Source: Candidatus Lloydbacteria bacterium RIFCSPHIGHO2_02_FULL_50_18 (lineage in GTDB: Bacteria; Patescibacteriota; Minisyncoccia; Phycocordibacterales; UBA6899). From it: a stretch of 64,000 nt of DNA. Positions within the stretch are counted from its first letter, which is position 1. Every line of letters begins with the position of its first letter. Both the position numbers and the translations under genes were made by a program. Below, piece by piece: positions 1 through 64,000 of the stretch. The notes beneath the pieces were generated by a model that saw nothing but the letters and a program-made list of their open reading frames with translations, made no database searches and was not told the DNA's origin. Location: positions 1 through 64,000 of the forward strand of contig MHLM01000012.1 of NCBI GenBank assembly GCA_001821395.1. The letters run 5' to 3'.

Positions 1-121
1 GGTACGTGGAAAGATCGACGGCACCGGACAGCGGTCCAAGCGGGGCGAGGAGCGTGTAGGTGGGGGCGGCAGCGAGGGCGGAGAAAGGAAGCGTAAGGAG
101 CAAGGTTGCAAATTTTTTCAT
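1..121 (-). CDS. N-terminal fragment of a secreted protein; the gene continues beyond the window edge
   Basis: Minus-strand ATG at 121-119 reads MKKFATLLLTLPFSALAAAPTYTLL, a signal-peptide-like N-terminus. The ORF runs off the window start. Confidence 0.3.
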   Translation of the reverse strand, partial: MKKFATLLLTLPFSALAAAPTYTLLAPLGPLSGAVDLSTY

Positions 122-128
122 AGTGTTA

Positions 129-1499
129 TTATCGAATTGAACCTGCTGCATCTTTTTGTTCCTCAGGCGTTAGAGGGGGAAGTGTCTCGGAGACATTCAT
201 AGACCCAAGGTCTCCCGTGGGTTTCGGCAGCCGCATTGACCACAACGAATCATCTTCTTTGTTCACAAATATGAAGTGACGCCCACTCTTATCAATGAGC
301 GGCATGATAACATCGAAGTGTTTTTGGATGACCGATTCCGGATCCGCAATGAAGGTGATCTCCGTTGTATCGGTGTTCACCATCCAGAATGTATCACTCA
401 GACTAATGAGACCTTGATACCATTCATCAGGAAGTTTCGTTCCCGTTGAACCGACAAATGAACCGCAATAGAGCGTAGAGGGTAATACCCCCCATGCGCA
501 TTTCTCAGGAAGCGTCGCGAGTGGGATAAGTGCTTCGTGGTTCTCGACGCCCTCATGCGAGGAAAAACTTTTCTTTGTATACATTCCAAGGAATGGTGCA
601 TTTGCGACATTTTCGCCAAAGAGAATGCGACTCCCGACACTGTCTCCAAAAGTTGTGAGTCCATTCTTTTCTCGCACAATACGGGTAAGCGTTTTCTTGA
701 TCGGATCATACAAATAGGAATACCCGGCGATACCGGCAGATGGTTTTGTCGTGAGGAGAATAGTGCCATCGTCAAAAAGTTGAGGCAGCCATTCACTAAA
801 TGAGTTACGGAATACCTCCTTAGGGAAAAGCGTCGCATTGAGTGAGATGAGGGTGCCAGATACACCATCGGAAACAGGAAGCAGATAAAAAAGGCGAGTC
901 CCGTCAGGTGAAATGCTGACCGCACTGATATTGTCGGGAAGAAACTCCGTGCTACTGCGAATACTCCCCATACTTTCTTCATTGGTCGGAAGTTCAAGAT
1001 TTCCGAGATAGGTGACAATAACATCATTATTCAGCACACGTTTTAAGTAGCGCATGATGATCGTGTTGCCGTTGTTCCCAAAGAATGCCTCGTAGACACG
1101 AGGAATAGTCGTGTTGGTGATCTGACGGTCCGTTCCTGTTGACGGATCAACCTCATGGATATTCCCATTTTCTCGAAGCACGTAGCGTACATAGGTTATT
1201 CCGTCCCGAATCACGGTGGTAAATCCTGCAACGGACTCTTTCGACAATTGTCGGAACACTGGCTCTTCACCTGTGATTACCGGTGTCTCCTCGCTTCCTG
1301 TTGGAGTAATGTCTCCGATTATATCACTCACCGGTGTCTCCGGTAATACTTGTCCGAAGGGAAGGACTGCACCAACCTTTCTTGCGATAGAAGTATCCTT
1401 CCCAAGGGTGAGCAGTAGAACAAGAATGACCAGCAGAACGACGACGATTCCCGCAACGATCCATATCCACCACCTTTTGCGTTGTTCTTCTTGCTCCAT
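129..1499 (-). CDS. hypothetical membrane-anchored protein (N-terminal TM helix, large extracytoplasmic domain)
   Basis: 456-aa ORF. Its N-terminus WWIWIVAGIVVVLLVILVLLLTLG is a single TM anchor. No recognisable catalytic motif. Confidence 0.55.
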   Translation of the reverse strand: MEQEEQRKRWWIWIVAGIVVVLLVILVLLLTLGKDTSIARKVGAVLPFGQVLPETPVSDIIGDITPTGSEETPVITGEEPVFRQLSKESVAGFTTVIRDGITYVRYVLRENGNIHEVDPSTGTDRQITNTTIPRVYEAFFGNNGNTIIMRYLKRVLNNDVIVTYLGNLELPTNEESMGSIRSSTEFLPDNISAVSISPDGTRLFYLLPVSDGVSGTLISLNATLFPKEVFRNSFSEWLPQLFDDGTILLTTKPSAGIAGYSYLYDPIKKTLTRIVREKNGLTTFGDSVGSRILFGENVANAPFLGMYTKKSFSSHEGVENHEALIPLATLPEKCAWGVLPSTLYCGSFVGSTGTKLPDEWYQGLISLSDTFWMVNTDTTEITFIADPESVIQKHFDVIMPLIDKSGRHFIFVNKEDDSLWSMRLPKPTGDLGSMNVSETLPPLTPEEQKDAAGSIR

Positions 1500-1511
1500 A
1501 TGTTGATGAGA

Positions 1512-2501
1512 TTATTCTTGTGACGTAAATGATATAACTCCTTGAACTCTTGCATGCTGCAGAATACGTTTTGGATTTTGCACGTCGAGCGAGATCGTTT
1601 GTGATTCCAAATTTTTACCCGACCTCACGAGTGTCAGGTTCTGTGCGTCAACTTCTGATTGTCGATATTGATTGCCGACATTCCATTTATAGGAAAGTTC
1701 ACCATTGAGTAAGCCGTCAAGAGAAAAGAAATACGGCACAGCGCGTACAGTGAATTCCGTACCTGTCGTTTCCGTAGATTGTTTTAGTGCATGATGAAAG
1801 AGGGTGCCAAGAAGTGGTGCTTGCTCATAGAGTGTGACTTTTGGATCTGAAACAGGAATTGCGACGTATTTTGCCCCCTTCCACTCAGTCCCAGGAAGAC
1901 TTGTTTCGACATCGACGGGTACTGAGGACCCGGCATAACCAACGGGAATAACGATGCTGTTTCGTCCGATAGCTTCTCCCGCCCCCTTTATGCGGTCATA
2001 GGTCCATTTGTAATAGTATTCAGCAGGATTGCTTGTCAGGGTGTTGAATCTCGGGATCGCCGTTACCCGCACCATGCTTTTGTAGCTGGGGAGCGCTTTT
2101 CCTTTGTAGAATGGAGGTGTATATGTTTGAGCTTCCCAGAGAATGTCGACTTCTGCAGGGGCAATAACAAGCTGCTTATTAAGCGTCTGTCCTTCGGCGG
2201 TGAGAATGATTACGTCGATAATGGTCTGCTCTCCAAAGTCTCCCGTCCGAACAGTGATCGATTTTTCCGCCATGCCATTTTTGATTGGCTCTTTATTGAC
2301 ATACCAGGTGATATTTGCGGTACTGAGATTCACTGCGAAGGAATTCATGAGTACGAGGACGCTCTCGTTTGCGCCGGGTGTTTTTGGGGTCGTCGTGAAT
2401 TTCACGAGATCAAATCCTGCTGCAAATAGCGTTCCAGGAAAAGTTGTTAATGAGAAAATTATTCCAATGAGCAATAGTGCTCGTTTTGTACTAAGATACA
2501 T
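1512..2501 (-). CDS. hypothetical secreted protein
   Basis: 329-aa ORF with signal peptide MYLSTKRALLLIGIIFSLTTFPGTLFAAG. Confidence 0.55.
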   Translation of the reverse strand: MYLSTKRALLLIGIIFSLTTFPGTLFAAGFDLVKFTTTPKTPGANESVLVLMNSFAVNLSTANITWYVNKEPIKNGMAEKSITVRTGDFGEQTIIDVIILTAEGQTLNKQLVIAPAEVDILWEAQTYTPPFYKGKALPSYKSMVRVTAIPRFNTLTSNPAEYYYKWTYDRIKGAGEAIGRNSIVIPVGYAGSSVPVDVETSLPGTEWKGAKYVAIPVSDPKVTLYEQAPLLGTLFHHALKQSTETTGTEFTVRAVPYFFSLDGLLNGELSYKWNVGNQYRQSEVDAQNLTLVRSGKNLESQTISLDVQNPKRILQHARVQGVISFTSQE

Positions 2502-2642
2502 GGAATAATTTTACCTTATTTACCTCCAACCCTCAACTGAGTTATCAAGTACCGGTTGCTGTTTTCCTTGTGTTGTAAAGATCAATATTCTCCTCAACAG
2601 AGCTGGGGTGTATGTCGCGCGGATCAAGTCATTCAATCTGCA

Positions 2643-3089
2643 CTAAGTACTCGGAATAACGAGTCTCCCGGCACCAGAAATAACTTTTTTGGCAATGCCC
2701 ATTGCTCGTCCGACAAAGAAAGATGCAAAAAAGGCGATACTTGCGTCAGGGAGAAGATTAATGATGGGGATCATCCCCATAAGCGCACAAATACTGGTGA
2801 TCATAAATTTTGTCATGATCCCTCGACGTGAATAGAGGTGATAGATCATTGCGATGATTCCAACAGTAAGCGTCATAATCCCACCGAGAATCATGCAAGC
2901 GATAGAGATGGGAATACCGATGACCGTTGCCGCGGTCATTGCCTCAATGCCAGAAAGGAAGAGGTCGATAATGTCCTTAAGTATCATGATCCCTGCGACA
3001 AGCCAAAAAAAGAGCATATTTGTAGCTGCCTTCGCAGCAGATTCGCCGGAATTATCAGGTTTTGCTGTTTTTAGTGAAGATAGTGCCAT
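2643..3089 (-). CDS. small polytopic membrane protein; possible T4SS pilin / VirB2-VirB3-like subunit
   Basis: 148 aa with 3-4 hydrophobic helices. It sits immediately downstream of the VirB4-like ATPase in the same orientation. Confidence 0.45.
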   Translation of the reverse strand: MALSSLKTAKPDNSGESAAKAATNMLFFWLVAGIMILKDIIDLFLSGIEAMTAATVIGIPISIACMILGGIMTLTVGIIAMIYHLYSRRGIMTKFMITSICALMGMIPIINLLPDASIAFFASFFVGRAMGIAKKVISGAGRLVIPST

Positions 3090-3095
3090 TCTGTA

Positions 3096-4895
3096 TTATC
3101 CTTTAGCCTCCGCAAGCTCCTTTTTTGCCTTCGCTATTGCCAGCATTTGTGCCGGATCGGAGCTGACGATCTGGTCTTCGGTGTAAGAAGCGTAGACCTT
3201 GATAGCGACGTGCTTTAATCCTGCGAAGAAAAGTCCTTCCCCTACCCCTGACTCGAGTAAGAGATACTTTTCTTCATCAGTTAAATGGAACGTCTGCTGT
3301 ACAAGATCGATCGTCGTCGGTGATTGCTTGAGGAGTATTTGGATCGATGAGTTGGTGAGGATCGGAAGCCCATACGGAGAACGAAGGAAATCGTTGACGT
3401 CCTGGGTGATGGTCGCAATACCGAGGTAGTATTTACGACCGCGTTTCGCAAGACCAAAAAGGAATGATGCCGTATCCTCGGATTTCATCATCCACCACGC
3501 TTCATCAACAACGAGGAGGCGTTTGCGTATCTCCTTTCGTATCGCTGTCCAAATATGGTGCGTGACGATATAGACGGCGACTGGCTTCAACTCGTCCTCC
3601 ATGTTGCGGACAGAGAACACGGTGAAGCGCTTTGTGATATCCACATTCGTTGGCTGGTTCAAGAATCCCGACCAGGTTCCTCTCGTGTATTTCTCAAGGC
3701 GCTGAAGGAGCGACTCCGTTCCGTTCATTCCGGAGAGGACGATCTCGAAGTCCGACAGTAGTGGCGGCTCGATATCAGCAAAATTAATATCAGGCGTGAT
3801 ATCCTTGAGTGCGTATGTTTCTGAAATTGCACGGTCAATGATCGAGTCTTCCTCCGGAGTGAGTCCTCCGAGCATAATGCGGAACAGTCCGACGAGGAAG
3901 ATGATATTCGAGCGCAGCACGTCCGCACCGGACTCATCTTCGCGTGGGGCAGGAAGGTCGAACGGATTGATGTGATGTTCTGATGTCAGTGAGATATTAA
4001 AGTAGCGCCCTCCCGTCGCTTCCGCAAGAAATCCGTACTCTTGCTCAGGGTCGATAACGATCACATCCGCATCGAACATGAGTGTTCGGATGATCTCGAG
4101 TTTTGTTGAATAGGATTTTCCCGAACCTGAGACGGCAAATGTGACCGAATTGTAGTTCGGCATTGAGAATCGATCAAAAAGTACAAGCGAAGCATTGTGC
4201 CTGTTGATCCCCCAAAGAATTCCCTTGTCCGAGGTAAGGTCGAAGGAAACGAACGGGAATATCGACGAAAGTGGCGCAGAGTTCATCTTGTAGTGGACCT
4301 CAAGCTCGTCAGTCATGAGCGGGAGAACGCTGCGGTATGCTTGCTCTTGCTGGAAGATCGCCGGTTTTAAATATACGAGTTTCGCATCAAGGATCGACTT
4401 GAGCTCACTCTCTACTTTGTCGAGCTCGTTTCGATCGTTGGCATAGATCGTGATATAGACACCAACATCAAAAAGGCGCTCTTCCGCTTGTTGGAGCTTG
4501 TCACGCAGTCCCTCGAGGTCTTGGTATGCGATATCAAGCACCGGGTCACGGACAAACCCCTTGCGCTCACGTTCGTTGATCTGGCTCTGTACCTCAGCGA
4601 CCTTTTTCTGGAACGAACGGAGCGCGAGTTCTGTTTGCACGGGATGGATCATGATTGCGACATCGAACACTTTGTCGAGATTGATGATAGGAGTGAACCA
4701 ATCCTGCGACAAGAACCGAGGATAGGAGATCACGAACAACGTGCGTGCGATCTTGTCGCCGATAAAGATATCTTTTGGAGTGATGTCTACGGCGGCGGGA
4801 GCAAGAATATCCTTCATGTCGAGGTTTGTTGACTCGAATATATCAGAAGGAAGCACCCCGGTATTTAAATTTTCAAATCCTTTTTTTTCTGCCAT
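3096..4895 (-). CDS. virB4: VirB4/TrbE/CagE-family type IV secretion ATPase (ATPase domain portion)
   Basis: Walker A FAVSGSGKSYST and Walker B LLVVDEAWWMM, both typical of the VirB4 family. The N-terminal region TLFVISYPRFLSQDWF resembles the VirB4 central conserved block. Confidence 0.8.
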   Translation of the reverse strand: MAEKKGFENLNTGVLPSDIFESTNLDMKDILAPAAVDITPKDIFIGDKIARTLFVISYPRFLSQDWFTPIINLDKVFDVAIMIHPVQTELALRSFQKKVAEVQSQINERERKGFVRDPVLDIAYQDLEGLRDKLQQAEERLFDVGVYITIYANDRNELDKVESELKSILDAKLVYLKPAIFQQEQAYRSVLPLMTDELEVHYKMNSAPLSSIFPFVSFDLTSDKGILWGINRHNASLVLFDRFSMPNYNSVTFAVSGSGKSYSTKLEIIRTLMFDADVIVIDPEQEYGFLAEATGGRYFNISLTSEHHINPFDLPAPREDESGADVLRSNIIFLVGLFRIMLGGLTPEEDSIIDRAISETYALKDITPDINFADIEPPLLSDFEIVLSGMNGTESLLQRLEKYTRGTWSGFLNQPTNVDITKRFTVFSVRNMEDELKPVAVYIVTHHIWTAIRKEIRKRLLVVDEAWWMMKSEDTASFLFGLAKRGRKYYLGIATITQDVNDFLRSPYGLPILTNSSIQILLKQSPTTIDLVQQTFHLTDEEKYLLLESGVGEGLFFAGLKHVAIKVYASYTEDQIVSSDPAQMLAIAKAKKELAEAKG

Positions 4896-4900
4896 AGCGA

Positions 4901-5548
4901 TTACATGACTGAAGACTCAAGTTCTCCGGGATTAAATTTCTTGTAAAAAAGTTCGGTTATTTCTTCGGTTCCAAGTCGGATCGTGCGCAAGTCGCATCGG
5001 GAAAGACCTTGTTCGACGATTGATGCACGCTGCTCAAGCTGGACGCGTGCTTCCTCAAAGCTGTGTGTTTCTGCGGCGGTCAGTTTTTTGCTCGAGGCCT
5101 TCTTTCCGAAAATACCGGACAGGAGACCTCCTCCCCCGCTCCCCTTAGCAAGGCTCACTCCTCCCGAATATGGGATGATGATAAAAAAGTTCTTTGACAT
5201 GATATTCGTGCGGCTCGTGAAGTCTCTGACGAAGCTGATATATTCATGCACTTGAATCTTCATGGCATCAACGAGTTGTGCCCGTTCTCGTTCCTCAAGC
5301 ATCTTGAGGTATGGCCGGATGTCGAGACGCTTCGATTGGATGGAGATCTGAATAGGAAATTCGAGTGAGTTCAGGACATTTTGGAATTGCATCAGTATCG
5401 CGGCTTGCTCATCCCCAGATTTTAGTCCAAAGTTAAGGGATGAGGTCATCAGCATCATGCGGAGGTCGCCATTGTTGAGTACGATGACACCATTCCTGAT
5501 ATCACGAATGGGAACGAAATCTTGTGACGGTTTTCCTAATGTTGGCAT
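4901..5548 (-). CDS. VirB4 N-terminal-domain-like protein (apparent split VirB4); start assumed at MPTLGKP
   Basis: The segment IVLNNGDLRMMLMTSSLNFGLKSGDEQAAILMQFQNVLNSL matches the VirB4/TrbE N-terminal region pattern. It ends 5 nt before the ATPase ORF start. The two ORFs together are about 814 aa, the normal VirB4 length. Confidence 0.45.
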   Translation of the reverse strand: MPTLGKPSQDFVPIRDIRNGVIVLNNGDLRMMLMTSSLNFGLKSGDEQAAILMQFQNVLNSLEFPIQISIQSKRLDIRPYLKMLEERERAQLVDAMKIQVHEYISFVRDFTSRTNIMSKNFFIIIPYSGGVSLAKGSGGGGLLSGIFGKKASSKKLTAAETHSFEEARVQLEQRASIVEQGLSRCDLRTIRLGTEEITELFYKKFNPGELESSVM

Positions 5549-5562
5549 GCTGCAATTATAAC

Positions 5563-6009
5563 TTAAATAACGGCTGATTCCGAGCCTCGTTTCTCTATGA
5601 CCTTCGGTTTCGTGTCGATATCCATGGACCACGTAAGGTCACTCAGCTTATTTCCTGTTCCGGCGATCGGAAGTGACCCCACTTTGATTGTCGTTTGAAA
5701 ATTATTCAGATTGAGTTCGGTCGGCATGAGTGTTTTTTCTGATCTTTTCCACACGTAGCGACGCACATTTTTCATATAGTTAAATGCGGACTCGATCATG
5801 TTCGCAAACGGTTTTTTATTTGGGCGGTAGAATCCGAGTGCTCCCCCAAGACCAACGCACCCGAGAGCGAGGAACCAGCCGATAAATGGTATACGAGAGC
5901 ATATGTAGCCGAGACCGACACTGCCCGCGATGTAGAGAAACTGCTTGATCGTGAGCGGACCAATGACCTTATCTTCAACATCAAGAAATTGTGGTACCTG
6001 GAACTGCAT
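5563..6009 (-). CDS. PrgI/VirB3-like small T4SS membrane protein
   Basis: N-terminus MQFQVPQFLDVEDKVIGPLTIKQFLYIAGSVGLGYI followed by two TM helices, as in PrgI/TcpE-like proteins of monoderm conjugation systems. Start assumed at the internal Met. Confidence 0.5.
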   Translation of the reverse strand: MQFQVPQFLDVEDKVIGPLTIKQFLYIAGSVGLGYICSRIPFIGWFLALGCVGLGGALGFYRPNKKPFANMIESAFNYMKNVRRYVWKRSEKTLMPTELNLNNFQTTIKVGSLPIAGTGNKLSDLTWSMDIDTKPKVIEKRGSESAVI

Positions 6010-6105
6010 TATGGTTAGTTTACCTTTTTTTGTTTTAGGTGAACAGCGATCCGCCACTCACTGGGGAAGCACTAGCATTTCTTCCGCAAAGAGGCCTAGG
6101 AGTTT

Positions 6106-6750
6106 TTACCCTTCGGTCGTCTCCCTATAAGCATCTGGCTGTGTAGTCAGACTCGGTGCTTTTGTCTCGACAGGCTGAAAAGGAACAGTTGGCGTCGGTG
6201 GAGGGGGAACGACGAGCATGGGGTCCATGACCCGCTCCCTTGTCGGTGTCGGTATGGGGCTACTCATACGGAATGCGCCGCCAAGTTTTTGTTCGAATAT
6301 ACTCCCCACCGGCCTTGTCGGTGTCGGAGGTGTGGGGGTGACGATGATCGGTCGTTCTACGGTTGTTGTCGCCTGTGGTGCGCTCGCTGTCCCAGATCCG
6401 GAAATAGTTGACGGCGTGGTTTCAGTATATAGAGCGGTAAGAGAACCTTTGACACTGTTAAAGATATTTAAGTTGAGGTCCTGAGCAATAAGTGCTGCTT
6501 GTTCGCGAGATATCTTTAGCTCGTCTGTGAGCGCTATCACAAACTGCTGTGGCTGGGTGACGCCCATGAGGAGTAGACTGGATTGATGAGAGAGTGATTT
6601 TCGCTGCGCGGTACTGAGTACGAATTTTGTTGCGATCGCATCGTAGTACTCTGAAGTTTGCGGAGAAAAAATGACATCCTGAAGATCATCCGGCAGAGAG
6701 CGGTATATCGATAAAAGATCTTCTTTGGTATAAGTGTATGCCATGATCAC
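6106..6750 (-). CDS. hypothetical protein with Pro/Thr-rich C-terminal region
   Basis: 214 aa with PTPPTPTRP and PPPPTPTVP low-complexity linker-like stretches. It lies between the VirB6-like and PrgI-like genes. Confidence 0.45.
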   Translation of the reverse strand: MIMAYTYTKEDLLSIYRSLPDDLQDVIFSPQTSEYYDAIATKFVLSTAQRKSLSHQSSLLLMGVTQPQQFVIALTDELKISREQAALIAQDLNLNIFNSVKGSLTALYTETTPSTISGSGTASAPQATTTVERPIIVTPTPPTPTRPVGSIFEQKLGGAFRMSSPIPTPTRERVMDPMLVVPPPPTPTVPFQPVETKAPSLTTQPDAYRETTEG

Positions 6751-6753
6751 AGA

Positions 6754-9132
6754 TTAGCTCGCAAGCTTGTTTAGGTTGTCCTGGATCGATTTTTCACTTG
6801 CCTCTGCTGCATCGTGTGCTTTCTGCGCATCACCGATCTTTGTAGATATCCCCGTTGCTTTTGCCGCAGCAAGTCTCGCCTCTGTCTCTGCGCTTCTCAG
6901 TTTTGCTGCGCCGAGATCGATCTTCAGAGCGTCTCCACTCTTTGTTTTTGCAGCTCGAGCGATGTTGCGCTGGTAATTTTTCATATCACTTTCTTGGATG
7001 GTTCCCATTTCGAAAAGTGAAGATTTTCCTTCCGGAGAATTCATGTAGTTCACCACCTCTTCTCTCCCTCCGATTGCCACACTCTTAGTGAGCTTTTCTG
7101 TAACGCCTGCCTTGTAGCCGTCCTCGCTGACCGCCTTCCTCTGTATTGCATGAAGGTCTGCCTTCGTGAGATTACGTGCAAACGCGACACTTTCATAGTG
7201 GTCTTCTGCCAGCTTAGCTCGATCAATAGAAGTGAGGCCTTGCATTGCTTTCTTCATTTCTTCAGATACCTCCTTTGTTATTCGAATGACCTCATCATCA
7301 GCAGATTTGTTTATGGCGAGCTTCTCCTCATCTGTTTTGGCGTCTTTAATGGCAGCGGTGCGTTTCGTCTCGATATCGTTGATCCTTTCTTTTTCTGCTT
7401 TTGCGTGTTCCGCAATCTCCTCCTTGCTTTTTGCTAGGGCTATCCCCTTATTGAGCTCCTTTCGTGTCGCATCGTTACGCTTTGCGTCTGCGATGATCTC
7501 GCCAGGTTTGTTCGTAATATCTACCCCTCTTTGTTTTAAGTATGCTTGTTGCGCCGTCGGGTCATTTGGGAACCGTGCTTTTGCTGTGGCGATAAGCGCT
7601 TTCTCGTTTTCTGTGCCCACATAACCACCCACACCCTTATAAGAGAGAGAGCCCTCAGCGCCACCCGTTGTTGCATAACTCCTCTTGCTCCCAGCGCCTG
7701 TTTGAATCCCTACTGCTCCCAATGCGGCTCCGACACCAAGTCCTTTCATTGGCGCATTGCGTATGTCGTAGGTCCCCTTACTTGCTTTCTCTGCGGCGGC
7801 AAGTTTGAGGTTTGCGGAGCGGGCTGCAAACTTATCTCCTATCTTTGCGTCTTTCATACCACCCTTTGCAATAAGCTTATTTTGTTCAGCGACCCATTTT
7901 TCATTTTGGAGCTTACTCCTGCCCGCCCTACCCGCCGTTTGTCTCCCTACTGCTCCTGCGGCACCGAAACCGGCTGCGGCTCCATAGCCAAGGCCTCTCT
8001 TCGCCCACCTACTTCCACTGTCTCCCGCGCCCGCACTCACCGCATTTGCAACCGTGAGTGATGCGAGCAGCAGTATGATCATCAGTACGTAGTTGTAGAT
8101 GATTGGCAGACTACCAGGGTCTCCTGCGAGTGCGGCACCCCATTTTAATCCCTTGGCGCCGCCAAGAGTGTTGAGGTCAACACCGTTAATGATGATGATC
8201 ACGAGATAGAGCATCGCAAGGAATGCGGGCGCTACAAAGGCGTTGCCGATTAGTTTACTCAGCCATTTTTGGCTGAATCCGCCTCCCACAGGTAGGGCAA
8301 AAGAAAGAAAGGCAAATGGAGAAACGATCATCAGAAATATAAGGGTCACCGTGCGAATGATCATCATGATCGCTCCCGCGAGAAATACATATCCGGCAAC
8401 CAGCATAACGAGCGCACCGCCAATATAAATAAGGATACGATTTATGGGTTGTATGCCCGGAATCGTGTTTCCATCCTTATCTTTAAAGTCAGCGATCGAC
8501 TGGAGTTTTAACGCACCCAGGAGATGCTGTGCAGCAGAAGAATCTCCCGGCACTTTTCCCATCTCCATTTTTGACCAAAATCCCATAGCGAGCACGTTGC
8601 CGGCATCAATAACTACTTTTGTGGCAAAGAGGCTGAAATTGATCAGTATTGCGGCGAGGATCAGATTTGCAACCCAGCGTTTAGTGCTTGAGCCACCCAT
8701 GCCAAGAATCGTCTTGATGGCAATATAGAGTAGTGCAAAAATAAAGAACATATTTGAAAAGTCGCGCACCGTCGTCCAACCGACATTGATCACCTGGAGA
8801 CTCGAATACATATTGCTGTCGATAGTGGACTGAATTGCCATATCAAGCAAGAGGCCGCATCCCTCAAGAAACAAGCCGGCCGCCCAAAATATTGCCTGCG
8901 CGAGCATTTCCAGTAATGCGAGCGCAGCGTTCCCCGCCGCATCAAGTGCAGCTCCGCCAAAAAGCTTTGCTGCTACATACGACCCCCCCGCCCAGAGCGC
9001 CCAGGCAATTGGAAGAAATCCTCTAGAAGTACTATTGAAGCGATCTATCTTTTGGTTCTCTGCTGTGTCTGCCGAGTTCCGAAAAAGCGGTTTGAATTTT
9101 TTGTGTGCTATCGAGTAGTAATAAAGTTTCAT
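6754..9132 (-). CDS. VirB6/TrbL-like polytopic membrane protein with long hydrophilic Ala/Lys-rich C-terminal domain
   Basis: 792 aa. The N-terminal ~380 aa hold 6 or more TM helices separated by Gly-rich loops (TrbL/VirB6 architecture). The C-terminal half is charged and coiled-coil-like (KAEKERINDIETKRTAAIKDAK...). Confidence 0.55.
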   Translation of the reverse strand: MKLYYYSIAHKKFKPLFRNSADTAENQKIDRFNSTSRGFLPIAWALWAGGSYVAAKLFGGAALDAAGNAALALLEMLAQAIFWAAGLFLEGCGLLLDMAIQSTIDSNMYSSLQVINVGWTTVRDFSNMFFIFALLYIAIKTILGMGGSSTKRWVANLILAAILINFSLFATKVVIDAGNVLAMGFWSKMEMGKVPGDSSAAQHLLGALKLQSIADFKDKDGNTIPGIQPINRILIYIGGALVMLVAGYVFLAGAIMMIIRTVTLIFLMIVSPFAFLSFALPVGGGFSQKWLSKLIGNAFVAPAFLAMLYLVIIIINGVDLNTLGGAKGLKWGAALAGDPGSLPIIYNYVLMIILLLASLTVANAVSAGAGDSGSRWAKRGLGYGAAAGFGAAGAVGRQTAGRAGRSKLQNEKWVAEQNKLIAKGGMKDAKIGDKFAARSANLKLAAAEKASKGTYDIRNAPMKGLGVGAALGAVGIQTGAGSKRSYATTGGAEGSLSYKGVGGYVGTENEKALIATAKARFPNDPTAQQAYLKQRGVDITNKPGEIIADAKRNDATRKELNKGIALAKSKEEIAEHAKAEKERINDIETKRTAAIKDAKTDEEKLAINKSADDEVIRITKEVSEEMKKAMQGLTSIDRAKLAEDHYESVAFARNLTKADLHAIQRKAVSEDGYKAGVTEKLTKSVAIGGREEVVNYMNSPEGKSSLFEMGTIQESDMKNYQRNIARAAKTKSGDALKIDLGAAKLRSAETEARLAAAKATGISTKIGDAQKAHDAAEASEKSIQDNLNKLAS

Positions 9133-9201
9133 GTTGTGGGAATATGTGTGGCGAGATGGCTAGAGCGTGTTTTTTCCTCTTACAATTACATTGCACATAA
9201 A

Positions 9202-10752
9202 TTATGGGAATGCCCAACCCGAATATCCGGTATCAAGTGCGTCCTGCTGGTTTGTATCCGTGACGACAACAGCTGTTGATTGTGAATTGAATTTCATTTC
9301 ATCATAGATCATAAGCATTGTTGCTTGAGACCAGTAGGAGGTGTCTTTTGAGACACCAAAATATCCGATATACATTGTATCGTAGAGCTCCTTCACGAGC
9401 TCATTCACTGCGTTCTTGCTCGTTTGGAGTGGAGTGGTGTCGAAATCATTGAGCCCTTCCTGAGCTATTTGTGCTGACTGGGCTTCTGCAGGGTTGCCCG
9501 CACCAGAGTCAAGTGTTTTTGTATCACGCACTTGCTGATTACCGCTTCCCGCAGAATCACCAACGCTCCGTTGTGCTTCTCCTGCCGGGGTGACGGCGAT
9601 TGAGTTTTGTTGCTCAAGACAGTAGGGGTCATCAGGACGACCCGAGCATTCTGTCACGCTTGAGAAGCCGCTGCTCATCATATCTTGTCTCTTTGCTTCC
9701 TCTTGGCGCGCCAGTCGTCCCTGTACGACCTGGTCCGCTAGCGTGCTTGCACCGAGAGGAGAATTTGCAGGATTGTTCAGCATTGCACTAAACGTGGAAA
9801 TTCCGTCAACGAGATTGGCGGGGTCGTTGAAATTTTCCATGAATTTTGATGAATCACCAGGATTAAGGTATGTCGAAAGAGAGGATCCAGTTATCGATTG
9901 TGTGTAATTGAATGGATCTTCTGTTGATGACCGAGCATTATTGGCCATGTTTGCCGCAGTATCGAGACGCCAATCAGGGAATACATCCCATGAGCCGACA
10001 GGGTTTCCGGACAGTGGGTCCGATGCCGCCTGATCAACCGCGTGTTCAAGCTGGCGTGCTTTAACGTTGTAAATACTCTGTGAAGCATTGGTGTTGTAGA
10101 CAGCAGAATTTGACACCATTCCATTGTCGACGACCTCGTTTCCCGCTTTTGCCCAGTTTATGTTGGCGGCCGACATCTTGTTCATCAGCTGGTTGTTGAG
10201 CTGCGCGGTCTGCGCATCGGTAATATAGCTTTTGAGCAGCTGATGTATCTGGAGTGAGAGTCCTAATTTTTGCCATTCCACCTGTTCCTCGAGGAGGCAT
10301 CGGAGTGAGTGGCTATAATTGACCTGGACATATGGACCGGTTTTTGTTGCTGCTGGCGGACCTGCCGGAACTCCAAGGGGAAGTGTTGATGACGCCGAGG
10401 CATCCTTCCATGGTGTTGAACTGCCGGTAGTATAAGCAAATGCGGCATTTGGAAACCCCTCCATGTTATCACCCCTAATACATGGACCCCCCGCTTGTGC
10501 CATTGTGAGATTGTTTGCGGTAATGAGGTTCCGCAGTGAATCGGGATTATTTTTGAGGACATCGTTCATGTCTTTTGCATAAGTATCGAATTTCGTTGCG
10601 TACGAATTGAAGTCCGATATCAGGGTGGCATCATTGACCGGCACATATTGCGCGCTTGCATCTATCGGAGCAAGAAGGAGGACAAAAAATAATAGCATCA
10701 TCGTAAAAAAAACGTTGATGCTGTTCTCAATATTCATTATCTTATTGTACAT
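9202..10752 (-). CDS. hypothetical secreted protein
   Basis: 516 aa with signal peptide (FFTMMLLFFVLLLAPIDASA) and an Asn/Gln/Ser-rich mature region. Confidence 0.55.
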   Translation of the reverse strand: MYNKIMNIENSINVFFTMMLLFFVLLLAPIDASAQYVPVNDATLISDFNSYATKFDTYAKDMNDVLKNNPDSLRNLITANNLTMAQAGGPCIRGDNMEGFPNAAFAYTTGSSTPWKDASASSTLPLGVPAGPPAATKTGPYVQVNYSHSLRCLLEEQVEWQKLGLSLQIHQLLKSYITDAQTAQLNNQLMNKMSAANINWAKAGNEVVDNGMVSNSAVYNTNASQSIYNVKARQLEHAVDQAASDPLSGNPVGSWDVFPDWRLDTAANMANNARSSTEDPFNYTQSITGSSLSTYLNPGDSSKFMENFNDPANLVDGISTFSAMLNNPANSPLGASTLADQVVQGRLARQEEAKRQDMMSSGFSSVTECSGRPDDPYCLEQQNSIAVTPAGEAQRSVGDSAGSGNQQVRDTKTLDSGAGNPAEAQSAQIAQEGLNDFDTTPLQTSKNAVNELVKELYDTMYIGYFGVSKDTSYWSQATMLMIYDEMKFNSQSTAVVVTDTNQQDALDTGYSGWAFP

Positions 10753-10764
10753 GATTTTGGATAG

Positions 10765-11763
10765 TTATTGAATAGTCTGAACAGGTCCTGGCGTCTGCAT
10801 AAGGACTCGCGTGAATGGATACCCGGGTTCCCCCTCAGTGAAGACGATCCCGCTGGTCTTCAAAAATGAAACTACTTCACTGTATCCGGTGGTGACGTCA
10901 AGGCGAGTTTTTGTGTATGTTTGATATCCGGCTGCTCCATTGATCGGGTCAGAAAAAAGATGCTGCATACCAAGAAGGCCTCGCGACATACCGTCATAAC
11001 TATTCACAATAATGAGGTGTGACTGAGCTAGTCCTGAGGGGGTTTTTAATGCGCGCAGGTCAAGAGAAAATTTTTGATACACGATCGTGAGTAGCTGTAA
11101 TTCCTTGAGGGTTTCATCATCTTTTGTTTTTAGTCCATCAGCAAGTATCTCCTCTTCCGTGCGGAGGTGCGTAGAAGTGTATTTGTTGATGAGCTCACCG
11201 AAGGCGTTACCATAGGAACGCAGTGCCTCGGGACTATTGTCTCCGATGATATTGAGATCAGCGAGCTCATTCGCGGGTTTATATTTCTCCGGATTGAAAC
11301 CTTTGATAAGGTCGCGATAGGTTGTTTCACGGACCTCCTTACCTTGTAGTGCAAGAAACTTTGCATAGAATTCCTTTCGTTTTCCCTCTATGTCGGTCGT
11401 AGATGTTGCAAAATTGGGGTCTTGCATGATGGCAAGCTTGTCATCAGGTCCTGCCTTCACCGGGTTTCTGCCTTGTGCGACCTCTGCCCCATCGAGAGTG
11501 CCATCCCCATCTGTATCAGGGTTATGCGAATCGCTCCCATAAAGGCCTTCCTCCCAGTCAAGAAGACCATCATCGTCGGAATCTCGCGTGTCAATATTAT
11601 TTGCGTTGTTTAGACCCTGTTCAACAAGCTCTTGCGCATCGCTGCTGATTTGGGGTGCGCGGTTCACAAAAAAACCTACACCAACAATGGTAAGCGCGAC
11701 GAGGCTGCTGATCACAAGATTTTTGTGCGGTGAATGCAAAAAGTCCATAAGATTTCTCAACAA
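10765..11763 (-). CDS. membrane-anchored protein with Asp-rich calcium-binding (thrombospondin type-3-like) repeats
   Basis: TM anchor (LVISSLVALTIVGVGFFV) followed by DSDDDGLLDWEEGLYGSDSHNPDTDGDGTLDGAE, a DxDxDG-type motif. Confidence 0.55.
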   Translation of the reverse strand: MLRNLMDFLHSPHKNLVISSLVALTIVGVGFFVNRAPQISSDAQELVEQGLNNANNIDTRDSDDDGLLDWEEGLYGSDSHNPDTDGDGTLDGAEVAQGRNPVKAGPDDKLAIMQDPNFATSTTDIEGKRKEFYAKFLALQGKEVRETTYRDLIKGFNPEKYKPANELADLNIIGDNSPEALRSYGNAFGELINKYTSTHLRTEEEILADGLKTKDDETLKELQLLTIVYQKFSLDLRALKTPSGLAQSHLIIVNSYDGMSRGLLGMQHLFSDPINGAAGYQTYTKTRLDVTTGYSEVVSFLKTSGIVFTEGEPGYPFTRVLMQTPGPVQTIQ

Positions 11764-11897
11764 AAGAATGCTCCACTATTGTATCAATAATAGAATAAGA
11801 ACGGGTGAGAATATATATATGTGTGTGGATAACTGACGCTCGAGTAATCGATATTTCTGAATACAAAAAAGCGGAGCATGGTGCTCCGCATTCTCTC

Positions 11898-12464
11898 TTA
11901 CCGTCCTTTACCACCGATGATGCCAAGTGCTCTCTGGAGCGCATCCTTCGGTATCGCGTCGAGGATCTCTTGTGCCGCATTTCTTTCCGGTGTTTCACGC
12001 TTATCTGTCGCAAGATTGGGGTCATTTCCATTTCCCGAACCCGCGAATTGCTGTGCTTCACTGCTTTCAAAAATAAGGACACCTATGTTGTTTGCATCAA
12101 ATACAACCCAGGGTGTCAACTTGTGGCTGTTGATTTTCCAGACGCGGTCTACTGTTCCATGGATTATTGTTCGAATACGCCAAGCTTGCTTTCCATCCAC
12201 CGACCTCACGTCAAAACACCTGATACCCTGCCTTGAGGGGATGATGTTTCCATCCGGATCGCAACCCCCTATAGCGAAACCTCTCCCAACTATTTTTTTG
12301 GGCAGATATGGCCGTACGTAGGAATTTTTTTCAATAATAATCTCTTCCAAGGTCTGCTGCTTTGGGTCAGAGGCCGTGCGATTTTCGTCACCTTTATTGG
12401 CAAGTGCCAGTGGAGAAAAAGTGACCGCCAGTATTACCGAGGCTAAAAGAAACAATTTTTTCAT
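11898..12464 (-). CDS. hypothetical secreted protein
   Basis: 188 aa with signal peptide MKKLFLLASVILAVTFSPLALA. Confidence 0.55.
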   Translation of the reverse strand: MKKLFLLASVILAVTFSPLALANKGDENRTASDPKQQTLEEIIIEKNSYVRPYLPKKIVGRGFAIGGCDPDGNIIPSRQGIRCFDVRSVDGKQAWRIRTIIHGTVDRVWKINSHKLTPWVVFDANNIGVLIFESSEAQQFAGSGNGNDPNLATDKRETPERNAAQEILDAIPKDALQRALGIIGGKGR

Positions 12465-12622
12465 TCCGATCTCCTGTGTAAAGTAACATTCCGAGAGTCA
12501 TGTTATAACGAATTTGTGAATTGTCAATGGTCTTGAGGTGGAAAGCGATCATTTTGCAATAGTGCAGACAGAACGGAGGCACACTGCTATAATTTATTGT
12601 AATAGTTGCTTAACCACCCTAT

Positions 12623-13714
12623 ATGATGCACATGCGAACATTTATTATCCTTCTTGTATCGTGTTTTTCATTATTCACTGCACTCCCCGTCTTTGCCGCG
12701 ACCGATTGTGTGACCCTTTCGCGCAATCTCTCGCTTGGTATGAGCGGTACCGACGTTACGCTACTTCAGCAGGTTTTGAACAGAGACCCAAGAACCAATG
12801 TAGCCGTGACTGGTCCGGGGTCAGCCGGTTTTGAGAGTCGCTACTTTGGGCCGCTCACGAAGCAAGCGGTTGTTGCTTTTCAGAATATTTATGCCGGAGA
12901 AGTACTCAGTCCGGTCGGACTTACGACAGGGAGCGGTTATGTGGGGACATTCACAAGGGCGAAGATCCTCACGTTGTGTAATAAGTCGCAAGTAGCGATT
13001 TCCACTCCTATCACAACGCCAACCCCCATTCCCCCTAATCCCGTCACTCCAGTTGCAGTGGTCAATCAGGCACCTTCGACCGTAGCTCCGAGCACCGCCA
13101 CGACAAATAAGTCCGAGGTGGTGAATGATACTGTCGCATCACTTGCGGCATTTCATTCTGCAACCCCCGTCATGATGTTTCCCTCGACATATACTGCTTC
13201 GCGCGGAACTAAGGTGCTGCTCTATGGGGTCGGTCTTGCTACTGAAGGGAATATCGTTCACCTTGGTGACTATTTGATCGCTAGTACCAGTGTTGATAAG
13301 TTGGGTGTGCTCACCTTTATCGTCCCGGAAAACGCACCACGAGGAAAGCACGACCTCTGGATATCAAGCAGTAAGGGTGCAACAAACAAAATGTTCCTTA
13401 TCGTTACCGAATTGAATGTTCCTGCACCAACTATTGTCAGTTTTTCTCCGGCAGAGGGGCTGCTCGGCACCATGGTGACGGTTACCGGTACTGGGTTTAC
13501 TGCACAAGGGAATGAAGTTATCGGCGGACAAGGTTTTCAAAAAAATATTATCTCGGCAGATGGGAAGACGCTACAGTTTAAGGTTACCGCCGAAGTACCC
13601 GGAGTAGAACAAGGGATCGATTACTCGTCGGTTGACGCCCGTATCCCTGTTTGGTACGGCATCCTCAACGAAAACGGAATCTCTAAAAAATTAATGTTCA
13701 CCGTAATTATATAG
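12623..13714 (+). CDS. secreted protein with N-terminal peptidoglycan-binding domain (PG_binding_1-like) and Pro/Thr linker
   Basis: Signal peptide, then LSLGMSGTDVTLLQQVLN...FGPLTKQAVVAFQ (PGBD pattern), then TPITTPTPIPPNPVTP linker and a beta-rich C-terminus. Confidence 0.6.
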   Translation: MMHMRTFIILLVSCFSLFTALPVFAATDCVTLSRNLSLGMSGTDVTLLQQVLNRDPRTNVAVTGPGSAGFESRYFGPLTKQAVVAFQNIYAGEVLSPVGLTTGSGYVGTFTRAKILTLCNKSQVAISTPITTPTPIPPNPVTPVAVVNQAPSTVAPSTATTNKSEVVNDTVASLAAFHSATPVMMFPSTYTASRGTKVLLYGVGLATEGNIVHLGDYLIASTSVDKLGVLTFIVPENAPRGKHDLWISSSKGATNKMFLIVTELNVPAPTIVSFSPAEGLLGTMVTVTGTGFTAQGNEVIGGQGFQKNIISADGKTLQFKVTAEVPGVEQGIDYSSVDARIPVWYGILNENGISKKLMFTVII

Positions 13715-13750
13715 TTGGAATGCGCGTGCCATACTATAATCATCATACTT

Positions 13751-14179
13751 ATGAAATATCTTGCCATTCTTGTAAAAAAGCTTAAACAAAACATCAGTGC
13801 GGCATCCCGCATACTGATCGCAGTAACTGTTGTGATCGTTGGCGGAGCGATCGCATTTGGTGTTTACGTACACCCGACAGAGGCAGACACGGGTATCCCA
13901 TTCGGCGGACTTTCGACCTGGATCCAGTACTGCACTTGTACCGGCCCAGGAGTGATTGCGGTGACGGTGATGGATCTTAGTACCACGCCGGGAACTCCGA
14001 CTAATTATATTTATTATCCCGGCGGTACGATCCTTCACCCGGAGTACAATATCTACAGTTTGGGTGTGTGGCTGCTCGGTAATCGCAGCCCCGGTGGGGT
14101 ATGTATGTATTGGGTCGGAAAGATCTGCGTTACTTGGCCGACAGATGGAAGTATGGTTCGCGTTGGAACATCACTGTAA
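13751..14179 (+). CDS. small Cys-rich membrane-anchored/secreted hypothetical protein
   Basis: Start assumed at MKYLAILVKK. One TM helix (ILIAVTVVIVGGAIAFGV) and 6 Cys in the mature part. Confidence 0.4.
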   Translation: MKYLAILVKKLKQNISAASRILIAVTVVIVGGAIAFGVYVHPTEADTGIPFGGLSTWIQYCTCTGPGVIAVTVMDLSTTPGTPTNYIYYPGGTILHPEYNIYSLGVWLLGNRSPGGVCMYWVGKICVTWPTDGSMVRVGTSL

Positions 14180-14207
14180 GAGAAGTTACGTATACAAAAC
14201 ACCCTCA

Positions 14208-15050
14208 CTATTTTTCGTGAGGGTGTTTTGTATGACTTGAGATTTTCTTAGTAAGCCACATCCATGTTCCGATCGGCAGATCCTCTCCCCGTGCTTTTTT
14301 ATCAATACTGAGCTCGTCAAAGTACTCAATTATCTTGTCTTTATGTATACCTAATCCCTCTGAAAGATTTCCGACGAGCATTTTTCGTTTCGCGCGAAAA
14401 CCGGCCTTGATGAGGGTGAAGAATTCTTTTTCAGTAAAATCTTCGATCCTTTGTTTGCTGATATTGGTGATCATGAGGATCGCAGAATCGACCTTTGGCA
14501 CCGGATCAAAGGATTCCTTTGGGACCGTTGCAACATATACCGGGTCACCAAATATCTTAATTGAGAGTGAAAGGATCGTCTCTTTTTTGTTGCGCGAGAC
14601 GATCTGCTCCGCGACCTCTTTTTGTACGAGGAAGGTGAGCTGTGAAGGAGCACGGTGTTCCTCGAGAAAATAGCGGAAAAGCATTCCGGTAATGTAATAA
14701 GGAATGTTGGCGACGACTTTATATGTCGGCACATTACCGAGTAGTTCATCAAATAATTCCCGCGTAATATTTTTTTCCAGAATGTCGCCTTCTAAAAGTA
14801 TTAGGTGACCATCGCGAAGCGCATCAGCAAATCGGTCAGTAAGAATGGGGATGCAGCGCGTATCCTTTTCAATCGCGATCACATGAGCCCCAGCGTTCAA
14901 GAGGGCATTCGTGAGCGCCCCTTCCCCGGGGCCGACTTCAATGACGATGTCTCCGGGGAATATACCGGATGCATCAATGATCTTTTCAATGGTCGTTTCC
15001 GAGCGGAGAAAATTCTGTCCTAATGATTTTTTTGCTTGAATATTTTTCAT
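14208..15050 (-). CDS. rsmA: 16S rRNA (adenine1518/1519-N6)-dimethyltransferase
   Basis: KKSLGQNFL and VIEVGPGEGALT are the KsgA/RsmA signatures. Start taken at the internal Met MKNIQAKK. Confidence 0.85.
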   Translation of the reverse strand: MKNIQAKKSLGQNFLRSETTIEKIIDASGIFPGDIVIEVGPGEGALTNALLNAGAHVIAIEKDTRCIPILTDRFADALRDGHLILLEGDILEKNITRELFDELLGNVPTYKVVANIPYYITGMLFRYFLEEHRAPSQLTFLVQKEVAEQIVSRNKKETILSLSIKIFGDPVYVATVPKESFDPVPKVDSAILMITNISKQRIEDFTEKEFFTLIKAGFRAKRKMLVGNLSEGLGIHKDKIIEYFDELSIDKKARGEDLPIGTWMWLTKKISSHTKHPHEK

Positions 15051-15071
15051 AGAATCTACGCAAGCGGATGA

Positions 15072-15124
15072 AATTCGAGGCGTGGAGAAAGCGAAGAAGA
15101 CATATTCATATATGTTGACCGAGT
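15072..15124. repeat. short repeat, inverted copy of the one at 19503-19611
   Basis: The motifs GCTTTCTCCACGCCTCGAAT and GTCAACATATATGAATATGTCTT are shared (in reverse complement) with 19503-19611. Confidence 0.45.
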
Positions 15125-15170
15125 CGCAGAGGCTCCACAACGAAGAAGTTCGCCACTTGCGTAGATTCTA

Positions 15171-17195
15171 TTATATATAGACAACGCTGTCATTATCCTC
15201 ATCCCAGCCGAGGAGACTGACGCGTTTGCCGTTTGACTTGAAGGTATTCTCCGGAAAGGCTTCACCTTCTCGGGATTCATTCACCAGCAGTGCTTGGTCA
15301 AGGTCATCAAGAAATTCTGAAGGAATATTCACCGTACGGCTGCCGAAGATGGTGCGGAACGATGCGTAGGACAGAAAGACCTTCTTTGCAGCTCGGGTGA
15401 GTGCGACATAGAAAAGCCGCCGTTCTTCTTCTTGTTCGGATTGATCCTTGCTCTCATCGCGTGAGCGACGAGACGGGAAAAGGTCTTGTTCCATTCCGGT
15501 AATGAACACGTATGGGAATTCAAGACCCTTTGATGCGTGAATGGTCATGAGGCGTACTGCGTCAACCTCGCCCTTCATTGTGTCTTGATCGGACTCAAGT
15601 GCAACATCGGCAAGAAACTGCTCGATCCCTTCCTCTCCTTCAAAGACGTCATAGCGCGTGGCGACCGAGACGAGTTCGCGCACGTTCGCAAGTCGTTCCG
15701 TATCTTCTTCATCCCCGTCCGACAGTATACGCTCGATACCCGTCTCTTTGATGATGAAGGCGATGAGCACCGACGGCTTCATTGTCTCCTCGGCATGCTT
15801 GATCTTCTCAAGTAGTGCGTAGAATAGCGCGACCTTTGCACGCATCGTCGCGGGCAGTTTATCCGCTTCGCCTGCGAGGATCTTCATGAGCGTGACCTTC
15901 CCCACTCCCCGCGCGGGAACATTGATGACGCGCTCAAGATCAAACGGAGAGTTCGGATTTCGTGCGGCCTTCAGGTATGAAAGAACATCCTTCACTTCCT
16001 TGCGCTCATAGAAGCGGACCCCCAGCACTTGATACGGGATGCCTGCAAAGAGGAGTGCTTCCTCAAGCACGCGAGATTGGAAGTTCGTGCGGTAGAGAAT
16101 CGCCACTTCATTGGGACGCGCACCGCTTGATAAGAGGGCGGCAATGCGCATCGCAACGAAGCGCGCCTCGTCCGTTTCATCATATCCCGCAAAAAGTGAA
16201 AGCTTTTCTCCAGCAACATTTTCGGTGAATAACTTTTTTTGCTTGCGCATCGTGTTCTTGGCTATCACCGTGTTGGCTGCCGAGAGAATGTTCTGTGTTG
16301 AACGATAGTTCTGTTCGAGCAGGATCACCCGTGCACCGGGATAGTCCTCCTCGAAATTGAGAATATTCGCTATTGATGCACCGCGCCAGCTATAAATATT
16401 CTGGTCACTATCACCGACGACGCAGATATTCTTCGTTTTTCCTGCAAGCAGTCGAACGAGCTGATATTGGACTTGGTTTGTGTCTTGATATTCGTCGACG
16501 TGGATGTATTGCCATTGCGTCTGATAGTACCGGAGTATCTCCTCATGGGATTGGAGCAGTTTTACGGTCTTTTCCAGAAGATCATCAAAATCAAGCACGT
16601 TTGCTGACCGCAATGCCTCTTCGTAGAGCACAAAGACCCGCTTCAGTGTCGTTGCGAGGTAGCGGTTATTCGTCGTCTGCTCGATCGTATCTGGAGTTCC
16701 GAGATTTCCCTTATGGCGGGAAATGAGACCTTGAACCTTGCGCGGTTCGAACTGTTTTGGGTCAACTCCGGCTTTCACCATGGATTGTTTGATGAGTTTG
16801 AGTGATTCGTCTTGGGCAAGAATGCTCGCACTTTTCGGTATGCCAATCGCCTCCCCTTTTTCACGCAAAATGGAGATGCCGAGGCCGTGGAAGGTCCCGA
16901 TAAAGGGAAGATCTCTCCGGCGCCCGAACCCACCCACCATTCCTTCTGCCCCCAGCAGCGCAAAAACGCGTTCCCGCATTTCCTTGGCCGCTTTGTTGGT
17001 GAAAGTGATAGCGAGGATGGCACCACCCGGGACCCCTCCCTCCATAATATGGCCGATGCGATGGGTCAACGTTTTAGTTTTTCCCGCTCCTGCTCCGGCA
17101 ACAATGAGCACGGGGCCTTCCGTGGCAAGGACCGCCTTTTTCTGCGCTGGGTTCAGGTTTGCAAGGAGGTCTTTTGTCTTTTTTTCGGAATACAT
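15171..17195 (-). CDS. pcrA: ATP-dependent DNA helicase PcrA/UvrD family
   Basis: Walker A AGAGAGKTKTLTHRI, helicase motif YIHVDEYQDTNQVQY, and the UvrD-type motif III/IV spacing. 674 aa. Confidence 0.9.
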   Translation of the reverse strand: MYSEKKTKDLLANLNPAQKKAVLATEGPVLIVAGAGAGKTKTLTHRIGHIMEGGVPGGAILAITFTNKAAKEMRERVFALLGAEGMVGGFGRRRDLPFIGTFHGLGISILREKGEAIGIPKSASILAQDESLKLIKQSMVKAGVDPKQFEPRKVQGLISRHKGNLGTPDTIEQTTNNRYLATTLKRVFVLYEEALRSANVLDFDDLLEKTVKLLQSHEEILRYYQTQWQYIHVDEYQDTNQVQYQLVRLLAGKTKNICVVGDSDQNIYSWRGASIANILNFEEDYPGARVILLEQNYRSTQNILSAANTVIAKNTMRKQKKLFTENVAGEKLSLFAGYDETDEARFVAMRIAALLSSGARPNEVAILYRTNFQSRVLEEALLFAGIPYQVLGVRFYERKEVKDVLSYLKAARNPNSPFDLERVINVPARGVGKVTLMKILAGEADKLPATMRAKVALFYALLEKIKHAEETMKPSVLIAFIIKETGIERILSDGDEEDTERLANVRELVSVATRYDVFEGEEGIEQFLADVALESDQDTMKGEVDAVRLMTIHASKGLEFPYVFITGMEQDLFPSRRSRDESKDQSEQEEERRLFYVALTRAAKKVFLSYASFRTIFGSRTVNIPSEFLDDLDQALLVNESREGEAFPENTFKSNGKRVSLLGWDEDNDSVVYI

Positions 17196-17418
17196 TAGCC
17201 ATCATATTAGCACCCATTGGCAACAATTTCCTAAGATAAAAATATCTATATTTTAAGCCATATATTGCGACGCAGCAAAGAATTCCCCAGTTTGAAAAAT
17301 ATGGCTTAACATAGCCCGAATGTGACATCCTCATATGCTGTAAAAATGTATAGCGTATATTTATAGCCATATATTTGCCATATTTTTTTGCAAATTTGTT
17401 AATTCAAGCTAAAAAATG

Positions 17419-17448
17419 GTTGACTGAGTCGAATTGAGTTAGATATAA
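17419..17448 (+). promoter_or_regulatory. sigma70-like promoter upstream of the LysM-M23 peptidase gene
   Basis: TTGACT - 17 nt - ATATAAT, reading toward the 17575 gene. Confidence 0.4.
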
Positions 17449-17574
17449 TCTTTCTATACGGTTGTCAAATGGAAGTTCGGAAGAATGACGTTAAGGCAGG
17501 ACGAAAGAACGAAGGACGCGTAACTAAATAGGCTTATCGCATTTAACACCCCCCAAATACCTGAACTTCGCTTT

Positions 17575-18621
17575 TTGCGAAGTCTGGTCAGTCTGTTTCG
17601 GATGAGCACGCTTTCATTGAAAAAGCTGAGTTTTTCTCTATTTCTCCTCCTCATCATTCCCGGAGCTGTCGCATCTGCCAGCTTCTTTTCTTTTTTCGGA
17701 GACATCTTCAGCAAGGTGAGCACTCAGGAGAAGATCATCAATTCACAGAATGTTGCCCTGCTCGCAGCCGCGATAGGCCCCGGGGAATATATCAATCCAG
17801 ACTCTGCTGAGATCAGTACTGTCGGTGAAAGTGCGATATTGCCTGATGTTGGTCCGGACGGGGGGCTTTCGGATGTTGACGGAATGGAAGGCGGCCATGG
17901 ACAGATCAGTATTTACGTTGTCCACGAGGGTGATTCTCTTTCTGCGATCGCGCAGATGTTTGATGTTTCGGTGAACACCATTCTTTGGGCAAATAGCCTG
18001 CCTCGGGGCACGAAGCTTTCTGTCGGACAGACGCTGGTGATCCTTCCTGTGTCAGGGGTAAGGCATATCGTAAAACGAGGTGATACGGTATCGTCGATCG
18101 CGAAGAAGTATGCGGGGGATCCCGATGAGATCCGTTTATATAATGGCATTGATGGAGACACACTCGCGATCGACTCCGAGATCATCATTCCTGATGGAGA
18201 GGTTGCTGCGGTCGTGGTCAAGACAAAGCCCGCTTCCTCGAAATTAGGCGGCGGAAATGTCCCACTTTATAATGGGTACTATCAGGCGCCGTTCGGAGGT
18301 TATCGAAAGACACAGCGGCTTCATGGTTACAACGGCGTTGATCTCGTCTCCTCGCTCGGGATAGGGGCGCCGGTGATGGCCGCCGCAAGAGGAACAGTCA
18401 TTATTGCTCGACGGGGCGGCTATAATGGGGGGTACGGGAGTTACGTCGTCATTCAGCATGGCAATGGAACACAGACGCTCTACGGGCATCTAAAGTCGGT
18501 GACTGTGTCATCAGGAGAGATCGTCGTTCAGGGGCAGACGATCGGGACGATGGGAAATTCGGGGCGATCGACGGGACCACATTTGCACTTCGAGATCCGC
18601 GGCGCACGAAATCCTTTCTAA
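17575..18621 (+). CDS. secreted LysM-domain M23 (lysostaphin-like) peptidoglycan endopeptidase
   Basis: Signal peptide, two LysM motifs (VHEGDSLSAIAQMF, VKRGDTVSSIAKKY), and M23 motifs GVDLVSSLGIGAPVMAAARGTV and HLHFEI. Confidence 0.9.
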   Translation: MRSLVSLFRMSTLSLKKLSFSLFLLLIIPGAVASASFFSFFGDIFSKVSTQEKIINSQNVALLAAAIGPGEYINPDSAEISTVGESAILPDVGPDGGLSDVDGMEGGHGQISIYVVHEGDSLSAIAQMFDVSVNTILWANSLPRGTKLSVGQTLVILPVSGVRHIVKRGDTVSSIAKKYAGDPDEIRLYNGIDGDTLAIDSEIIIPDGEVAAVVVKTKPASSKLGGGNVPLYNGYYQAPFGGYRKTQRLHGYNGVDLVSSLGIGAPVMAAARGTVIIARRGGYNGGYGSYVVIQHGNGTQTLYGHLKSVTVSSGEIVVQGQTIGTMGNSGRSTGPHLHFEIRGARNPF

Positions 18622-18727
18622 ATTTGACGCATTACTTTGCTAAAGTATAAAAATGCGCTGCACCGTACTCAGAGTATGGCTTGCTTGCCTTAAGGCGGGG
18701 GTCGGTCGTTTTTGATACACTACAAAC

Positions 18728-19363
18728 GTGAAGAAGATAATTTTTGATAATGAAAAGATCGGCTTGAGTGAAAAAGAGCTGGAGATCTTCTCTGCGCTCG
18801 GCACCCCCGCAGCAATTCAGTCGTTTGTTTCCGCTATTCCCCATAATTTCGAACGAAACGGTGATTCGTGCATGTCGGTGCGTGAGGTCCTTGCGAAGCG
18901 TCGCGCGCATTGCATCGAGGGTGCAGTGGTCGCAGCACTCGCATTTTGGGTTCACGGAGAGAAGCCGCTCTTAATGGACCTCGTCGCCGGTGGCGGTGAT
19001 TTTGATCATGTTGTTGCGTTGTTCAAGCGGAATGGCTGTTGGGGTGCGATATCGAAAGGCAATCACGCGTATACGCTGTATCGTGATCCCATATATCGCA
19101 CACTACGCGAACTCGCAATGTCATATTTTCATGAATACTACGACACCGATGGCATCAAGACGCTTCGTGCATACTCGCTGCCTTTTGATATACGAAAATA
19201 TCAGCCTGAAGAATGGGTGACCGGTGAGGATGCTTGGACCATCGCGGAAGATATCGGTAAGGTACGACATTTCCCGCTCATCTCCGCACACCAGGCGTCA
19301 TCATTGCGAGAGATCGATGATATTGAGCGTACTGTGGCGAAGATCACCATAACGAAGCGTTAG
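18728..19363 (+). CDS. hypothetical protein with conserved Cys/His/Asp pattern (possible transglutaminase-like/papain-like fold)
   Basis: 211 aa containing CIEGAVVAALAFWVHG ... DFDHVVALFKRNGCWGAIS. No secure family assignment. Confidence 0.5.
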   Translation: MKKIIFDNEKIGLSEKELEIFSALGTPAAIQSFVSAIPHNFERNGDSCMSVREVLAKRRAHCIEGAVVAALAFWVHGEKPLLMDLVAGGGDFDHVVALFKRNGCWGAISKGNHAYTLYRDPIYRTLRELAMSYFHEYYDTDGIKTLRAYSLPFDIRKYQPEEWVTGEDAWTIAEDIGKVRHFPLISAHQASSLREIDDIERTVAKITITKR

Positions 19364-19502
19364 CGAGTCAACAAAAGCACCCATTTGCTTTGTTGTGTTT
19401 CCCTACAGGAACTGTCCACTCGTTGGGTTTCTTTTTCACTTCATTCAAAGAATCCTCAACGAGTCTTGCGAAGCTCCATGTATTCGCTTCTCACCTCAGC
19501 AA

Positions 19503-19611
19503 CTCAGTCAACGTATATGAATACGTCTTTCCCCATACTGGGACTTCCAAATTCATACTCCCTACGGTCGTTGAATTTTAGGTCGCTCGTTGCTTTCTCC
19601 ACGCCTCGCAT
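19503..19611. repeat. short repeat, inverted copy of the one at 15072-15124
   Basis: CTCAGTCAACGTATATGAATACGTCTTT and GCTTTCTCCACGCCTCGCAT match the reverse complement of the 15072-15124 motifs, with a ~60-nt divergent insert. Confidence 0.45.
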
Positions 19612-19631
19612 CTGGGTTCTTTTGTCGACGC

Positions 19632-21188
19632 TCATGCAAATAATCTTTTTGGGCGATACTGCAACGCCTCGAGGATGTGTGCTTCCTTGATGTGGCGTGA
19701 TTCATCGATGTCGGCGATGGTTCGCGCAAGTTTGATGATGCGATGGTATGCGCGCGGTGAGAGGTCGAGGCGTTTTGCGCTCTCATTCAATAGTGTGATG
19801 ACGCTCTCGTCGAGCTTGATGAATTGGTCGATCGCATGAACGCTCATTTTTGCATTTTGTGTGACCGTGGAGCCGGCGAATCGTTTTGCTTGATGTGCGC
19901 GAGCGCGAGCGATGTCTGATTGGAGTTGCTCTATTTCCTTGTTGTCGTTTTTTCTTTTTCCCGGTGCTAATGTGTCGTGTGCAATTCGCGGGACCTCGAT
20001 CCAAAGATCGATCCGGTCGATGATCGGGCCGGATATCTTGCGTTGGTAGCGTTGAATAGCACCCGGTACGCACACGCAGGGTTTTTTGGTGTCCCCCCAA
20101 TACCCACACGGGCAAGGATTCATCGCCGCGATAAGGATGAATTCCGCAGGAAAATGTTCCGAACCTTTCGCGCGAGATACGTGCACGTAACCCTCTTCGA
20201 GCGGTTGGCGCAGTGATTCGATGACGCGCTTATCAAACTCAGGGAACTCGTCGAGAAAAAGCACACCACGATGCGCAAGTGTCACTTCACCCGGCTTTGG
20301 AATAGCACCGCCTCCGATGATGGAGACATAGGATGAGGTGTGATGCGGTGCGCGCATGGGCGAAGTCACGATGATCTCACTCGTGAGTGCCCCCGCAACG
20401 GAGTGGATCGCGGTGACCTCCAGTGCTTCTTTTTCAGAAAGTGGCGGTAAGAGTTCGGTGAATGCTTTTGCGAGCATGGTCTTTCCTGTGCCGGGAGGTC
20501 CCCAGAGGGCAATGTTGTGTCCGCCTGCGGCGGCGATCATGAGTCCACGCTTCGCACCTTCTTGCCCGCGAATATCGCTCCATGATCGATGTACTATTCG
20601 TGAAAGTGGTGTGTCGAGTGGCGTGGCTTCTTGCGGAGTGATGCGTTCATGCGCCGCCCCGCCTTTGAGGTCTGGTGTGAGGTGCGCGATCACTTGCTTC
20701 AATGAGGTGACAGGATAAACAGTGATACCGGAGACGAGTGCCGCCTCGCGCGCATTTTCTTTGGGCACGAAGACCTCCGTCATTCCAAGATTCTTTGCCG
20801 CACTCGCGATCGCAAGCGCCCCTCTGATCGCACGCACGTCGCCATTGAGCGCAAGTTCCCCTGCGAACGACCTGTTTTCCGTGGCGAAGCGGCAGTCTTC
20901 CGTTGCAAGGAGATAACAGAGCGCGATCGGTAGATCAAAAGACGGTCCTTCTTTTTTGAGTGAGGCGGGTGCGAGGGCAACCGTGATCTTTTGGTTGCGC
21001 TGTTTTGGTGATTTGTATCCGCTATTTTTAATTGCGGCACTGACGCGGTCGCGTGATTCTTCGACGGCCTTGTCGGGAAGTCCTACGATTGTAAAGGCGT
21101 GAATACCTTTCGTAAGATCAGCCTCAATCGTGATACGATGTCCGCCGGAAAGCGTCGGTTGGATGGAATACAGTTTTGCAAATGCCAT
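19632..21188 (-). CDS. comM: Mg-chelatase-like AAA+ ATPase ComM/YifB family
   Basis: MAFAKLYSIQPTLSGGHRITIEADLTKGIHAFTIVGLPD is a ComM N-terminus. Walker A GPPGTGKTMLAKA, Walker B VLFLDEFPEF, and a Cys-rich zinc motif NPCPCGYWGDTKKPCVC. Confidence 0.85.
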   Translation of the reverse strand: MAFAKLYSIQPTLSGGHRITIEADLTKGIHAFTIVGLPDKAVEESRDRVSAAIKNSGYKSPKQRNQKITVALAPASLKKEGPSFDLPIALCYLLATEDCRFATENRSFAGELALNGDVRAIRGALAIASAAKNLGMTEVFVPKENAREAALVSGITVYPVTSLKQVIAHLTPDLKGGAAHERITPQEATPLDTPLSRIVHRSWSDIRGQEGAKRGLMIAAAGGHNIALWGPPGTGKTMLAKAFTELLPPLSEKEALEVTAIHSVAGALTSEIIVTSPMRAPHHTSSYVSIIGGGAIPKPGEVTLAHRGVLFLDEFPEFDKRVIESLRQPLEEGYVHVSRAKGSEHFPAEFILIAAMNPCPCGYWGDTKKPCVCVPGAIQRYQRKISGPIIDRIDLWIEVPRIAHDTLAPGKRKNDNKEIEQLQSDIARARAHQAKRFAGSTVTQNAKMSVHAIDQFIKLDESVITLLNESAKRLDLSPRAYHRIIKLARTIADIDESRHIKEAHILEALQYRPKRLFA

Positions 21189-21199
21189 GATGCGTCGGG

Positions 21200-21559
21200 T
21201 TATTCCATGTGTGCGATGCACGTGGTTGCTGCGGGATTTGCCAGCAGCCGGGATTCTTCGATGTCCATATTGCAAACGACACAACTTCCGTAGGTGCCTG
21301 CGTCGATCGCGGTGAGTGCGGCGTTGACTTCGTTCCATCTTTTTTCGAGTTCAAATTCGACCGCGCTGCGATCTTCAAAGTTAGTGATCTCACCCGCCCT
21401 TTCCTCCTCTTCGGCAGTATCGAGATTCAGGTCTGCCGCAACGGGTTCCCAGTCCGCGAGATTGTCCGGATTAATGCGCCCAACCTTCTGTAATTCTTGA
21501 ACAAGTATTGCTTTCTCTTCTTCGAGTTTTTGTTTTAATTGTGCGAATTGTGTTCCCAT
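21200..21559 (-). CDS. DksA/TraR-family C4 zinc-finger protein
   Basis: C-terminal YGSCVVCNMDIEESRLLANPAATTCIAHME (CxxC-17-C) preceded by a coiled-coil N-terminus. Confidence 0.65.
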   Translation of the reverse strand: MGTQFAQLKQKLEEEKAILVQELQKVGRINPDNLADWEPVAADLNLDTAEEEERAGEITNFEDRSAVEFELEKRWNEVNAALTAIDAGTYGSCVVCNMDIEESRLLANPAATTCIAHME

Positions 21560-21603
21560 ATGTAGTTATCATACGCGAAAAAAGTATAGTGGCAACATTT
21601 TTT

Positions 21604-22536
21604 CTACTGTACGGTTGTCTCGGTAAGAGAGAGAATGAGTCCTCGCAATGCTTCTTCGCCGCCGGCGATGACGAGTGTTTTTCTTTCGAGGATCGTGTAT
21701 GCGATAAGTAGTATTCCGGAATCGTCACGCAGTACGCGTGCATCGACACCCTCAAGGCGTTCATCAGTGAAGGGCTTGTTGCGAACGGTCACGAGGCCGG
21801 TCCTTCCATAATTGGGGTTAAGTGCCGGGGCGAGGTCGTTCGCCATGCTATTTTCCCACTCAAGCATTCCCGCAAAGGTTTCCGGATATGAGCGTGAGGT
21901 GACCTTGAAAAATCCCGCGAGTGAGTGTTCCCCTGTATAAATTCCATATGTGTTGGTCTCATCGAGCGAACGGAGCAATGTTTCAGGCGGAATGGAGTGT
22001 GCAAGTGCGGTGAAAAGTTCTGCTGTAGACGCGTCACTCGTGCCACCTTCGACATTGTTCACCGTGAACGCTATTTCACGTATTTTTCCCGATGCAAGCG
22101 TTGTGTCGCCGAAAGCAATGAAAATGTCAGCCATGATCTGCTCGCGCGGGGAGCCGGTGATAGCAATCTCCGCTGATATTTGGCGCTCAGGTTTGTTGGG
22201 TGTCGTTACCTCCGTGGTAGTGGTTGTTTTTGATCCCACAAGTACATAGAGTGCGATGCCGATACCGAAAGTGAGCACGAGCAGAAGGACAAAGATGATC
22301 CTGCCAAGATGAGATCCCCCTTCATGTATAGTGCGTGTTTCCCCTCGCTCTTCGCGACGCTCCGTCTCTGCGATGACCATTTGTGTTTTGGTCATGTTTT
22401 GTTTTGTGACGAGGTCGGCTACATCGCCGCGAAAAGTACGTAGCGGTGGTACTTTTTCCGAGCCGCGGCTGCGCGCCTTCTTTCTGCGCTGTTCGCTCTC
22501 GTCGTACGTTGGTCCATCGTAGGATATCTCTTTCAT
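21604..22536 (-). CDS. hypothetical single-pass membrane protein
   Basis: 310 aa with a charged N-terminus, one TM (IIFVLLLVLTFGIGIALYVLVG) and a Thr-rich stalk. Confidence 0.5.
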   Translation of the reverse strand: MKEISYDGPTYDESEQRRKKARSRGSEKVPPLRTFRGDVADLVTKQNMTKTQMVIAETERREERGETRTIHEGGSHLGRIIFVLLLVLTFGIGIALYVLVGSKTTTTTEVTTPNKPERQISAEIAITGSPREQIMADIFIAFGDTTLASGKIREIAFTVNNVEGGTSDASTAELFTALAHSIPPETLLRSLDETNTYGIYTGEHSLAGFFKVTSRSYPETFAGMLEWENSMANDLAPALNPNYGRTGLVTVRNKPFTDERLEGVDARVLRDDSGILLIAYTILERKTLVIAGGEEALRGLILSLTETTVQ

Positions 22537-22640
22537 GTGTTTGCATTATACCGTTGTTCTCTTTTGTGAGGAAATTACATTTGAACAGCAATAGGTCATA
22601 CGTCCGACAGATAAACATGTTTTCGATCCGAGTTGAAAAT

Positions 22641-22668
22641 GAAAGACCATCCTTGGCGGTGGTCTTTC
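22641..22668 (-). terminator. hairpin terminator downstream of pnp
   Basis: GAAAGACCA ... TGGTCTTTC perfect 9-bp stem just 3' of the pnp stop. Confidence 0.45.
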
Positions 22669-22674
22669 ATCTAG

Positions 22675-24870
22675 CTATATCCCCGGTTTTGGCGTGGGGA
22701 CGAATCTTTTTGGTGTCGGACCGGTGTCATCGCCATGAGATTCACTCATCATCTTTGCATCTCGCTCGTTTGGCTTGATGAAATCCTTGTCGGCGCGCTT
22801 GATGGAGAGGTTGATGCGACCCTTATCATCGACTTCTTTGACGACGACGGGGACTTCCATTCCCTCCTTAACATAATCAGCGACGCGCTCGATACGGAAT
22901 GGGGCAATTTCAGAGACGTGAACGAGTCCTTCCGCGCTGTGCCCTATCTTTACAAAGGCACCAAAGTCCATGAGTCGCGTGACGACACCCTTGAACATTT
23001 CTCCTGCAACGTACTCGTGGGTCATTTCCGCAATAATATCGCGTGCCTTCTCCGCGGAGCCGCTCTTTCCGGTGCAGAACACTGTGCCATCATCTTCAAT
23101 ATCGATCTCCGCTCCTGTTTGCTCGCGGATCTCTTTTACTGTTTTTCCTCCGGAGCCGATTACCATCCCGATCTGGTCGGGCTTGATCTTGATGACCACG
23201 ATCTTCGGAGCAAAGGGAGAAATGTCCGCACGTGGTGCTGCAATTGCGGCCTTCATTGTCTCAAGAATAGTGAGGCGAGCGGCTTTCGCTTTTGCAAACG
23301 CTTCCGCGAGTATCGGTAGTGGAATTCCATTAACCTTTACATCCATTTGAATTGCAGTAACACCGTTCTTTGTGCCGGCAACCTTGAAATCCATATCGCC
23401 GTGATGATCCTCAGGTCCCTGGATATCAGTGAGTACCTTATACTTTGTCGGTGTTTCCATCATCAGTCCCGATGCGATGCCTGCGACCGGCTCCGTAATG
23501 GGCACGCCTGCATCCATGAGGGCCAACGTGGAACCGCAGACCGAGGCCATTGATGTCGAACCATTCGAGGCCATTGATTCAGAAACGATGCGGATGGTGT
23601 ACGGAAAGGCCTCCTTCGCAGGAAGTACCGGCAGGAGTGCCTTTTCGGCAAGCGCCCCGTGCCCGATCGCTCGGCGGTTCATTCCCCCCATGCGTCCTGT
23701 CTCACCCGAAGAAAATGGCGGAAAGTTGTAATGATGCAGGTAGCGTTTCTTCCCCTGCACCTCCATTCCTTCAATGATGAGTGAATCCTGCGGTCCGCCT
23801 AATGTGAGTACGGAAAGCACGTGTGTTCCTCCGCGATAAAAGACTCCCGATCCGTGAAGTACGGGCGAGATCCCTCCTGCCTCTGCAAGAAGCGGGCGTA
23901 CCTCATCGAATGAGCGGCCATCAGGGCGCTTGTTCTCGTTGATTGCCTTTTTGTGCAGGAGATCATTTACCTCGTCATCAAAATATTGTGCTGCAAGTTT
24001 GTCATTCATCCCCTCGACGGCTTTGACGCATGTCATCCACTCATCCATGAGTGCATATTCGCGTGTACGGCCGGCCTCTCCCCAGATTGTTGATTCAAAT
24101 TTTGGAGCGATCTTCTCTGTAAACAATGCCTTGATGTCTTCACCAACCTCGTCGAGCTCTATGATGCGTTTCGTTTTTCCTAGTTTTGCAATAATCGCTT
24201 CCTGAAACTTTTGTAGTTTCTCGATCTCAGCACTTGCATAGGTGAGTCCTTCCATGACGACATCTTCTGAGATCTGCTCTCCCCCCATCTCGATCATGTT
24301 GACGTTGCCGTCCTTGCCGCAGACGATAAGCTCGCAGTCACCTTCAATGATCTCTACATTTTCTTCGACACGAAATGACGGCATCGTGACCCATTTTCCG
24401 TTCTGTCTAGAAACGCGTACCGCAGAGACCGGCCCGCCGAACGGAATCTCGGAAACCGCAAGCGCGATCGACGCACCGTTCACCGCGAGTACGTCCGGCT
24501 CGTCTTTATCGATCGAAAGAACGGTGATGACGACTTGTACGTCGTATCGTATGCGTCCATCGAAAAGTGGGCGTATTGCACGGTCGATGATGCGACCGGA
24601 CAAAACCGCGACATCCGAGGGACGTCCCTCGCGGCGCATGTATTGGCTACCAAGGATCTTGCCTGCGGCATAAAAGCGCTCCTCATAATCCACCGTAAGC
24701 GGGAAAAAATCTCCTCCCTCACGCTTCTTATTCGACATCACCGCGGTCGCAAGGATAGTCGTATTCCCATATCGGATAAAGACCGAACCGTGGGCTTGGT
24801 TCGCAAGGTCATTGAACTCCGCGATAAGCTTCTTTCCCCCGATCTCGATCTCGAATGATTCTTTTTTCAT
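22675..24870 (-). CDS. pnp: polyribonucleotide nucleotidyltransferase (PNPase)
   Basis: 731 aa with two RNase PH domains, KH and S1 C-terminal domains (GEMFKGVVTRLMDFGAFVKIG) and N-terminus MKKESFEIEIGGKKL. Confidence 0.95.
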   Translation of the reverse strand: MKKESFEIEIGGKKLIAEFNDLANQAHGSVFIRYGNTTILATAVMSNKKREGGDFFPLTVDYEERFYAAGKILGSQYMRREGRPSDVAVLSGRIIDRAIRPLFDGRIRYDVQVVITVLSIDKDEPDVLAVNGASIALAVSEIPFGGPVSAVRVSRQNGKWVTMPSFRVEENVEIIEGDCELIVCGKDGNVNMIEMGGEQISEDVVMEGLTYASAEIEKLQKFQEAIIAKLGKTKRIIELDEVGEDIKALFTEKIAPKFESTIWGEAGRTREYALMDEWMTCVKAVEGMNDKLAAQYFDDEVNDLLHKKAINENKRPDGRSFDEVRPLLAEAGGISPVLHGSGVFYRGGTHVLSVLTLGGPQDSLIIEGMEVQGKKRYLHHYNFPPFSSGETGRMGGMNRRAIGHGALAEKALLPVLPAKEAFPYTIRIVSESMASNGSTSMASVCGSTLALMDAGVPITEPVAGIASGLMMETPTKYKVLTDIQGPEDHHGDMDFKVAGTKNGVTAIQMDVKVNGIPLPILAEAFAKAKAARLTILETMKAAIAAPRADISPFAPKIVVIKIKPDQIGMVIGSGGKTVKEIREQTGAEIDIEDDGTVFCTGKSGSAEKARDIIAEMTHEYVAGEMFKGVVTRLMDFGAFVKIGHSAEGLVHVSEIAPFRIERVADYVKEGMEVPVVVKEVDDKGRINLSIKRADKDFIKPNERDAKMMSESHGDDTGPTPKRFVPTPKPGI

Positions 24871-24982
24871 AACATGAATTTACGTTGTGGTGTCCAGATT
24901 CTCGCATTGAAAGAGTGCCTTCAATTCGATGATCCGGACGCCGCAGCGGCTGGTAATGGAGTCACTATAGCAAACGCAGATA

Positions 24983-25222
24983 AAAATAAAAGGTAATTAA
25001 ACCCTAGGGCACAAGCCCTGGACTCGCAGTGAGCTCGCAAAGCCTCGCGCGAGTCCAGGGCTTGTGCCGCCAGGATATCGAACCTTTTTAGCACTCCTCG
25101 GCACCACGGGGAGTACTTCCATTTTTCTAAAGCAGAATACTGCTAAGAAAAATTGGTCGCCCGGAAATGAAAAAGAAGACTTTTTTATTTCGCTCGCTCT
25201 ACGTCGGCAATAAAAGCGGGGC
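24983..25222. repeat. copy A of a 230-290 bp intergenic repeat element containing a ~20-bp perfect-stem hairpin; copy B is at 51613-51905 in inverted orientation
   Basis: GGCACAAGCCCTGGACTCGC...GCGAGTCCAGGGCTTGTGCC hairpin plus a shared ~150-nt flank (…CTCCTCGGCACCACGGGGAGTACTTCCATTTTTCTAAAGCAGAATACTGCTAAGAAAAATTGGTCGCCCGGAAATGAAAAAGAAGAC…). Confidence 0.6.
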
Positions 25223-25247
25223 AATGGCCACACCTTTTTCCAGATTC

Positions 25248-25847
25248 CTAAAGCGACACTGCGCGCCGGGGTCGCGGCTCATTTCCCTCCCTTCCGCTCC
25301 GTCCTCCTCCGCGTGGCACACTTCTGCGTTTTTCCTTGAATCCCAAGAGATATGCGCTCGGATCTCCGGAAAGATCAAAGAAGTCGTCGGCGGCATCGCG
25401 CAATTTTGATGAAGCAGACTTACCGAATGCAACGACTTCGACTTGGATGCCCATATTGATTTGAAGGTATTTTACAAGCGGTTCGAAATCGCCGTCTCCG
25501 GAGGCGATGATGATCGCATCAAGTTTCGGTGCAAGCGTGATTGCGTCGACTGCGAGGCCGACGTCCCAGTCACCCTTCTTAGCTCCACCCCAGAATTCCT
25601 GGAGTTCTTTCGATCGTGTTTCGATGCCAATCTTACCGAGTGCCTCGAAGAATGCCTGTTCCTCACCGGATTTTGTTGAGATGACATATGCCATTGCGCG
25701 AATAAGTTTTCTGCCCGCAACGGCATCTTCGAGAATGTTACTAAAATTCACTCGGGCATCATCATAAAGATTCTTTGCACTGTGATAGAGATTCTGCGCA
25801 TCAATAAAGACACCGACGCGCTGGTCTTTGTGTTTTGTGACTGACAT
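25248..25847 (-). CDS. NYN-domain (LabA-like) putative ribonuclease
   Basis: RVGVFIDAQNLYHSAKN ... IIIASGDGDFEPLV, typical NYN/LabA residues. It lies between rpsO and pnp. Confidence 0.65.
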   Translation of the reverse strand: MSVTKHKDQRVGVFIDAQNLYHSAKNLYDDARVNFSNILEDAVAGRKLIRAMAYVISTKSGEEQAFFEALGKIGIETRSKELQEFWGGAKKGDWDVGLAVDAITLAPKLDAIIIASGDGDFEPLVKYLQINMGIQVEVVAFGKSASSKLRDAADDFFDLSGDPSAYLLGFKEKRRSVPRGGGRSGREGNEPRPRRAVSL

Positions 25848-26070
25848 AAGTGTGGCGATTCGCGGATCTTGATGAATTTCTTCGCTGTCTTCACGTCAAG
25901 GTCCCTAAGAACTTACGGTGAGTAAGTCTGGAGAGCCCCGCTCGGCTCGACGCCTCGAACTTCATTCAAGATCTACAAAACGTTAGTTATAAAAAGTAAT
26001 CAAACGTTTATAAAAATGTGCGAACAGTAGATAGATTAAATAATGCGGTCTCGAAAATTCTCACACAAAA

Positions 26071-26103
26071 AATAATAATGCACGCTTGTCGTGCATTATT
26101 ATT
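26071..26103 (-). terminator. rho-independent terminator after rpsO
   Basis: AATAATAATGCACG-loop-CGTGCATTATTATT perfect stem followed by a T-run on the coding strand. Confidence 0.55.
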
Positions 26104-26367
26104 TTACTTGATTCCTAATTTCTTGACGAGTGAGTTGTACTTTGCCTCACTCTTCTTTTTTAAATATTTGAGGTGGGCACGGCGGTCAGAAACCATTTTG
26201 AGCAAACCGCGGCGTGAATGATTGTCCTTCTTGTTCTCCTTCAGGTGCGCTGCAAGCTCATTGATCTTTTGACTTAAAATAGCGATCTGAACCTCCGGAG
26301 AACCGGTATCGGTATCGTGACGCTGGGTTTTGGCCATAACGACCTGCTTTTTCTTTGCTGTTAACAT
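26104..26367 (-). CDS. rpsO: 30S ribosomal protein S15
   Basis: [59 protein letters not shown] matches the S15 consensus. Start trimmed to MLTAKKK. Confidence 0.85.
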
Positions 26368-26415
26368 GGGAGACATCCTAGCACGAAAGAAAAAAAAACG
26401 CAACCTTGATCGCTG

Positions 26416-26646
26416 CTAAAATTTTTCGTCAAGAAATCGCTGAAGTTCTTGGTCGGGGGTAAGACTGACATGTGAATATTCGATACTATCGTCTGCAGCA
26501 AGCATTTGTTTTGTCTCGTCATTTATCGCTCTGATGTCGACGGGGGTGCTGCCCCCCTCCTCTTCTTCGCTAAAAATATCCCCATCTTTGATAAAGATGA
26601 TCTGCGTGCCGAGGCTTTGTTTTCCCGTGTAACTTGGGATTGGCAT
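26416..26646 (-). CDS. small acidic hypothetical protein
   Basis: 76-aa ORF, Glu/Asp-rich, no motif recognised. Confidence 0.4.
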   Translation of the reverse strand: MPIPSYTGKQSLGTQIIFIKDGDIFSEEEEGGSTPVDIRAINDETKQMLAADDSIEYSHVSLTPDQELQRFLDEKF

Positions 26647-26657
26647 AGTGGTTTGTA

Positions 26658-26978
26658 CTATTCTGCGTAGTGAGATGACCTGAAGGCTTCAAGCGCATCA
26701 GGGCTTAAGTTTGTCGCGTTCAGGACGTCCTCGATATTTTCCACCTCAATCTCTTCCGGTAGTTGCTCGAGTCCATCTTCGGCGGAAGCATATGCTCTTC
26801 GGAGCATAGTACTAATATCTGCTTCGTTTTCTTCTCCTCCTTCGAACACTGGTGCTTCGTTTGGGTTAAACATAGATTCTGTTGCTCTCATCGTATCACT
26901 CGTGTTTGTTTTTTTCAACAAGCAAAGATATGCACAACCTTTCTTTTTCATTATGTCTAACCCCATCTTCTGCGCCAA
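26658..26978 (-). CDS. small acidic hypothetical protein (start uncertain, possibly internal Met MRATES)
   Basis: 106-aa ORF with an acidic C-terminal half (EEIEVENIEDVLN). Confidence 0.4.
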   Translation of the reverse strand: MAQKMGLDIMKKKGCAYLCLLKKTNTSDTMRATESMFNPNEAPVFEGGEENEADISTMLRRAYASAEDGLEQLPEEIEVENIEDVLNATNLSPDALEAFRSSHYAE

Positions 26979-27006
26979 AGATCGATTCGCTTGCTACAAT
27001 GAATAA

Positions 27007-27948
27007 ATGGACTTACATGAGTGGAAAAAACATTTTCTTGAATACACGGAAATAGAAAAAGGAAGAAGTATTCATACGGTAGAAAATTATGATCGCTATT
27101 TGACGCGTTTTCTTGAATATTCGAAGCTGACGCAGCCGTCGGATATTACCTATGACGTCGTCCGTGAATACCGTCTTTGGCTCAATAGGCAGCTCGCAAC
27201 GGAGTCGCGTCGGGGGGTTCCGGAAACTACATTAAAAAAGCGGACACAGAACTATTATCTGATCGCTCTTCGCGCATTCCTGAAATATTTGATGCGTCAG
27301 GGTGCTGAAAATATCATGTCGCCGGAGAAGATCGAGCTCGCAAAAGTTTCAGAGCGTGAATTAGACCTGATATCCACACAGGATCTTGATCGTCTGCTCA
27401 TGGCCCCACGGGGTGATACGCTTGTTGCGCTTCGCGATACAGCGATACTGGAATTATTATTCTCCACCGGTCTGCGTGTATCTGAATTGTGCGGGCTGCC
27501 ACGCGACTTGGATCTTTCCCGCGATGAGTTTTCCGTGCGGGGAAAGGGTGAAAAGGTGCGTGTCGTATTTTTGTCCGAGACGGCGAAAGCAGCACTGAAG
27601 GCTTATCTTCACAGAAGGACAGATGTTGATGACGCCCTTTTTGTGCAGGTGGGCCGCGGCGGAGAACGATCCCAAATCAAAAAAGAAGGTTCGTTAAGGC
27701 TTACTTCCCGTTCCGTGGAACGCCTTGTGAAACACTATGCAATAAAGTCAGGAATCTCAAAAAAGGTCACCCCTCATGTTATTCGTCACAGTTTTGCCAC
27801 TGACCTATTGGAAAATGGGGCCGACCTTCGTTCCGTGCAGGCGTTATTGGGGCATGCAAATATTGCCACCACGCAGATATACACACATGTGACTGATAGC
27901 AAACTTCGTGAAGTGCATAAGCTGTTTCACGATAAGCGCAAAAGGTGA
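27007..27948 (+). CDS. tyrosine site-specific recombinase, XerC/XerD family
   Basis: C-terminal catalytic block HVIRHSFATDLLENGADLRSVQALLGHANIATTQIYTHV (R..H..R..Y). The N-terminal SAM-like domain has the conserved W/Y residues. Confidence 0.9.
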   Translation: MDLHEWKKHFLEYTEIEKGRSIHTVENYDRYLTRFLEYSKLTQPSDITYDVVREYRLWLNRQLATESRRGVPETTLKKRTQNYYLIALRAFLKYLMRQGAENIMSPEKIELAKVSERELDLISTQDLDRLLMAPRGDTLVALRDTAILELLFSTGLRVSELCGLPRDLDLSRDEFSVRGKGEKVRVVFLSETAKAALKAYLHRRTDVDDALFVQVGRGGERSQIKKEGSLRLTSRSVERLVKHYAIKSGISKKVTPHVIRHSFATDLLENGADLRSVQALLGHANIATTQIYTHVTDSKLREVHKLFHDKRKR

Positions 27949-28055
27949 TCGTTCCGTGAAACGTAATGCTTTTGTTATTCGTGTAACAATTTAGTTTTTT
28001 ATAGGCGTTCTACTGGTGATAGGCGGGAATATTTCTTTTGCGATATAATCATGAA

Positions 28056-28823
28056 ATGTATTACGTTTCATGGAATGTGAATGGACTTCGTGCAGCAGCA
28101 AAGAAGGGATTTTTGGATTGGCTGTATGAAACGCAGCCCGATGTACTCGGGTTGCAGGAAACAAAAGTAGAAGCGGAGCAGTTGCCTGAAGAAGTGCGCA
28201 GTCCAAAGGGGTATTTTGCTTACTTCACGCATTCAAAAGGGCGGAAGGGTTACAGTGGTGTCGCCTTGTACTCAAGGACAAAGCCCGACAAGGTAGAATA
28301 CGGTATAGGAATTAAGCGCTTTGACGACGAAGGACGGATCATTATCGGACATTATGGAGATCTTGTCCTTTTGAATGTCTATTTCCCGAACGGAGGTGGG
28401 GGGCCAGAGCGCCTCAAGTATAAACTCGATTTTTATGATGCTTTCTTGCTGCATATAGAAAAGCTGCGGAAACAAGGGAAAAAGGTCATGGTCTGCGGGG
28501 ACGTCAATACGGCACATGAGGAGATTGACCTGGCGCGACCGAAAGAGAATGAGAACAACACGGGATTCCTTCCGGAAGAACGCGCGTGGATCGACGAGCT
28601 TGTGTATCACGGCTATGTTGATACGTTTCGTTATTTTCATCCGAACAAAGAAGGTGCGTATAGTTTTTGGGATATGAAGACACATGCTCGAGAGCGCAAT
28701 GTTGGATGGAGGATCGATTATTTTTTTGTTGTACCTGATCTTGTCAGCAAACTTAAGTCGGCAGGTATCTCGGACCAGACGCCTGGCTCCGATCACTGTC
28801 CAGTATGGGTGGTTCTTAAATAA
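28056..28823 (+). CDS. xth: exodeoxyribonuclease III (AP endonuclease, ExoIII/APE1 family)
   Basis: MYYVSWNVNGLRA, LQETK, the GDVNTAHEEIDL region, and the C-terminal SDHCPVWVVLK. Confidence 0.85.
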   Translation: MYYVSWNVNGLRAAAKKGFLDWLYETQPDVLGLQETKVEAEQLPEEVRSPKGYFAYFTHSKGRKGYSGVALYSRTKPDKVEYGIGIKRFDDEGRIIIGHYGDLVLLNVYFPNGGGGPERLKYKLDFYDAFLLHIEKLRKQGKKVMVCGDVNTAHEEIDLARPKENENNTGFLPEERAWIDELVYHGYVDTFRYFHPNKEGAYSFWDMKTHARERNVGWRIDYFFVVPDLVSKLKSAGISDQTPGSDHCPVWVVLK

Positions 28824-28879
28824 TAAATAGAATAAAAAATCCGCACCAGAGTATGGTGCGGAGAAGTCTATGGTGGGAC

Positions 28880-29656
28880 TCATTGCTGGATCACGGGAAT
28901 GTAGTTTTTCGCCCAATGCGAGGTGTTGTACACACCGCGAGCAAGCGGAAGGGTGCGTTGAATCAACTCATAAACAGGTTTTGGTAGTGTGGCTCCAAAC
29001 ATGTCCCATAGTGTGATGATCGCAGTGGCAACCGCGAGCCGTTGTGTTTGCGGAAGCACCCTCTTTTCGGCGGAACTTGTCGTTCGTAACAGTTCTTCCG
29101 GCGAAAGCACGCGACGATCCCCGGTTTCTCCATTGTGTGCACGGTATGCACTGAGCCGATCATCAACGGAAGCAACGAAGTATGCATCAGCGCAGACCTT
29201 ACCGTTCATCATCTTGACCTCACTCGATCGATCTTCCGTTATTGTCCGGAGGCCGACGAGCTTGACTTCGTTAGGGTTAAGGTCGATACCTAATTCTTCC
29301 TTCACTTCACGGAGCAGGCAGTCGATTACGGACTCTTCTGCATCGACATCGCCTTCTTCACGAAATTCGCCGGAGTAGGGTTCGAGCCGCCCCCCGCCGA
29401 GCGTGTTATCACAGACGCCCGAACGCAGGTCTTCGCTGCAGACAATGCCATACTCGTCGCCAAGCGGCCCTCCGGGGAGTTCTCGTCCGATGAGGGTTAT
29501 GCGCGTCGAGGTGACGGAGTATTCCGTTGGGAGACCTTGGTCGTTGACTACCACGACAGAGTCTGAGGGGATTGCGCAGGCTTCCAGGCTGTTCGGATTG
29601 AAGAGGCGAGCGATTTGGTAACCGTCTCGCAAGAGAAAAGCGGTGTTCTTGTCCAC
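28880..29656 (-). CDS. NUDIX hydrolase
   Basis: Nudix box GGGRLEPYSGEFREEGDVDAEESVIDCLLREVKEELGI. Confidence 0.75.
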   Translation of the reverse strand: MDKNTAFLLRDGYQIARLFNPNSLEACAIPSDSVVVVNDQGLPTEYSVTSTRITLIGRELPGGPLGDEYGIVCSEDLRSGVCDNTLGGGRLEPYSGEFREEGDVDAEESVIDCLLREVKEELGIDLNPNEVKLVGLRTITEDRSSEVKMMNGKVCADAYFVASVDDRLSAYRAHNGETGDRRVLSPEELLRTTSSAEKRVLPQTQRLAVATAIITLWDMFGATLPKPVYELIQRTLPLARGVYNTSHWAKNYIPVIQQ

Positions 29657-29851
29657 GACGTACTCCTAAAAAAGTTGATGGTTGATGGCTCCAGAATTTG
29701 TAAGGTGCCTACTCTTCATACTACACAGATTGTGCGATTTGTCAATACATTGCCTGCGTGTTGAGGTCTGAAACACAAAGACCATAAAGTCCTGCGCTGC
29801 GAGTTGAGGTCGTGACGGCAGTGACGTTCTTTGTGAGCGCGCAAAGATCGC

Positions 29852-31339
29852 CTACTTCACTCCATATTTCTTGCGTATGGCACTCACCTCACCTTTTTCC
29901 TCCGCTTCTTTTTTCTCCTTACCCGCTTCTCCGAGTTGCTCAAGCTCCCTTCTCGGAAGCGTGTAGAGTGCTATCGCTCGTTGTTTAAGATAGTCAGCCG
30001 TGTTCTTTTCGGGATTATCAAGCACTTCATTGAAGAGTGCATGAAGTATCCATCCTATTTCCCGCCCCGGCTTCAAGTTGGCTGCGCTCATTATTCCCGC
30101 ACCATCGATTTTCAGCATACCCACCGATACCGGTGCACGCATTGCTTCCTCGATCATTGAATGATATTTGCGTAGTCGATAGGGGGTTTCTTTCGGACGC
30201 CCCATTCCGATACGGTCGCAGGCACGCACGTTCATGAGATCCCACACAAGTTCGGGTCCCACATGCGCAACGATGCGTCGTACTGCAGAGAGCGTAATCT
30301 TCTCAATATCGGAAAAAAATAAATGATAACGCACTAGCGTCGAGACGTCATGAATGAATTGCTTCGGAAAACGCAAGCGTTCAAGAATTTTTGCCGCCAT
30401 GCGCCCTCCGACGACATCGTGCCCGTAGAACGTCCAATCTTTCTTTTCGTCCGACCACTTACGCGTGTGGGGCTTCCCAACATCATGGAGTAACGCCGCG
30501 ATGCGCACGTGGAGCGGCCATCCCCTTTCTTTTGCATGCTGCAGAGCGCGCAGGTTATGTTCCCACACTTCATAGATGTGGTCGCCATTTTGCTCGCATC
30601 CAATGCCTGCCTCGAGTTCCGGTGCGATATATTTGAGTACCCCCGTTCTATTGAGCAGAACGATACCCTCCATGGGGCGATCCGACATGATGATCTTGAT
30701 GAACTCGTCACGAATGCGTTCCCCCGCGATGTGTTCAAGTCGGTGCGTAAATTTTACGACCGCATCCATGGTCTCTTTCTCGATGGCAAAGCCGAGCTCT
30801 GCGCCAAAGCGCACCGCGCGCAGTATGCGCAACGCGTCCTCGTGAAAACGATCTTCCGGCGCACCTACGGTTTTTATCAAATGGCGTTCGATGTCTTCTT
30901 CCCCTCCGTAGGGATCGATGATCATTCCTTGTGAAACATTGTACGCGATAGCATTCATGGTGAAATCGCGACGCTGTAGATCATCAGTAAGACTGCCGGA
31001 GAATGCAATCTCATCAGGATGGCGAAAGTTTGAATAGGCGCTTTCTTTGCGATATGGGGTCACTTCGACGATGCGCATGCTTCCCCGCTCCGCATCGTCT
31101 TCTGCGATGTCTTCATTGACGACGCCCACTGTTCCGTAATCATTCTCATAAAATGTTTTTGGGAAAAGTGCGATGATCTCTTCCGGCTTCGCGTTCGTTG
31201 TGACATCCCAATCCTTTGGCTTGACCCCTCGGTAAAGATCACGAACGCAACCACCTACGAGATATGCTTCATAGCCGGCTGCTTCGAGCGTTTTATTGAC
31301 CTGTGATATTTCGGGTGGAATAGTAAAGTGTTTCTGCAT
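29852..31339 (-). CDS. cca: CCA-adding tRNA nucleotidyltransferase with HD domain
   Basis: LVGGCVRDLYRGVKPKDWDVTT polymerase-beta-like head. HD motif LLHDVGKP. 495 aa. Confidence 0.85.
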   Translation of the reverse strand: MQKHFTIPPEISQVNKTLEAAGYEAYLVGGCVRDLYRGVKPKDWDVTTNAKPEEIIALFPKTFYENDYGTVGVVNEDIAEDDAERGSMRIVEVTPYRKESAYSNFRHPDEIAFSGSLTDDLQRRDFTMNAIAYNVSQGMIIDPYGGEEDIERHLIKTVGAPEDRFHEDALRILRAVRFGAELGFAIEKETMDAVVKFTHRLEHIAGERIRDEFIKIIMSDRPMEGIVLLNRTGVLKYIAPELEAGIGCEQNGDHIYEVWEHNLRALQHAKERGWPLHVRIAALLHDVGKPHTRKWSDEKKDWTFYGHDVVGGRMAAKILERLRFPKQFIHDVSTLVRYHLFFSDIEKITLSAVRRIVAHVGPELVWDLMNVRACDRIGMGRPKETPYRLRKYHSMIEEAMRAPVSVGMLKIDGAGIMSAANLKPGREIGWILHALFNEVLDNPEKNTADYLKQRAIALYTLPRRELEQLGEAGKEKKEAEEKGEVSAIRKKYGVK

Positions 31340-31389
31340 GACTCTATTATATAGGATTCACAATTATTGGAATGGTTGGATTCACGAAA

Positions 31390-31503
31390 GAAATATTCGC
31401 CAGGAATTTCGACCCCTACTGGGTCAGTACCTCATTCCCATTTTTCAGATTAAGAAATCTTCAAAAACATGGTAATGGGCTTCGAATCCTGTCGAAGCTG
31501 AAG
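31390..31503 (-). repeat. tRNA-3'-associated structured element (Arg copy) plus degenerate duplicate of the tRNA-Arg 3' end
   Basis: Read on the minus strand: GGATTCGAAGCCC...TTTTTGAAGATTTCTTAATCTGAAAAATGGGAATGAGGTACTGACCCAGTAGGGGTCGAAATTCCTGGCG. It is homologous to the elements at 32048-32150 and 35191-35302. Confidence 0.5.
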
Positions 31504-31543
31504 CAGTTCAGCTTCTCGGGAGCACAACTCGCTTCGCTCTTTG

Positions 31544-31615
31544 TGCTCCCGCCAGGATTCGAACCTGGAATAACTGCTTCGAAGGCAGTCGTGATATCCA
31601 TTTCACTACGAGAGC
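31544..31615 (-). tRNA. tRNA-Arg (anticodon TCG)
   Basis: Manual cloverleaf: acceptor GCTCTCG/CGGGAGC, D-stem GTGA/TCAC, anticodon stem ACTGC/GCAGT with loop CTTCGAA, T-arm CCAGG-TTCGAAT-CCTGG. Confidence 0.85.
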
Positions 31616-31731
31616 GTACTTTGTATTAAAGCAGATGATCAATGATAAAGCACGGCCAATAGAGATGAAGCGCTTGAAGGATGTATCCCTGTTTGCCATT
31701 TTCGTGTGAATTCGTTAGTATTGGTCCACAA

Positions 31732-31805
31732 GCGGGTATGGTTTAGTGGTAGAATACGTCCTTGCCAAGGATGAGACGGGAGTTCGATTCTCCCTACCCG
31801 CACCA
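31732..31805 (+). tRNA. tRNA-Gly (anticodon GCC), CCA encoded
   Basis: Acceptor GCGGGTA/TACCCGC, anticodon loop TTGCCAA, T-arm GGGAG-TTCGATT-CTCCC, 3' ACCA. Confidence 0.9.
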
Positions 31806-31828
31806 GGGTTGAGTGAAGCGGAAGTTAG

Positions 31829-31888
31829 CAAATCGTGAAATAGCAAAAATAACGAGATATCTCGTTATTTTTGCTATTTCACGATTTG
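31829..31888. repeat. 60-bp perfect palindrome immediately downstream of tRNA-Gly
   Basis: CAAATCGTGAAATAGCAAAAATAACGAGAT|ATCTCGTTATTTTTGCTATTTCACGATTTG has exact dyad symmetry. Confidence 0.7.
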
Positions 31889-32047
31889 TAACGATTTCCA
31901 TTTCCGAAAATCGCCGTGCGAGGAAAACTCTGCTTACCCGCATTAATTTTGCACTGTGCATGGTTTAAGGAAAGAAATCGTTCCGCCTCACTCAACTCTG
32001 TTGTTTCATATGCAAGCCTGTTTGGAAGTGTTTTGCCCCACTTCCGT

Positions 32048-32150
32048 GGGAGAATCGAAGCCTTTTCCCTTATTTTTGAAGGATTCATATCCTGAAAAAA
32101 TGGGAAATGGGCACTGAAACTGTAAGTTTCGATTCTCCCTACCCGCACTA
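32048..32150 (+). repeat. tRNA-3'-associated structured element (Gly copy) followed by a duplicate of the tRNA-Gly 3' end (att-like)
   Basis: GGGAGAATCGAAGCC...TTTTTGAAGGATTCATATCCTGAAAAAATGGGAAATGGGCACTGAAACTGTAAG, then TTTCGATTCTCCCTACCCGCACTA (compare the tRNA 3' end TTCGATTCTCCCTACCCGCACCA). Confidence 0.55.
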
Positions 32151-32310
32151 GGAACGAGCGTGATAAAAGGCCCTTCATAGGGCTTTTTATCACCGAGTGA
32201 CGACGTGCGGGAGGCTTTGCCTACGCGCACTAGGATGAACAACGAGCGTGATAAAAGGCCCTTCATAGGGCTTTTTATCACCGAGTGACGACGTGCGGGA
32301 GGCTTTGCCT
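32144..32310. repeat. tandem direct repeat (2 units of about 85 bp), each unit carrying a bidirectional terminator-like hairpin
   Basis: The unit CGCACTAGGA(TGAAC)AACGAGCGTGATAAAAGGCCCTTCATAGGGCTTTTTATCACCGAGTGACGACGTGCGGGAGGCTTTGCCTAC occurs twice. The hairpin is AAAAGGCCC-TTCAT-AGGGCTTTTT. Confidence 0.6.
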
Positions 32311-32496
32311 ACTCAGCAGTCATTTTTGATCAACTTGAGCTTTTGGTGTGCTGCTCACAAAGAATATACGTTTTTTATGAAATACAGGTAAATGCAAAGC
32401 ATTTTCTCCTTAAAAAATTAAACGTCGGCAATAAAATATTTTTTCTGAAATTCGTCAATAATTCCTAAAATATGTGATTTTAAGCATTTTTTGAAC

Positions 32497-32544
32497 TTAT
32501 CCACACCTGCTGTGCATAAAAACTGTGGATAAGTCTGTGGAAAG
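32497..32544. promoter_or_regulatory. cluster of DnaA boxes (three matches to TTATNCACA plus one 7/9) beside an AT-rich tract
   Basis: TTATCCACA at 32497-32505. TGTGCATAA at 32511-32519 and TGTGGATAA at 32524-32532 are reverse-complement boxes. TGTGGAAAG sits at 32536-32544. The stretch 32380-32490 is highly AT-rich. Confidence 0.5.
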
Positions 32545-32706
32545 TGGGTATAAAGGACATTATAATGACTTTTATTATGTCCTTTAGGAATTTGATTGAG
32601 GGCGGCGTTGTGCCGTTTCACGGAAAGCAAAGAATTAATGTTACTACGTAACAAATTAAGCAACAGTACAATATATCTGACTTGAATAACGTAAATTGGG
32701 TTTCAC

Positions 32707-33126
32707 ATGAAACTGAATAGTGAGAAACTTGAAAAAATGGGACAAATTACTGAAAAACAGCAAATAGGGAGGACCGGAGAGGATATTGCATGCTTGTTTC
32801 TCGTGAAACGTGGCTTTCAAATCGTTGAGCGTAATTTTTGGAAGAAGGTCGGTGAAATAGATATTATTTGCACAAAAGAGGAAAAATTTTACTTTGTTGA
32901 AGTAAAAACGATCGTAAAAAGAGGTGTTTCACGTGAAATGAGCGATAATTATCGTCCAGAAGATAATCTGCATGCTCAAAAGATCGTTCGACTTGGAAGA
33001 GCAATTGATATTTACCTTGAAGAGCAAAATATTGATGGTGATTGGGAAATACTTGGGGTCATGATAATTATTGACCCAAAGACTAAGATTGCAAAAGTGT
33101 CGCTTTTGGAAAATTTCGCCTGGTAG
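32707..33126 (+). CDS. YraN/UPF0102-family endonuclease
   Basis: GEDIACLFLVKRGFQIVERNFW...GEIDIICTKEEKFYFVEVKT matches the YraN signature. Confidence 0.7.
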   Translation: MKLNSEKLEKMGQITEKQQIGRTGEDIACLFLVKRGFQIVERNFWKKVGEIDIICTKEEKFYFVEVKTIVKRGVSREMSDNYRPEDNLHAQKIVRLGRAIDIYLEEQNIDGDWEILGVMIIIDPKTKIAKVSLLENFAW

Positions 33127-33403
33127 TCTTTTCACGTGAAACATAATGAACGAGAAGGATGACGGACCCAGGTCATAAGGTCGTTTTGTCTATTATGGGT
33201 GTTTCACGTGAAATCCTGCCTCAAATCTGTCTTGATCATCGCTTTGTTTTTGCGGTTTTATGTTTAGTGAAAGATAACTACAAAGTATAAATGAGCATAG
33301 CGCTGCTTGGGGATTACTCTTGAATTTTTTATGAGTATAATATGGAAAAGACAATCTTTATGAACAGGTTGCGTAGTTTAAAATTCTATGATATAATATT
33401 TCC

Positions 33404-33688
33404 ATGACTGATTCAAAACGCACCGAGTTGACACTGCATGCGATCGAGATCATTCACGGATCTCGTCTTTCAAGCGACGAGAAGATGATGCTTGAGGGGA
33501 GAATCCCGTTTATCTCTGATTCCATGCTTGAAATGTTTGTGCAGGTTTGCGATGAAGATCCGTTCGGCGTTGATGCAATCGTTAAAAATCTAAAGAAGAA
33601 ACTTGATGCAGGAGGGAATTTAAAACGATTGCATGAGATCGTAAAACAGGAGCGCAGGGAAATCGAAGATTCATTAGTCCTAGGATAA
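33404..33688 (+). CDS. hypothetical small protein
   Basis: 94-aa ORF, helical and charged, no motif. Confidence 0.45.
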   Translation: MTDSKRTELTLHAIEIIHGSRLSSDEKMMLEGRIPFISDSMLEMFVQVCDEDPFGVDAIVKNLKKKLDAGGNLKRLHEIVKQERREIEDSLVLG

Positions 33689-33698
33689 TAAATTTTAT

Positions 33699-34835
33699 AT
33701 GAGCGAGAAAATTCAGCAACAGGCAGAAGACGGAGAGGTGCAGCAAATTTCTTCCTTGACTGACATTGATTCAAGCACTAGGACGACAAGCACCGAGGAA
33801 GGTGATGGCGTTGTCACGGGTGATATCGGTACATCAGAAACGGTTTTTCCGCAGTTTGGTACCGTCGGAGATGTGGGAGAAACCTATGAATTGACGAGTA
33901 ATTTTTCCGAACTCGGTGATCCGATGCAAACTCTGGAACGATCACAACTACTTTGGGATGCACTTGCGCCGGAGGTTGTTGATCGACTCCTCGCAGATTC
34001 TCCGTTTAGCAGCGAGGAATTTTTGGCACTACCTGATGCAGATAAGAATGCCGCGCTTAATATCGTTGAAGATAGCGCAGTCGCTGCTGCCATGGCGCAG
34101 GAAGCCCCATCCGCCCGTGTCGCAGTGGTTTCATCAGAACTTACCCTAGCTGACGATCAGTCGATCGCGGCGAAGTCGATGAGGTGGGGTCGGTCTCTCG
34201 GTGCCGCATTAATAGTGGGGCTTGGCGCAACCCTTGCGCCGGGTGTTGCAAGTGCCGGTGGTCATGATGATAATATTTTCAAGTCATTTGGAGATAGCAT
34301 CGTGCATGGAGTTAAAAGAGATGTGCGTGAGGCGGGGAGAGATAGCGGCGCGGTGTTGGGAGGGGTTGTGCGCATCATCATCGATCGTTCGGTAAATCAG
34401 ACAGCAGTGCAAATACTTGGAGCGGCCGGAGTGCCGGCACAGCAGGCCCCGGAGGAAGTTGTTGTTGTGCCGAGAAGTGTTCCTGGCGCGTATGGCGGCG
34501 GATACGGAGGTCAATACGAAGTACGCGGACGGAGTGCCGGCGAATACGAAGCGCATGGATACGGCGGTCGCGGAATGGAGAGCAGTGAGCGTATTCGCAT
34601 AAAACAGGATATTAACCGTCTCGTGTCACAAGAGAGGGCACTCACAATTCAGGCGGAAAATTCACGGAGAACGGTAATGCAAACTTACGCTCAGTTGAGC
34701 GGGAGCAGAAATGACCTGAGTCTTCGGGCAAGATATGATGCAGAGCGGAGCCAGTACGAATATACCGTGGGAATGATTAGGACTCTCCGGGGTCAGATCG
34801 GCGACCTGAGCGGTAGACTCAGTCAGACGCCATAA
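33699..34835 (+). CDS. hypothetical protein, acidic N-terminal part, Gly/Tyr-rich segment and coiled-coil C-terminus
   Basis: 378 aa containing GAYGGGYGGQYEVRGRSAGEYEAHGYGGRG low-complexity and C-terminal heptad-like repeats. Confidence 0.5.
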   Translation: MSEKIQQQAEDGEVQQISSLTDIDSSTRTTSTEEGDGVVTGDIGTSETVFPQFGTVGDVGETYELTSNFSELGDPMQTLERSQLLWDALAPEVVDRLLADSPFSSEEFLALPDADKNAALNIVEDSAVAAAMAQEAPSARVAVVSSELTLADDQSIAAKSMRWGRSLGAALIVGLGATLAPGVASAGGHDDNIFKSFGDSIVHGVKRDVREAGRDSGAVLGGVVRIIIDRSVNQTAVQILGAAGVPAQQAPEEVVVVPRSVPGAYGGGYGGQYEVRGRSAGEYEAHGYGGRGMESSERIRIKQDINRLVSQERALTIQAENSRRTVMQTYAQLSGSRNDLSLRARYDAERSQYEYTVGMIRTLRGQIGDLSGRLSQTP

Positions 34836-34946
34836 GGTGTTGATCAGCGTCTGGTGAAAAACATCCCATATTCGATGGGGTGTTTTTATTATCGCAAACG
34901 AGATAGTTGCCCTAATTTGAATTTTAAGCTACTCTTGCGACACGAC

Positions 34947-34983
34947 CGAAGTATATCGGGGCGTGGTGTAATGGCTAACATGT
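34947..34983 (+). pseudogene. tRNA-Pro 5'-half pseudo-copy (degenerate duplicate upstream of the intact gene)
   Basis: CGGGGCGTGGTGTAATGGCTAACATGTCTGGTTTT is near-identical to the 5' half of tRNA-Pro at 35047. The anticodon loop is disrupted (TTTTCAGGATAGAGA) and the T-arm is missing. Confidence 0.5.
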
Positions 34984-35046
34984 CTGGTTTTCAGGATAGA
35001 GACCAGATGACAAGAGACAGCGTGACGTAGTGAGGAAGAAGTATAT

Positions 35047-35119
35047 CGGGGCGTGGTGTAACGGCTAACATGTCTGGTTTGGGACCAGATGACTCCGGGT
35101 TCGAATCCCGGCGCCCCGA
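35047..35119 (+). tRNA. tRNA-Pro (anticodon TGG)
   Basis: Acceptor CGGGGCG/CGCCCCG, anticodon stem TCTGG/CCAGA with loop TTTGGGA, T-arm CCGGG-TTCGAAT-CCCGG. Confidence 0.9.
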
Positions 35120-35163
35120 CTAAATAAAGAAAAGACCTTCAAGGAGGTCTTTTCTTTATTTAG
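35120..35163 (+). terminator. long AT-rich hairpin immediately 3' of tRNA-Pro
   Basis: CTAAATAAAGAAAAGACC-loop-GGTCTTTTCTTTATTTAG perfect 18-bp inverted repeat. Confidence 0.45.
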
Positions 35164-35190
35164 TCGAAGGCGCGAGGAGCACAGCTCCGA

Positions 35191-35302
35191 GAGGGATTCG
35201 AAGCCCTTCTCCCATATTTATGAAGGATTCTTATCCTGAGTAAATGGGAAAGGGGTACTGACGCAGTAGGCGTCGAAATTCCCGGCGCCCCGACTAAATA
35301 AA
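35191..35302 (+). repeat. tRNA-3'-associated structured element (Pro copy) followed by an exact duplicate of the tRNA-Pro 3' end plus 11 nt (att-like)
   Basis: GAGGGATTCGAAGCCCTTCTCCCATATTTATGAAGGATTCTTATCCTGAGTAAATGGGAAAGGGGTACTGACGCAGTAGGCG, then TCGAAATTCCCGGCGCCCCGACTAAATAAA. Confidence 0.55.
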
Positions 35303-35476
35303 AAAACTGCCTTTTGGCGGTTTTTTTATTAAATCTTCAAGATTGAAAATCACCTGCGGCGGTAAGGGTAGATCTCAGTTTTCAATGACTGAGAAGGCGT
35401 CATCGATAAAAAGTGTTTCACGTGGAACACCTGCGAGCTCGCAATGAATAACTTCTCACGATAGAATGAGTTTCTT

Positions 35477-36058
35477 GTGAAGAATCCCGAATACGAAGAA
35501 GGTGGACATGATGAAAAAAAAGACCTATTCCTTTTTGAGTTGGACGGGGATCTTTACGCTGTACCCGTTGAACTCGTCGATCGAGTAATGAAAATACCTC
35601 CGATCACTCCGATCCCCAATGCGCCGGCGGCAATTGTTGGTATCTTCCACTTGCGCGGAAAGGTCGTTTTGACCCTCGACCTCTCAAGTCGTATGGGTAT
35701 TTCCAGAATGAAGCCCTTAAGTCAAAACTTTCTTTTTGTCGTGCGGTATAAAAATGATCAGTTCGCCATTTTGATCGATACACCTAAGGTCATTGTACAC
35801 ATCCCAGCGAGCGAAATTCATCGTCCCGACTCCATTCTTACGGCCCGATTATCACCGCAATATGTCCAGGGAACCTTCATGTTTCAGGAGGTAACAAAAG
35901 TGAAAGTCCCTAATCATTCGATCTTCATCGAGCATATTGGTGGGGTTGACCGGAGGCCTGAAGAAATTCCACCATCACTTCGACCGGTACTCCTCCTTGA
36001 CCTTGAGCGAGTCCTTGACCAGGAGGATCTTCAGCACATGTTTATTTCACAGGAGTAA
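35477..36058 (+). CDS. cheW: chemotaxis coupling protein CheW
   Basis: CheW-like domain LFLFELDGDLYAVPVELVDRVMKIPPITPIPNAPAAIVGIFHLRGKVVLTLDL. Confidence 0.8.
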   Translation: MKNPEYEEGGHDEKKDLFLFELDGDLYAVPVELVDRVMKIPPITPIPNAPAAIVGIFHLRGKVVLTLDLSSRMGISRMKPLSQNFLFVVRYKNDQFAILIDTPKVIVHIPASEIHRPDSILTARLSPQYVQGTFMFQEVTKVKVPNHSIFIEHIGGVDRRPEEIPPSLRPVLLLDLERVLDQEDLQHMFISQE

Positions 36059-36079
36059 AGTCTATGGTACAATTTTAGT

Positions 36080-36442
36080 ATGGCAAAGGATATAAAAATA
36101 CTTCTTGTTGATGACTCAGCTTTTATGCGTAAGGTATTGCGTGACATCTTTGAAAGTGCCGGATATACGAATTTCATAGAGGCGGGAAATGGAACAGAAG
36201 CGATCCAAAAATTCAGAACAGAGAAGCCCGATTTTATCTTTCTTGATATCATCATGCCTGACGTGAACGGTATGGATGTACTTCGTGAGATCGGGAGCGA
36301 AGCGAAGGTCATCGTCGTATCGGCGGTTGGACAAAAGGATGTGATCGAGCAGGCAAAAACACTTGGTGCACTCGATTACATCGTAAAGCCTTTTGATCGT
36401 GATCAGGTGCTCGAAAAGGCCCAGCGGCATTTCGGTCAGTAA
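36080..36442 (+). CDS. cheY: chemotaxis response regulator CheY
   Basis: 120-aa single REC domain KILLVDDSAFMRKVL...DFIFLDIIMPDVNGMDVL...KP with the phospho-acceptor Asp. Confidence 0.85.
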   Translation: MAKDIKILLVDDSAFMRKVLRDIFESAGYTNFIEAGNGTEAIQKFRTEKPDFIFLDIIMPDVNGMDVLREIGSEAKVIVVSAVGQKDVIEQAKTLGALDYIVKPFDRDQVLEKAQRHFGQ

Positions 36443-36456
36443 GTAGCCCGACACGC

Positions 36457-37566
36457 TTGGTCAAATGTTTCATGAATAGTCAACCAACCGAAAAGATCCG
36501 TGTACTTATTGCAGATGATTCTTTTTTTATACGCACCTATCTTCAGGAGGTATTGAAAGCAAGTGAATCGATCGAAGTCGTTGGGCTTGCTTCATCGGGA
36601 ATCGAAGTAGTTGAGTTGGCACGTAAATTAAAACCCCATGTGATCACGATGGATTATCACATGCCGGGAAAAAATGGAATTGAAGCAACCGCAGAGATTA
36701 TGCGTGATGATCACCCGCTTCCGGCAATCATCATGCTTTCTGCTTTCGAGGGGGATGATGGCGAACATGTTCGAAAGACCCTTTTGTCCACCGGTGCCCA
36801 TGTGATCGAAAAACCGTCGGGAGAAGTGTCTCTTGATATAGAAAAGATTGCACGCACTATCGTACAACGGATCGAGGAGGTCGGGTGGACCGAAGTACGC
36901 ATGCGACACTCCTTTGCCCGCATGAAACACACTAGGGAACGAAGCCTAAATGGGCAGGATCGCACACTGCCATTTTCGGGGGTTGTCGTGATCGGTGCGT
37001 CTACCGGTGGGCCATCCTTGGTTGAAGGTTTGATCAAGTCGTTTGATCAGTATCACGGAATTTCGATCGTGATAGTTCAGCACATGTCTGCATATTTTAC
37101 TTCGCTGTTTGCTGAGCGGCTCGGACACGTTACCTCATTCCGTGTTTATGAAGCAAAGAGCGGAGACGTTCTTCTTCCGAACGATGCCCTCGTTGTCCCC
37201 GGTGGTTCTTTTTTGTTACCTACTTCGCTACCGGGTTCCCCGATGTGCAGCTTTGATATTATCGAAAGTGAAACTCATGCACCGGAGGCGCAGATCGACA
37301 ATTCGATGCGCGCGATAGCCGCTTGTTACCAGGGACCAATCGCCGGCGTATTACTTTCCGGAATGGGAAATGACGGAGCCGTCGGACTGCACGCACTGCG
37401 ATTGCGTGGAGGACTTTGTCTTGCGCAGGATCCGGAAACAGCACCGGTGCGTTCTATGCCGGCGCATGCGATTGATAGCGGTGAGGCAGTCGGAGTGCGG
37501 ATAGAGGATATCCCCGAACGTATCATGAGTCATTTTCGTCGACCATCACCGTCACGGCTTGCGTGA
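36457..37566 (+). CDS. cheB: chemotaxis protein-glutamate methylesterase CheB (REC + CheB_methylest)
   Basis: N-terminal REC (IRVLIADDSFFIR). C-terminal VVVIGASTGGPSLVEGLI, HMSAYFT and a GMGNDGAVG-like catalytic region. Confidence 0.85.
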   Translation: MVKCFMNSQPTEKIRVLIADDSFFIRTYLQEVLKASESIEVVGLASSGIEVVELARKLKPHVITMDYHMPGKNGIEATAEIMRDDHPLPAIIMLSAFEGDDGEHVRKTLLSTGAHVIEKPSGEVSLDIEKIARTIVQRIEEVGWTEVRMRHSFARMKHTRERSLNGQDRTLPFSGVVVIGASTGGPSLVEGLIKSFDQYHGISIVIVQHMSAYFTSLFAERLGHVTSFRVYEAKSGDVLLPNDALVVPGGSFLLPTSLPGSPMCSFDIIESETHAPEAQIDNSMRAIAACYQGPIAGVLLSGMGNDGAVGLHALRLRGGLCLAQDPETAPVRSMPAHAIDSGEAVGVRIEDIPERIMSHFRRPSPSRLA

Positions 37567-39250
37567 TATAATCAACCATATGCCGTTGAACATGAATAAG
37601 TATAAGGATCTCTTCTGCGCGGAAGCAGAGGAGCAGCTTGCAATACTCTCTCGTTTATTGCTTGTGCTTGAGAAATCAACAAACCACATGGAATACCATG
37701 AGGAGTTAATGCGCAGCGCACACACCATCAAGGGTGCCGCTGCGACAATGGGGTATGCTTCAATGGCAGAACTTGCTCATGCGGTTGAAGATATTTTTCA
37801 TGCAGCCGAGCGGGGTGCCCTTGTGGTTGATACACGGATCATTACACTATTGCTCTCAGCGATCGACCTCATGACGCATTCACTCGCCTCGATCAAGAGT
37901 AGTGACGTTGAACTTCCCAGTAAGGAAGTTGTTGATAAATTGAAAAAAATTCTTGAAGAAAATGCCGGTGTACAGACCGTTGTTCCGCAAGAAAAAACCG
38001 GTACTGATGTTCAGCAATTGCATATCGTCACTCCGGATACCATCAAGGTTAGTGTCGAAAAACTCGATACATTAATGGGGCTATTTGAGGAAATGTTGAT
38101 GCTCAGACTGAAGGCAAATTCAATGATCGAGCCTGCTGTGGAATTTGTTCGGACGACGACTGACCCTGTATTGAAGCAGCAATTATTCTTCATTGCCGAG
38201 CTCGAGGCATTGTTTGCAGAACTTGCGCGGCTCATGACTGAGCATCAAGACGCTCTTCTTGCTATTCGCCTCGTTCCCCTTGAACAGATCTTCGGCCAGT
38301 TCCCTCGTATGGTGAGGGATCTGTCGGTGCGAGAAGAAAAAGCGATCGAATTTTTTGTTGAAGGTGGAGATATCGCCTTAGACCGTACCGTGATCGAGGG
38401 CCTTGGCGGTGCACTAGCGCATCTTCTTCGCAATGCGGTCGACCACGGGATCGTTTCACGTGGAACAATATCTCTTTCGGCGGTAAGGGAAAAGGGACGC
38501 GTACGGATCTTTGTGGAGGATTCGGGCGCCGGGATCGATTATGGGCGGGTCAAAGAGGTGGCAACGGCTCAAGGGGTAGGCACGAGTGAAGAGATCGCAC
38601 TTATGGGAAACGAACAGCTCGCAGAATTATTGTTTCATCAAAATATGTCGACCAACAAAGTGGTGACGGATATTTCGGGAAGAGGAGTTGGTCTTGCTGC
38701 GGTGCGCGGGTTTGCTGAGGATGTCGGAGGACGCGTTGAAGTCATTTCTCCCATTCCGGAAATAGGGAAGGGGACCCGCTTTGTTCTTGATCTTCCGATC
38801 TCTCTTGCAACAGTGCGCGTGCTCGTCGTGCAAGCACGAGGGTACACATTTGCGATACCTTTCGATCATGTCATTAAAACACTTCACTTTGAAACGCGGG
38901 AGGTCGGTGACGCGGCGCATCAGGAAACACTTTTTCTCGACGGGACATTGTTGCCGCTGATGCATCTCGATAAAATTCTCAAACTATCATACGGTTCCGC
39001 TCCATCTCCGGAACATTCTCGAACCGCGGTGTTGATCCGAACGGGAGAGAAAACATTTCTTCTCGAAGTAGATGCGTGCACGGGTGAACAAGACCTATTG
39101 ATCAAATCGCTTCCTCCGGTTCTCCGTAATAATAAGGGATTTTCAGGCTCAGCGCTTCTCCCGGACGGACGAACAATATTATTACTCGATGGCCATGGTT
39201 TACTCATACAAGCAATAGACGATATACTGAACACCCAATCATTATCTTAA
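37559..39250 (+). CDS. cheA: chemotaxis histidine kinase CheA
   Basis: HPt motif HTIKGAAATMGY, HATPase_c HLLRNAVDHGI ... GRGVGLAAV, and a C-terminal CheW-like domain. Confidence 0.85.
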   Translation: MRDIINHMPLNMNKYKDLFCAEAEEQLAILSRLLLVLEKSTNHMEYHEELMRSAHTIKGAAATMGYASMAELAHAVEDIFHAAERGALVVDTRIITLLLSAIDLMTHSLASIKSSDVELPSKEVVDKLKKILEENAGVQTVVPQEKTGTDVQQLHIVTPDTIKVSVEKLDTLMGLFEEMLMLRLKANSMIEPAVEFVRTTTDPVLKQQLFFIAELEALFAELARLMTEHQDALLAIRLVPLEQIFGQFPRMVRDLSVREEKAIEFFVEGGDIALDRTVIEGLGGALAHLLRNAVDHGIVSRGTISLSAVREKGRVRIFVEDSGAGIDYGRVKEVATAQGVGTSEEIALMGNEQLAELLFHQNMSTNKVVTDISGRGVGLAAVRGFAEDVGGRVEVISPIPEIGKGTRFVLDLPISLATVRVLVVQARGYTFAIPFDHVIKTLHFETREVGDAAHQETLFLDGTLLPLMHLDKILKLSYGSAPSPEHSRTAVLIRTGEKTFLLEVDACTGEQDLLIKSLPPVLRNNKGFSGSALLPDGRTILLLDGHGLLIQAIDDILNTQSLS

Positions 39251-39255
39251 GTATT

Positions 39256-39921
39256 ATGCCATCACTATTTCAACTCACAGAAAATGATAATGACCAGTTA
39301 CGAGAACTTGTAAATATCGGAGTTTCGCATGCCGGAGACACGTTGTCTTTGATGATGGGGAAACATATCACGGTAAGTATTCCGGGGATATCCGTACAAA
39401 GCGCATCCACTACGCTCTGTTTGCCGCAAGGTGATGAGGATCTCACCGTCTCAGTGTTGCTCCGCGTATACGGGTTAATTAATGGATATGTCTTTTTGTT
39501 TTTTCCGCGCACTGCCGCTCTCCGCTTGCTGCAAGTACTTTCAGGAAAGAGTATCAGCGATGTGCGCGCACTCGATCGATTCGACCGGTCAATATTTCAA
39601 GAACTAGGAAACGTGATCACCGGCGGTACGTTGAACGGACTATCAAAATTTCTCCACATCGAGATGCTTCACTCCGTCCCCAACGTTGTCGTGGATATGA
39701 GTGGTGCAATATTCAATTCCTTATCAGCATCGATGGTGAAGCAGCACGAGGAATTTCTTTCTCTTGATGTTTCGATCTGCATCGATTCTCCATCGAGCTC
39801 TGCTGTGTGTGTTGATAGCGAGGCCTCCGCTGCGCGCATGTATCTTTTTATGGGACCGGATGCCGTGGAGAGGATCCTTGCGATCACCAATGCGATGATC
39901 GGCAAAAAAAATGACCTATGA
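39256..39921 (+). CDS. cheC: CheC-family CheY-P phosphatase
   Basis: Two CheC-type motifs (NIGVSHAGDTLSLMMG and ELGNVITGGTLNGLS). Confidence 0.65.
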   Translation: MPSLFQLTENDNDQLRELVNIGVSHAGDTLSLMMGKHITVSIPGISVQSASTTLCLPQGDEDLTVSVLLRVYGLINGYVFLFFPRTAALRLLQVLSGKSISDVRALDRFDRSIFQELGNVITGGTLNGLSKFLHIEMLHSVPNVVVDMSGAIFNSLSASMVKQHEEFLSLDVSICIDSPSSSAVCVDSEASAARMYLFMGPDAVERILAITNAMIGKKNDL

Positions 39922-40406
39922 GCAATACTATCGAAATACGGATTGCTGAGCTTTTTGTTGGTGATCAGTCGAATGTCATCATCACAAAGGGGGTCGGCTC
40001 ATGTATCGTGATCGTCCTCTATGATCGCCTCGTGCGCATCGGAGGGATGGCACATGCGATACTTCCAGAAGCGAGCATCGAGCATGCAGAGGTTGGTGTG
40101 CATGTGGATTTAGGAAAACGATTTGTGAAGTATGCGGATCTTGCAGTGGACACATTGATCGCTGATATGGAGTCATTGGGTGGAACACGGCAGCATCTTG
40201 TCGCAAAATTGATCGGAGGTGCGCATATGTTTGCGTTGCTTGAAGGTGATACGTTTGGTATCGGGTGGGAAAATACAGAAAGTGCACGCGCGCGATTGGT
40301 CCACCATGGAATACCGATTGAAACGGAGGTGGTAGGCGGAACGGTCGGTCGGAATGTACGTCTTGATTGTGCAACAGGCATCGTCGAGATTATCACGAAG
40401 GTTTAA
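39918..40406 (+). CDS. cheD: chemoreceptor glutamine deamidase CheD
   Basis: GVGSCIVIVLYDRLVRIGGMAHAILP matches the CheD catalytic Cys/His region. 4-nt overlap with cheC. Confidence 0.8.
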   Translation: MSNTIEIRIAELFVGDQSNVIITKGVGSCIVIVLYDRLVRIGGMAHAILPEASIEHAEVGVHVDLGKRFVKYADLAVDTLIADMESLGGTRQHLVAKLIGGAHMFALLEGDTFGIGWENTESARARLVHHGIPIETEVVGGTVGRNVRLDCATGIVEIITKV

Positions 40407-40454
40407 CCTGAAGGTATCCTCAGTCAACTCACGCTTCATTGAATTTTATCTATT

Positions 40455-40994
40455 TTGCTATACACTGGGCAAATGCTCATCCGTCGTAACCCACTAACCC
40501 TTTTGTCCTTTGTGCTGTTCGTTATTGCTCTCTACTCTGCGGGCATGCTTTCTTCTTCAGCTCGTGTTACACATGAAACAACGATCCCCGAAAACCTTTT
40601 TTCTGTGAAACAGGGTGTTACTCAGGATGGAACGGTGTCTATTTCCGAGGTTTCACGGGTTCCCGCCGTCCCGATCTTTCTAAAGAGTGCGAATCATCCA
40701 CGAACACTGCGAGCATTTGTCGGACCAAGTCAGGGTGACAAAGCATCACTTTTTATAGAGTCGGTACTACCGCGTGGCTATTTTGTTATTTCAGGAGGTT
40801 ATACTGTTTCACAAGATTTCCCGACACTTTTATGGAATAACGCAGTGACACTTCAGTTTTACGGAACAAAAGAGAACAACGAGCAGCTCTACCGTATTCG
40901 TCTTAACGTGCATGCACTTACGGTTGATGCTTTGCCCGTTGATCCGACAGCAACCAGTAGCGATCCGACGGGGTATCGTGTGACGCCGGATTAA
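40455..40994 (+). CDS. hypothetical membrane-anchored protein
   Basis: 179 aa with N-terminal TM LTLLSFVLFVIALYSAGML. Confidence 0.5.
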   Translation: MLYTGQMLIRRNPLTLLSFVLFVIALYSAGMLSSSARVTHETTIPENLFSVKQGVTQDGTVSISEVSRVPAVPIFLKSANHPRTLRAFVGPSQGDKASLFIESVLPRGYFVISGGYTVSQDFPTLLWNNAVTLQFYGTKENNEQLYRIRLNVHALTVDALPVDPTATSSDPTGYRVTPD

Positions 40995-40998
40995 TACT

Positions 40999-41652
40999 AT
41001 GTCCGATATTCACCTTTGTTCCGATGCAGGATCAAAAAAAGCACGCGCGCTGTGCATGCTACGCAATCTGAAACTCCTGTTTCCTGACGCAAAAATGTTT
41101 TTGCAATTCAGCAACAATTGGGAGCTGCTCGTAGCCGTCGAGCTATCAGCACAATGCACCGATAAGAAGGTGAACGAGATCACCCCGGCGTTGTTTCAGA
41201 AGTATCCGACACTTGAGGACTACATTCGCGCCAAGCCAGTCGAGTTCGAACAAATGATCTTTCAGTCAGGATTTTATCGCAATAAGACGAAAAATATTCT
41301 CGCGGCGGCAAAAATAATTCACGATAAATTTGGGGGAAAAATTCCAAAAACAATGACGGAAATGTTATCGATTCCCGGCGTGGCAAGAAAGACCGCCAAT
41401 GTCGTATTGGGAAATGCGTATGGAATTGTGGAGGGTGTTGCTGTTGATACGCACGTGAAACGATTGGCATCTGTACTCGGTCTTTCTTCAGAAAAAGATC
41501 CGAATAAGATCGAGAAAGACCTCATGGCATTATTTCCAAAAAAAGAGTGGTTTTATCTTACCTATCTTTTGATTGAATTTGGTCGCACCTATTGCCCGGC
41601 GCGTAAACATGACCATGATGCATGCCGGGTACTTCTTGGTCTTAAGCATTGA
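40999..41652 (+). CDS. nth: endonuclease III (HhH-GPD DNA glycosylase)
   Basis: LVAVELSAQCTD and the HhH motif IPGVARKTANVVLGNAYG. The C-terminal region has Cys residues. Confidence 0.8.
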   Translation: MSDIHLCSDAGSKKARALCMLRNLKLLFPDAKMFLQFSNNWELLVAVELSAQCTDKKVNEITPALFQKYPTLEDYIRAKPVEFEQMIFQSGFYRNKTKNILAAAKIIHDKFGGKIPKTMTEMLSIPGVARKTANVVLGNAYGIVEGVAVDTHVKRLASVLGLSSEKDPNKIEKDLMALFPKKEWFYLTYLLIEFGRTYCPARKHDHDACRVLLGLKH

Positions 41653-41662
41653 GTAATAATAA

Positions 41663-43006
41663 TTATTTTACGAGATTGATGAGGGAAAGCAGTTCAAGCT
41701 TTTTGTCTTCCAGTATCATCGATGTATCACCCTCAATATTTAATCGTACAAGAGGTTCGGTGTTTGATGCGCGGAGAGAAAACCACCAATTGGGATAACT
41801 GATTTTGATACCGTCTAATGTGTCAAGTTTACCATCAGCATATTTTTCTTTCGTGATTGTAAAAAGTGCAGCAGAATTTTTTATTGCGAAATTCAATTCC
41901 CCGGAGTGTGCATAGCGACTGACATGTTGCACGAGTTCAGAAAGTTTTTTTCCTGATGACGCCATTATGTTCATTATGAGGATTGCGGGAAGTGCCCCCA
42001 TTTCTGCCGCATATCCGTTTTCCGTAAAATAATAATGGCCTGAAAGTTCTCCTGCAAATACTGCTCCTGTTTCGCGCATGTGCTTTTTAATATTTGCATG
42101 ACCAACCATGCATTCTTTCGCGATTCCACCTGCGGCTTCGATCTCTTCTTTTACTGTGCGCGATGAGCGAAGATCATAAAGTATTGTTGCACCTGGATGA
42201 CGTCGCAATACTTCCGGTGCAATGATCGCGGTGATGAGGTCCATCGGGACAGGATTTCCAAGTTCGTCGACAAAGCCAACACGGTCGGCATCACCATCAA
42301 ACGCAACTCCCATATCCGCCTTTTTTTCTTTTACTAGAAGAGAGAGTTCCTCGAGTGTTTCTGTGTTGAGAGGATTTGCTTCATGGGGGCACGTACCGGG
42401 AGCTTCTAGTGTGTCGTAAAGTGAGCCTACAATTTCAATATTTTTAATCTGATGAAAAATTGGAAGCTCAAGTACTCCCATTGCGTGAGCAGGGTCAAAT
42501 GCAAGTCGAAAATTCATGTCATGCAGATCCGCGAATGATAATAAAAAACTGTGATAGTCCGCAGTGATGGAGCGAGTCGTCATATTCCCCCTCTCCCCGT
42601 CTTTTTTAAAATTGGACTTCATCATGATGTCGCGAATGTCACTCAGCCCACTGTTGAGACCAAGCGGTATCGCATTTTCTTGACAGATCTTTAGTCCATT
42701 ATATTGACCTGGATTGTGTGATGCGGTAATCATTACGGCTCCATCAACAGAAAGGGTTGCTGATGCAAAATAGAGCATAGGAGTGGACACAAGTCCGAGG
42801 TCGATAATCGTACAGCCCTCATCCATCGCACCCCTGGTGAATGCGTCAAATAAAGAAGGGGAGGAGTCACGATTGTCACGTCCTACCGCAAGTGATTTTG
42901 CTCTTAGTTTTATAACCGTTGCGTGCCCGATTTTCTCGATAATTTCCTCGTTTAATTCTGAAGGATAAACGCCACGAATGTCATAGGATTTAAAGATATT
43001 GGTCAT
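41663..43006 (-). CDS. phosphoglucomutase/phosphomannomutase family protein
   Basis: Active-site loop TASHNPGQYNGLK and the Mg-binding FDGDADRVGFVDE. Confidence 0.85.
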   Translation of the reverse strand: MTNIFKSYDIRGVYPSELNEEIIEKIGHATVIKLRAKSLAVGRDNRDSSPSLFDAFTRGAMDEGCTIIDLGLVSTPMLYFASATLSVDGAVMITASHNPGQYNGLKICQENAIPLGLNSGLSDIRDIMMKSNFKKDGERGNMTTRSITADYHSFLLSFADLHDMNFRLAFDPAHAMGVLELPIFHQIKNIEIVGSLYDTLEAPGTCPHEANPLNTETLEELSLLVKEKKADMGVAFDGDADRVGFVDELGNPVPMDLITAIIAPEVLRRHPGATILYDLRSSRTVKEEIEAAGGIAKECMVGHANIKKHMRETGAVFAGELSGHYYFTENGYAAEMGALPAILIMNIMASSGKKLSELVQHVSRYAHSGELNFAIKNSAALFTITKEKYADGKLDTLDGIKISYPNWWFSLRASNTEPLVRLNIEGDTSMILEDKKLELLSLINLVK

Positions 43007-43088
43007 ACAACCATTATATCGTTGTTTGGATATTGTAAAAGTTGTGCTTGTTGTCTCTCTGCCTTCAATCTGCTAGGATGTGCTCATT

Positions 43089-43159
43089 GCGGGATTAGTT
43101 TAGTGGCAAAATAGGAGTTTTCCAAACTCTTGTCGCCGGTTCGATTCCGGCATCCCGCA
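43089..43159 (+). tRNA. tRNA-Gly (anticodon TCC)
   Basis: Acceptor GCGGGAT/ATCCCGC, anticodon stem GGAGT/ACTCT with loop TTTCCAA, T-arm GCCGG-TTCGATT-CCGGC. Confidence 0.75.
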
Positions 43160-43434
43160 CAGAAATGAGATTCAAAGAGCGCATTACTGCGCTCTTTGTA
43201 TTTTTGTGAACCACAGCGATGTTTCGCCAGCGGGTGAAACTGCAGGGTGGGGCCACGAATACTTACATTTTTTGTGCGAGTAGCTATAAAAAATCTAGTG
43301 ATTCGTGATCTGGGATACGAAACACTACCGATAGATGGTTGTTTTGTATGTGCGCGGAAGGCTGCCAGAATGACTTGGTCAGGGCTAAATCGGAAGGTTC
43401 TTCGACAACGACCGACTAATTTTTTCTTGTAACA

Positions 43435-44004
43435 GTGTTGCACGTATGGCGATGTCGGTTATATAGTATGTTCATGCCAAAAAAAGAAAAGATCGGAAGC
43501 GACGGATATTCTGAGGAAATTTATGACGCTAAGCGTAATGAGCTTGAGGAGCTGGGAATTGCTTATCAGCCCCCGTCTCCGGAGCGAAATTCCGATGAAG
43601 AGTGGAAATCGCTCAACGATGAGGTCTCGCATGAGGCAAAGAAGATCATCGCAACACTCGATCGACTGAGTGCAAACGCAAAACGACTTGCCGAAAAAGA
43701 TGAGTTACATCGTGAATATCTTGGGCTGGTTCCGAGAGTAGAAGAGGCAAGAGAGGAGATCAAAAAAACTCTTGCAGAGGTTTCTGACACCGCCTCATTT
43801 GGGGTGGTGCGCGAGGCGGGGGAAGTACTGCGGATGGGCGATGAGCTTGAGGATGTATTACAAAGTGAATCGCCGGTTCAGCCGCGTTCACTCGTCAGAA
43901 TGCTTATCGAGGAGTTTTTAAATGCAAAAAAATACGTGTTGGGAAAATTGCGAAAGTGGCTCGGTTTGCAGCATCGGTATGGTGATCCGCTGCCTCCCGC
44001 TTGA
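43435..44004 (+). CDS. hypothetical charged helical protein (start probably at MFMPKK, 43471)
   Basis: 189-aa ORF, Glu/Lys-rich, followed by a strong terminator. Confidence 0.5.
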   Translation: MLHVWRCRLYSMFMPKKEKIGSDGYSEEIYDAKRNELEELGIAYQPPSPERNSDEEWKSLNDEVSHEAKKIIATLDRLSANAKRLAEKDELHREYLGLVPRVEEAREEIKKTLAEVSDTASFGVVREAGEVLRMGDELEDVLQSESPVQPRSLVRMLIEEFLNAKKYVLGKLRKWLGLQHRYGDPLPPA

Positions 44005-44021
44005 CGAATGCTTCTTGTACT

Positions 44022-44049
44022 AAAAAACCCGCCATAAGGCGGGTTTTTT
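44022..44049. terminator. bidirectional rho-independent terminator between the convergent genes 43435-44004 and hup
   Basis: AAAAAACCCGCC-ATAA-GGCGGGTTTTTT. Confidence 0.65.
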
Positions 44050-44070
44050 AGTGTATGTTTGATTCACTGC

Positions 44071-44346
44071 TTATTCCTTGACGGCGTCCTTGAGTGCCTT
44101 TGCGGGGCGGAACTTAGGAACGCGCATTGCTGCGACCTTGATGGCCTCACCTGTGCGTGGATTGCGCGCAGTGCGTGCAGCACGAGTCTTCACGGACCAG
44201 ATGCCGAGGCCGGCAACCGAGACCTCGTCGCCCTTCTTGAGGGCTCCGGTGATCGTCTCGATCATCGTCTCAACAGCCTGCTCTGCAGCGACCTTTGTGC
44301 CGCCGAGCTTTTCGTGGACTGCCTCAACTATTGACTGCTTGTTCAT
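44071..44346 (-). CDS. hup: DNA-binding protein HU
   Basis: MNKQSIVEAVHEKLGGTKVAAEQAVETMIETITGALKKGDEVSVAGLGIWSVKTRAARTARNPRTGEAIKV with the HU/IHF arm motif. Confidence 0.9.
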   Translation of the reverse strand: MNKQSIVEAVHEKLGGTKVAAEQAVETMIETITGALKKGDEVSVAGLGIWSVKTRAARTARNPRTGEAIKVAAMRVPKFRPAKALKDAVKE

Positions 44347-44510
44347 CGTTTTCTGATTAGCAGATGCTAATAAATCTTTGTTATGTACGATCACTCGCAA
44401 TAACCCTGCATGCAGAGGTTTCTAGCCTCTATATATATTATATAGGAGCGGTACTTTCGCGCAACAGAGCCATTATTTTGCGGTGGATAACGGAATAAGT
44501 GTCAAAATAT

Positions 44511-44545
44511 TGACAAACATAAAGCAATATGCTAAAATATGACTA
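44511..44545 (+). promoter_or_regulatory. strong sigma70-type promoter (TTGACA-17-TAAAAT)
   Basis: TTGACAAACATAAAGCAATATGCTAAAATAT. Confidence 0.5.
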
Positions 44546-44546
44546 C

Positions 44547-44708
44547 GAGTGCGATCTCAGAAAATTGAGGAAAGAGTGAATCAAGAAATTTTTTACTCCA
44601 TGTCACTTCTCTTCAGCAGTATTAAGGATTTAATGGGTAATTATGCCCAGTCAGTAGTATAAAAAAGAGCAGCATTCCCGAAAAACCGCTAGACAAAGCG
44701 GTTTTTCA
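44547..44708 (+). ncRNA. candidate small non-coding RNA (about 160 nt) bracketed by a consensus promoter and an intrinsic terminator
   Basis: No ORF longer than 19 codons and no ribosome-binding site. It ends with GAAAAACCGCT-AGACAA-AGCGGTTTTTC. Identity unknown. Confidence 0.35.
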
Positions 44709-44713
44709 ACACA

Positions 44714-44744
44714 TTGACAAATCGCCCAAATCAGGTACAATCAC
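44714..44744 (+). promoter_or_regulatory. second sigma70-type promoter (TTGACA-16-TACAAT)
   Basis: TTGACAAATCGCCCAAATCAGGTACAATC, upstream of the micro-ORF at 44771. Confidence 0.4.
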
Positions 44745-44770
44745 TGTAGGTCATGTAGATGGAGACATCC

Positions 44771-44875
44771 ATGGGAAACAACTGGATTGGATATTTGGCG
44801 ATAGGGTTTGTGGCATTGGTCGTGTGTTTTGGCGCTTGGGAGGCCTGGCGCGCATATCAGAAAAGACCGCGATAG
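44771..44875 (+). CDS. candidate 34-aa hydrophobic micro-protein
   Basis: GGAGACATCC then ATG. It encodes MGNNWIGYLAIGFVALVVCFGAWEAWRAYQKRPR, a single TM helix. It is below the ORF-track size cutoff. Confidence 0.3.
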   Translation: MGNNWIGYLAIGFVALVVCFGAWEAWRAYQKRPR

Positions 44876-44960
44876 AATCTGGAGGAGCAGAAGCCGCTCG
44901 ACTGAGTGGCTTTTTTTATGCAGTATTCTTACTCCCTACCTACTACTTGATGCACTTTAA

Positions 44961-46490
44961 TTATCTCGCGTACTCGATGCAGCGCATCTCACGGATAACG
45001 GTTATCTTGATCTCCCCGGGATATTTCATTTCCTGCTCTATTTGAAGAGCGATATCTCGTGCGAGTGCATGTGCCTCAAGGTCACTGATTGTCTGCGGTG
45101 TAACGAAGACACGCATTTCGCGGCCAGCCTGAAGCGCGTAGGCTTTTTCTACGCCCGGTTTTGCGCAAGCAATCTTCTCAAGTTCCTCAAGTTTTTTGAG
45201 ATAATTCTCCACCGACGCGCGTCGCGCACCAGGTCTTCCTCCTGAGATCGCATCGGCAGTCTGCACGATGATCGATTCGATCGTTTCATAAGGATATTCC
45301 TCATGGTGGGATTGCATTGCCTTCACGATGCGCTCATCTGCACCGAATTTCGCTAAGATGCGCCGTCCGATCTCCACATGAGTTCCTTGCACTTCATGGT
45401 CAAGCGCCTTTCCGATGTCATGGAAGAGCGCCCCCGCTCGTGCTATCTGCACATTTGCACCCAACTCCTCCGCAAGCATGCCGGAAATATGAGCCATTTC
45501 AATGGAATGCTGAAGCACGTTCTGTCCGTAACTCGTACGGAAGTAAAGCCGTCCGAGAATAGAGACAAGACGGGGATCCATGTTGAGCACGCCGCATTCG
45601 TAGCATGCTTGTTCACCCTTCTCTTTGATGATCTTATTGATGTCGAGGCTGGCTTTTTCCACGAGTTCTTCGATCTTGGAAGGCTGAATGCGTCCGTCGA
45701 GAATAAGATTCTCGAGTGCAACACGTGCGATCTGCCGTCGCACCGGGTCAAATGCGGAAATGATGATCGTTCCCGGAGTGTCATCAACAATGAGTTCAAC
45801 ACCGGCAACGCGCTCGAAGGTGCGGATGTTGCGCCCTTCTTTGCCGATGATCTTACCTTTGATCTCATCGTTTGGAATATTGACCGCTGAGGTCATGATG
45901 TCACCGGCGGTTGACGCAGCGAGGCGTTGAATTGAGGTGGAAAGGATGTCTTTCGCGCGTCGGTCGAGCCGCTCGATGCCCTCGCGCTCCAGCTTTTGTA
46001 ATCGCACACGAAAATCTTCCTCGAACCGTTCGTCGATCTTTTTGACAAGGGCCTGCTTTGCTTCTTCCTCGGAGAGCCCCGCAACCTTCTCAAGTTCCTT
46101 CTCAACAAGCTGTTTCCGCTCTTCGATCGTTGTTTTGATGGCGCGGATCTCTTCTGCTTTTGCCTTGATATTGTCGACTTCCTTGTCGACGTCCTCTTGC
46201 TTTCGGTCGAGTGTTTCCTCCTTCTTTATGAGACGTTCTTCCGTTTTACGCCACTCGTGCTCCTTTTCCTTTTCCTGAGCACGCAATTCTTCGGCTTTTC
46301 TCTCCCCTTTTTTCTCTGATTCTTGAATGATCTTCTGCGCCTCTTCCTTTGCGGAAAGCAGCAATTGCTTGACCTCGATCTCGATCGTACCCTTTTTGCC
46401 TACAGTGAGAGCCCAGCGGATGACATATCCGGCGATAAGGCCGAAAATGCCGCTGCCCACACCAATGGCGATAACCATGGTGAAATCCAT
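44961..46490 (-). CDS. rny: ribonuclease Y
   Basis: N-terminal TM, Glu/Lys coiled coil, KH domain, and HD domain HSIEMAHISGMLAEELGANVQIARAGALFHDIGK. 509 aa. Confidence 0.9.
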   Translation of the reverse strand: MDFTMVIAIGVGSGIFGLIAGYVIRWALTVGKKGTIEIEVKQLLLSAKEEAQKIIQESEKKGERKAEELRAQEKEKEHEWRKTEERLIKKEETLDRKQEDVDKEVDNIKAKAEEIRAIKTTIEERKQLVEKELEKVAGLSEEEAKQALVKKIDERFEEDFRVRLQKLEREGIERLDRRAKDILSTSIQRLAASTAGDIMTSAVNIPNDEIKGKIIGKEGRNIRTFERVAGVELIVDDTPGTIIISAFDPVRRQIARVALENLILDGRIQPSKIEELVEKASLDINKIIKEKGEQACYECGVLNMDPRLVSILGRLYFRTSYGQNVLQHSIEMAHISGMLAEELGANVQIARAGALFHDIGKALDHEVQGTHVEIGRRILAKFGADERIVKAMQSHHEEYPYETIESIIVQTADAISGGRPGARRASVENYLKKLEELEKIACAKPGVEKAYALQAGREMRVFVTPQTISDLEAHALARDIALQIEQEMKYPGEIKITVIREMRCIEYAR

Positions 46491-46812
46491 ATATGTAAAA
46501 ACCGTACCCTACATGACGGATTCGTGTGCGTGCGAAAAAATACGGATGTTCTTTAGGTTTCTTAGCGTAGGTCGGTGAAAGTCGAGAGCATCTGGAGATT
46601 TAAGTGCATACGAGTGGTGTAGGAGGAGGTTCAGATTACGTTGATAAATAACGATATTTCTTCAAATGTCAGTTTGCGTGCCTGCGTGAGATGGATACTG
46701 ACATTCTCAATGTATCAGATTGTCACATAAAGGCAAATTCGATAATGTATTTGGGGATATAAATAAAAAACGACGCATAGTGCGCCGTTGTGGTTGCTGA
46801 GCCCTCGTTTCG

Positions 46813-47103
46813 TCATGAAAGGTATCCCGCATACCAAGTAGTTGCAATAATCATCGCAAGTATTAGTGTTTTTACAAAATAGGTCTTCGATATGTCGCGA
46901 AGCGACGGATGCCAGAGAGCAAAAAACCCGACATAGAGCGCCCAGACCACAATTGCCACAGCAAGTGGAAGGGATCCAATTAGTCCGATTAGCAGGCTAA
47001 TGATCATGACGCGCATGGTCATATTTCTCTCTGAGTGACCGAAGATGATCGCTCCGCCGAGGCGATAGATAGCCTCAAGGCACGTGTAGAAAAACTCCTC
47101 CAT
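46813..47103 (-). CDS. small hydrophobic membrane protein
   Basis: 96 aa with 2-3 TM helices. Confidence 0.45.
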   Translation of the reverse strand: MEEFFYTCLEAIYRLGGAIIFGHSERNMTMRVMIISLLIGLIGSLPLAVAIVVWALYVGFFALWHPSLRDISKTYFVKTLILAMIIATTWYAGYLS

Positions 47104-47170
47104 CTATTTCCCCTCTAAAAAACATCCCATGAATATTCTTTCATGGGATGTCTGTTATTGCAAGCAGTGG

Positions 47171-47767
47171 CTATTTGCTGTTCATTTTTGGTTTCAGCAC
47201 CTCATCGATGAGACCATACTTTTTGGACTCATCGGCAGACATGTAGTTGTCTCGGTCGGAGTCTTTTTCTATCTGATCAATGTTTTTTCCGGTGTTTTTG
47301 GCAAGAATACGATTTAAGTTCTCTTTGGTGCGAAGAATATGTTTCGCGGAAATAGCGATATCGGAGGCTTGTCCCTCGACGCCACCCATCACTTGATGGA
47401 TCATGACCTCAGCGTTCGGAAGTGCGAACCGCTTTCCCTTTGTACCGGAGGCGAGCAATACGGCCGCCATGCTTGCGGCGATGCCGACGCAGATCGTCGA
47501 AACATCAGGCTTGATATGATTCATCGTGTCATAGATCGCTAGTCCTGCGCTCACTGACCCGCCAGGGGAGTGAATATATAATTTAATGTCTTTCTTCGGG
47601 TCTTCTGACTCAAGAAAGAGCATTTGTGCAATGATGATATTGGCGGAATCATCATCAATAGCACCGGACATGAAAATGATACGCTCTTTTAAAAGACGTG
47701 AGTAAATATCATATGCGCGTTCGCCCATGGATGTTTTTTCGATGACCGTTGGAATGAGGTAGCCCAT
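47171..47767 (-). CDS. clpP: ATP-dependent Clp protease proteolytic subunit
   Basis: [15 protein letters not shown], catalytic GIAASMAA (Ser) and MIHQ (His). Start taken at MGYLIPTV. Confidence 0.9.
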
Positions 47768-47821
47768 AGTTTGTAGGTTAGTTAGATAACGGGACCAATG
47801 TAGCACGCAAATCTTCCCTTG

Positions 47822-48553
47822 TCAAAATGCTTTCGTTCCAGCATTTTTGTTTTTTGCTGCAGCGATGAATGCCTGAAAAAGTCTTGTCGACGGTTCATCT
47901 AAGAGCTCTTCCGGATGCCATTGAACACCAATATAAAATGGATGACCCCGTAGTTCGACAGCCTCAATGAGTCCGTCACTGGTCGCACCAGAAGCGGTGA
48001 GTTTGTTAGACAGTCTTTTTATTCCCTGATGGTGAAGACTATTAGTCATAGCTTTCCCCCCTCCATATATTTGTGCGAGCAGCGACCCACTCTTGATTTC
48101 CACTTCGTGTGCGAGAAAGTTGCGTTTTTGACCATCGTGCATGTCGTGTGTGAGTGACCCTGAAAGATCCGTCGTGAGGTGTTGATAGAGTGATCCTCCG
48201 AGAGTAATATTCATTACTTGTAATCCACGACAGATCCCGAGAATTGGTATATTTTTTTCTTGAGCAAGGCGTGCCAGCGTTATCTCTACTCGGTCACGGT
48301 CCTGATCAACGTTGCATGTATGTTCATTTTTTTCTTCTCCGTATGTGTTGGGATCTACGTCATGACCGCCGGCAAGTAAAATTCCATCGATAGTAGAAAG
48401 TAGTTCTTGCAGTGTTTGATCGTCCGGACGTGCAACCATGATAGGGTTGCCACCCGCACGACAGATCGCTTCCGCATATGTTTGATTCAGCTTGTATATT
48501 ATCGGGCGTTGGTCATTTTGAGTAGCGAGCGGGATCAATATGTTTGGTATCAT
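47822..48553 (-). CDS. class I glutamine amidotransferase-like / gamma-glutamyl hydrolase (peptidase C26, PuuD-like)
   Basis: PILGICRGLQVMN (nucleophile Cys) and SLHHQGI (His). Start trimmed to MIPNILIP. Confidence 0.7.
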   Translation of the reverse strand: MIPNILIPLATQNDQRPIIYKLNQTYAEAICRAGGNPIMVARPDDQTLQELLSTIDGILLAGGHDVDPNTYGEEKNEHTCNVDQDRDRVEITLARLAQEKNIPILGICRGLQVMNITLGGSLYQHLTTDLSGSLTHDMHDGQKRNFLAHEVEIKSGSLLAQIYGGGKAMTNSLHHQGIKRLSNKLTASGATSDGLIEAVELRGHPFYIGVQWHPEELLDEPSTRLFQAFIAAAKNKNAGTKAF

Positions 48554-48615
48554 TATTTGTTGAGTATATGAAAACCCACGCTTTGTGTAAACGTGGGTCT
48601 GTGTGCGTAACGATA

Positions 48616-49149
48616 TCAATACCAGGCATGTCGCACCATCTGCGTATGCGATGGAGTGAACCAGTGGATATGTTCTTTGGCGTTTTCTCTCTTGAGGAAT
48701 GAGCGCATGCCCACATTGTCCGACTTGGTGTCGCAATAGAGAGGTAGTGCAAGCAGTGTGGCCAGCCACTTTGCGTTATCAAGCAGCATCGCGCCGTATC
48801 CATTTCCCCGTTCATCAAGAAGAATGATGAGCCTGCGAATGAATATTCCGCTCACTGATGCTTGTTGCACCCCATCAAAAACATATTGCTGTTCATACGC
48901 TGTAGGTTTTGCATTTTGGACGACAGAAACCCCGATACATCCAATTACTGCACCATTCGCATTTGTCATTGTTTTCTCGAGGCGTATCCGCGAGCGGAGA
49001 ACGAGAGTCCTTGCGTTGTATTGTTCCGTGTTTTTTATTTCCGCGAGAATATCCTTCAGATACGGCATGCCACCCATGGCATTTTTCATTTTTGTATCCG
49101 CAGTAAAAAGTTGACGAATACTTTCTATTTTTGAAAGGAGCACGAGCAT
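48616..49149 (-). CDS. putative GNAT-family acetyltransferase
   Basis: IRRLIILLDERGNGYGAMLL resembles GNAT motif A. Weak assignment. Confidence 0.45.
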   Translation of the reverse strand: MLVLLSKIESIRQLFTADTKMKNAMGGMPYLKDILAEIKNTEQYNARTLVLRSRIRLEKTMTNANGAVIGCIGVSVVQNAKPTAYEQQYVFDGVQQASVSGIFIRRLIILLDERGNGYGAMLLDNAKWLATLLALPLYCDTKSDNVGMRSFLKRENAKEHIHWFTPSHTQMVRHAWY

Positions 49150-49208
49150 TCTCCTCTATATTTTATTCTTTACGCACACTAACAACAGAAAAAACTTTCT
49201 GCAAGACC

Positions 49209-50276
49209 CTAGGAAATTTGAGACTCTAGGAATTCGAACACCTTTTCATTCGTAAGCAGCATGTGTACATAACTGTGAATGCGATCTTTTTCCGCTTCGG
49301 GGTAGCGTGCTTGAAGTGCTTTTACGTCACGCTCAATAAGTGTTTGGTCAGGTTCAATTTTTTCCGCATCGGCGATCTTTCCGACAAGGATCTGAATGAT
49401 CGCTCTTTTGATCGCATCAGGGCGCCAGTCTTTCCGCATGTCTTCTTTTGTTTTTTCAACTTTCTTTAAGTATCCCTCGATATCGAGTCCCATGCGCGCA
49501 ACATCCGCGGAAAATTCATCTTCCATACGCAAAAGCTCCTGGTCGATGATGATCTCGGGAAGTTCGATCTTCGTATCAGCGACGATCGCTTCCATGATGG
49601 CAATACGTTTTTTATCTTTTACTTCGCGCGACTTCTCGGTGAGCATGTTTTCCTGTAATTTCGCCCTGAGTTCCTCAAGGTTTTTGAACTCACCAAGCGT
49701 TGCCACGTACGCATCGTCTAATTCGGGGAGCGGTGCACTCTCATCAAATTCTTTTCCTTCACTCTCCGCTATGCTCTGTGCACGCATACGACGTATCTGT
49801 TCGAGGGTCTTCGTCATGTCTTCCTCGTTCACGGTGACCTCTGCTTTTGTCTTTCCCGCCTTCGCCGCAATCTTTTTGTAGTCGGGGAGTTCATACTCCG
49901 GAAATACGGCTGTTGTGATCGTGAACTCAAGGGGATTCCCTCGTGCGATCTTCGAGATGTGTATCTCCGGTCGTCCAAGTACGTCGATCTTCTCCGCGAC
50001 GACGATCGTCGGATATGCCCTACTGATCGAAATTTCCGCCATTTCCTCAAGGAGCGCAGCTTCCCCGATCTTGGTGATCAAGACCTTCTCAGGAACGTGG
50101 CCTTTCCGGAAGCCCGGAAGTTCGACGTCGGCACCGATACGCCTTATCGCTTCACTCTGCGTCGCGTCAAATTCGTCTGCACCGACAGATGTCTTTATTT
50201 CAATTCGTGAGCCTGATAATTTTTTGATCGCTACCGGATATGTTGTGTTGGTTTGTTGGTCCATAAGTGCGCGCAT
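49209..50276 (-). CDS. tig: trigger factor (short form)
   Basis: N-terminal ribosome-binding signature ELPGFRKGHVPEKVL. The position upstream of clpP is typical. Start assumed at MRALMDQQ. Confidence 0.75.
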   Translation of the reverse strand: MRALMDQQTNTTYPVAIKKLSGSRIEIKTSVGADEFDATQSEAIRRIGADVELPGFRKGHVPEKVLITKIGEAALLEEMAEISISRAYPTIVVAEKIDVLGRPEIHISKIARGNPLEFTITTAVFPEYELPDYKKIAAKAGKTKAEVTVNEEDMTKTLEQIRRMRAQSIAESEGKEFDESAPLPELDDAYVATLGEFKNLEELRAKLQENMLTEKSREVKDKKRIAIMEAIVADTKIELPEIIIDQELLRMEDEFSADVARMGLDIEGYLKKVEKTKEDMRKDWRPDAIKRAIIQILVGKIADAEKIEPDQTLIERDVKALQARYPEAEKDRIHSYVHMLLTNEKVFEFLESQIS

Positions 50277-50358
50277 AGTAGCGTTTTTGCGGCATTTTCG
50301 CAAGCAAAAAACACGACATCGTGGGATGTCGTGTTTTTCAGCAAAGTGCACGCAACGA

Positions 50359-50658
50359 CTATATGCTATTTATGTCATTGAGCGAGTTGAGGTCTGTTGC
50401 CTCTAGATCCGCATCGATGGCGCTGATCTCGTCCGAGGTGCCTTGCACCTGGAACGCGGCTGTCGCAGTGTCGACCTCGGTGCTTGCCGCACCCGTCGTA
50501 TCCGAAGGGGTTGCTGCAGGCGATCCCGCGTCGTATTGCTGCATGAAGATGTACCAGCCGCCGACGAGGAGGGCGATGAGTAATGATAATCCGGCAATGA
50601 CGTTTCCTAACGTTCGGTGATGCCCCGCTAGTACGGGAATGTTTGTGTCTTGATCCAT
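50359..50658 (-). CDS. small membrane-anchored hypothetical protein
   Basis: 99 aa with one TM GLSLLIALLVGGWYIF and an acidic Thr/Ala-rich tail. Confidence 0.45.
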   Translation of the reverse strand: MDQDTNIPVLAGHHRTLGNVIAGLSLLIALLVGGWYIFMQQYDAGSPAATPSDTTGAASTEVDTATAAFQVQGTSDEISAIDADLEATDLNSLNDINSI

Positions 50659-50667
50659 AGTGATGAA

Positions 50668-51450
50668 TTAATTAACTGTGGATGAAGCGGTGCTTGTAGC
50701 TGCAACCCCCTCGATCTTCACATTGGCTTTTAATGATACTATCGCCACGACAAGCGCCTTGTGTGCTGCGACGACGGCAATGCGGGCTTCCTCGAGGGCT
50801 TCACGGACCGGTTTGCCTGCGTCGCTCGGAGTTGTACTCCCGGTCATCGCATCAGCCTGAGTCGCCGCTCCCAATATTGAAGCTTCTGCTTTTGCGACTG
50901 CCGCTCTAGCCTCAGTAATCTTTGTTCGCGTGATTGCTACATTTGCAGTAGCGGAAGTAGTATCGACCCCTTTTTCTATGAGTTTTGCGATCCGTGAATC
51001 AACACGATCCGCTAATTTTTCGATGCGCTCGATCGCAGCATTCATGCGTCCGATCATTTGCCGAGCCATGCGTTTCAATATTTCGCTGCGGCGCTCTTCT
51101 TTGCGATCATTCATTTCCTGGCGCCGCTCGTCGATGCGCTCCTTGCGCTCCCCAAGAGGTGGCGTGCCACTCCCGATCAATCGGTCGCGTTCCTCCATTT
51201 CACGCTTGATCTGTGGAGGTAATGACCTCGTGCCACTGGCAACCATGCGCTCTTTTGTTGCGGGGGTACCGAGTGGTTGCGACCGCGTCGTCGTGGCACC
51301 ACGCGGGGGCAGCGGCATGACTCTTGGTAAATTGTTGCGCATCATTACCGGCGCAACGGTTGCTTCTTCAGATTGTTGCGCAAGCGCCGAAAGCGGGGTG
51401 CACAGTAAGAGTCCGAGGACACTGAATGAAATGAGTTGTGTTGTTTTCAT
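50668..51450 (-). CDS. secreted coiled-coil hypothetical protein
   Basis: Start at MKTTQLISFSVLGLLLCTPLSALA (signal peptide). The rest is Arg/Glu-rich helical (ERRQEMNDRKEERRSEILKRM). Confidence 0.55.
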   Translation of the reverse strand: MKTTQLISFSVLGLLLCTPLSALAQQSEEATVAPVMMRNNLPRVMPLPPRGATTTRSQPLGTPATKERMVASGTRSLPPQIKREMEERDRLIGSGTPPLGERKERIDERRQEMNDRKEERRSEILKRMARQMIGRMNAAIERIEKLADRVDSRIAKLIEKGVDTTSATANVAITRTKITEARAAVAKAEASILGAATQADAMTGSTTPSDAGKPVREALEEARIAVVAAHKALVVAIVSLKANVKIEGVAATSTASSTVN

Positions 51451-51612
51451 AAAAAGTGTGGATAAATTAATACTAAAATTACTTTCTCCAGTATAGCAAA
51501 ACCCACACTTTTTGTGACGATACCGATCGCAACAGAGAAATTCAGCAAAATGAAAGCCATCCGACCACGCTTCTCCGCGGGGCATTCGCCTCCGCTGGTG
51601 TTCGGTAATAGT

Positions 51613-51905
51613 GCTTTATTGCCGACGTAGAGCGAGCGACCTAAAATTTCATCGAGTCTCTGCGAGTACTGAAATTTGGAAGTACTCTCTGTGGTGCGAA
51701 ATGAAAAAGTCTTCTTTTTCATTTCCGGGCGACCAATTTTTCTTAGCAGTATTCTGCTTTAGAAAAATGGAAGTACTCACCGTGGTGCCGAGGAGAGCTA
51801 AAAAAGGTTTAATACCCCGCGGCACAGCCCTAGACTCGCGCGAGGCTTTGCGAGCCCATCGCGAGTCCAGGGCTTGCCCTGGGGTTTAATACCTTTTATT
51901 AAACA
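51613..51905. repeat. copy B of the 230-290 bp hairpin-containing repeat element (inverted relative to copy A at 24983-25222), with a ~55-bp internal partial duplication
   Basis: The reverse complement aligns with copy A across the hairpin GCCCTAGACTCGCG...CGCGAGTCCAGGGC and the flank GAAATGAAAAAGTCTTCTTTTTCATTTCCGGGCGACCAATTTTTCTTAGCAGTATTCTGCTTTAGAAAAATGGAAGTACTC. Confidence 0.6.
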
Positions 51906-51957
51906 AAACGTCCCCAATGTAACATTGGGGACGTTTGCGCGAAAAGATTGCCCGATA

Positions 51958-53961
51958 CTATTTTGCCATTAAGGCGACAAGGAGCAATGCAACAATGTTC
52001 AAAATCTTGATCATCGGATTGATTGCGGGTCCAGCAGTATCTTTATAAGGATCACCGACCGTGTCACCGGTTACTGCGGCCTTATGGGCATCACTGCCCT
52101 TGCCGCCAAAGTTCCCTTGCTCGATATACTTCTTTGCGTTGTCCCACGCACCTCCACCCGTGGTCATGGAAATTGCCACAAAGAGTCCAGTAACGATGCT
52201 TCCCACGAGGAGTCCACCGAGTGCCTCGGGGCCAAGCACGAACCAAACGATAACTGGAGCAAGCACAGGAATAAGTGCCGGAACGATCATTTCTTTCAGT
52301 GCAGCTGCGGTGACGATCTCAACTGCCTTGGAATAATCGGGTTTTCCGGTACCGTCCATGATTCCCTTGATCTCGCGAAATTGTCTGCGAACTTCTTCCA
52401 CAACGCTCCCCGCTGTTTTTCCGACAGCCTCCATGCAGAGTGCAGCGAAGTAGTAGGGAAGCATTCCTCCGATAAAGAGTCCGACGATAACGTACGGGTC
52501 CCCGAGCTCAAAGACCAATTTGTGACCGATGGCCTCAAACTCCTGCGTGTATGATGCAAAAAGAACGAGTGCCGCAAGTCCTGCTGAGCCGATCGCATAA
52601 CCTTTGGTTACCGCCTTCGTGGTGTTTCCCACGGCATCGAGAGGGTCAGTGATCGCACGTACTGACTCAGGAAGTTCTGCCATTTCCGCAATCCCTCCGG
52701 CATTGTCGGTGATTGGACCGAATGTGTCGATTGCGATGATAACTCCAGCGATAGAGAGCATGCTCATTGCGGCAACTGCGATGCCGTAGATTCCGGCGAA
52801 GGAGTGCGCAATTAAAATTCCCCCCACGATTGCAATGACGGGGAGTGCCGTTGCCTTCATCGAGATTGCCAGTCCTTGGATGACGTTTGTCCCATGTCCT
52901 GAGGTCGACGCCTTCGCTATCGACTGAACTGGTGCGTGGTTTGTGCCAGTGTAGTAGTCAGTAATGACGACAAGCAATCCGGTTACCACAAGACCAACGA
53001 GCGCCGCGATGAAAAGATTAATGGTTGGCCATGATCCGTTGTCGGTCATGAGCATATTTGTGACAGGGTAAAACGCGGCGGCTGATACAATCCCAGATAC
53101 GATGAGCGCCTTATAAAGCGCGCCCATGATATTTTGTGATTTACCGAGTTTGACGAACCACGTCCCTATAATTGATGCGATGATGGAAACTCCGCCGAGC
53201 ACAAGGGGGAACACGACCGCATTGGGAAAGTTGGGGAACATGAGTTCTCCGAGCAGCATCGCTGCGATTGATGTCACTGCATATGTTTCGAATAGGTCTG
53301 CTGCCATTCCTGCGCAGTCTCCGACGTTGTCTCCGACGTTGTCTGCAATGACCGCGGGATTTCGTGGATCATCTTCAGGGATACCTGCCTCTACTTTTCC
53401 AACCAAGTCCGCACCCACATCGGCTGCTTTGGTAAAAATTCCACCACCCAATCGGGCAAAGACAGATATCAAACTCGCACCAAAGCCAAGTCCGATAAGT
53501 GACTTTACATCACCAGTCCACCAAAAGAAGACGGTCAACGAAAGAAGCGCGAGTCCAACCACCATGAGGCCGGTGACGGCACCACCGCGAAATGCGACGG
53601 ATAGCGCGGGTGCTAATCCACCCTTTGCTGCCTCCGCTGTTCGGACGTTGGAGCGCACTGATACGTTCATTCCAATATACCCTGCAATGGCAGATGAAAC
53701 TGCACCAACGAGAAACCCTATTCCCGTAGTAATATCAAGAAAGTACGAGAGCAATCCAAATATGATGAGCGCTATTGGCGCAATCGCTTTGTATTGCTTA
53801 TTGAGGAACGCCTCTGCACCGATACGAATGGCACCCGATATCTCTTGCATGCGTGCGCTTCCCGCACTCATGCTCAAGATGCTTTTTGCAGTCCATAGAC
53901 CATAGAGAATGGCCAACAGAGAACTTGCTATTGCGAACAGAATATAATTACTCATATACAT
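51958..53961 (-). CDS. hppA: membrane-bound proton/sodium-translocating pyrophosphatase
   Basis: About 16 TM helices with the motifs [32 protein letters not shown] and [19 protein letters not shown]. Confidence 0.9.
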
Positions 53962-54050
53962 CTTTATACTATTTTTAATAATGAGATTTCCAAAGATTAT
54001 CGCTATTTTACCTACAAAGCACATGCTCGCGCAATACGCGAATGTGACCG

Positions 54051-55397
54051 CTAGTTATTGTCGGTGTTCGTATTTTCCTCGACAACCTCTTTGTCTTCTG
54101 CGGCCTCCTCCGCCTCGGTAACAAGCTCAGTGTTTGGCTCTCCGGCTGACTCGTCGGATGCGATGAATTCCGCCACTTCTTCCTCGGGAGTACTCATTGG
54201 TTCAGCAATCGCTCCCGGTGTCCCCGCATAGGCCTCCCCTTCGGTTGATTTGATGTCGATACGGAATCCCGTAAGTTTTGCGGCAAGGCGTACATTCTGT
54301 CCGCCGCGTCCGATCGCAAGGGAGAGCTGATCAGAGGTAACTTCCACGGTCGCATGTCGTTCTTCTTTGTTGACGATCACACTGCGAACCTTTGCCGGAG
54401 AAAGGGCGTCTGAAATGAATTTTTCGATATCGGGTGACCATTCAATGACATCGATCTTCTCTCCCGCAAGTTCGGAGATGACCGTTGCGACACGTACCCC
54501 GCGTTGTCCGACGCACGAACCAACAGGATCGATGTGTGGATCGTTTGAATACACCGCAATCTTCGTGCGGGATCCCGCTTCACGCGCGATCTCTTTCAGT
54601 TCGACTACGCCGGTGGATACTTCAGGTGCTTCGATCGCAAAGAGTGCGCGAACAAAGTTTGGATGGGCGCGTGAGAGTCGAAGATTAATCCCTCGCGGTG
54701 ATTCCTCAACACTATAGAGGTAACTACGCAAACGTTCTCCGGTACGATAACGCTCCCCCGGGATCTGGTCTTCATATGACAGCAGTCCTGGTGCGCGCCC
54801 AAGGTCAATAAAGATATTTCCGCGCTCGATGCGCTGGACGATACCCGTCACGATCTCCTCTCCCTTTTGTGCGAATTCGTCTAAGACCGAAGACTTCTCA
54901 GCCTCACGGATCTTTTGGATGATCACCTGCTTTGCGGTCTGAGCGGCAATTCGGCCGTAATCATCCTTTGCTTCGAGATTAAAGACGAGCTCTTCGCCAA
55001 GCTCCGCGTCTTTTTTGATGAGTCGCGCATCTTCGATCATGATGTGATGCTCAGGATTGAAGCGCACGCGCGTGTCGATGTCTCCCTCTCCCTCAGCGCC
55101 GACGATCGGCTCGGGTGCGGAAACGAACGGACGCACTGGAGCATCATCTTCTTCCTCCTCTCCCTCGATCGGCTGGCGCACCATCGTGTCGTCGACGACG
55201 ATCTTTACCTGCTCAAAGTCCGTCTTTCCGGTGTCCATGTCGAGTCTTGCGCGCACGATCTGCCCCTTTTTGCCGTAGTCTTTCTTGTATGCGGCAGCAA
55301 GCGCAGCCTCGATGGCGTCGATGATCTTTTCCTTCGAGATACCGCGCTCCTCCTCAAGCTGCTCTAGAGCCGACTTCATTGTTTTTAGATCCAACAT
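54051..55397 (-). CDS. nusA: transcription termination/antitermination factor NusA
   Basis: N-terminal domain, S1 domain ([21 protein letters not shown]), two KH domains and an acidic C-terminal tail. Confidence 0.9.
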
Positions 55398-55518
55398 ATA
55401 TAGTACGAATTATGAATAACTGGTAATTCATGGTTTCCCTTAAATAGGAAAAATTAAAACAGCGTACCGTAGTACCCTGTTTATGATGATTGAATGCTAG
55501 CAAGGGGAGTGATTCCCG

Positions 55519-55944
55519 TCAATGCTTGATCCCGGTTGCGTGATTCTTCTCCGATTTTTTGGCTGAACCATTCTTCTGCACTACGAATTCGGGTGCAAAT
55601 ACGAAATGTTCCCGCTTTTCACCGCATCTCGGACATTTGTACGCGACGCCATAGCTGCGGACATGAGTGTTGAGTCTGTCGGGTCTTCCTCCGAGCCACT
55701 TCAGCTCATATTCTGTATCCGGAGGCAGCGCACCGGAGACCCCAGAGATCACCCCCCTCGCGATGTAGTGCTTATTACTCATAAGGCACTCGCGTTGCTC
55801 CAATATCGTGACCTTGTCCCCGACCTTTGCAACGGCGGCTTCGACCGGCAGTTTTTCGCATGCCTCGCACGCTTTTTTGGATGAATACGCCGTTTTACAC
55901 GTTTTGCAAATATAGGTTGTGACGATCTTCCTCTTCGCTTTCAT
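55519..55944 (-). CDS. zinc-ribbon hypothetical protein (start at MKAKRKIV with AAGGGGGG ribosome-binding site)
   Basis: CKTCKTAY...CEACEK and CPRCGEKREH cysteine pairs. Confidence 0.5.
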   Translation of the reverse strand: MKAKRKIVTTYICKTCKTAYSSKKACEACEKLPVEAAVAKVGDKVTILEQRECLMSNKHYIARGVISGVSGALPPDTEYELKWLGGRPDRLNTHVRSYGVAYKCPRCGEKREHFVFAPEFVVQKNGSAKKSEKNHATGIKH

Positions 55945-56041
55945 GTTCTGACCCCCCTTATGATGAACGACTTTTTGCATCATACACGCAATTATCGGTG
56001 TTGCAACGGGTAATCCTTGATATAATGAATCAAGCAAATTT

Positions 56042-57793
56042 ATGCTCGTCCAAGAAAGCAAATTAAAGAAATTTATTCTCGATTCCGGGCTCACATCACG
56101 GTCGGAGATCCTTGCCGCCGAGAAAGATGCCGAGAAGGAAGGTGGGAGTATCGGAGATGTATTAGTGAAGCAGGGCAAAATATCCTCTGATGACCTGCGC
56201 CGTGTCCAGGCATATATTCTCGGCATTCCATTTGTGGATCTGCGCGGGCAGAAGATCGATTTTGCCATCCTTTCATTGATCCCCGAGCCGATTGCACGCA
56301 AGCACAATATCGTCGCATTTCGAAAAACGGATTCCGGTCTTGAGGTCGCAATGCTTGACGTTGATGATCTTGAGGCGATCGACTTTGTGCGTAAAAAGGT
56401 GGGGTTACGTATTCTCCCGCGATTGACGGATCAAGAGTCGGTAAAGGGATCATTGCTGCAGTATCAAAAATCTCTGAAGGCGGAGTTTGGTGACCTCATT
56501 CAGCAAGAAGCACAGTCGATACAAATGCTTGCCGAAGATGAAGATAATCCTGCGTCAGAAAAAGATCTGAAGAAACTCGCGGAAGACCTTCCTGTGGTGC
56601 GTATTGTTGATACGCTCTTGAATCATGCCATCATTCAGTCAGCGTCCGACATTCATATTGAACCGATGGAAAATCAATTGCTGGTGCGCTATCGCATCGA
56701 CGGTATTCTTCACGATGCCATGGTGCTTCCACGAAATTCTGCACCGGGTATTACCGCGCGTATCAAGGTGCTTTCGAATTTAAAATTGGATGAAAAGCGG
56801 TTGCCTCAGGACGGACGGTTCAAGATCCAATTGAACAATGAGAAGGTCTCTTTTCGTGTCTCGACGCTTCCGACACATCATGGAGAGAAGACGGTTATGC
56901 GTCTTTTGCGCGAATCATCAGGAGGTTTCTCGCTTGAATCATTGGGTTTTCACGGGCAGGGACTTGAGGCGCTCCATTCGGCGATGAATCAGCACGTCGG
57001 AATGCTGCTCGTGACCGGGCCGACCGGTTCCGGTAAGACAACGACGCTCTATACATTGCTCGATATCCTGAATACTCCCGATGTGAACATCTCCACCATT
57101 GAGGATCCCGTTGAGTATCAGATGCCGCGTATCAATCAGACACAAGTGAAGCCGGAGATCGGCCTCACCTTTGCCATGGGGTTACGCGCACTCCTTCGCC
57201 AGGACCCCGATATCATCATGGTGGGAGAGATCCGCGACGGTGAGACAGCCTCACTTGGAATCAATGCCGCGCTTACGGGACATTTAGTGCTGTCGACCCT
57301 GCATACGAATTCCGCCGCCGGAACATTACCGCGTTTCATTGATATGGGCGCAGAGCCGTTCCTCATCATCTCAACGGTGAACGTCATCATCGGACAACGG
57401 CTCGTACGTAAGTTGTGCGCCACGAAAGAGAAATATAATCTCTCAAAGGCGGAGCTTGATGCATTAGGGAAAAAGGCAAACCTCGATATCGTCCTCGCTT
57501 CACTCAAGGAGGAGGGGATAGTAGCAAAAGATATAGCGTGGGCGGATGTCCCGTTTTATAAAGCGAAACCTTCCCCTGAATGTGATGAGGGCTATAAGGG
57601 GCGTCTGAGTATTCATGAAGTGCTACACATGTCGTCGGGGATCCGTGAACTTGCCGTCGCAAGTGCATCTGCAGAAAAGATCGAGATACAGGCGCGCAAA
57701 GAAGGGATGCTGACGATGCTTGAAGACGGGATATTCAAGGCAGCCCAAGGACTCACGTCCATCGAAGAAGTCTATAGAGTAGTCAGCGAGTGA
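56042..57793 (+). CDS. pilB: type IV pilus assembly ATPase PilB (GspE family)
   Basis: N-terminal T2SSE_N-like domain. Walker A LVTGPTGSGKTTTLY, Asp box, Walker B, His box. C-terminal tetracysteine-like CxxC region. Confidence 0.9.
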   Translation: MLVQESKLKKFILDSGLTSRSEILAAEKDAEKEGGSIGDVLVKQGKISSDDLRRVQAYILGIPFVDLRGQKIDFAILSLIPEPIARKHNIVAFRKTDSGLEVAMLDVDDLEAIDFVRKKVGLRILPRLTDQESVKGSLLQYQKSLKAEFGDLIQQEAQSIQMLAEDEDNPASEKDLKKLAEDLPVVRIVDTLLNHAIIQSASDIHIEPMENQLLVRYRIDGILHDAMVLPRNSAPGITARIKVLSNLKLDEKRLPQDGRFKIQLNNEKVSFRVSTLPTHHGEKTVMRLLRESSGGFSLESLGFHGQGLEALHSAMNQHVGMLLVTGPTGSGKTTTLYTLLDILNTPDVNISTIEDPVEYQMPRINQTQVKPEIGLTFAMGLRALLRQDPDIIMVGEIRDGETASLGINAALTGHLVLSTLHTNSAAGTLPRFIDMGAEPFLIISTVNVIIGQRLVRKLCATKEKYNLSKAELDALGKKANLDIVLASLKEEGIVAKDIAWADVPFYKAKPSPECDEGYKGRLSIHEVLHMSSGIRELAVASASAEKIEIQARKEGMLTMLEDGIFKAAQGLTSIEEVYRVVSE

Positions 57794-58069
57794 CGGGCAT
57801 TCTCGCGGATTATTTCGTTGAAAGCTTGCGAGGCTCATTCACCGTACTCAGAAGTACGCCTCATATCGCTTCGCGCTTTCGCCTCGTACTCCATCGAGAA
57901 TACCAATCACTCTATTCGGCTAAATCTGGCGTCTATATTTGTTAGCGGCCCACTGCCCGTCCTTCCTAGCTTTCGTTTCGCATCAAGATCATTCACTCAC
58001 TCGGGAACAGCGAATGAATGATTTTGCGTTTTATTTGTGAAAAGAGTAGAACTACAAAGGAACAATTGA

Positions 58070-58375
58070 ATGAAATTTCACATGAAACTTATTCGTGACA
58101 AGATACCCGGCATCGCTCATGCAAAGGGTGAACAGCTGCAGTGCCATAAGGCGGATCCCGCAGAATATCGCTATCATCTTCGAGAAAAGATTCTTGAAGA
58201 GGTTCATGAATTTCGTGAGTCTGGAGAGGCAGAGGAATTAGCTGATATTCTGGAGGTTGTACGGGCGATAGCAAATGAGCGCGGTTTATCGATGCGCAAT
58301 CTTTATCTCCTTCGTGATAAAAAGCGCCGAGCACGGGGAGGATTTGACGGACGGATCATTTGGCAAAATGAGTAG
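58070..58375 (+). CDS. MazG-like/PRA-PH-superfamily nucleotide pyrophosphohydrolase
   Basis: MKLIRDKIP...EELADILEVVRAIANERGLS...RGGFDGRI. 101 aa. Confidence 0.55.
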   Translation: MKFHMKLIRDKIPGIAHAKGEQLQCHKADPAEYRYHLREKILEEVHEFRESGEAEELADILEVVRAIANERGLSMRNLYLLRDKKRRARGGFDGRIIWQNE

Positions 58376-58527
58376 ATCGAGCAAGTCGGCTTGTAGGATC
58401 GGACATCGTGTCCGGTCTTTTGTTATTGCCCATGAGAATGCCATGAGTTTCGGTCACGACCATGCGCGAGTAAGGAGTGTGGAAAAGCGTGTCACGCAGA
58501 CTATTTTCCTATATAATAAAATGAACT

Positions 58528-59745
58528 ATGCCCAAGTACACCTATAAAGCACAATTGCTCGCAACTGGTAGTGAGATGGAAGGAACCGCAGAAGCAGCGG
58601 ATAAATTTGAACTTGCAAAGAATATAAAGATGGAAGGAAAACTTCTTCTTAGCGCAACCGAGCTCTCCGATTCACCCTGGAACATGGACAAGATCAACGC
58701 CTTGCTGACGAAGGTTGACCTGCGTGAAAAGATCTTGTTTGCGCGCAATATGGCGACGATGATCCAGGCAGGACTTCCTCTTTCACGAGCATTGCAGATC
58801 TTTGTGAAACAAACGAAGAATCCGAAGTTTCGTACGGTATTGAGCTCCATCATCGAAGACATTAATAAAGGCACTTCTTTTTCCGATGCCATGGGAAAAT
58901 TCGAAGATATTTTTCCGGCCGTCTTCATTTCAATGGTACGTGCAGGTGAGGAATCCGGCGGACTCGTTGAGGCGCTCAATGTTGTTGGCGGACAGATGGA
59001 AAAGACCTATACGATAAAGAAAAAAGTAAAAGGCGCAATGATGTATCCTGGGATCGTCCTCATCGTCATGCTTGCGGTGGGGGTGCTGATGATGATCTAC
59101 GTTGTTCCCGGACTTGCGGCAGGGTTCAAGGAGGCCGGCGCTGAATTGCCCCCCCTGACAAAGGCCATCGTGGCTATAAGTGATTTTCTGCAGAATGACC
59201 TCCTCCTCGCATTGCTCGGTGTCGCCGGTGTCACTGCAGCATTCTGGTGGTACAAGCGCACGACGCTCGGTTCTCGTTCCATTGACTGGCTAGTAATCCG
59301 CCTCCCTGTTTTTGGTAAATTGATCAAGGAGTTCAACTCCGCACTTGCTACTCGTACGCTGTCATCACTCATATCTGCGGGGGTGGATATCGTCCATGCG
59401 ATCGAGATCACCCAAGACGTGCTCGGTAATATCTTTTATAAAGAAACGCTAGAACAGGCGAAGATTAATGTGCAGAAAGGAGTCCCTCTTTCCCAGGTGT
59501 TCATCGAAAATAATGAGATCTACCCGGTCATGGTGGGAGACATGATGGAGGTTGGGGAAGAGACCGGACAGCTCTCGGGAATGCTGCTCAAGATCGCGAC
59601 GTTCTATGAAGAAGAGGTTAGTCAGGCGACCGAGGACATGTCAAAGCTCATCGAACCGCTGCTCATGGCCATCATCGCCGTCTTTGTCGGCATTTTCGCG
59701 GTCGCAATGATCACCCCCATGTACTCGATGATGCAAAATATCTAA
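58528..59745 (+). CDS. pilC: type IV pilus inner-membrane platform protein PilC (GspF family)
   Basis: Two T2SSF repeats and 3 TM helices. 405 aa. Confidence 0.9.
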   Translation: MPKYTYKAQLLATGSEMEGTAEAADKFELAKNIKMEGKLLLSATELSDSPWNMDKINALLTKVDLREKILFARNMATMIQAGLPLSRALQIFVKQTKNPKFRTVLSSIIEDINKGTSFSDAMGKFEDIFPAVFISMVRAGEESGGLVEALNVVGGQMEKTYTIKKKVKGAMMYPGIVLIVMLAVGVLMMIYVVPGLAAGFKEAGAELPPLTKAIVAISDFLQNDLLLALLGVAGVTAAFWWYKRTTLGSRSIDWLVIRLPVFGKLIKEFNSALATRTLSSLISAGVDIVHAIEITQDVLGNIFYKETLEQAKINVQKGVPLSQVFIENNEIYPVMVGDMMEVGEETGQLSGMLLKIATFYEEEVSQATEDMSKLIEPLLMAIIAVFVGIFAVAMITPMYSMMQNI

Positions 59746-59885
59746 GCATTTATTTGTATTATCGTTTCATGAGGTGTGACGACGGAGGATGCATGCGGAG
59801 GGGGCGGACATGCTGCGGTGCTTCGGTCTCGCGGTGATCGTTGGATTTTCGGCAAACGAAAATATTTTAGGCGACATTTCGAATT

Positions 59886-60359
59886 ATGCTCAATTCACAA
59901 CACACAACTCGCGGAGTGACACTCGTTGAAATATTGCTGGTGATCGCAATCACGATACTGCTTGCGTCTGTCGTGCTTTCTTCGTTTGGACAATATCGGT
60001 TGCGGCAGAGTCTCGCAGGTTCGATCGAAAGCGTGCTCGCGGCAATAAGCGCGGCACATCTGAATACCATTTCTTCAAAAAATGACAGTCCTTATGGGGT
60101 CAATCTCAAGCCTGACGAGGCGATCTATTTTGCCGGTGATTCTTATCCGGGAGATACCGATCCCGCTAATATTCATTACGTGCTACCGGCGACGATCGAG
60201 ATCGCAAATGTCAGTCTTAATGGTGGTGATACAAAAATATATTTTAAGAAGCTTATGGGGGCTACCGACAATTATGGAACATTTGATATTCGCGCAAAAA
60301 CAAGCACCGGCGTAGGTACGACAGTGACGATCTATCAGACCGGGGCGACATCCATCTGA
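59886..60359 (+). CDS. type IV pilin-like protein (prepilin N-terminal motif)
   Basis: TTRG|VTLVEILLVIAITILLASVVL is a class III signal with Glu+5. Confidence 0.75.
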   Translation: MLNSQHTTRGVTLVEILLVIAITILLASVVLSSFGQYRLRQSLAGSIESVLAAISAAHLNTISSKNDSPYGVNLKPDEAIYFAGDSYPGDTDPANIHYVLPATIEIANVSLNGGDTKIYFKKLMGATDNYGTFDIRAKTSTGVGTTVTIYQTGATSI

Positions 60360-60373
60360 TTGTTCATATAAAT

Positions 60374-60943
60374 ATGATGAAACTCAAACACACAAAGACA
60401 GCAGTAAGAGCAGCACTGAATGGAGGCAGCTTCTTCCTCACTTGCCGTCCGTCGCGATGCCGTCGAGGTCCGACATCGGGATTTTCCATCGTTGAGATCA
60501 TTCTTGGTATCGGAATGCTGACAACGGCACTCGTTGCTGTTTCAGCGTACTATATAAGGCTGCTCACCGTCAGTGAGTTGACTACCGAGCACATTCAGTC
60601 AGGGTTCTTGCTTGAGGAGGGGGTTGAGGTTATGAAGCTGTTGCGTGACGAGAGTTGGTCGACAACAATCGCCCCACTTTCCACTACGACGACGTACTAT
60701 TTGTCCTGGAATGGAACGAAGTGGACAGCGACAACAACAAAGCAGGTCATAGAGAATATTTTCACACGCTCATTGGAGATCAGTGACGTGAATCGTGACA
60801 ATGTAACCTACAATATTGATCCTACGGGTACATATGATCCTGGAACTAAGAAGGTCACCGTGAGTATTGGATGGCAGAGAAGAGGCGGGAACGTCGCTAC
60901 CGACACGGCGCAAACTTACATCATGAACCTTTTTAATAATTAG
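60374..60943 (+). CDS. type IV pilin-like protein (long leader)
   Basis: PTSG|FSIVEIILGIGMLTTALVAV. Confidence 0.7.
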   Translation: MMKLKHTKTAVRAALNGGSFFLTCRPSRCRRGPTSGFSIVEIILGIGMLTTALVAVSAYYIRLLTVSELTTEHIQSGFLLEEGVEVMKLLRDESWSTTIAPLSTTTTYYLSWNGTKWTATTTKQVIENIFTRSLEISDVNRDNVTYNIDPTGTYDPGTKKVTVSIGWQRRGGNVATDTAQTYIMNLFNN

Positions 60944-60944
60944 T

Positions 60945-61478
60945 ATGATCTTTTTACGAAACAATTCGGACAGGACACAGAGCAGGGGCTTCACTCTTGT
61001 TGAAATGGTCCTTTATATTGGACTGTTCGTATTGCTTTCAACGATGTCGATGACTGCGCTCTTTCAGACGGTTAGGGCTTTCAACGAACTACGGGTATCC
61101 CGCGATATCGATGATTCTGCAGTAAAGATCATGGAGCGACTGACGCGCGATATTAAGAGCTCGACATCTGTCGATCTTGCAAACAGCACCTTTGGGTCAT
61201 CTCCGGGAAGGTTGACGCTATTAACGGTCAATGCCTCAGGAACACCCCTCACCGTCGAATACTATGTCTCAGGTTCCATATTGAGCATAAGAGAGAACGG
61301 CGTCGACAGAGGAGCGCTTATGTCTGCTCGTACGAACATCGATGCATTGGTATTTTATTACATCAGCTCGGGCCCAACATTTGGAATAAAAACAGAATTG
61401 CACATTTCATCGACGCGCGGAAAGGCCGGCGAGGTGGATGATTTCTACGATACCAGTGTCCTACGGGGATCGTATTAA
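60945..61478 (+). CDS. type IV pilin-like protein
   Basis: QSRG|FTLVEMVLYIGLFVLLST. Confidence 0.75.
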   Translation: MIFLRNNSDRTQSRGFTLVEMVLYIGLFVLLSTMSMTALFQTVRAFNELRVSRDIDDSAVKIMERLTRDIKSSTSVDLANSTFGSSPGRLTLLTVNASGTPLTVEYYVSGSILSIRENGVDRGALMSARTNIDALVFYYISSGPTFGIKTELHISSTRGKAGEVDDFYDTSVLRGSY

Positions 61479-61483
61479 CGCTT

Positions 61484-63340
61484 ATGAAGATATTTTTTAT
61501 GCAAATTCGCTCACGATCCGCACATATGTTTTCTCATGCAAGTCAGACGAGGGGTGCCGCGCTCATTATCTTGGTCTTCTTTTTTATCTCGATATCTCTC
61601 GCGATCATTCAAACCGCTACCATCGGTGCTCTTGTCGAACTTCGGACCTATCGCACGATTGCGAGCTCTAAGGCCGCGTACGCCGCCGCCGAGGCGGGCG
61701 TTGAAGATATTTTTTACCGCACGATAAATAGTAAGCCCGTCCCAGTAAGCGAGTCACTCACATTGGACGGGGCAACGGCCAGCGTGGGAGTGGCGCCTAT
61801 TTCGGCGTCCCAGAGTGATGTGTATGTCGTCGGCACGGCTGGTAACGGCGAAGTACGCAAGCTGTATCTGTCGATATCGAAGAACAGAACGGCTTCGTTT
61901 TCCTACGGCGCACAGGTCGGAGAGGGCGGGATTATCATGGATAACAACGTGGATATCGATGGTATGGGTCTTGCAAATGGTGATATTTACTCGAACGGTC
62001 AGGTTGTCGGCGGTACGAATGTCCACGTGATGGGTAACGTTATTTCATCATCCAGTTTGTTCGCTGACCAGATCGCAAGTTCCACGTTGTGTGAGAGTGA
62101 TGAGGCTGTCGGCAAAACAAATCCGCGCATTGATTATGCGCAAAGCTTTATGCTCTCTACTACGACGGCGAGCATTGACCTTGCCAGTGTCTCGCTCTAC
62201 ATCAAGCGGAATAATGGTCCGACCGGCGCGAATATTCGCATTACCGCAGATGATAGCGGTAAGCCGTCAACGGTCGCTCTCGCTACTCAACCGCTTCCAT
62301 ATTCAAGTGTCGCCACTACTTACGGATGGGTGACGGTCAGCTTTGCGACACCCGCCACGCTTGACCCCGGGACATTGTACTGGATCGTTCTTGACGCGAC
62401 GCAGAATGCGTCAAAGTATTGGTATTGGTGCAGGAGTAACGCCGACAATTATGCAACCGGTACCCCGGCCTACAAGCTCGACAGTTCTACGTCCGGTGCG
62501 TGGACGGCGGTATCGGGTGATATGGCGTTTGGAACGACATTTGGCGGCGGTATCAGTAAGATCGATGATGTTGACGTCCTTGGTATCGCTAAGGCCGATA
62601 CGATAACAGATTCGCATATTCACAGTGATGCTTACTACAAGACCATCTCCGATTCGACCGTCGACGGGGCGTCCTATGCCGGAACACCGACTCCTCCATA
62701 TGTCCCACTTCCGATCTCGAGTTCGACGATCACACAGTGGGAGGGCGATGCCGCTAGTGGTGGTATCATAAGCGGTGATTGTGGCGTTGGCGGCATCGCG
62801 GCATGCAACACGTTTCCCCTCTCTCTCGGGCCGAAGCGGATCAACGGCAACCTCGTCGTTGATAATGGAGCAGTGCTGACCGTCACTGGGACGATCTATG
62901 TTACCGGGAATGTCGTCATTGATAATGGCGGATCGATCCGTTGCGCATTCGGCTTCATGGGTAATAGCTGTATCATCATCGCAGATGGCCATATCAGTGT
63001 ATCCAACAATGCGACCTTCGGCGGATCCGGAGTGTCCGGAAGTTTTATCATGTTACTGTCAACAAAGGAGGGCTGTCTGGGGACAAGCGGCACCGGCTGC
63101 GCTACAAATTTTAGCGCAATAGGAATAAAGAATAATGTTACCGGTGCGCTCTTCTATACCAGTAGATCGCTTATCGATATTTCGAATCAGGCTACCGTGA
63201 CTGCGGTTGTCGGGTATATGCTTATGCTGCAAAACGGATCCGGAATCATGTATGATCCGCTGGTTGCGAACATCTCATTTGCGCCGGCCACGAGTGGAGT
63301 AACCGGCGCCTGGAATGCAGTTCGCTGGAATGAATATTGA
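61484..63340 (+). CDS. large pilus-associated protein with degenerate pilin-like N-terminus (candidate tip/adhesin component)
   Basis: N-terminal TRG|AALIILVFFFISISLAI is hydrophobic and pilin-like but lacks Glu+5. The 600-aa Gly/Thr/Ser-rich beta-type body follows three pilin genes. Confidence 0.5.
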   Translation: MKIFFMQIRSRSAHMFSHASQTRGAALIILVFFFISISLAIIQTATIGALVELRTYRTIASSKAAYAAAEAGVEDIFYRTINSKPVPVSESLTLDGATASVGVAPISASQSDVYVVGTAGNGEVRKLYLSISKNRTASFSYGAQVGEGGIIMDNNVDIDGMGLANGDIYSNGQVVGGTNVHVMGNVISSSSLFADQIASSTLCESDEAVGKTNPRIDYAQSFMLSTTTASIDLASVSLYIKRNNGPTGANIRITADDSGKPSTVALATQPLPYSSVATTYGWVTVSFATPATLDPGTLYWIVLDATQNASKYWYWCRSNADNYATGTPAYKLDSSTSGAWTAVSGDMAFGTTFGGGISKIDDVDVLGIAKADTITDSHIHSDAYYKTISDSTVDGASYAGTPTPPYVPLPISSSTITQWEGDAASGGIISGDCGVGGIAACNTFPLSLGPKRINGNLVVDNGAVLTVTGTIYVTGNVVIDNGGSIRCAFGFMGNSCIIIADGHISVSNNATFGGSGVSGSFIMLLSTKEGCLGTSGTGCATNFSAIGIKNNVTGALFYTSRSLIDISNQATVTAVVGYMLMLQNGSGIMYDPLVANISFAPATSGVTGAWNAVRWNEY

Positions 63341-63442
63341 TGGAGCTCGTAAGTGTTTTAGCGCGGAGTATCCCGGAGGCGTCTTTATTTGGTGTTTACG
63401 TTCATCGCCCGTTATACTGCAGATGAACATTCATATTGCATC

Positions 63443-64000
63443 ATGAAGTCATTTTTATCTTTTAACCAGCGACAAGACCAGGGGCTATCACTTATTGAGA
63501 CAGTGATTGGCGCTGCGCTTTTTGCTTTTATTTCGATGATGCTCGCTACTACCTATCAACGGGTCTTTGTCGTTGCGCGGGCGGCGCAGGAACGAGTGGA
63601 TGCGATCGCGCTTGCGAACGCGCAATTTGAAATTGTGCGTAATCTTTCTTATGCAAATGTCGGTACGGTGGGTGGAATTCCCAATGGGGTACTTCCGCAG
63701 GTGAGGACACTCATGAGCGGTGGAAAAACCTTCGTAGCTACGACGACGGTGCGAAATATTGACCTGCCGTTTGATGGTACTGCGGGGGGTGTTCCGGACG
63801 ACCTCTCTCCCGCAGACAATAAGCTCGTGGAAATGGAAGTGACCTGTACAAGTTGCAAAAATTTTCGACCGCTCATCTTCACCACCTCCGTCGGTCCGAG
63901 AGACCTGGAGAATGTATCAACGAATGGCTCCCTCTTTGTGAGGGTGCTTGATGCGAGCGGTGCTCCTGTCCCGGGTGCTACTGTTAAAGTAGTGAACAAT
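63443..64000 (+). CDS. type IV pilin-like protein, 3'-truncated by the window end
   Basis: MKSFLSFNQRQDQG|LSLIETVIGAALFAFISMM. The ORF is open to the end of the window. Confidence 0.6.
   Translation, partial: MKSFLSFNQRQDQGLSLIETVIGAALFAFISMMLATTYQRVFVVARAAQERVDAIALANAQFEIVRNLSYANVGTVGGIPNGVLPQVRTLMSGGKTFVATTTVRNIDLPFDGTAGGVPDDLSPADNKLVEMEVTCTSCKNFRPLIFTTSVGPRDLENVSTNGSLFVRVLDASGAPVPGATVKVVNN

Follow-up and report, generated by a model that had tools for sequence, protein, structure and literature searches.

A relaxase-free type IV secretion locus beside the replication origin on the chromosome of a Candidatus Lloydbacteria genome

A row of co-directional genes on the minus strand of a Candidatus Lloydbacteria metagenome-assembled genome from Rifle groundwater carries signature genes of type IV secretion systems (T4SSs). 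The row was located at positions 129-9132 of a 64-kb stretch of DNA, referred to here as the window, and its signature genes score far above chance in profile searches. Including 7 kb past the left edge, ∼71 kb of the ∼1.3-Mb genome was examined. Our analysis shows that the locus is a chromosomal, relaxase-free T4SS cluster that lies beside the replication origin and is carried by nearly all ultra-small Patescibacteria. The system is already in print (Wang et al. 2023; Quinonero-Coronel et al. 2025) and is not new. We put the probability of the reading as a whole, that of a relaxase-free chromosomal Patescibacteria T4SS which is non-conjugative and serves as an epibiont-host conduit, at roughly 0.88. 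An initial annotation of this DNA had proposed a small-genome VirB4/VirB6 system whose role is not plasmid transfer, a proposal that family searches, structure, synteny, and the literature all support. The features of the locus, in window coordinates, are as follows.

2..121, minus strand: start (40 codons) of the gene for a 366-aa VirB2-like pilin-domain protein that continues off the left window edge
129..1499, minus strand: 456-aa bitopic protein with a single hydrophobic segment, a conserved accessory gene
1512..2501, minus strand: 329-aa anchored/secreted protein with three Ig/FN3-like domains, the best conserved of the accessory genes
2643..3089, minus strand: 148-aa polytopic membrane protein with several hydrophobic segments, a lineage-specific insert
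3096..4895, minus strand: VirB4-type ATPase, central and C-terminal P-loop domains (conju_CD1110, P-loop_TraG, PDB 4ag5)
4901..5548, minus strand: 215-aa TrsD-like protein, the VirB4 N-terminal domain copied as a gene of its own (VirB4_plasma, CD1110, TrsD NF041427)
5563..6009, minus strand: 148-aa PrgI/VirB3-like protein, a two-helix hairpin (Pfam PrgI, orthologues)
6106..6744, minus strand: 212-aa Pro/Thr-rich protein, no hydrophobic segments, poorly conserved
6754..9132, minus strand: 792-aa extended VirB6-like protein, ∼7 hydrophobic helices and a long hydrophilic tail
9202..10752, minus strand: 516-aa secreted/anchored protein with an N-terminal hydrophobic segment, specific to Lloydbacteria-level relatives
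10765..11748, minus strand: 327-aa N-terminally anchored protein with a TSP3 repeat (Pfam TSP3_bac, 26.1 bits)
11871..11889, minus strand: GC-rich hairpin plus T run resembling a terminator, closing the preceding 188-aa gene

The interval 129-9132 contains eight genes rather than the six first annotated, and it falls short of the full operon, which continues upstream to ∼11748 and downstream beyond window position 1. All ORFs of the locus are intact, and its GC content (0.47-0.50) equals that of the remaining window. The 327-aa gene is probably the first of the operon. The hairpin at 11871-11889 is a probable, if weakly evidenced, upstream boundary; it is a single site in a region where the number of terminators equals that in shuffled sequence. 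It was also the only noteworthy element in a promoter and terminator scan of the region, which gave counts no higher than shuffled, and an Rfam scan of the window returned four tRNAs only. Of the two small proteins that had been called membrane proteins, the product of 2643-3089 is indeed one, whereas the 212-aa product of 6106-6744 has no hydrophobic segment. The TrsD-like identity of the ORF upstream of virB4, the pilin genes off the window edge, and the synteny across ∼80 species were absent from the initial annotation.

The VirB4 assignment is secure. The product of 3096-4895 matches NCBIfam conju_CD1110 with 361.9 bits (E 6.8e-108, cut-off 325) over profile positions 180-733 of 752, and also matches VirB4_plasma (3.8e-76), Pfam P-loop_TraG (6.2e-25), and the PDB VirB4 chain 4ag5 (2.5e-34). 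Both ATPase motifs are intact: Walker A, AVSGSGKS, at aa 254-261 (window 4113-4136) and Walker B, LLVVDE, at aa 460-465 (window 3501-3518). When its best relatives are reduced to one genome per species, all 80 are Patescibacteria MAGs with 72-95% identity; these are pairwise identities rather than an outgroup-rooted tree, and they are consistent with a place in the monophyletic Patescibacteria VirB4 clade. Lying 5 nt upstream in another frame, the TrsD-like gene encodes a soluble protein that covers VirB4_plasma profile positions 104-233 and CD1110 positions 2-117 and carries the precomputed Pfam assignment PF26593 (TraC-like). Its orthologues match VirB4_plasma in 40 of 40 cases and TrsD NF041427 in 38 of 40 (best 8.5e-9). 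Both proteins also matched PHROGs phrog_2666, "terminase large subunit", which we regard as a labeling and P-loop artefact, the VirB4-specific models scoring far higher.

The remaining core components were identified less directly. The PrgI/VirB3-like protein reaches 26.1-26.5 bits with Pfam PrgI, just below the gathering score of 27, but all 39 orthologues scanned match the family (best 5.4e-13), which upholds the annotated identity, and the gene is present in 79 of 85 related loci. Its true start is the ATG at 6009, giving 148 aa, and not the GTG at 6057 that had been chosen; this M1 is invariant in the orthologue alignment. The VirB6/TrbL-like label likewise holds for the 792-aa protein. 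It has ∼7 hydrophobic helices at aa 62-370 followed by a hydrophilic helical tail of ∼420 aa, and its best long structural matches are DotA and TrwI/VirB6. The window protein itself has no Pfam match, and 8 of its 54 homologues match Pfam TrbL. The PrgI and VirB6 assignments draw on family-level and fold evidence, the window proteins' own scores being sub-threshold. The VirB6 tail is large, fast-evolving, and K/R-rich. Structure prediction gives aa 510-710 as a confident helical domain, not a disordered one, and sequence relatives of the tail were found only in VirB6 proteins of close Paceibacteria. PDB profile matches of the family to coiled-coil proteins such as CCDC6 reflect the K/A/E-rich composition of the tail and not homology. 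By hydropathy and the positive-inside rule, the K/R-rich stretch past the last hydrophobic helix would be placed on the cytoplasmic side. Such reasoning is indecisive, since the solved R388 structure has just two VirB6 helices within the membrane and most outside it, and the tail could possibly lie on either the cytoplasmic or the extracytoplasmic side.

Around this core are accessory genes of differing conservation. The 456-aa protein has a lone hydrophobic segment at aa 8-39, an N-terminal transmembrane helix that leaves a large extracytoplasmic part. Its gene was found downstream of virB4 in 68 of 85 related loci, and its 193 homologues are essentially all named hypothetical. It has no Pfam/NCBIfam-type family match, and a search against PDB sequences gave noise only (E ≥0.1). 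The 329-aa protein consists of three Ig-like sandwiches and is not NTF2-like. No VirB8-like component was identified at the locus, where the bitopic 456-aa protein was assessed by sequence search and gave no informative match. Three proteins have no family match and are detectable in few loci, namely the 148-aa product of 2643-3089 (7 of 85), the 212-aa product of 6106-6744 (18 of 85), and the 516-aa product of 9202-10752 (7 of 85). The 327-aa protein, with its gene upstream of VirB6 in 34 of 85 loci, contains a bacterial thrombospondin type-3 (calcium-binding) repeat scoring just above the TSP3_bac gathering score of 25. Two genes with VirB2-like pilin domains follow just past the left window edge, and in one of them the pilin domain is joined to a lytic transglycosylase (SLT) domain. 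At 14775-15875 and 15952-17163 of the left extension (L001), they score 26.9 and 27.2 bits with T4SS_pilin (gathering score 26.6), and the translation of window positions 2-121, MKKFATLLL..., is the start of the former. This 366-aa protein weakly matches the pilin-like ICE protein Mbov_0395. Its C-terminus resembles LAS/M15 peptidases on visual inspection alone; neither Pfam nor NCBIfam gave a match in that part. The system, which has no relaxase or coupling protein (T4CP) nearby, is less minimal than first annotated: the pilin-like proteins, the lytic transglycosylase domain, the TrsD-like protein, and two conserved anchored extracellular proteins also belong to it.

The chromosomal setting of the locus is conserved. 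The order VirB6 - PrgI - TrsD - VirB4 - 329-aa gene - pilin - 456-aa gene is kept in 80 species-level Paceibacteria genomes. Here ksgA is at 14208-15140, and in 41 of 85 related loci it lies ∼7-10 kb upstream. Beyond the pilin and pilin-SLT genes on the other side come jag-yidC-yidD-rnpA and then dnaA, 4-6 kb past the left edge; the T4SS locus is ∼6 kb from dnaA. The locus is vertically inherited. For Paceibacteria, the same component set has been reported without a relaxase and near dnaA/rnpA/ksgA (PMC12102498), with which the present locus agrees feature for feature, and the dataset of that study lists Lloydbacteria RIFCSPHIGHO2_01_FULL genomes as VirB4-positive.

Two readings would make the locus a broken or a borrowed system. 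The 215-aa and 599-aa pieces of VirB4, 5 nt apart in different frames, jointly span the full VirB4 profile, as they would if virB4 were a frameshifted pseudogene or had been split by a sequencing error. We give this reading essentially no credence. Identical sequence was assembled independently in at least five metagenome assemblies, the start methionine is conserved in each piece, and a TrsD gene adjoining virB4 as its own gene is the commonest T4SS component in Patescibacteria (PMC12102498). In all 81 related loci the two are separate ORFs with a stop codon between them (in different frames in 63), and both spacer and frame vary, which rules out a frameshift and, because the ORFs are separate and stop-interrupted throughout, indicates that the split is ancestral. 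The other reading is that of an integrated conjugative element, or a decayed remnant of one, that has shed its relaxase, T4CP, and integrase or has them in another place. Outside Patescibacteria, the nearest families are indeed ICE and plasmid conjugation proteins (CD1110, Mbov_0397, TrsD, PrgI, CD3337/EF1877), and in NCBI the ATPase (OGZ06203.1) bears the name "conjugal transfer protein TraC". Against it, gene order and place between the ksgA and dnaA sides are the same across ∼80 species with identity tracking taxonomy, the GC content is native, every ORF is intact, and the ATPase retains its motifs. Plausible ORFs of at least 110 aa outside the locus were scanned, skipping long ORFs opposite confirmed genes, and no relaxase, VirD4/TcpA-type coupling protein, or element integrase was found in the 64-kb window and 7-kb left extension, in agreement with their annotated absence; nor was a set of transfer machinery that would mark a conjugative plasmid or ICE. 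The other scanned window ORFs are housekeeping, chemotaxis, or type IV pilus genes or have no match; the sole tyrosine recombinase (27007-27948), a XerC/D-type enzyme, is ∼15 kb away from the row's nearest gene; and no flanking repeats were seen at the locus. An ICE or its remnant is thus very improbable and is refuted by the conserved vertical synteny. Because a relaxase and a coupling protein are absent nearby and inheritance is vertical, the locus is not a conjugation apparatus. Most Patescibacteria genomes do have VirD4 homologues, as a rule at a distance from virB4 (PMC12102498), and a T4CP could be encoded elsewhere in this one.

Most likely, the system serves as a contact-dependent conduit linking epibiont and host. 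In the mechanism that we propose, PrgI would tether the VirB4/TrsD motor to the membrane, where VirB6 oligomers would form the platform; pilin-like subunits would be extracted by VirB4 and built into a tube or stalk, for which the fused hydrolase would open the cell wall; and the Ig-like and other anchored proteins may act as a scaffold or in host-cell contact. Southlakia epibionticum (Saccharibacteria) requires the T4SS and its pilin array for epibiotic growth (PMC10633639; PMC12857230), and it has been suggested that tubular structures seen at a parasite-host interface are T4SS pili (bioRxiv 10.64898/2026.06.21.733656). As for direction, we tentatively favor uptake of host macromolecules, on the grounds that ComB and other known T4CP-less systems operate with no cytoplasmic substrate receptor. 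Somewhat less probable is export of protein effectors, recruited in the cytoplasm, possibly by the VirB6 tail or a distant T4CP, which the pilus would pass into the host bacterium so that it is manipulated or permeabilized. Wang et al. suggest protein export as one option, the relaxase and T4CP being missing (PMC10633639), effector delivery is mentioned in reviews, and the VirB6 tail could serve as a cytoplasmic docking domain. However, the locus has no candidate effector or recognizable secretion signal, known cytoplasm-to-target effector translocators require the T4CP that is absent nearby, and the tail may not be on the cytoplasmic side at all.

Within the conduit reading, it is a speculative and rather doubtful idea that the 329-aa and 456-aa proteins, whose genes follow virB4 in Paceibacteria, the pilin-hydrolase fusions, and the VirB6 tail are undescribed structural parts, for example replacing VirB8 and the adhesin, with the tail as substrate receptor instead of a coupling protein. 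If true, Paceibacteria would have an architecture of their own for contacting the host and taking up macromolecules. Much of bacterial diversity falls within the Patescibacteria, which are host-dependent, and in the single species tested the T4SS has proved essential. With the window comes another Paceibacteria case, clean, intact, and complete in gene order, and its conserved, unnamed accessory proteins could guide structural work. The locus leaves the current picture unchanged and opens no newly possible test.

Among known systems, the T4CP-less T4SSs Helicobacter pylori ComB (DNA uptake) and archaeal Ced (DNA import), both cited in the literature as precedent for import, are likewise VirB4-centered and have no relaxase or adjacent coupling protein. 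In contrast to the present locus, ComB is diderm, with VirB7, VirB9, and VirB10, and the match to CedB is weak, at 28 bits where the cut-off is 700. DNA as the substrate has no support here, and in Southlakia ComEC-dependent competence is separable from T4SS essentiality (PMC12857230). The extended VirB6 proteins (Rickettsiales RvhB6 and the MPF-FA ConG/Orf15-type, 700-900 aa) share the N-terminal block of at least five hydrophobic helices with a VirB6 fold and the large hydrophilic C-proximal region; the tail here differs in its restriction to close Paceibacteria and in its predicted helical domain. With the monoderm MPF-FATA systems (pCF10 Prg, pGO1 Trs, C. difficile CTn2 CD1110, Mycoplasma ICE Mbov_0395/0397), the locus shares a VirB4 above the CD1110 cut-off, TrsD-like and PrgI-like proteins, a pilin-like protein weakly resembling Mbov_0395, and the absence of the outer-membrane core VirB7, VirB9, and VirB10. 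It differs from them in having no relaxase, T4CP, PrgB-type adhesin, or recognizable PrgL/VirB8, in a VirB6 of ∼800 rather than ∼300 aa, in its VirB2-like pilins, and in being chromosomal, vertically inherited, and origin-adjacent instead of residing on a mobile element. The closest counterparts are the T4SSs of the Patescibacteria clade (PMC12102498; Southlakia SEML1_0006-0019, PMC10633639). These have a monoderm-type VirB4 adjoined by TrsD, PrgI/VirB3, VirB6, and VirB2-like pilins near virB4, and, in Paceibacteria, an associated VirB1-like hydrolase; they too are chromosomal near dnaA, rnpA, and ksgA, with relaxase and T4CP not nearby. There is no essential difference, only local details: two pilin-domain genes here against a six-gene array in Southlakia, pilin domains fused to large C-terminal parts (one an SLT domain), the order 329-aa gene, 456-aa gene, pilins where most relatives have 329-aa gene, pilin, 456-aa gene, and three Lloydbacteria-specific inserts, the 148-aa, 212-aa, and 516-aa proteins.

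The initial annotation placed six co-directional genes at 129-9132. In the ORF map, this interval holds eight genes, all on the minus strand and in one direction, and the row extends beyond it at both ends; the co-direction was therefore retained, while the count, the gene identities, and the boundaries were corrected. Of the two small membrane proteins proposed, the 148-aa protein at 2643-3089 is indeed polytopic, whereas the 212-aa protein is soluble.

Genes of the T4SS row, in transcription order
10765-11748, minus strand: first, 327-aa protein with an N-terminal anchor and a TSP3 calcium-binding repeat
9202-10752, minus strand: second, 516-aa protein, secreted or anchored
6754-9132, minus strand: third, VirB6-like protein, 792 aa
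6106-6744, minus strand: fourth, 212-aa protein, soluble, Pro/Thr-rich
5563-6009, minus strand: fifth, PrgI-like protein, 148 aa
4901-5548, minus strand: sixth, TrsD-like protein, 215 aa
3096-4895, minus strand: seventh, VirB4, 599 aa
2643-3089, minus strand: eighth, polytopic membrane protein, 148 aa
1512-2501, minus strand: ninth, 329-aa protein, N-terminally anchored or secreted
129-1499, minus strand: tenth, bitopic 456-aa protein
2-121, minus strand: first 40 codons of the next gene, truncated by the window edge

The upstream limit of the operon is probably a terminator-like hairpin at 11871-11889, 3' of the preceding 188-aa gene; this is a single site, and the scan gave as many sites in total as chance would. 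The downstream side was read from a Rifle aquifer scaffold in ENA (198 kb) that carries the exact VirB4 protein of the window.

Genes downstream of the 456-aa gene on the ENA scaffold
First: 366-aa protein, T4SS_pilin domain
Second: 403-aa protein, T4SS_pilin and SLT lytic transglycosylase domains, a VirB2-like/VirB1-like fusion
Third: 247-aa protein
Past the 247-aa gene: jag, yidC, yidD, rnpA
Past rnpA, last of those listed: dnaA

The two pilin-domain genes occupy 14775-17163 of this leftward extension (L001), directly left of window position 1, and window 2-121 is the 5' end of the first. Both VirB2-like pilin domains are joined to large C-terminal parts. By eye, H..D and HxH motifs resembling those of LAS/M15 zinc peptidases can be made out at the C-terminal end of the 366-aa protein; no model detected such a peptidase there. 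Since dnaA and rnpA lie on the left flank, the T4SS locus sits a few kb from the replication origin, with ksgA (14208-15140) on the side opposite dnaA.

By profile searches, the identity of 3096-4895 as a VirB4-family ATPase is unambiguous, as first proposed. The protein scores 361.9 bits against NCBIfam conju_CD1110 (cut-off 325), matches VirB4_plasma at 3.8e-76, Pfam P-loop_TraG at 6.2e-25, and the solved VirB4 domain 4ag5 at 2.5e-34, and has intact Walker A and Walker B motifs. Its 599 residues span only positions 180-733 of the 752-position profile, and it is the 215-aa ORF, 5 bases upstream in a different frame, that matches the N-terminal portion lacking from VirB4. A frameshift error splitting virB4 was ruled out: the sequence is identical in at least five metagenome assemblies, and the ORFs are separate in 81/81 related loci, with varying spacers and frames. 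All 40 TrsD-like orthologues match the VirB4 N-terminal region and 38 of them the TrsD/TraD family. The best PHROGs match for the two genes (3096-5548) is phrog_2666, 'terminase large subunit' (8.4e-25), which is probably mis-annotated or a VirB4-like phage family; its label could misdirect automated annotation.

The PrgI/VirB3-like assignment also holds. The protein itself scores 26.5 bits against Pfam PrgI, slightly below the threshold of 27, yet 39/39 scanned orthologues match the model (best E 5.4e-13). For the 792-aa protein, a Pfam search returned no match. However, TrbL/VirB6 is matched by 8/54 of its aligned homologues, the AlphaFold model has a pLDDT of ∼90 across the hydrophobic helices (aa 62-370), and Foldseek ranks R388 TrwI/VirB6 chains at the top, which together uphold the VirB6/TrbL-like call. 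Two of the 54 homologues additionally match the TrbC/VirB2 pilin model. A hydrophobic segment at the N-terminus, absent from the window protein, is present in many of the homologues.

The long charged C-terminal extension described for this protein is real (∼420 aa, 73 K+R versus 56 D+E), and a hydrophilic tail is common to the whole family (median length 400 aa). A recognised VirB6 subfamily consists of extended proteins that carry large hydrophilic domains. The tail evolves rapidly, with 28 matches among 1.84 billion representatives, nearly all of them C-termini of the same VirB6-like family; structure prediction gives a confident helical domain at aa 510-710. The 40 residues past the last hydrophobic helix are K/R-rich family-wide (median 5 K/R versus 1 D/E), a sequence bias that would favour a cytoplasmic tail if the classical polytopic model applies. 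In the solved R388 machine, however, only two VirB6 helices lie in the membrane and the others in the periplasmic stalk (review PMC12857230), and the tail may therefore lie on either side. A few homologues have an additional hydrophobic segment at the extreme C-terminus; their 'tail' would then be a loop.

Scanning one genome per species gave 539 VirB4 relatives. The best 80 are all from Patescibacteria MAGs (72-95% identity), named Lloyd-, Kaiser-, Taylor-, Nomura-, and Zambryskibacteria, Paceibacterota, and others. Across 85 loci, including five copies of the window locus, the order VirB6 - PrgI - TrsD - VirB4 - 329-aa - pilin - 456-aa is conserved. The numbers of loci with a detectable copy are 61 for VirB6, 79 for PrgI, 82 for TrsD, 79 for the 329-aa protein, 52 for the pilin, and 68 for the 456-aa protein; in 41/85, ksgA is located 7-10 kb upstream. 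In the window genome, virB4 is followed by the 329-aa gene, the 456-aa gene, and the pilins; in most of the relatives, a pilin gene lies between the 329-aa and 456-aa genes. The 148-aa membrane protein (7/85), the 212-aa protein (18/85), and the 516-aa protein (7/85) occur in close relatives only. For the 329-aa protein, 523 homologues were found, and the 120 listed show no Pfam domain; its confidently predicted structure (pLDDT 85) combines a helix at the N-terminus with three sandwiches of Ig/FN3-like type. The 456-aa protein has a single N-terminal TM helix, and searches for relatives gave none that were informative.

All other plausible ORFs of at least 110 aa in the 64-kb window were scanned, omitting long ORFs opposite confirmed genes on the other strand. 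Most encode housekeeping proteins (UvrD, ComM, PNPase, CCA-adding enzyme, RNase Y, trigger factor, ClpP, NusA, H+-pyrophosphatase, and others); the remainder belong to a chemotaxis cluster or type IV pilus genes or have no match. No relaxase or VirD4-like protein was among them, and the sole tyrosine recombinase (27007-27948) is XerC/D-type, in agreement with the initial annotation that no relaxase, VirD4, or integrase is adjacent. The top scores of the recombinase are shared near-evenly by the models for XerD, XerC, and archaeal XerA, which is what a single-Xer system should show. The T4SS locus has the same GC content as the remainder of the window. Elsewhere, tRNA genes (Arg, Gly, Pro) flank a low-GC patch at 31500-35200 (0.40 at 32001-34000 versus ∼0.48), which could be a short insertion of foreign origin; it contains a gene for a UPF0102/YraN-like nuclease (32707-33126) and an ORF of 378 aa without matches (33699-34835). 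Chemotaxis genes at 35477-40406 (cheW, response regulator, cheB, cheA, cheC/X, cheD) are present in this Parcubacteria-type genome. No flagellar genes were seen in the window, and the chemotaxis set may steer pilus-based motility; a type IV pilus cluster (56042-63340) encodes a PilB-type ATPase (56042-57793), PilC (58528-59745), three small prepilin-like ORFs, and a 618-aa choice-of-anchor R domain protein.

The direct findings are the T4SS parts list and its conservation. By analogy with VirB-type systems, PrgI/VirB3 would anchor the motor, here VirB4 plus TrsD, at the membrane, VirB6 oligomers would make a platform or stalk, and VirB4 would supply the pilin-like subunits of a tube. The cell wall would be opened by the transglycosylase fused to a pilin domain, and the Ig-like protein and other anchored proteins may act as a scaffold or in host binding. 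The locus is not a conjugation machine, because it has no relaxase in the window or adjacent coupling protein and is a vertically inherited core locus, which supports the original reading of a role other than plasmid transfer. Reviews discuss two ideas for Patescibacteria T4SSs, effector export and macromolecule uptake. Tn-seq in Southlakia epibionticum showed a homologous cluster, together with its pilin array, to be essential for growth as an epibiont (Wang et al. 2023, PMC10633639). We tentatively favour a contact-dependent conduit taking up host macromolecules (probability roughly 0.4) over effector export, which we regard as only somewhat less likely. The conserved unnamed accessory proteins and the VirB6 tail are the sole remaining angle on the locus.

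In a survey of 3,035 Patescibacteria genomes (Quinonero-Coronel et al. 2025, PMC12102498), VirB4 forms a monophyletic clade nested in MPF-FATA, and the commonest component is TrsD adjoining virB4. PrgI/VirB3, VirB6, and VirB2-like pilins lie close to virB4, VirB1 homologues associate with it in Paceibacteria, relaxases are near-absent, and T4CPs are mostly far from virB4 (PMC12102498). The Paceibacteria locus is close to dnaA, dnaN, rnpA, ksgA, and rpmH, and Candidatus Lloydbacteria RIFCSPHIGHO2_01_FULL_49_22 and _54_11 are VirB4-positive (Table S1, PMC12102498). With a GC content of ∼0.48, the window is in line with 49_22. The window locus differs from a conjugative element in lacking a relaxase, a T4CP, and element borders. 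In contrast, it shows every defining feature of the Patescibacteria T4SS that is testable here, and it is a typical member of this published, already known system.

Follow-up and report, generated by a model that had tools for sequence, protein, structure and literature searches.

Is the VirB4 of this Candidatus Lloydbacteria chromosome one gene broken by a lesion, one gene toggled at a homopolymer, or a pair of genes in its own right? The question arises from two ORFs (ORF1 and ORF2) of contig MHLM01000012.1, both lying within the 64,000-nucleotide stretch that was analyzed (here, the window; Table 1). The original prediction had read them as a VirB4 split into N-terminal and ATPase ORFs at a run of eight A's (A8), and had offered as explanations a genuine two-gene VirB4 with translational coupling, a frameshift pseudogene, or a slippage-prone, phase-variable junction. 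Our analysis points, with a probability of about 0.9, to two intact, separately translated genes of a chromosomal T4SS of Candidatus Lloydbacteria (Parcubacteria/Patescibacteria), one coding for a TrsD-like protein and the other for the rest of VirB4.

Layout of the locus

The geometry originally described is exact: on the minus strand, the TAA of ORF1 lies 5 nt before the ATG of ORF2, the 8-nt offset of ORF2 relative to ORF1 places it in a different frame, and ORF2 begins ATGGCAGAAAAAAAAGG, with the 8-A run at 4888-4881. The gene order in the window is PrgI-like, ORF1, ORF2, with the PrgI-like product called at 148 aa by gene callers on identical contigs. Further upstream in the same cluster, the 792-aa protein is a candidate VirB6-like channel subunit on the strength of a weak profile match. 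Chromosomal housekeeping genes (KsgA, UvrD, and PNPase) surround the locus, and no relaxase was seen among the genes scanned. An Rfam scan of the window returned four tRNAs only, with no match at the junction.

Table 1. Positions of the features discussed, numbered from the first letter of the window
Feature	Position	Strand	Description
ORF1	4901..5548 (ATG 5548 to TAA 4903-4901)	minus	215 aa; free-standing TrsD-like protein (by profile), counterpart of the initial sub-domain in the N-terminal domain of VirB4
Spacer	4896..4900	minus	5 nt (tcgct) between the ORF1 TAA (4903-4901) and the ORF2 ATG
ORF2	3096..4895 (ATG 4895 to 3096)	minus	599 aa; VirB4-type ATPase
A8 tract	4881..4888	minus	ORF2 codons 3-5, GAA AAA AAA (Glu-Lys-Lys)
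TATAAT hexamer, perfect	5555..5560	minus	Candidate -10 box, ending 6 nt 5' of the ORF1 ATG
PrgI-like (VirB3-like) gene	5563..6009	minus	Small membrane protein, directly upstream of ORF1; Pfam PrgI, E 1.3e-5
792-aa protein gene	6754..9132	minus	Matches the CD3337/EF1877 mobilome membrane family weakly (NCBIfam NF046089, E 9e-4)
KsgA	14208-15050		

Identity of the two products

Profile matches, an AlphaFold model, and alignment to a fused relative together identify the ORF1 product as a VirB4 N-terminal module, as the original prediction had proposed. On the CD1110-type VirB4 model (752 positions), residues 9-122 fall at positions 2-117; on VirB4_plasma, residues 8-125 fall at positions 104-233 (both models NCBIfam). 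Among 78 diverse members of its family, VirB4_plasma was matched by all 78, TrsD/TraD by 74, and CD1110 by 64. The AlphaFold (AF2) model (pLDDT 88) finds TrwK/VirB4 as its top PDB matches and superposes on the N-terminal region of TrwK; a sequence search of the PDB with ORF1 gave chance matches only (staphylocoagulase, E 0.6). The concatenated ORF1 and ORF2 products align with a rare 797-aa fused relative in one collinear HSP (48% identity over 815 columns), and the junction of the two ORFs falls in a nonconserved linker of that alignment.

The profile evidence further suggests that ORF1 is a TrsD-like protein, with the leading sub-domain of VirB4's N-terminal domain as a polypeptide of its own. 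The NCBIfam TrsD model (NF041427) matches the above-mentioned 74 relatives at E <= 0.01 (best E 8.5e-13), and an hhalign comparison of the ORF1 family with pSK41 TrsD was collinear over the full length at moderate significance (probability 77%, E 2e-5). ORF1 itself scores 13.3 bits with NF041427 (E 0.055; cut-off, 200), and a direct BLASTP comparison with pSK41 TrsD found no similarity, so that profile methods were required; the link to TrsD is therefore drawn at the family level, from profiles and gene position. Of the 3,728 homologues of ORF1, the top 120 are all 184 to 234 aa long, and free-standing short proteins make up 149 of the 150 best cluster representatives. Precomputed annotation assigns PF26593 ("TraC-like") to P0001, the identical protein, and to each of the top 120 homologues; our local Pfam-A scan assigned ORF1 to no family even at E 10.

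ORF2 is a VirB4-type ATPase. It scores 361.9 bits (E 6.8e-108) with conju_CD1110 (NF045971), above the curated cut-off of 325 bits, its residues 20-564 covering positions 180-733 of the model (NCBIfam). Pfam recovers P-loop_TraG (E 6e-25), AAA_10, and DUF87; the Walker A (GSGKS) and Walker B (LLVVDE) motifs are present; and residues 223-576 match the VirB4 C-terminal domain (PDB code 4AG5; E 2.5e-34). Its context is likewise that of a VirB4-type ATPase, with the VirB3-like (PrgI-like) gene adjoining and the weak CD3337/EF1877-like protein further upstream. ORF2 is not a single chain with complete N-terminal and ATPase domains (about 750 to 830 aa), since the stop codon and 5-nt gap cut off the first ~120 profile positions. 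Nevertheless, its residues from about 20 to 222, ahead of the ATPase domain, make up the second half of the N-terminal domain. Thus, the predicted partition into N-terminal and ATPase ORFs holds insofar as ORF1 has N-terminal homology but misplaces the break, which lies within the N-terminal domain.

Conservation of the split among relatives

If an indel near A8 had broken a once-continuous virB4 in a decaying locus, the different frames of the two ORFs, the gap of just 5 nt, and their collinearity with the fused relative would be expected. A comparison with related species gives this reading practically no chance of being correct. ORF1 and ORF2 are separate genes in 70 of 70 species, in three relative frames of about equal frequency (26, 23, and 21), with gaps that range from -4 to 1,410 nt (median, 7.5 nt). 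In two of these loci (L063 and L065), the halves are separated by a PrgI-like gene and four-helix-bundle genes. Comparison of orthologous loci thus shows the consistent splitting that a functional two-gene arrangement entails, but not the conserved spacing envisaged with it, the spacer varying in both length and sequence. Both ORFs keep their full length (medians across the 70 species, 218 aa for ORF1 and 604 aa for ORF2) and both are under strong purifying selection: dN ranges from 0.08 to 0.24 in ORF1 and from 0.03 to 0.10 in ORF2, far below the saturated synonymous divergence (pS 0.67-0.88). Moreover, the position of A8, past the ORF1 stop, rules it out as the lesion, and pSK41, a functional conjugative plasmid, has the same break point. 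The genuine two-gene VirB4 is hence the explanation that survived, and the pseudogene was rejected.

The same comparison bears on programmed recoding, in which frameshifting or readthrough at the junction would yield a full-length fused VirB4 besides, or in place of, the two proteins. The very short gap would suit such an event, as would the ORF2 frame, which is open for 7 codons before its ATG and overlaps the end of ORF1. We nonetheless consider it extremely unlikely: the 13-nt stretch in which slippage would be required (GAG TCT TCA GTC ATG TAA) has no X XXY YYZ slippery heptamer, the frame relation and the spacer differ among the orthologues as described above, and some species have other genes in between.

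The A8 tract

The original prediction tied the split to A8, a connection that its position does not sustain: the tract lies inside ORF2, 3' of the ORF1 stop and away from the break, and thus neither caused the split nor can reverse it. Because the ORF1 stop lies upstream of the tract and an in-frame TGA occurs 24 nt 5' of the ORF2 ATG, no change in tract length can join the ORFs.

A phase-variable switch, whereby slipped-strand mispairing at A8 toggles ATPase expression or fuses and unfuses the ORFs, is accordingly very unlikely, even though an 8-A run does occupy codons 3-5 of ORF2 and 9 of the 70 species have a run of 7 or 8 A's among the first 30 nt of the gene. A metagenome scan for a junction pattern allowing A6 to A12 gave no matches; look-ups of the exact protein, used in its place, found nine independent assemblies from nine samples, all with A8 together with the 5-nt gap. 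Tracts of this length are not in excess in the window (6, versus 7.5 +/- 3.7 expected from shuffles). At the A8 site, most orthologues have A runs of 2 to 6, which differ by frame-keeping substitutions, and the T4SS is essential in the sole patescibacterium tested (PMC10633639, PMC12102498). The invariance of A8 in the nine assemblies and the consistent separation of the orthologues speak equally against a slippage-prone junction. There is likewise only a very slim chance that the A7-A8 run of this Lloydbacteria population and of the 9 species switches the T4SS ATPase on and off through slipped-strand mispairing, without fusing the ORFs, a version in which variation at the level of reads could be masked in consensus assemblies. 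We conclude that A8 is an incidental set of Glu-Lys-Lys codons in the variable N-terminal tail of ORF2.

Proposed expression and assembly of a two-gene VirB4

With ORF1 and ORF2 taken as two separately translated genes, the signals in the window suggest how they might be expressed. A Shine-Dalgarno (SD)-like motif precedes only 4 of the 45 genes of the window, whereas a TATAAT-like -10 hexamer ending 4 to 12 nt before the ATG precedes 16 of the 45 (1.3 expected), ORF1 included; a scan of positions 2400-6900 for promoter and terminator consensus sequences remained at chance level. The operon mRNA may be leaderless, starting at ORF1 from the TATAAT 6 nt before its ATG. ORF2, which begins 5 nt past the ORF1 stop with no SD motif in the spacer, would then be translated by termination-reinitiation, the spacer being the probable site. 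The two proteins could assemble into a noncovalent VirB4-like unit, in which the TrsD-like piece would take the part that the N-terminal domain plays in R388 TrwK and make contact with the membrane and with the VirB3-like protein.

For annotation, a short gene followed by a late-starting VirB4 gene in Patescibacteria does not warrant a pseudogene, frameshift, or phase-variation label. What the detached TrsD-like module does is a question sharpened, without being answered, by the confident model that matches the N-terminal region of TrwK, the break shared with pSK41, and a rare natural fusion.

Comparison with known systems

The locus is an ordinary instance of an already known arrangement. A full-text literature search found no paper using the term "split VirB4," and TrsD goes unmentioned in the main text of Guglielmini 2014 (PMC4027160); the homology of TrsD and VirB4 is stated in PMC12102498.

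Compared with single-chain VirB4 proteins (R388 TrwK, PDB codes 7O41 and 8RTD; the CD1110 type of Firmicutes ICEs; and the fused 797-aa patescibacterial relative P0218), ORF1 and ORF2 cover the whole length collinearly, with the ORF1 model on the N-terminal region of TrwK and the P-loop ATPase domain in ORF2. The difference is that there are two polypeptides here, separated at a variable linker region rich in glycine and lysine and summing to 814 aa against 752 to 797 aa in the single-chain forms. The VirB3-VirB4 fusions of some conjugative systems also show that the N-terminal end of VirB4 has evolutionarily plastic domain boundaries, although they represent fusion, the opposite of the fission seen here; none was found in Patescibacteria (PMC12102498).

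Another parallel is the trsC-trsD-trsE segment of the Staphylococcus plasmid pSK41 (pSK41/pGO1, MPF_FATA, pGO1 subclass), which the order PrgI/VirB3-like, TrsD-like, VirB4 reproduces; the TraD-TraE pair of pIP501 is likened to it through the family name "TrsD/TraD." In pSK41, trsD directly follows trsC, as ORF1 directly follows the VirB3-like gene, and in both a small protein is encoded just before the ATPase gene (227 aa and 14 nt from trsE in pSK41, 215 aa and 5 nt here). TrsE starts at CD1110 position 183 and ORF2 at 180, and the two share 23% identity over 576 columns. On the other hand, the sequence similarity of pSK41 TrsD to ORF1 is very remote (empty BLASTP; 13 bits with NF041427), and the conjugative plasmid pSK41 carries a relaxase and a coupling protein, whereas the present locus is chromosomal and sits amid housekeeping genes.

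The locus belongs with the chromosomal T4SS of Patescibacteria (Quinonero-Coronel et al. 2025, PMC12102498; Southlakia epibionticum ML1 SEML1_0006-0019, Wang et al. 2023, PMC10633639), which is the same phylum-wide system. There, TrsD homologues are the commonest T4SS component (n = 2,272, of which 1,664 adjoin virB4; PMC12102498), and, as here, a TrsD homologue lies beside virB4 with a PrgI-like VirB3 close by. These loci, too, are on the chromosome, in the neighborhood of housekeeping and origin-proximal genes, KsgA being both named in PMC12102498 and present in the window. The TrsD homologue of S. epibionticum ML1 is essential (PMC12102498), as is this type of T4SS in that sole genetically tractable patescibacterium, the essentiality having been established by Tn-seq in a species of Saccharimonadia, a lineage other than Lloydbacteria. 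The locus described here is thus a typical chromosomal, relaxase-poor T4SS that shows no substantive difference from its patescibacterial counterparts, among which it constitutes one further member.

Position of the break and identity of the two products

Coordinates and translations on the minus strand bear out everything that the original prediction had read directly from the sequence about the TrsD-like ORF (ORF1), the VirB4-type ATPase ORF (ORF2), the gap between them, and their frames. ORF2 opens with ATGGCAGAAAAAAAAGG; its start lies 8 nt from the T of the ORF1 TAA and is therefore in a different frame. Searches with NCBIfam models aligned ORF1 residues 9 to 122 with positions 2 to 117 of the 752-position CD1110-type VirB4 model (E = 3 × 10−4) and residues 8 to 125 with positions 104 to 233 of VirB4_plasma (E = 1 × 10−6). 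Because these single-sequence matches are weak, 78 diverse ORF1 relatives were also compared with the family models; VirB4_plasma was recovered by 78, TrsD/TraD by 74, CD1110 by 64, and TIGR00929 by 32, all of the matches being N-terminal. In both fold and sequence, ORF1 corresponds to the VirB4 N terminus. Residues 20 to 564 of ORF2 match CD1110 positions 180 to 733 in NCBIfam (361.9 bits; curated cutoff, 325); the protein carries Walker A and Walker B motifs, matches Pfam P-loop_TraG, and is matched over residues 223 to 576 by the solved VirB4 C-terminal domain (4AG5). Residues ~20 to 222 make up the latter half of the N-terminal domain of VirB4, and hence the break falls inside that domain. 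Thus, the predicted VirB4 homology of ORF1 stands, whereas the proposed break between the N-terminal domain and the ATPase does not.

When 1.84 billion cluster representatives were searched exhaustively and the best 150 were inspected for protein length, a single long protein emerged (P0218; see the table). Aligned to this full-length form, as the original prediction had proposed, the ORF1-ORF2 concatenate gives one collinear HSP (48% identity, 815 columns), with the junction in a nonconserved linker. The two ORFs are jointly collinear with single-chain VirB4. The N terminus of P0218 matches the TrsD model; on its contig, which is patescibacterial, the gene lies directly 3' of a PrgI gene and close to rnpA, yidC, dnaA, and dnaN. 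P0218 is a candidate rare natural fusion, which either arose secondarily or reflects an artifact of MAG assembly.

Coordinates of features in the window and in loci of related genomes
Feature	Position	Strand	Remarks
ORF1	ATG 5548 to TAA 4903-4901	-	215 aa
Spacer ORF1-ORF2	between TAA of ORF1 and ATG of ORF2	-	5 nt, tcgct
ORF2	ATG 4895 to 3096	-	599 aa
A8 tract	4888-4881	-	Inside ORF2, codons 3-5 (GAA AAA AAA), 3' of ORF1 stop
Perfect TATAAT	5555-5560	-	6 nt before ORF1 ATG
Further TATAAT-like examples	upstream of genes at 28056, 31339, 37580, 43006, 22536, 58528	+, -, +, -, -, +	
KsgA/RsmA	14208-15050	-	
UvrD helicase	15171-17195	-	
LysM + M23 peptidase	17602-18621	+	
PNPase	22675-24870	-	
P0218 gene	L076 544-2937		GCA_964615945.1, CAZTUR010000004.1; 797-aa single-chain VirB4, TrsD-like N terminus
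Intervening genes	L063 4182-5124; L065 4634-6043		One or two four-helix-bundle genes + 142-aa PrgI-like gene
TrsD-like gene	L072 3962-4627		37% identity

Conservation of the two-gene arrangement

ORF1 has 3,728 homologs, the best 120 of which are all 184 to 234 aa, and an identical protein is encoded in a Candidatus Lloydbacteria MAG. We retrieved 74 loci, each from a different GTDB species (Lloydbacteria, Adlerbacteria, Nomurabacteria, Kaiserbacteria, Magasanikbacteria, and other Parcubacteria) and counted gaps and frames in the 70 whose downstream DNA bears the ATPase gene. In every one of these, a stop codon ends the ORF1 homolog (median, 218 aa) and the ATPase gene (median, 604 aa) opens with its own ATG. 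The gap has a median of 7.5 nt (range, -4 to 1,410 nt; ≤16 nt in 55 loci), and the three relative frames occur 26, 23, and 21 times. At L063 and L065, a PrgI-like gene and genes for four-helix-bundle proteins, which from their translations presumably resemble 23S rRNA intervening-sequence proteins, separate the pair; T4SS core gene order is therefore not fixed. In comparisons with 12 of the closest species, synonymous divergence has reached saturation (pS, 0.67 to 0.88), with dN at only 0.08 to 0.24 for ORF1 and 0.03 to 0.10 for ORF2. ORF1 and ORF2 are each conserved and subject to selection.

A frameshift lesion, one of three readings offered originally, is at odds with orthologs that are consistently split, an outcome that the original prediction had itself named as refuting; a recent frameshift is ruled out by the separate genes at all 70 loci, the mixed frames, the intervening genes, and the low dN at saturated pS. 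Programmed frameshifting between the ORFs is unlikely, as the 13-nt stretch where the shift would have to fall contains no slippery heptamer and orthologs do not share one relative frame. The genuine two-gene VirB4 is the correct one of the three readings.

The A8 tract

The split had been placed at the A8 homopolymer, with a slippage-prone, phase-variable junction as the remaining reading. The tract lies 3' of the ORF1 stop, and the ORF2 frame has a TGA 24 nt 5' of its ATG, so no change in tract length could fuse the ORFs. Such tracts are not unusual in the window (6, versus 7.5 ± 3.7 in dinucleotide-preserving shuffles), and the emphasis on this one is a red herring. A8 and the 5-nt gap are common to all nine assemblies of this population, which were made independently from nine samples. 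A run of at least seven A's near the start of the ATPase gene (first 30 nt) occurs in only 9/70 species, and close relatives with a differing run show frame-keeping substitutions. An on/off switch through read-level variation in A8 length retains a small residual probability. ORF2 residues 1 to ~13 form a variable tail. Separately, ORF2 carries an 8-nt insertion in its 3' part in one assembly of the population (L079; ENA ANAN16-1 scaffold_23659), giving a shorter, 540-aa call, and the ATPase gene is frameshifted in two distant MAGs (L069 and L073); these are probably assembly errors, unconnected with the junction.

Proposed translation and assembly

Shine-Dalgarno-like motifs precede only 4 of the 45 long ORFs in the window, and the Lloydbacteria genome appears to rely little on them. 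A TATAAT-like hexamer ends 4 to 12 nt 5' of the ATG in 16 of the 45 (1.3 expected; peak, 6 nt), suggesting that leaderless mRNAs are widespread in this genome. The scarcity of Shine-Dalgarno motifs and the perfect TATAAT before ORF1 together suggest that a leaderless transcript may begin at ORF1 and that ribosomes would reach ORF2 by termination-reinitiation over the gap. A consensus promoter and terminator scan found nothing beyond chance. The ORF1 stop itself sits within a -10-like hexamer, TGTAAT (window 4896-4906, minus strand), and a perfect TATAAT encloses the stop of the homolog at L003, L007, and L008; the stop is TAA in 54/70 loci, with T the most frequent next base (31/70). This hexamer might act as an internal promoter that gives a leaderless mRNA of the ATPase gene, or it may be no more than a strong TAAT stop context.

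The N-terminal domain of R388 VirB4 is membrane proximal and contacts VirB3 (structures 7O41 and 8RTD). By analogy, the TrsD-like protein would be the membrane-proximal, VirB3-contacting module and would assemble noncovalently with the ATPase protein.

Comparison with known systems

Staphylococcus plasmid pSK41 encodes trsC (VirB3-like), trsD (227 aa, "TrsD/TraD family"), and trsE (672 aa, VirB4), with 14 nt between trsD and trsE. TrsE starts at position 183 of the CD1110 profile, against 180 for ORF2, to which it is 23% identical over 576 columns. BLASTP found no similarity between ORF1 and pSK41 TrsD; the ORF1 family profile aligns with it over its full length (hhalign probability, 77%; E = 2 × 10−5).

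No relaxase was seen among the window genes scanned; the LysM-M23 peptidase could be the cell wall hydrolase (VirB1 role) of the T4SS. The T4SS is flanked by chromosomal housekeeping genes (KsgA/RsmA, UvrD, the LysM-M23 peptidase, and PNPase; see the table), as described for Patescibacteria by Quinonero-Coronel et al. (2025, PMC12102498), who report TrsD as their commonest T4SS component (2,272 homologs, 1,664 adjoining virB4). Their remark that some TrsD homologs are not adjacent to virB4 fits L072, where no ATPase (VirB4) gene lies within 4 kb 3' of the TrsD-like gene. The homolog in S. epibionticum ML1 is essential (PMC12102498, citing Wang et al. 2023, PMC10633639). The two-gene arrangement is already in the literature and is covered by existing family models.

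Follow-up and report, generated by a model that had tools for sequence, protein, structure and literature searches.

The window analysed here is a stretch of 64,000 nucleotides from a Candidatus Lloydbacteria genome (Paceibacteria, CPR). Between positions 9202 and 14179 it carries five open reading frames in a row, A to E, with the same boundaries as in the first-pass annotation (Table 1). That annotation had described five consecutive proteins with signal peptides or anchors, and a hydrophobic N-terminal segment is indeed present in all five, as judged from Kyte-Doolittle windows and reading of the sequence by eye, not with a trained predictor. By eye, the segments of A, C and D resemble SPase I signal peptides (ending LLLAPIDASA/QY, SPLALA/NK and LPVFA/AT; the slash marks the apparent cleavage point), and those of B (aa 14-36) and E have the look of anchors that stay uncleaved. 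By a crude criterion, such segments occur in 18 of the 63 ORFs of the window (~29%), and a run of five is expected ~0.11 times per window; the run alone is only mildly unusual by chance, and it is the synteny that gives it meaning. None of the proteins has a named family for its core, as had been remarked from the sequence. [quoted passage not shown]

Table 1. Genes and sequence elements at the locus, in window coordinates
Feature	Coordinates	Strand	Basis or remark
Rest of T4SS operon (context)	129-9132	-	ORFs and domains, conservation across loci
g456, anchored	129-1499	-	
g329, secreted	1512-2501	-	
g148, polytopic	2643-3089	-	
VirB4 ATPase	3096-4895	-	CD1110 family, 362 bits
TrsD-like VirB4 N-domain, separate gene	4901-5632	-	
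PrgI/VirB3-like	5563-6057	-	
g214	6106-6750	-	
VirB6-like, extended	6754-9132	-	
A, predicted Sec-exported, mostly alpha-helical, second cistron	9202-10752	-	12 bp after B, 69 bp before VirB6-like gene
B, bitopic membrane protein, first cistron of T4SS operon	10765-11763	-	
B, paired EF-hand-type Ca-binding loops (aa 61-72 and 83-94, DxDxDGxxDxxE)	11482-11583	-	invariance, entropy, Pfam/PDB matches
Intrinsic terminator directly after C	11861-11889	-	GCGGAGCAccaTGCTCCGC then TTTTTTGTAT
C, 188-aa secreted orphan, monocistronic	11898-12464	-	signal peptide MKKLFLLASVILAVTFSPLALA/N
Divergent promoter region	12500-12593	both	consensus matches
Candidate promoter for C	12527-12500	-	TTGACA-16-TAACAT
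Candidate promoter for D-E	12565-12593	+	CAGACA-17-TATAAT, flagged with upstream TG
D, secreted surface protein	12623-13714	+	signal peptide, Pfam/profile matches
E, small anchored or secreted protein	13751-14179	+	ORF opens 13715 (13715-14179)

B and A head a tightly packed operon with the order B-A-VirB6-like-g214-PrgI/VirB3-TrsD-VirB4-g148-g329-g456, in which one strand is shared from B through to g456. It is a chromosomal type IV secretion operon of the Patescibacteria type (MPF-FATA-like). With the published systems (PMC10633639, PMC12102498) it has in common a CD1110-family VirB4, a separate gene for the TrsD-like N-domain, a PrgI/VirB3-like gene, an extended VirB6-like gene and a chromosomal site near ksgA/rsmA; KsgA (rsmA) was often found close to virB4 in the survey of Patescibacteria T4SS by Quinonero-Coronel et al. 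2025 (PMC12102498). Neither a T4CP nor a relaxase turned up in those window ORFs that were scanned, and a nearby coupling protein and relaxase are generally lacking in Patescibacteria T4SS (PMC12102498, PMC10633639), including that of a Saccharibacterium, which is essential for epibiotic growth and has no recognisable relaxase and coupling protein (PMC10633639). In the published surveys every component that is named matches a known T4SS profile, and the families of A, B, D and E were not found in the text consulted (PMC10633639, PMC12102498).

The start codon of B is TTG at 11763 with GGAG ahead of it, an alternative being ATG at 11748. Its membrane helix (aa 14-36) is followed by two EF-hand/TSP3 calcium-binding loops (aa 61-94) and a helical-bundle ectodomain (aa 122-303). 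The thrombospondin-type-3-like Asp repeats that had been read from the sequence hold up: B matches Pfam TSP3_bac with 26.1 bits (cut-off 25), and the loop residues D61, D63, D65, E72, D83, D85, D87, D91 and E94 are invariant in 74 homologous sequences. Nowhere is the family more conserved than in the loop region, which has the lowest column entropy; the family profile also matches EF-hand regions in the PDB (Bap, 8e-10; lanmodulin, 1.5e-5). Both loops are canonical with 12 residues and a short helix after each, presumably comparable to the loop-helix pairs of the dockerin type. The predicted structure is confident and places an all-alpha four-helix bundle after the loops. DxDxDGxxDxxE loops are shared with the bacterial TSP3 repeat (Pfam PF18884, as in OmpA-like proteins), Bap and lanmodulin; in B, however, a membrane anchor precedes them and a helical bundle follows, the gene belongs to a T4SS operon, and an OmpA, cohesin-binding or lanthanide setting is missing.

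For A, neither a Pfam or PDB sequence match nor a fold match was found, the structural model being only moderately confident. The conserved core of the protein comprises aa 141-280 and aa 441-500, and C91 and C152 are invariant in the family. The family consensus contains Gly/Asn/aromatic motifs (WINSGFxGxPxF, GDFxxGGWxxW, NNPxGAY and TPGxVI) that align with A of the window, and some members have additional discoidin (F5/8 type C) or Big_7 (Ig-like) domains.

To follow the genes across genomes, we compared related VirB4 loci. At a VirB4 identity of 72-95%, the B family is present in 47 loci overall and in 44 of the 50 that extend at least 9 kb upstream; four of the six misses are loci that end before the position of B. 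Members of the A family occur in 49 of 51 loci, and their place never changes: they share the strand of VirB4 and lie upstream of it. In nearly all of the 47 loci with B, the interval from B to the VirB6-like gene contains a single large ORF whose product starts with a hydrophobic segment; 42 such ORFs and A of the window form a single blastp family, which is homologous to A of the window by HHalign (probability 98.7%, E 2.3e-16) and hmmsearch (3.4e-11). Distant B homologues in other assemblies occupy the same place. No homologues were found on 72,556 plasmids. In the rearranged genome L004, the block of B, A and T4SS genes comes after Lnt and a SpeE-like gene and not after rsmA. The check that had been suggested, co-variation with the VirB4/VirB6 module, came out positive for A and B; the signal is weak for D and E, and for C the result is negative.

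The secreted protein C evolves fast and is specific to one lineage; its gene has a putative promoter and a terminator of its own, the latter parting it from the B operon. Only four homologues were found including itself, and among 80 loci C occurs in just two (L001 and L002), with identities of 34% and 25% where VirB4 has 95% and 90%. The proposed tie of C to the T4SS is not borne out by this confinement to a narrow lineage. The number of promoter consensus matches in the divergent region, from which the candidate promoters for C and D-E were taken, is not above shuffle expectation.

In D, a PG_binding_1-like region (aa 41-120) is followed by a linker rich in Pro and Thr (aa ~125-165) and then by two Ig-like domains of the IPT/TIG type (aa ~185-363). 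The linker had been recognised earlier and is visible in the sequence, the peptidoglycan-binding domain named with it is only probable (16.7 bits, below the cut-off of 23, E 0.0086; 20.9 bits in the closest homologue), and the two IPT/TIG domains had been missed (37.8 bits; family profile against CGTase domain D, 4e-9). E had been called a small protein with six Cys. Four of these are conserved; the remaining two fall within 12 extra N-terminal residues that have no counterpart in the homologues, and M13 at 13751 is therefore the likely start. Most E homologues have a cleavable-looking signal. The C-terminal part of E (~95 aa, PFGG...CTC...W.LG.Y.PG..C...C.P...G...VGTS) has no Pfam family and is a new four-Cys domain. 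In other proteins it is fused to peptidoglycan-binding or cell-wall hydrolase domains, with PG_binding_1 as the partner in two loci (L027 and L048); the closest relative has it at the C-terminal end of a protein of 856 aa.

D and E are probably wall-associated surface proteins. The signal peptide, PG-binding-like module, Pro/Thr linker and TIG domains of D are shared with wall-bound Ig-like surface proteins (PG_binding_1 with IPT/TIG, for instance the TIG domains of Bacteroides surface glycan-binding proteins), from which D differs in its PG_binding_1 score below the Pfam cut-off and in its pairing with the new four-Cys protein. The pair is divergently transcribed. In 13 of the 50 loci it fills the space that separates rsmA from the operon, a slot whose content varies, and the D family is always on the strand opposite to B. 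In one lineage (L085-L087), D-E still have rsmA/uvrD as neighbours on one side and Lnt on the other, but no B, A or T4SS genes adjoin them. Since the slot is variable and the pair occurs beside rsmA without an adjacent T4SS, its link to the T4SS is facultative. C, too, is read as a cell-wall or surface protein, and the slot next to the operon that holds the three genes is variable.

B and A are conserved, unnamed first genes of the T4SS operon and probably outer parts of the machine. Their place as the first two cistrons, their co-occurrence with VirB4 and their staying with the T4SS and not with rsmA in L004 lead us to favour, by a modest margin of belief, the reading that they are dedicated extracytoplasmic parts or accessories of the T4SS, with C as a unit apart and D-E as an optional addition. 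Found together with VirB4/VirB6-like genes throughout the class, A and B look more like parts or accessories of the machine than like the downstream cargo proposed before. What the analysis shows directly is the order of the genes, their conservation, their domains and their export signals; that A and B physically associate with the T4SS, and every function suggested here, we infer.

Neither protein resembles any known T4SS subunit. B would be held in the membrane by one helix and would present its invariant calcium loops and four-helix bundle on the outer face, possibly as a scaffold or docking subunit that Ca2+ stabilises where membrane and wall meet. VirB8-like bitopic subunits (PrgL, TraM and TcpC) likewise combine one N-terminal membrane helix with an extracytoplasmic domain and are encoded within T4SS operons. 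VirB8-type domains have an NTF2-like alpha+beta fold, whereas the ectodomain of B is modelled as a generic helical bundle; B may be an analogue of VirB8 at most, and no member of the family. It would take the niche of the bitopic VirB8-type subunits of other monoderm T4SSs, which appears unfilled in most Patescibacteria, since VirB8 is almost undetectable there, homologues being almost absent outside class ABY1 (PMC12102498). A, with a conserved helical core and variable regions, would be Sec-exported and might form a distal surface-exposed component such as a stalk, tip or adhesin contacting wall or host. Sec export, a mainly alpha-helical structure and fast evolution are shared with VirB5/TraC, secreted subunits that act as pilus-tip adhesins of diderm systems. 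A is also encoded directly ahead of the VirB6-like gene, and virB5-virB6 is the textbook gene order of T4SS. In size, however, A exceeds VirB5 more than twofold, and it has no Pfam or PDB sequence match. Patescibacteria are the one monoderm group for which VirB2-like pilins have been reported (PMC12857230).

The five proteins might also be general envelope proteins without any tie to the T4SS, their adjacency resulting only from a gene order frozen across Paceibacteria. This is the preferred reading for C, D and E, and as an account of the whole run we regard it as unlikely. UvrD, RsmA, the M23/LysM peptidase and ComM are also syntenic with VirB4 in most loci of the class, and these housekeeping genes equal B in their linkage to VirB4; the frequency of hydrophobic N-termini in the window, the persistence of D-E by rsmA where the T4SS is absent and the pointers to peptidoglycan in D itself and in the fusion partners of E agree with such a reading too. 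For A and B, however, it is opposed by the tight same-strand spacing to the VirB6-like gene, by the lack of any A-family copy elsewhere in the 20-kb loci and by L004, the sole rearranged genome that parts housekeeping genes and B, where B-A follow the T4SS.

Somewhat less likely still, A and perhaps C, D and E could be substrates that the T4SS helps to release or display. Classical T4SS substrates are recruited from the cytoplasm, and the Sec-type signals on A to E argue against this class; the route would have to be a two-step one as for pertussis toxin, Sec export and then passage through the T4SS without a coupling protein, to which the Sec-type N-termini would be suited. The general lack of a nearby coupling protein or relaxase in Patescibacteria, matched by the scanned ORFs of the window, recalls the Ptl system (PMC12857230). 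A evolves much faster than VirB4, and C extremely fast. Fast evolution and extra domains like the discoidin and Ig-like ones of the A family are typical of host-interaction proteins. Effector repertoires, on the other hand, normally vary in number and position, and in ~90% or more of assessable loci A and B stand as single copies in an unchanging place at the operon head; B cannot be released because of its membrane anchor, D-E persist without an adjacent T4SS, and an effector-like enzymatic domain was found in none of the five. Of the adhesins, effectors or envelope factors considered earlier, an envelope or surface role remains reasonable, and the wall-bound architecture of D is adhesin-like; discoidin or Big_7 domains occur in some A-family members. 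Very improbable is a further possibility, that A is the missing wall-opening enzyme, a VirB1-like hydrolase of a new fold with B as membrane partner and with the motifs of the A family making up a site for catalysis or glycan binding. A wall hydrolase is required by monoderm T4SSs (PMC12102498), the motifs are strongly conserved, and carbohydrate-binding discoidin domains occur in some A-family members; but no hydrolase family or lysozyme-like fold was detected in A, no catalytic residues can be named, and a syntenic M23/LysM peptidase gene lies near the operon (17575-18621), the type reported as VirB1 stand-in in Patescibacteria (PMC12102498).

If A and B are parts or accessories of the T4SS, they are not universal ones. 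The operon of Ca. Southlakia epibionticum (PMC10633639) opens with the VirB6-like gene and has a divergent pilin array, whereas the Paceibacteria operon opens with B and A, and no TSP3-type protein turned up in the annotation tables of S. epibionticum; both observations suggest that A and B are specific to the class.

All five ORFs of the run picked out by the first-pass annotation are present (see table), and each begins with an N-terminal hydrophobic segment. These calls were made by hydropathy and inspection by eye: the hydrophobic segments of A, C and D are closed by AxA-type sites (ASA/Q, ALA/N and VFA/A, respectively), and the N-termini of B and E resemble membrane anchors. Under the same crude criterion 18 of the 63 window ORFs have such N-termini, the expected number of runs of five is about 0.11 per window, and the five-gene run by itself is only mildly surprising. 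Scans of the five proteins with Pfam, NCBIfam and PHROGs returned only TSP3_bac, TIG and a weak PG_binding_1 match.

The same-strand gaps are 12 bp between B and A, 69 bp between A and the VirB6-like gene and -70 to 141 bp between the remaining minus-strand genes. A strong intrinsic terminator, GCGGAGCAccaTGCTCCGC followed by TTTTTT, is located directly 3´ of the C stop codon, and the C-D intergenic region contains divergent sigma-70-like matches, one for each gene; a search of the 107-bp spacer upstream of B found no consensus promoter. The gaps, the terminator and the divergent promoter matches thus suggest three units, namely C alone, B-A, and D-E on the opposite strand. The run had been described as lying downstream of the T4SS genes, which does not hold, since B-A form the upstream head of that operon and D-E are encoded on the other strand. 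C was also considered as a member of the B operon and rejected because of its terminator and because it is missing from 48 of 50 related loci. Between the convergent E and rsmA (ksgA) genes lies a 14-bp perfect inverted repeat (caaaacaccctcac / gtgagggtgttttg, 8-nt loop), which overlaps the final rsmA codons and, as read from the sequence, has a T-tract on neither side; it may be a bidirectional terminator.

Features of the five-protein run, the T4SS operon and other loci in the window
Feature	Position	Strand	Length
g456, N-terminal anchor	129-1499	-	
g329, signal peptide	1512-2501	-	
g148, small polytopic protein		-	
VirB4 ATPase	3096-4895	-	
VirB4 N-domain, separate gene, TrsD/TraC-like	4901-5632	-	243 aa
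PrgI/VirB3-like	5563-6057	-	
g214, Pro/Thr-rich	6106-6750	-	
VirB6-like, extended, polytopic	6754-9132	-	
A	9202-10752	-	
B	10765-11763	-	
Terminator of C	11889-11871	-	
C	11898-12464	-	
D	12623-13714	+	
E (ORF)	13715-14179	+	
Inverted repeat	14195-14230		
M23 peptidase with two LysM domains	17575-18621	+	
ORF	18728-19363		211 aa
Tyrosine recombinase	27007-27948		
tRNA genes	31543-31805, 35047		
GC dip	32001-34835		
ORF without Pfam match	33699-34835		378 aa
CheA-like histidine kinase	37559-39250		
Type IV pilus-like locus	56042-63340		
PilB-type T2SSE ATPase	56042-57793		
ORF in pilus-like locus	58528-59745		405 aa
Four consecutive ORFs in pilus-like locus	59886-63340		

We compared all window proteins by blastp and iterated HMMs with 80 loci around VirB4 relatives (one genome per species, 10 kb flanks). 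Across Paceibacteria, the largest CPR class, the order (E<-D<-) B -> ORF at the A position -> VirB6-like -> g214 -> PrgI -> TrsD -> VirB4 -> (g148) -> g329 -> ... g456 is conserved. The B family was found in 47 loci, corresponding to 44/50 among loci with at least 9 kb upstream, and in four of the six apparent absences longer genes push the position of B past the fetched DNA. Distant homologues of B, looked up independently, occupy the same position. Almost all of the 47 loci contain one large ORF between B and the VirB6-like gene, mostly of 330-990 aa and with an N-terminal hydrophobic segment. A single blastp family comprises 42 of these ORFs and A of the window (43 of the 47 proteins compared); blastp alone starting from the window A retrieved only its closest relatives. 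In a profile-profile comparison A of the Lloydbacteria clade (64 sequences) matched the others with a probability of 98.7% (E 2.3e-16, 277 columns), and an HMM made without Lloydbacteria sequences matches the window A at 3.4e-11. Counting both clades, an A-family gene is present in 49/51 loci, always on the VirB4 strand, upstream and nowhere else in the locus.

At the gene level A and B therefore behave as members of the T4SS cluster, being on the same strand as virB4, virB6-like and prgI, close to them and co-occurring with them. Co-variation with VirB4/VirB6, considered earlier for the run as a whole, is confined to these two, whereas C (2/50 loci), D (13/50) and E (11/50) do not follow it. 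In most loci the operon is preceded by ComM, the M23/LysM peptidase, UvrD and RsmA; with synteny extending over the entire neighbourhood, proximity by itself says little. Rearranged loci are more informative: in L004 genes for an Lnt-type CN-hydrolase and a SpeE-like membrane protein, in place of rsmA, precede the B-A-VirB6-like block, while in L085-L087 homologues of D (1e-105) and E (1e-23) have rsmA/uvrD on one side and Lnt on the other, and B, A and T4SS genes are missing next to them. From these rearrangements we infer that B-A move with the T4SS and that D-E belong to the rsmA side.

For B, the thrombospondin-type-3 repeats noticed in the first-pass annotation were borne out, with a match just above the cut-off (PF18884 TSP3_bac, 26.1 bits, cut-off 25). 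A search for homologues found 185, of which 73 were aligned over essentially the full length (23-74% identity). In the 74 sequences D61, D63, D65, E72, D83, D85, D87, D91 and E94 are invariant and G66, D69 and G88 nearly so. The sole invariant residues of B are the ligands of two canonical EF-hand/TSP3 loops at aa 61-72 and 83-94, each with 12 residues, acidic ligands at positions 1, 3, 5, 9 and 12 and Gly at position 6, and this stretch has the lowest entropy in the family. The family profile matched lanmodulin (1.5e-5) and the EF-hand region of Bap, a biofilm protein (8e-10), in the PDB, through these loops only, which are predicted to bind calcium. The AF2 model of B, in which a TM helix and two loop-helix units are joined to a helical bundle, has high confidence (pLDDT 85, rising above 94 over aa 150-320). 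Fold searches returned generic helical bundles only, and assignments of B as VirB8-like or chemoreceptor-like were rejected as non-specific; B, although bitopic, has a helical bundle in place of the NTF2-like extracytoplasmic domain that defines VirB8-like proteins. In the supplement of PMC10633639 a B-like (thrombospondin-type) protein was not found in the S. epibionticum cluster. In locus L082 (8962-10957) two B-family genes in tandem, of 313 and 318 aa and each with TSP3 repeats, precede the A-family gene, and several further loci have an anchored ORF of 290-320 aa immediately upstream of B, suggesting that B is sometimes duplicated.

Protein A has 68 homologues with 38-99% identity, none of them with a Pfam domain. 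Two stretches of the family are conserved, aa 141-280 and 441-500, two cysteines (C91 and C152) do not vary, and the wider family shares the Gly/Asn/aromatic motifs WINSGFxGxPxF, GDFxxGGWxxW, NNPxGAY and TPGxVI. Mostly long helices are seen in the AF2 model, which is of moderate quality (pLDDT 68, pTM 0.41). No PDB match to A, to its wider family or to C came from sequence and profile searches, and A shows neither a family match by sequence or fold to VirB5/TraC nor the three-helix bundle with helical appendage. A lytic transglycosylase, CHAP, NlpC/P60 or lysozyme-like domain, as expected of a VirB1-like hydrolase, is found in neither A nor D. Some members of the wider family carry additional F5/8-type-C (discoidin) or Big_7 domains, as would be fitting for a protein exposed at the surface and in contact with glycans. 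On 72,556 plasmids tblastn found no match to A or B, so that no plasmid T4SS gene is recognisably homologous to them.

The interval between rsmA and B varies from locus to locus: it is empty in about a dozen, in 13 it contains D, with or without E, on the opposite strand, and in other loci different anchored proteins occupy it, among them tandem B-like genes. C has the same sequence as "hypothetical protein A2845_00160" from a Candidatus Lloydbacteria RIFCSPHIGHO2 genome and has only four database homologues; among the loci it occurs in just two, L001 and L002, at identities of 34% and 25% against 95% and 90% for VirB4. In D a signal peptide is followed by a PG_binding_1-like module, which two Cys flank in sequences from the Lloydbacteria clade, then by a Pro/Thr linker and a pair of TIG domains. 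The peptidoglycan-binding domain claimed for D stays below the Pfam cut-off (PF01471, 16.7 bits, E 0.0086, gathering cut-off 23; closest homologue 20.9 bits), and the family profile matched PG-binding domains weakly (1lbu 0.2, CtpB 0.37); fusions of a D-type N-domain with the E domain match PG_binding_1 at up to 8e-8. The TIG assignment is firm (PF01833 IPT/TIG, 37.8 bits in two stretches, cut-off 20.9). A search of the PDB with the single D sequence gave no match, and the TIG domains were found there by the family profile only, which matched the TIG domain of CGTase (4e-9) and those of Bacteroides surface glycan-binding (SGBP-B) proteins.

E had been described as a small six-Cys protein, a view that homologue alignments contradict: four Cys are conserved, and the two extra ones lie in a 12-residue extension missing from the homologues, so that E probably starts at M13 (13751). 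Its domain of about 95 aa, which belongs to no Pfam family, was detected in 232 clusters by exhaustive phmmer, mostly proteins of 110-140 aa with a signal peptide. Elsewhere it is located C-terminally in longer proteins with PG_binding_1 (four cases), NlpC_P60, C92 amidase or TIG domains; NlpC_P60 and C92 do not occur in the window proteins. In the closest relative (L083, VirB4 95% identical) the small E gene after D is replaced by an 856-aa anchored protein (4070-6640) whose last ~90 residues are an E domain, and D is 33% identical; this replacement and the divergence of D suggest a very fast turnover of the slot. On this evidence C, D and E are more likely to be wall or surface proteins of a general kind, encoded in a variable slot.

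Judged by sequence, the genes to the left of the run are those of a Patescibacteria-type T4SS. VirB4 belongs to the NCBIfam CD1110 family (362 bits), is 95% identical to its homologue in a Candidatus Lloydbacteria MAG and has 72-75% identity to that of many other Paceibacteria/Parcubacteria, an unusual conservation across the class, its neighbours reaching 25-50%. These VirB4 identities and the identity of C to a Lloydbacteria protein mark the window as chromosomal DNA of a CPR/Patescibacteria bacterium. The split of VirB4 into an N-domain and an ATPase gene was seen in 77/80 loci. At the far end of the operon g329 and g456, both exported and without family, are kept with VirB4 even more widely than B (77/80 and 65/80 loci); with B-A at the head, exported proteins of no known family are thus present at both operon ends. 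The M23 peptidase with LysM domains is syntenic with uvrD-rsmA and the T4SS operon in relatives whose fetched DNA extended there, and a protein of this type is the reported VirB1 stand-in of Patescibacteria (PMC12102498). In the distant Parcubacteria locus L081 a gene for an 809-aa coupling-protein-like protein (2087-4516; DUF8128, DUF87 and TrwB_AAD_bind matches) is flanked by the genes for ComM and the M23 peptidase and lies a few genes away from the T4SS operon; at this position the window has only a 211-aa ORF and no counterpart.

The Patescibacteria T4SS is essential in Ca. Southlakia epibionticum (PMC10633639) and, according to PMC10633639 and PMC12857230, is the first T4SS demonstrated to be essential to the growth of its owner. 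A phylum-wide survey also reports the nearby ksgA; the published surveys name only subunits matching known T4SS profiles, and VirB8 and adhesins are reported missing (PMC12102498). The families of A, B and the E domain and their fixed operon place are not mentioned in the parts read of PMC10633639 and PMC12102498. The T4SS itself is already known, and A and B would be Paceibacteria-specific added parts of it; the result is incremental in that it refines a known system and reveals no new one.

The reading we favour, given the place of the genes in the operon, their co-occurrence and the protein topology, takes B and A to be extracytoplasmic components or accessories of the T4SS that are specific to the class. 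B might act as a Ca2+-dependent, membrane-anchored scaffold and A as a distal, surface-exposed subunit. Less probably, A and perhaps C, D and E are cargo of the T4SS, in line with the cargo block of the first-pass annotation. They would then follow a two-step route like that of Ptl, a coupling-protein-less system for which Sec-exported substrates exist (PMC12857230). The only export signals seen in the five proteins are Sec-type N-termini, and no T4CP was found among the scanned window ORFs. The cargo explanation nevertheless fits poorly with the fixed single-copy position and with the membrane anchor of B. A bolder version of the structural reading, which we consider rather unlikely, would make A and B unrecognised structural subunits restricted to the Paceibacteria T4SS: B a Ca-dependent membrane/wall scaffold replacing VirB8, and A a distal tip or adhesin of new fold, whose variable parts and add-on lectin/Ig domains would set host specificity, the two forming with g329 and g456 an extracellular architecture unlike any described T4SS.

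The Paceibacteria operon reproducibly begins with two exported proteins of no known family, one with invariant Ca-binding loops and one without detectable fold relative, which are concrete candidates for the missing extracytoplasmic T4SS parts. A, B and the E domain each define a new family that could be modelled, tagged or deleted once a Paceibacterium is genetically tractable.

Elsewhere in the window, a second run of anchored proteins is found in a type IV pilus-like locus, which contains a PilB-type ATPase, a 405-aa ORF and four successive ORFs that have strongly hydrophobic N-termini and probably encode pilins or minor pilins. A CheA-like histidine kinase with Hpt, HATPase_c and CheW domains, encoded here in a CPR genome, may regulate this pilus. 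The GC content drops to 0.40 (about 0.48 elsewhere) in a region that adjoins tRNA genes and a 378-aa ORF without Pfam match and that may be an island; a tyrosine recombinase is also encoded in the window.

Follow-up and report, generated by a model that had tools for sequence, protein, structure and literature searches.

A ~55-nt hairpin unit nested in intergenic mosaic repeats of Candidatus Lloydbacteria is probably a small non-autonomous mobile DNA of CPR bacteria

Two copies of a host repeat in the pnp region and beside a pyrophosphatase gene

The element considered here lies in a 64-kb window (the whole stretch of Ca. Lloydbacteria DNA that was analysed), between the start of pnp (22675-24870, minus strand) and the stop of an NYN-domain gene (25248-25847, minus strand), with rpsO (26107-26403) located farther upstream of pnp. 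It is one of two copies of a host mosaic repeat, designated H1, which are 91-94% identical to each other: copy A occupies 24983-25215 on the plus strand, and copy B occupies 51613-51900 on the minus strand. Copy B is bordered by an ORF at 50668-51585 (minus strand) and by a Na+/H+-pyrophosphatase gene (51958-54024, minus strand), and begins immediately 3' of the intrinsic terminator of the latter (51906-51936, minus strand), which adjoins its 5' end. A repeat search of the window returned three collinear reverse-complement segments, namely 25063-25193 paired with 51696-51826 (131 nt, 91%), 25012-25062 with 51826-51876 (51 nt, 92%), and 25183-25214 with 51615-51646 (32 nt, 94%), which cover 25012-25214 and 51615-51876 and confirm the inverted pair reported in a preliminary description of this DNA. 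The gene strands likewise bear out its claim that the copies are oppositely oriented relative to their flanking genes, one being sense and the other antisense.

Copy A comprises a long GC-rich hairpin, a short internal unit, an AT-rich hairpin, and a tail ending in ...TCGCTCTACGTCGGCAATAAA. The long hairpin (25008-25068, plus strand) has a 20-bp perfect stem, in which GGCACAAGCCCTGGACTCGC (25008-25027) pairs without mismatch with GCGAGTCCAGGGCTTGTGCC (25049-25068), and the AT-rich hairpin (25164-25191, plus strand) reads GAAATGAAAAAG-AAGA-CTTTTTTATTTC; these are the two hairpins that had been described earlier, and both are present in the sequence. In copy B, the long hairpin (51820-51882, minus strand) contains a G.T pair and a bulge. 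Folding of both copies on either strand gave z-scores of -7.8 to -9.5, with none of 200 dinucleotide shuffles equalling the native sequence. The two H1 copies might in principle mediate inversion of the DNA between them, as the preliminary description had suggested; neither GC skew nor gene strand switches at 25.2 kb or at 51.6 kb in the window. A synteny comparison aimed at an empty pnp-side site led to locus L045, which has the NYN gene in common; the downstream region is not common to L045.

Mosaic anatomy of H1 and H2

The element is a mosaic in which the host repeat H1 carries nested copies of a unit of 45-61 nt. When copies A and B are aligned, the single large difference between them consists of 59-60 extra bases in copy B, and these bases prove to be a further, diverged copy of a module internal to both. 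That the length difference of 59/60 nt corresponds to one discrete unit had escaped the preliminary description. Without its units, H1 consists of the long hairpin with GGTATTAAACC-like arms, a linker ending in ...CTCGGC^ (where ^ marks the insertion point), the AT-rich hairpin, and the tail TCGCTCTACGTCGGCAATAAA. The start of H1, AATAAAAGG, and its end, GGCAATAAA, form a direct rather than an inverted repeat.

Two sites within H1 accept units. Site 1 is filled in both copies, at 25103-25160 in copy A (plus strand, 58 nt, ACCACGGGGAGTACTTCCA-hairpin-TTGGTCGC) and at 51729-51786 in copy B (minus strand, 58 nt), and the two units differ by 1 nt. Site 2 is filled in copy B by a 60-nt unit of a different subfamily (51636-51695, minus strand), which accounts for the apparent 59-nt insertion and is 94% identical to the unit region of locus L097. 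The filled site reads TTTCGC, followed by the 60-nt unit (ACCAC...GGTCGC) and then TCGCTCTACG, whereas the corresponding position in copy A reads TTTCGC^TCGCTCTACG; this empty site (25190-25197, plus strand) takes the form TCGC^TCGC, with the junction at 25193|25194. Filled and empty states of H1 site 2 are therefore found within one genome. Relatives of H1 were also found at L092, L099, L108, L011, L124, L060, and L107, where occupancy varies: at L092, for example, site 1 is empty and site 2 is filled.

A second host-repeat family in the window, H2, shows the same arrangement. Its filled copy (19400-19640, plus strand) lies between convergent genes and contains a diverged unit at 19528-19586 (plus strand, TTTCCCCATACTGGGACTTCCA-hairpin-TTAGGTCGC), recovered with an nhmmer profile of the unit, while its empty copy (15036-15184, minus strand) holds no unit. 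The filled form reads GAATACGTC, the unit, and then TCGTTGC-TTTCTCCACGCCTCG, and the empty form reads ...GAATATGTC^TTCTTCGC-TTTCTCCACGCCTCG; at locus L083, a canonical ACCAC unit occupies the same H2 site. The window contains four units in total. Neither the H2 family nor this fourth, diverged unit had been noticed previously. The preliminary description had proposed the whole 230-290-bp element as a possible mobile element; the mosaic points instead to the ~55-nt unit nested within it as the mobile part.

Form and distribution of the unit

In a pattern search for this internal module, only a piece of ~57 nt proved to be conserved in other genomes, comprising Ca. Lloydbacteria and other metagenome-assembled genomes (MAGs). 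This unit has the form 5'-ACCAC-N2-4-GAGTACTTCCA-(hairpin)-(T/A)GGTCGC-3' and spans 45-61 nt; its ends are fixed and asymmetric, an invariance that is partly ascertainment, since the search pattern demanded those ends. Variant ends do occur among the nhmmer matches, including ACCACAAGGGTACTTCC, CCACCAGAGCACTTCC, and CCACACGGGTACTTCT...AAGTCGTG. Scans of genomes and metagenomes were pattern-based, and a pattern fixing only the two ends located the unit at more than 119 metagenome loci in addition to Ca. Lloydbacteria MAGs. After removal of three obvious chance matches, 119 distinct unit sequences of 45-61 nt remained among the matches listed. The copy-number survey that the preliminary description had called for therefore yields many loci, rather than two copies with relatives confined to pnp. 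All named hosts belong to Parcubacteria/Patescibacteria, and the viral contigs of IMG/VR gave zero matches with either the strict or the relaxed pattern. Many units were seen at contig ends.

Each unit contains one hairpin, flanked by a 5' tail of 15-17 nt and a 3' tail of 6-8 nt. Among the 119 distinct sequences, the hairpin comprises a 7-8-bp stem and a CC/GG clamp with a bulge of 1-2 nt; the bulge (TA or T) before GG is common, as is an A.A mismatch at the eighth position. The sequence between CCA and (T/A)GG differs widely among units, with pairing kept: at each of the lower 7 bp, which adjoin CCA, 97-99% of pairs are Watson-Crick, and two to four pair types occur. These pair statistics were obtained with a register-aware script, as the MAFFT alignment places the stem out of register. 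Wobble pairs are rare, with 5 G.T against 6 A.C among 833 pairs in the register-aware count. An RNA helix is expected to show more G.U, and the lack of a wobble excess on either strand points to a DNA hairpin rather than an RNA helix. In free folds, 24 G.U pairs were counted in the forward direction and 37 in reverse, while the cleaner stem-register count gave no asymmetry. The perfect stems could also have arisen through template-switch repair of quasi-palindromes, instead of through selection.

Units within protein-coding genes

Units also occur within genes, most clearly in a DoxX family whose orthologues at L082, L067, and L068 differ only by units. At site 1, the L082 gene contains a 54-nt unit inserted forward and in frame at AATCGC^C..., encoding PQEYFHFSNRSAQEKLVA; neither L067 nor L068 has an insert there. 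At site 2, L067 and L068 contain a 57-nt unit inserted in reverse and in frame, encoding PKFLTSETS(I/V)EIGSTPVVG, and this second site is empty in L082. A protein database search for this family returned 85 clusters, and by their listed lengths most were 115-116 aa, 12 were 135 aa, and one was 134 aa. Alignment of 15 sequences placed the insert at site 2 in the 135-aa forms and at site 1 in the 134-aa form; one further cluster has a frameshift at site 2. Named members of the family come from Parcubacteria, Patescibacteria, or Minisyncoccia. The length distribution suggests that the insert-bearing forms are derived.

A comparable case is the methyltransferase of L061, in which a 57-nt unit is inserted in frame immediately before the NPPY motif. 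Most other unit-containing "ORFs" are short and unclustered, and are probably spurious.

Are the unit and H1 structured RNAs?

Very stable predicted folds and abundant compensatory changes in the unit stem speak for a reading in which the unit and H1 are structured RNAs (a cis-regulatory leader, a processing signal, or a small RNA module), maintained through binding of the transcript to a conserved protein or RNA. Genomic context, however, makes this reading unlikely. Relative to the upstream gene, the unit lies on the same strand in 61 cases and on the opposite strand in 51, and relative to the downstream gene in 59 and 52 cases, respectively, both of which are near random; the in-frame units in coding sequence occur in both orientations, and the two window copies of H1 run one sense and one antisense to their neighbours. 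The stem statistics point the same way, G.U being no more frequent than A.C. A search for promoter signals at fixed distance upstream of ~130 units found none (information <0.2 bit), and no promoter-like site was found at copy A in the window. Nor was any Rfam family matched by the element, either in the whole window at the gathering threshold or in the element itself at E<=10; ten related loci at the gathering threshold and L035 at E<=1 were equally without match, and the output of all these scans contained only tRNAs and chance miRNA-type or CRISPR-repeat matches.

Transcription signals do accompany some copies. Both L035 copies and the L039 copy lie behind a near-consensus extended -10 promoter (TTGAAA-16-TGgTAAAAT / TACAAT), with the unit starting 7 nt after it, and one of the L035 copies has a terminator-like hairpin 3' of the unit. 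The upstream regions of L035 and L039 are homologous and thus represent one event, in which the unit probably landed behind a pre-existing promoter. H1, for its part, often begins directly 3' of an intrinsic terminator, and its hairpins contain two G.T pairs that both favour the same strand, which is weak evidence for RNA at best.

The bidirectional structured regulatory RNA offered in the preliminary description is accordingly disfavoured by the near-random orientation, the in-frame coding units, the absence of wobble asymmetry, and the absence of an Rfam match. Its rejection of a gene-specific pnp leader, on the other hand, holds good, since many genomes have related elements and these occupy unrelated contexts. 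An autoregulatory leader specific to pnp was considered and is excluded on the same ground, and also by the second copy, which lies 3' of the pyrophosphatase gene. Several other RNA candidates were also set aside. An RNase P RNA gene around the L035/L039 unit, for which AAATAGG...ACAGAA-like strings had been considered, was dropped for want of Rfam support, and no supporting motif or context was found for a tRNA 3'-end mimic (ACCA), a T-box, a hammerhead, HDV, or hatchet ribozyme, or type III antitoxin repeats.

Signs of insertion

The distribution of units among flanking sequences bears directly on whether they move. A complete unit at L107 is lodged in the apex of a second one, likewise complete (...GTCGCAAAGC^TCCTTATT...), and similar nesting is seen at L110 and L051. 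Head-to-tail tandem arrays without spacer (GGTCGC|ACCAC) were found at L056, L042, L049, L031, and L045. Two sites at L056 hold such arrays, one of three units and the other of at least three. One identical 53-nt unit occurs in three unrelated flank contexts; conversely, L078, L079, L096, and L098 have near-identical host flanks that contain different units.

At the DoxX sites, the inserted length (54 and 57 nt) equals the unit length, and across units the left flank is variable except for C at position -1, while the 3' end stays GGTCGC. Taken together, the equal lengths and the variable left flank indicate that insertion duplicates none of the target site, apart from 1-2 ambiguous bases at most. 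Among 114 non-redundant junctions, the target has C at -1 in 108, G or T at -2 in 95, and C at +2 in 76, with the remaining positions each contributing <0.2 bit. Because the 3' end of the unit (...TCGC) itself matches this target preference, insertion directly behind an existing unit would be explained. Junctions are also enriched in hairpin loops: with the unit removed, 12.3% fall in loops closed by stems of 6 bp or more, as against 2.1% for positions chosen at random (odds ratio 6.7, p = 2e-7), striking examples being L122, L016, L038, and L051.

Some empty sites could instead be precise deletions between 4-nt TCGC repeats, and the empty state of H1 site 2 is the exact product that such a deletion would leave. 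Units are, moreover, usually embedded in duplicated host repeats (H1, H2, and the flanks at L118). Both observations would fit an immobile unit, namely an old protein-binding DNA motif (like the REP sites bound by gyrase or IHF) that was spread by duplication of host repeats and lost through slipped-strand deletion at TCGC repeats. This explanation is nonetheless improbable. It would have to accommodate a conserved 116-aa protein that has acquired inserts at two sites and in two orientations while most of its clusters remain at 115-116 aa, as well as the unit within the apex of another at L107, the identical units in unrelated flank contexts, and the different units at identical host sites. 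The pattern as a whole argues for movement, and we consider it probable that the element is one of two H1 copies whose most conserved segment is a tiny non-autonomous mobile DNA of CPR bacteria.

Relation to known mobile and repetitive elements

The preliminary description had called the element MITE-like, a label that is right in spirit but wrong in anatomy. The unit shares with classical MITEs its multi-copy, non-coding, dispersed character, and the claim of a dispersed repeat stands; terminal inverted repeats, however, are absent, the ends ACCAC... and ...GGTCGC not being inverted copies, and there is no target-site duplication. Similarly, the unit fails the defining tests of each of the other families with which it was compared, and no description of it was found in the searchable literature on CPR/Parcubacteria repeats or MITEs.

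Among known elements, the unit comes closest in behaviour to the Rickettsia palindromic element (RPE). RPEs are ~100-150 bp in length and restricted to Rickettsia, and we know of no mobilising enzyme identified for them. They are short palindromic selfish repeats found both in intergenic regions and in frame within unrelated protein genes, where insertion adds a peptide without destroying the gene (PMC10969869). The CPR unit is likewise found in frame within genes (DoxX sites 1 and 2 and the L061 methyltransferase), but differs in its length of 45-61 nt, single hairpin, asymmetric conserved tails, zero-spacer arrays, and self-nesting. The likeness drawn here is one of behaviour.

In size and presumed enzymology, the closest elements are REP/REPIN sequences. 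REPINs are inverted doublets with extragenic locations, and each family adjoins its RAYT gene. These very short hairpin repeats have been proposed to move as single-stranded DNA through a trans-encoded HUH Y1 enzyme, and are known to cluster and to insert into or next to one another (PMC3116915). As with REPs, the unit is a short imperfect palindrome that forms a hairpin. CPR units, in contrast to REPINs, are single hairpins, their tandem copies are direct (L056, L042), and some lie in coding sequence; no cognate RAYT (Y1 HUH) gene flanked by units was found in the window or in ~0.9 Mb of loci.

Members of the IS200/IS605 family, such as IS608 and ISDra2, insert in fixed orientation and without duplication 3' of a short sequence. 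Their ends carry an imperfect hairpin that has a bulged base close to the foot, and cleavage takes place ~15-19 nt 5' of the hairpin on the left and ~6-10 nt 3' of it on the right; two hairpins (left and right end) and a specific target of 4-5 nt are required. The 15-17-nt 5' tail and 6-8-nt 3' tail of the unit, its bulged hairpin, its lack of duplication, and its insertion in a fixed orientation after ...KC all recall this family. On the other hand, the unit has only one hairpin, its target information is essentially limited to ...KC, and no consistent orientation was seen within contigs.

In architecture, H1 and H2 resemble the mosaic intergenic repeats of other bacteria, which include the BIMEs of Escherichia coli, the BOX elements of pneumococcus, the NIMEs of Neisseria, and the SDRs of Nostoc. 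H1 and H2 are modular and vary in sub-repeat number, comparable to the varying boxB count of BOX elements or to SDRs nested in larger repeats. They differ from these mosaics in sequence, host lineage, unit architecture, and the occurrence of in-frame coding insertions, and the CPR unit is common to many divergent genomes rather than species-specific. SDR, NEMIS, and ERIC repeats are named together in earlier work (PMC3116915).

Enzyme search and possible routes of movement

Pfam and NCBIfam searches covered ~50 of the 64 ORFs called in the window and returned no match to a transposase, an HUH nuclease, or a reverse transcriptase. Clustering of 848 ORFs from ~0.9 Mb of loci showed no recurrent enzyme neighbour of the units; the recurrent neighbours are housekeeping genes, encoding an aminoacyl-tRNA synthetase, Ddl, glutamate dehydrogenase, FtsW, and PolA. 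An exploratory tblastn search with approximate IS200 and IS608 TnpA queries returned nothing below E = 0.1.

The form of the unit and its junctions are compatible with movement as single-stranded DNA, by "peel and paste" or rolling-circle transfer, in which a trans-encoded HUH-type enzyme (IS200/IS605-RAYT-like or IS91-like) would read the hairpin and its flanks. Such an enzyme would cut 3' of a short ...KC motif at the target and at the 3' end of the unit itself (...TCGC); with cutting after ...TCGC, every unit would bring along a fresh target at its 3' end, and tandem arrays would follow. H1 would serve as a landing pad rich in hairpins, itself duplicated and dispersed, and any effect on pnp expression would be incidental. 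An HUH enzyme is favoured by the asymmetric ends, lack of duplication, insertion 3' of a motif, bulged hairpin, loop preference, and head-to-tail arrays. These are properties of HUH-nuclease elements (IS200/IS605-RAYT and IS91/Helitron-like), whereas DDE transposons do not have them. Even so, single-strand movement by a trans-encoded HUH enzyme is put forward only tentatively.

Genomes of CPR/Patescibacteria are small and thought to be streamlined. More speculatively, the unit may represent an undescribed class of ultra-small transposable DNA (~55 nt, with a single hairpin and asymmetric ends) that is common to much of the CPR radiation and is a regular source of new CPR peptide segments. Its mover might be a domesticated HUH nuclease that handles both ends through a single hairpin, or else a recombinase, RNA-guided or of another kind, reading GGTCGC|ACCAC. 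If this were true, a phylum-wide, actively nesting selfish element of 55 nt would be an unexpected driver of intergenic structure in CPR genomes, and its in-frame insertions would feed protein variation. The minimal anatomy of the unit (one hairpin, two tails, and no duplication) presents a sharply defined substrate for an enzyme hunt. For genomics, units break assemblies and, in CPR genomes, could cause leaders, small RNAs, and small ORFs to be misannotated.

The only recombinase found in the window scans is a Xer-like tyrosine recombinase encoded at 27007-27948, 1.8 kb from copy A. Its proximity, the hairpin form of the unit with its bulged bases, and the gene-unit-gene-unit arrays in one orientation at L118 and L004 raise the question of whether units are recombination sites or cassettes of such an enzyme, either integron attC-like or Xer-dependent. 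The answer is very probably negative. Units lack the R''/R' core sites of attC, having no inverse core sites (RYYYAAC / GTTRRRY), and their flanks are not complementary; the gene product scores as XerD/XerC/XerA-like and reaches 118.9 bits, as opposed to the integron-integrase cut-off of 265 bits. No recombinase recurs near units, most of which are solitary and some of which lie within genes.

Least probable of all is retroposition, in which units would spread by way of a small RNA made from the promoter-driven L035/L039 copy as master gene: the start predicted from the -10 box is indeed the first base of the unit at both loci, but these loci count as one evolutionary instance, the recurrent neighbours of units include no reverse transcriptase, units show neither poly-A nor a priming signature, and the many coexisting stem subfamilies would require many master genes.

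For the mobile DNA unit favoured here, an IS110-type recombinase reading the GGTCGC|ACCAC junction is conceivable as an alternative to an HUH enzyme. IS608-type elements, in turn, show a strong lagging-strand bias, and units face both ways within single contigs (L099 and L001), an observation that counts against movement of the IS608 type.

Genomic settings of the hairpin unit

Among the metagenome loci recovered from outside the window by a pattern scan for the ACCAC...GGTCGC single-hairpin unit, L118 carries three units in the same orientation (3277-4653), each of which occupies a short spacer separating small unrelated genes (kinase-like, TfoX-like and SET domain). The host flanks common to these units read ...GGTTCCAAC(T/A)TCGTC^CCATAC..., with the caret marking the insertion junction, and the gene-unit-gene-unit order is reminiscent of cassette arrays.

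Promoter-linked units were found in two further loci, namely L035 (135-191, minus strand, and 6411-6467, plus strand) and L039 (492-547, minus strand). All three start exactly 7 nt past a near-consensus extended -10 promoter (TTGAAA-16-TGgTAAAAT), and both loci adjoin tRNA genes. The L035 copies form a 6.2-kb inverted pair, one member of which is followed on its 3' side by a terminator-like hairpin.

L011 (2090-2160, minus strand), L124, L046 and L110 contain a sister family that has diverged from the unit and is organized as CCACACGGGTACTTCT-stem-AAGTCGTG; its members occur as tandem copies, and their apex can hold canonical units. Nesting was also observed in a comparison of L013 with L107 (approximately 3080-3240), wherein a host hairpin (AATGGG-TCCCTAG-CCCATT) is empty in the former and filled in the latter by a unit that itself has a second unit inside. 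A separate locus, L103, encodes a class I aminoacyl-tRNA synthetase (7121-10834) whose catalytic domain is interrupted by a histidine-phosphatase domain (Pfam His_Phos_1, residues 571-730).

Other features of the window

The rpsO (26107-26403) and pnp (22675-24870) genes, usually paired, are here separated by an NYN-domain gene encoding a putative RNase (25248-25847) and by copy A of H1, the mosaic host repeat that carries units. Elsewhere in the window, a perfect 60-nt palindrome (31829-31888; 30 + 30, with no spacer) adjoins divergent tRNA genes at 31544-31615 (minus strand) and 31732-31802 (plus strand). A perfect 72-nt direct repeat (32153-32224 and 32241-32312), with starts 88 nt apart, contains a terminator-like hairpin (AAAAGGCCCTTCATAGGGCTTTTTAT) in both copies. 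The 34948-35330 interval holds a tRNA-like 5' segment twice (43 nt, 98%), as well as two related repeats with terminators after the tRNA at 35047-35119.

A chemotaxis gene cluster and pilus-type genes lie at 35477-39918 and 56042-59742, encoding CheW, CheB, CheA-like and CheC/CheX proteins together with type IV pilus/T2SS-type ATPase and platform components; the genome bearing them looks to be of CPR type. Finally, a series of minus-strand ORFs (132-12464), most of which have no Pfam match, surrounds a TraG-like P-loop ATPase (3099-4895) and is possibly a secretion or conjugation-type module.
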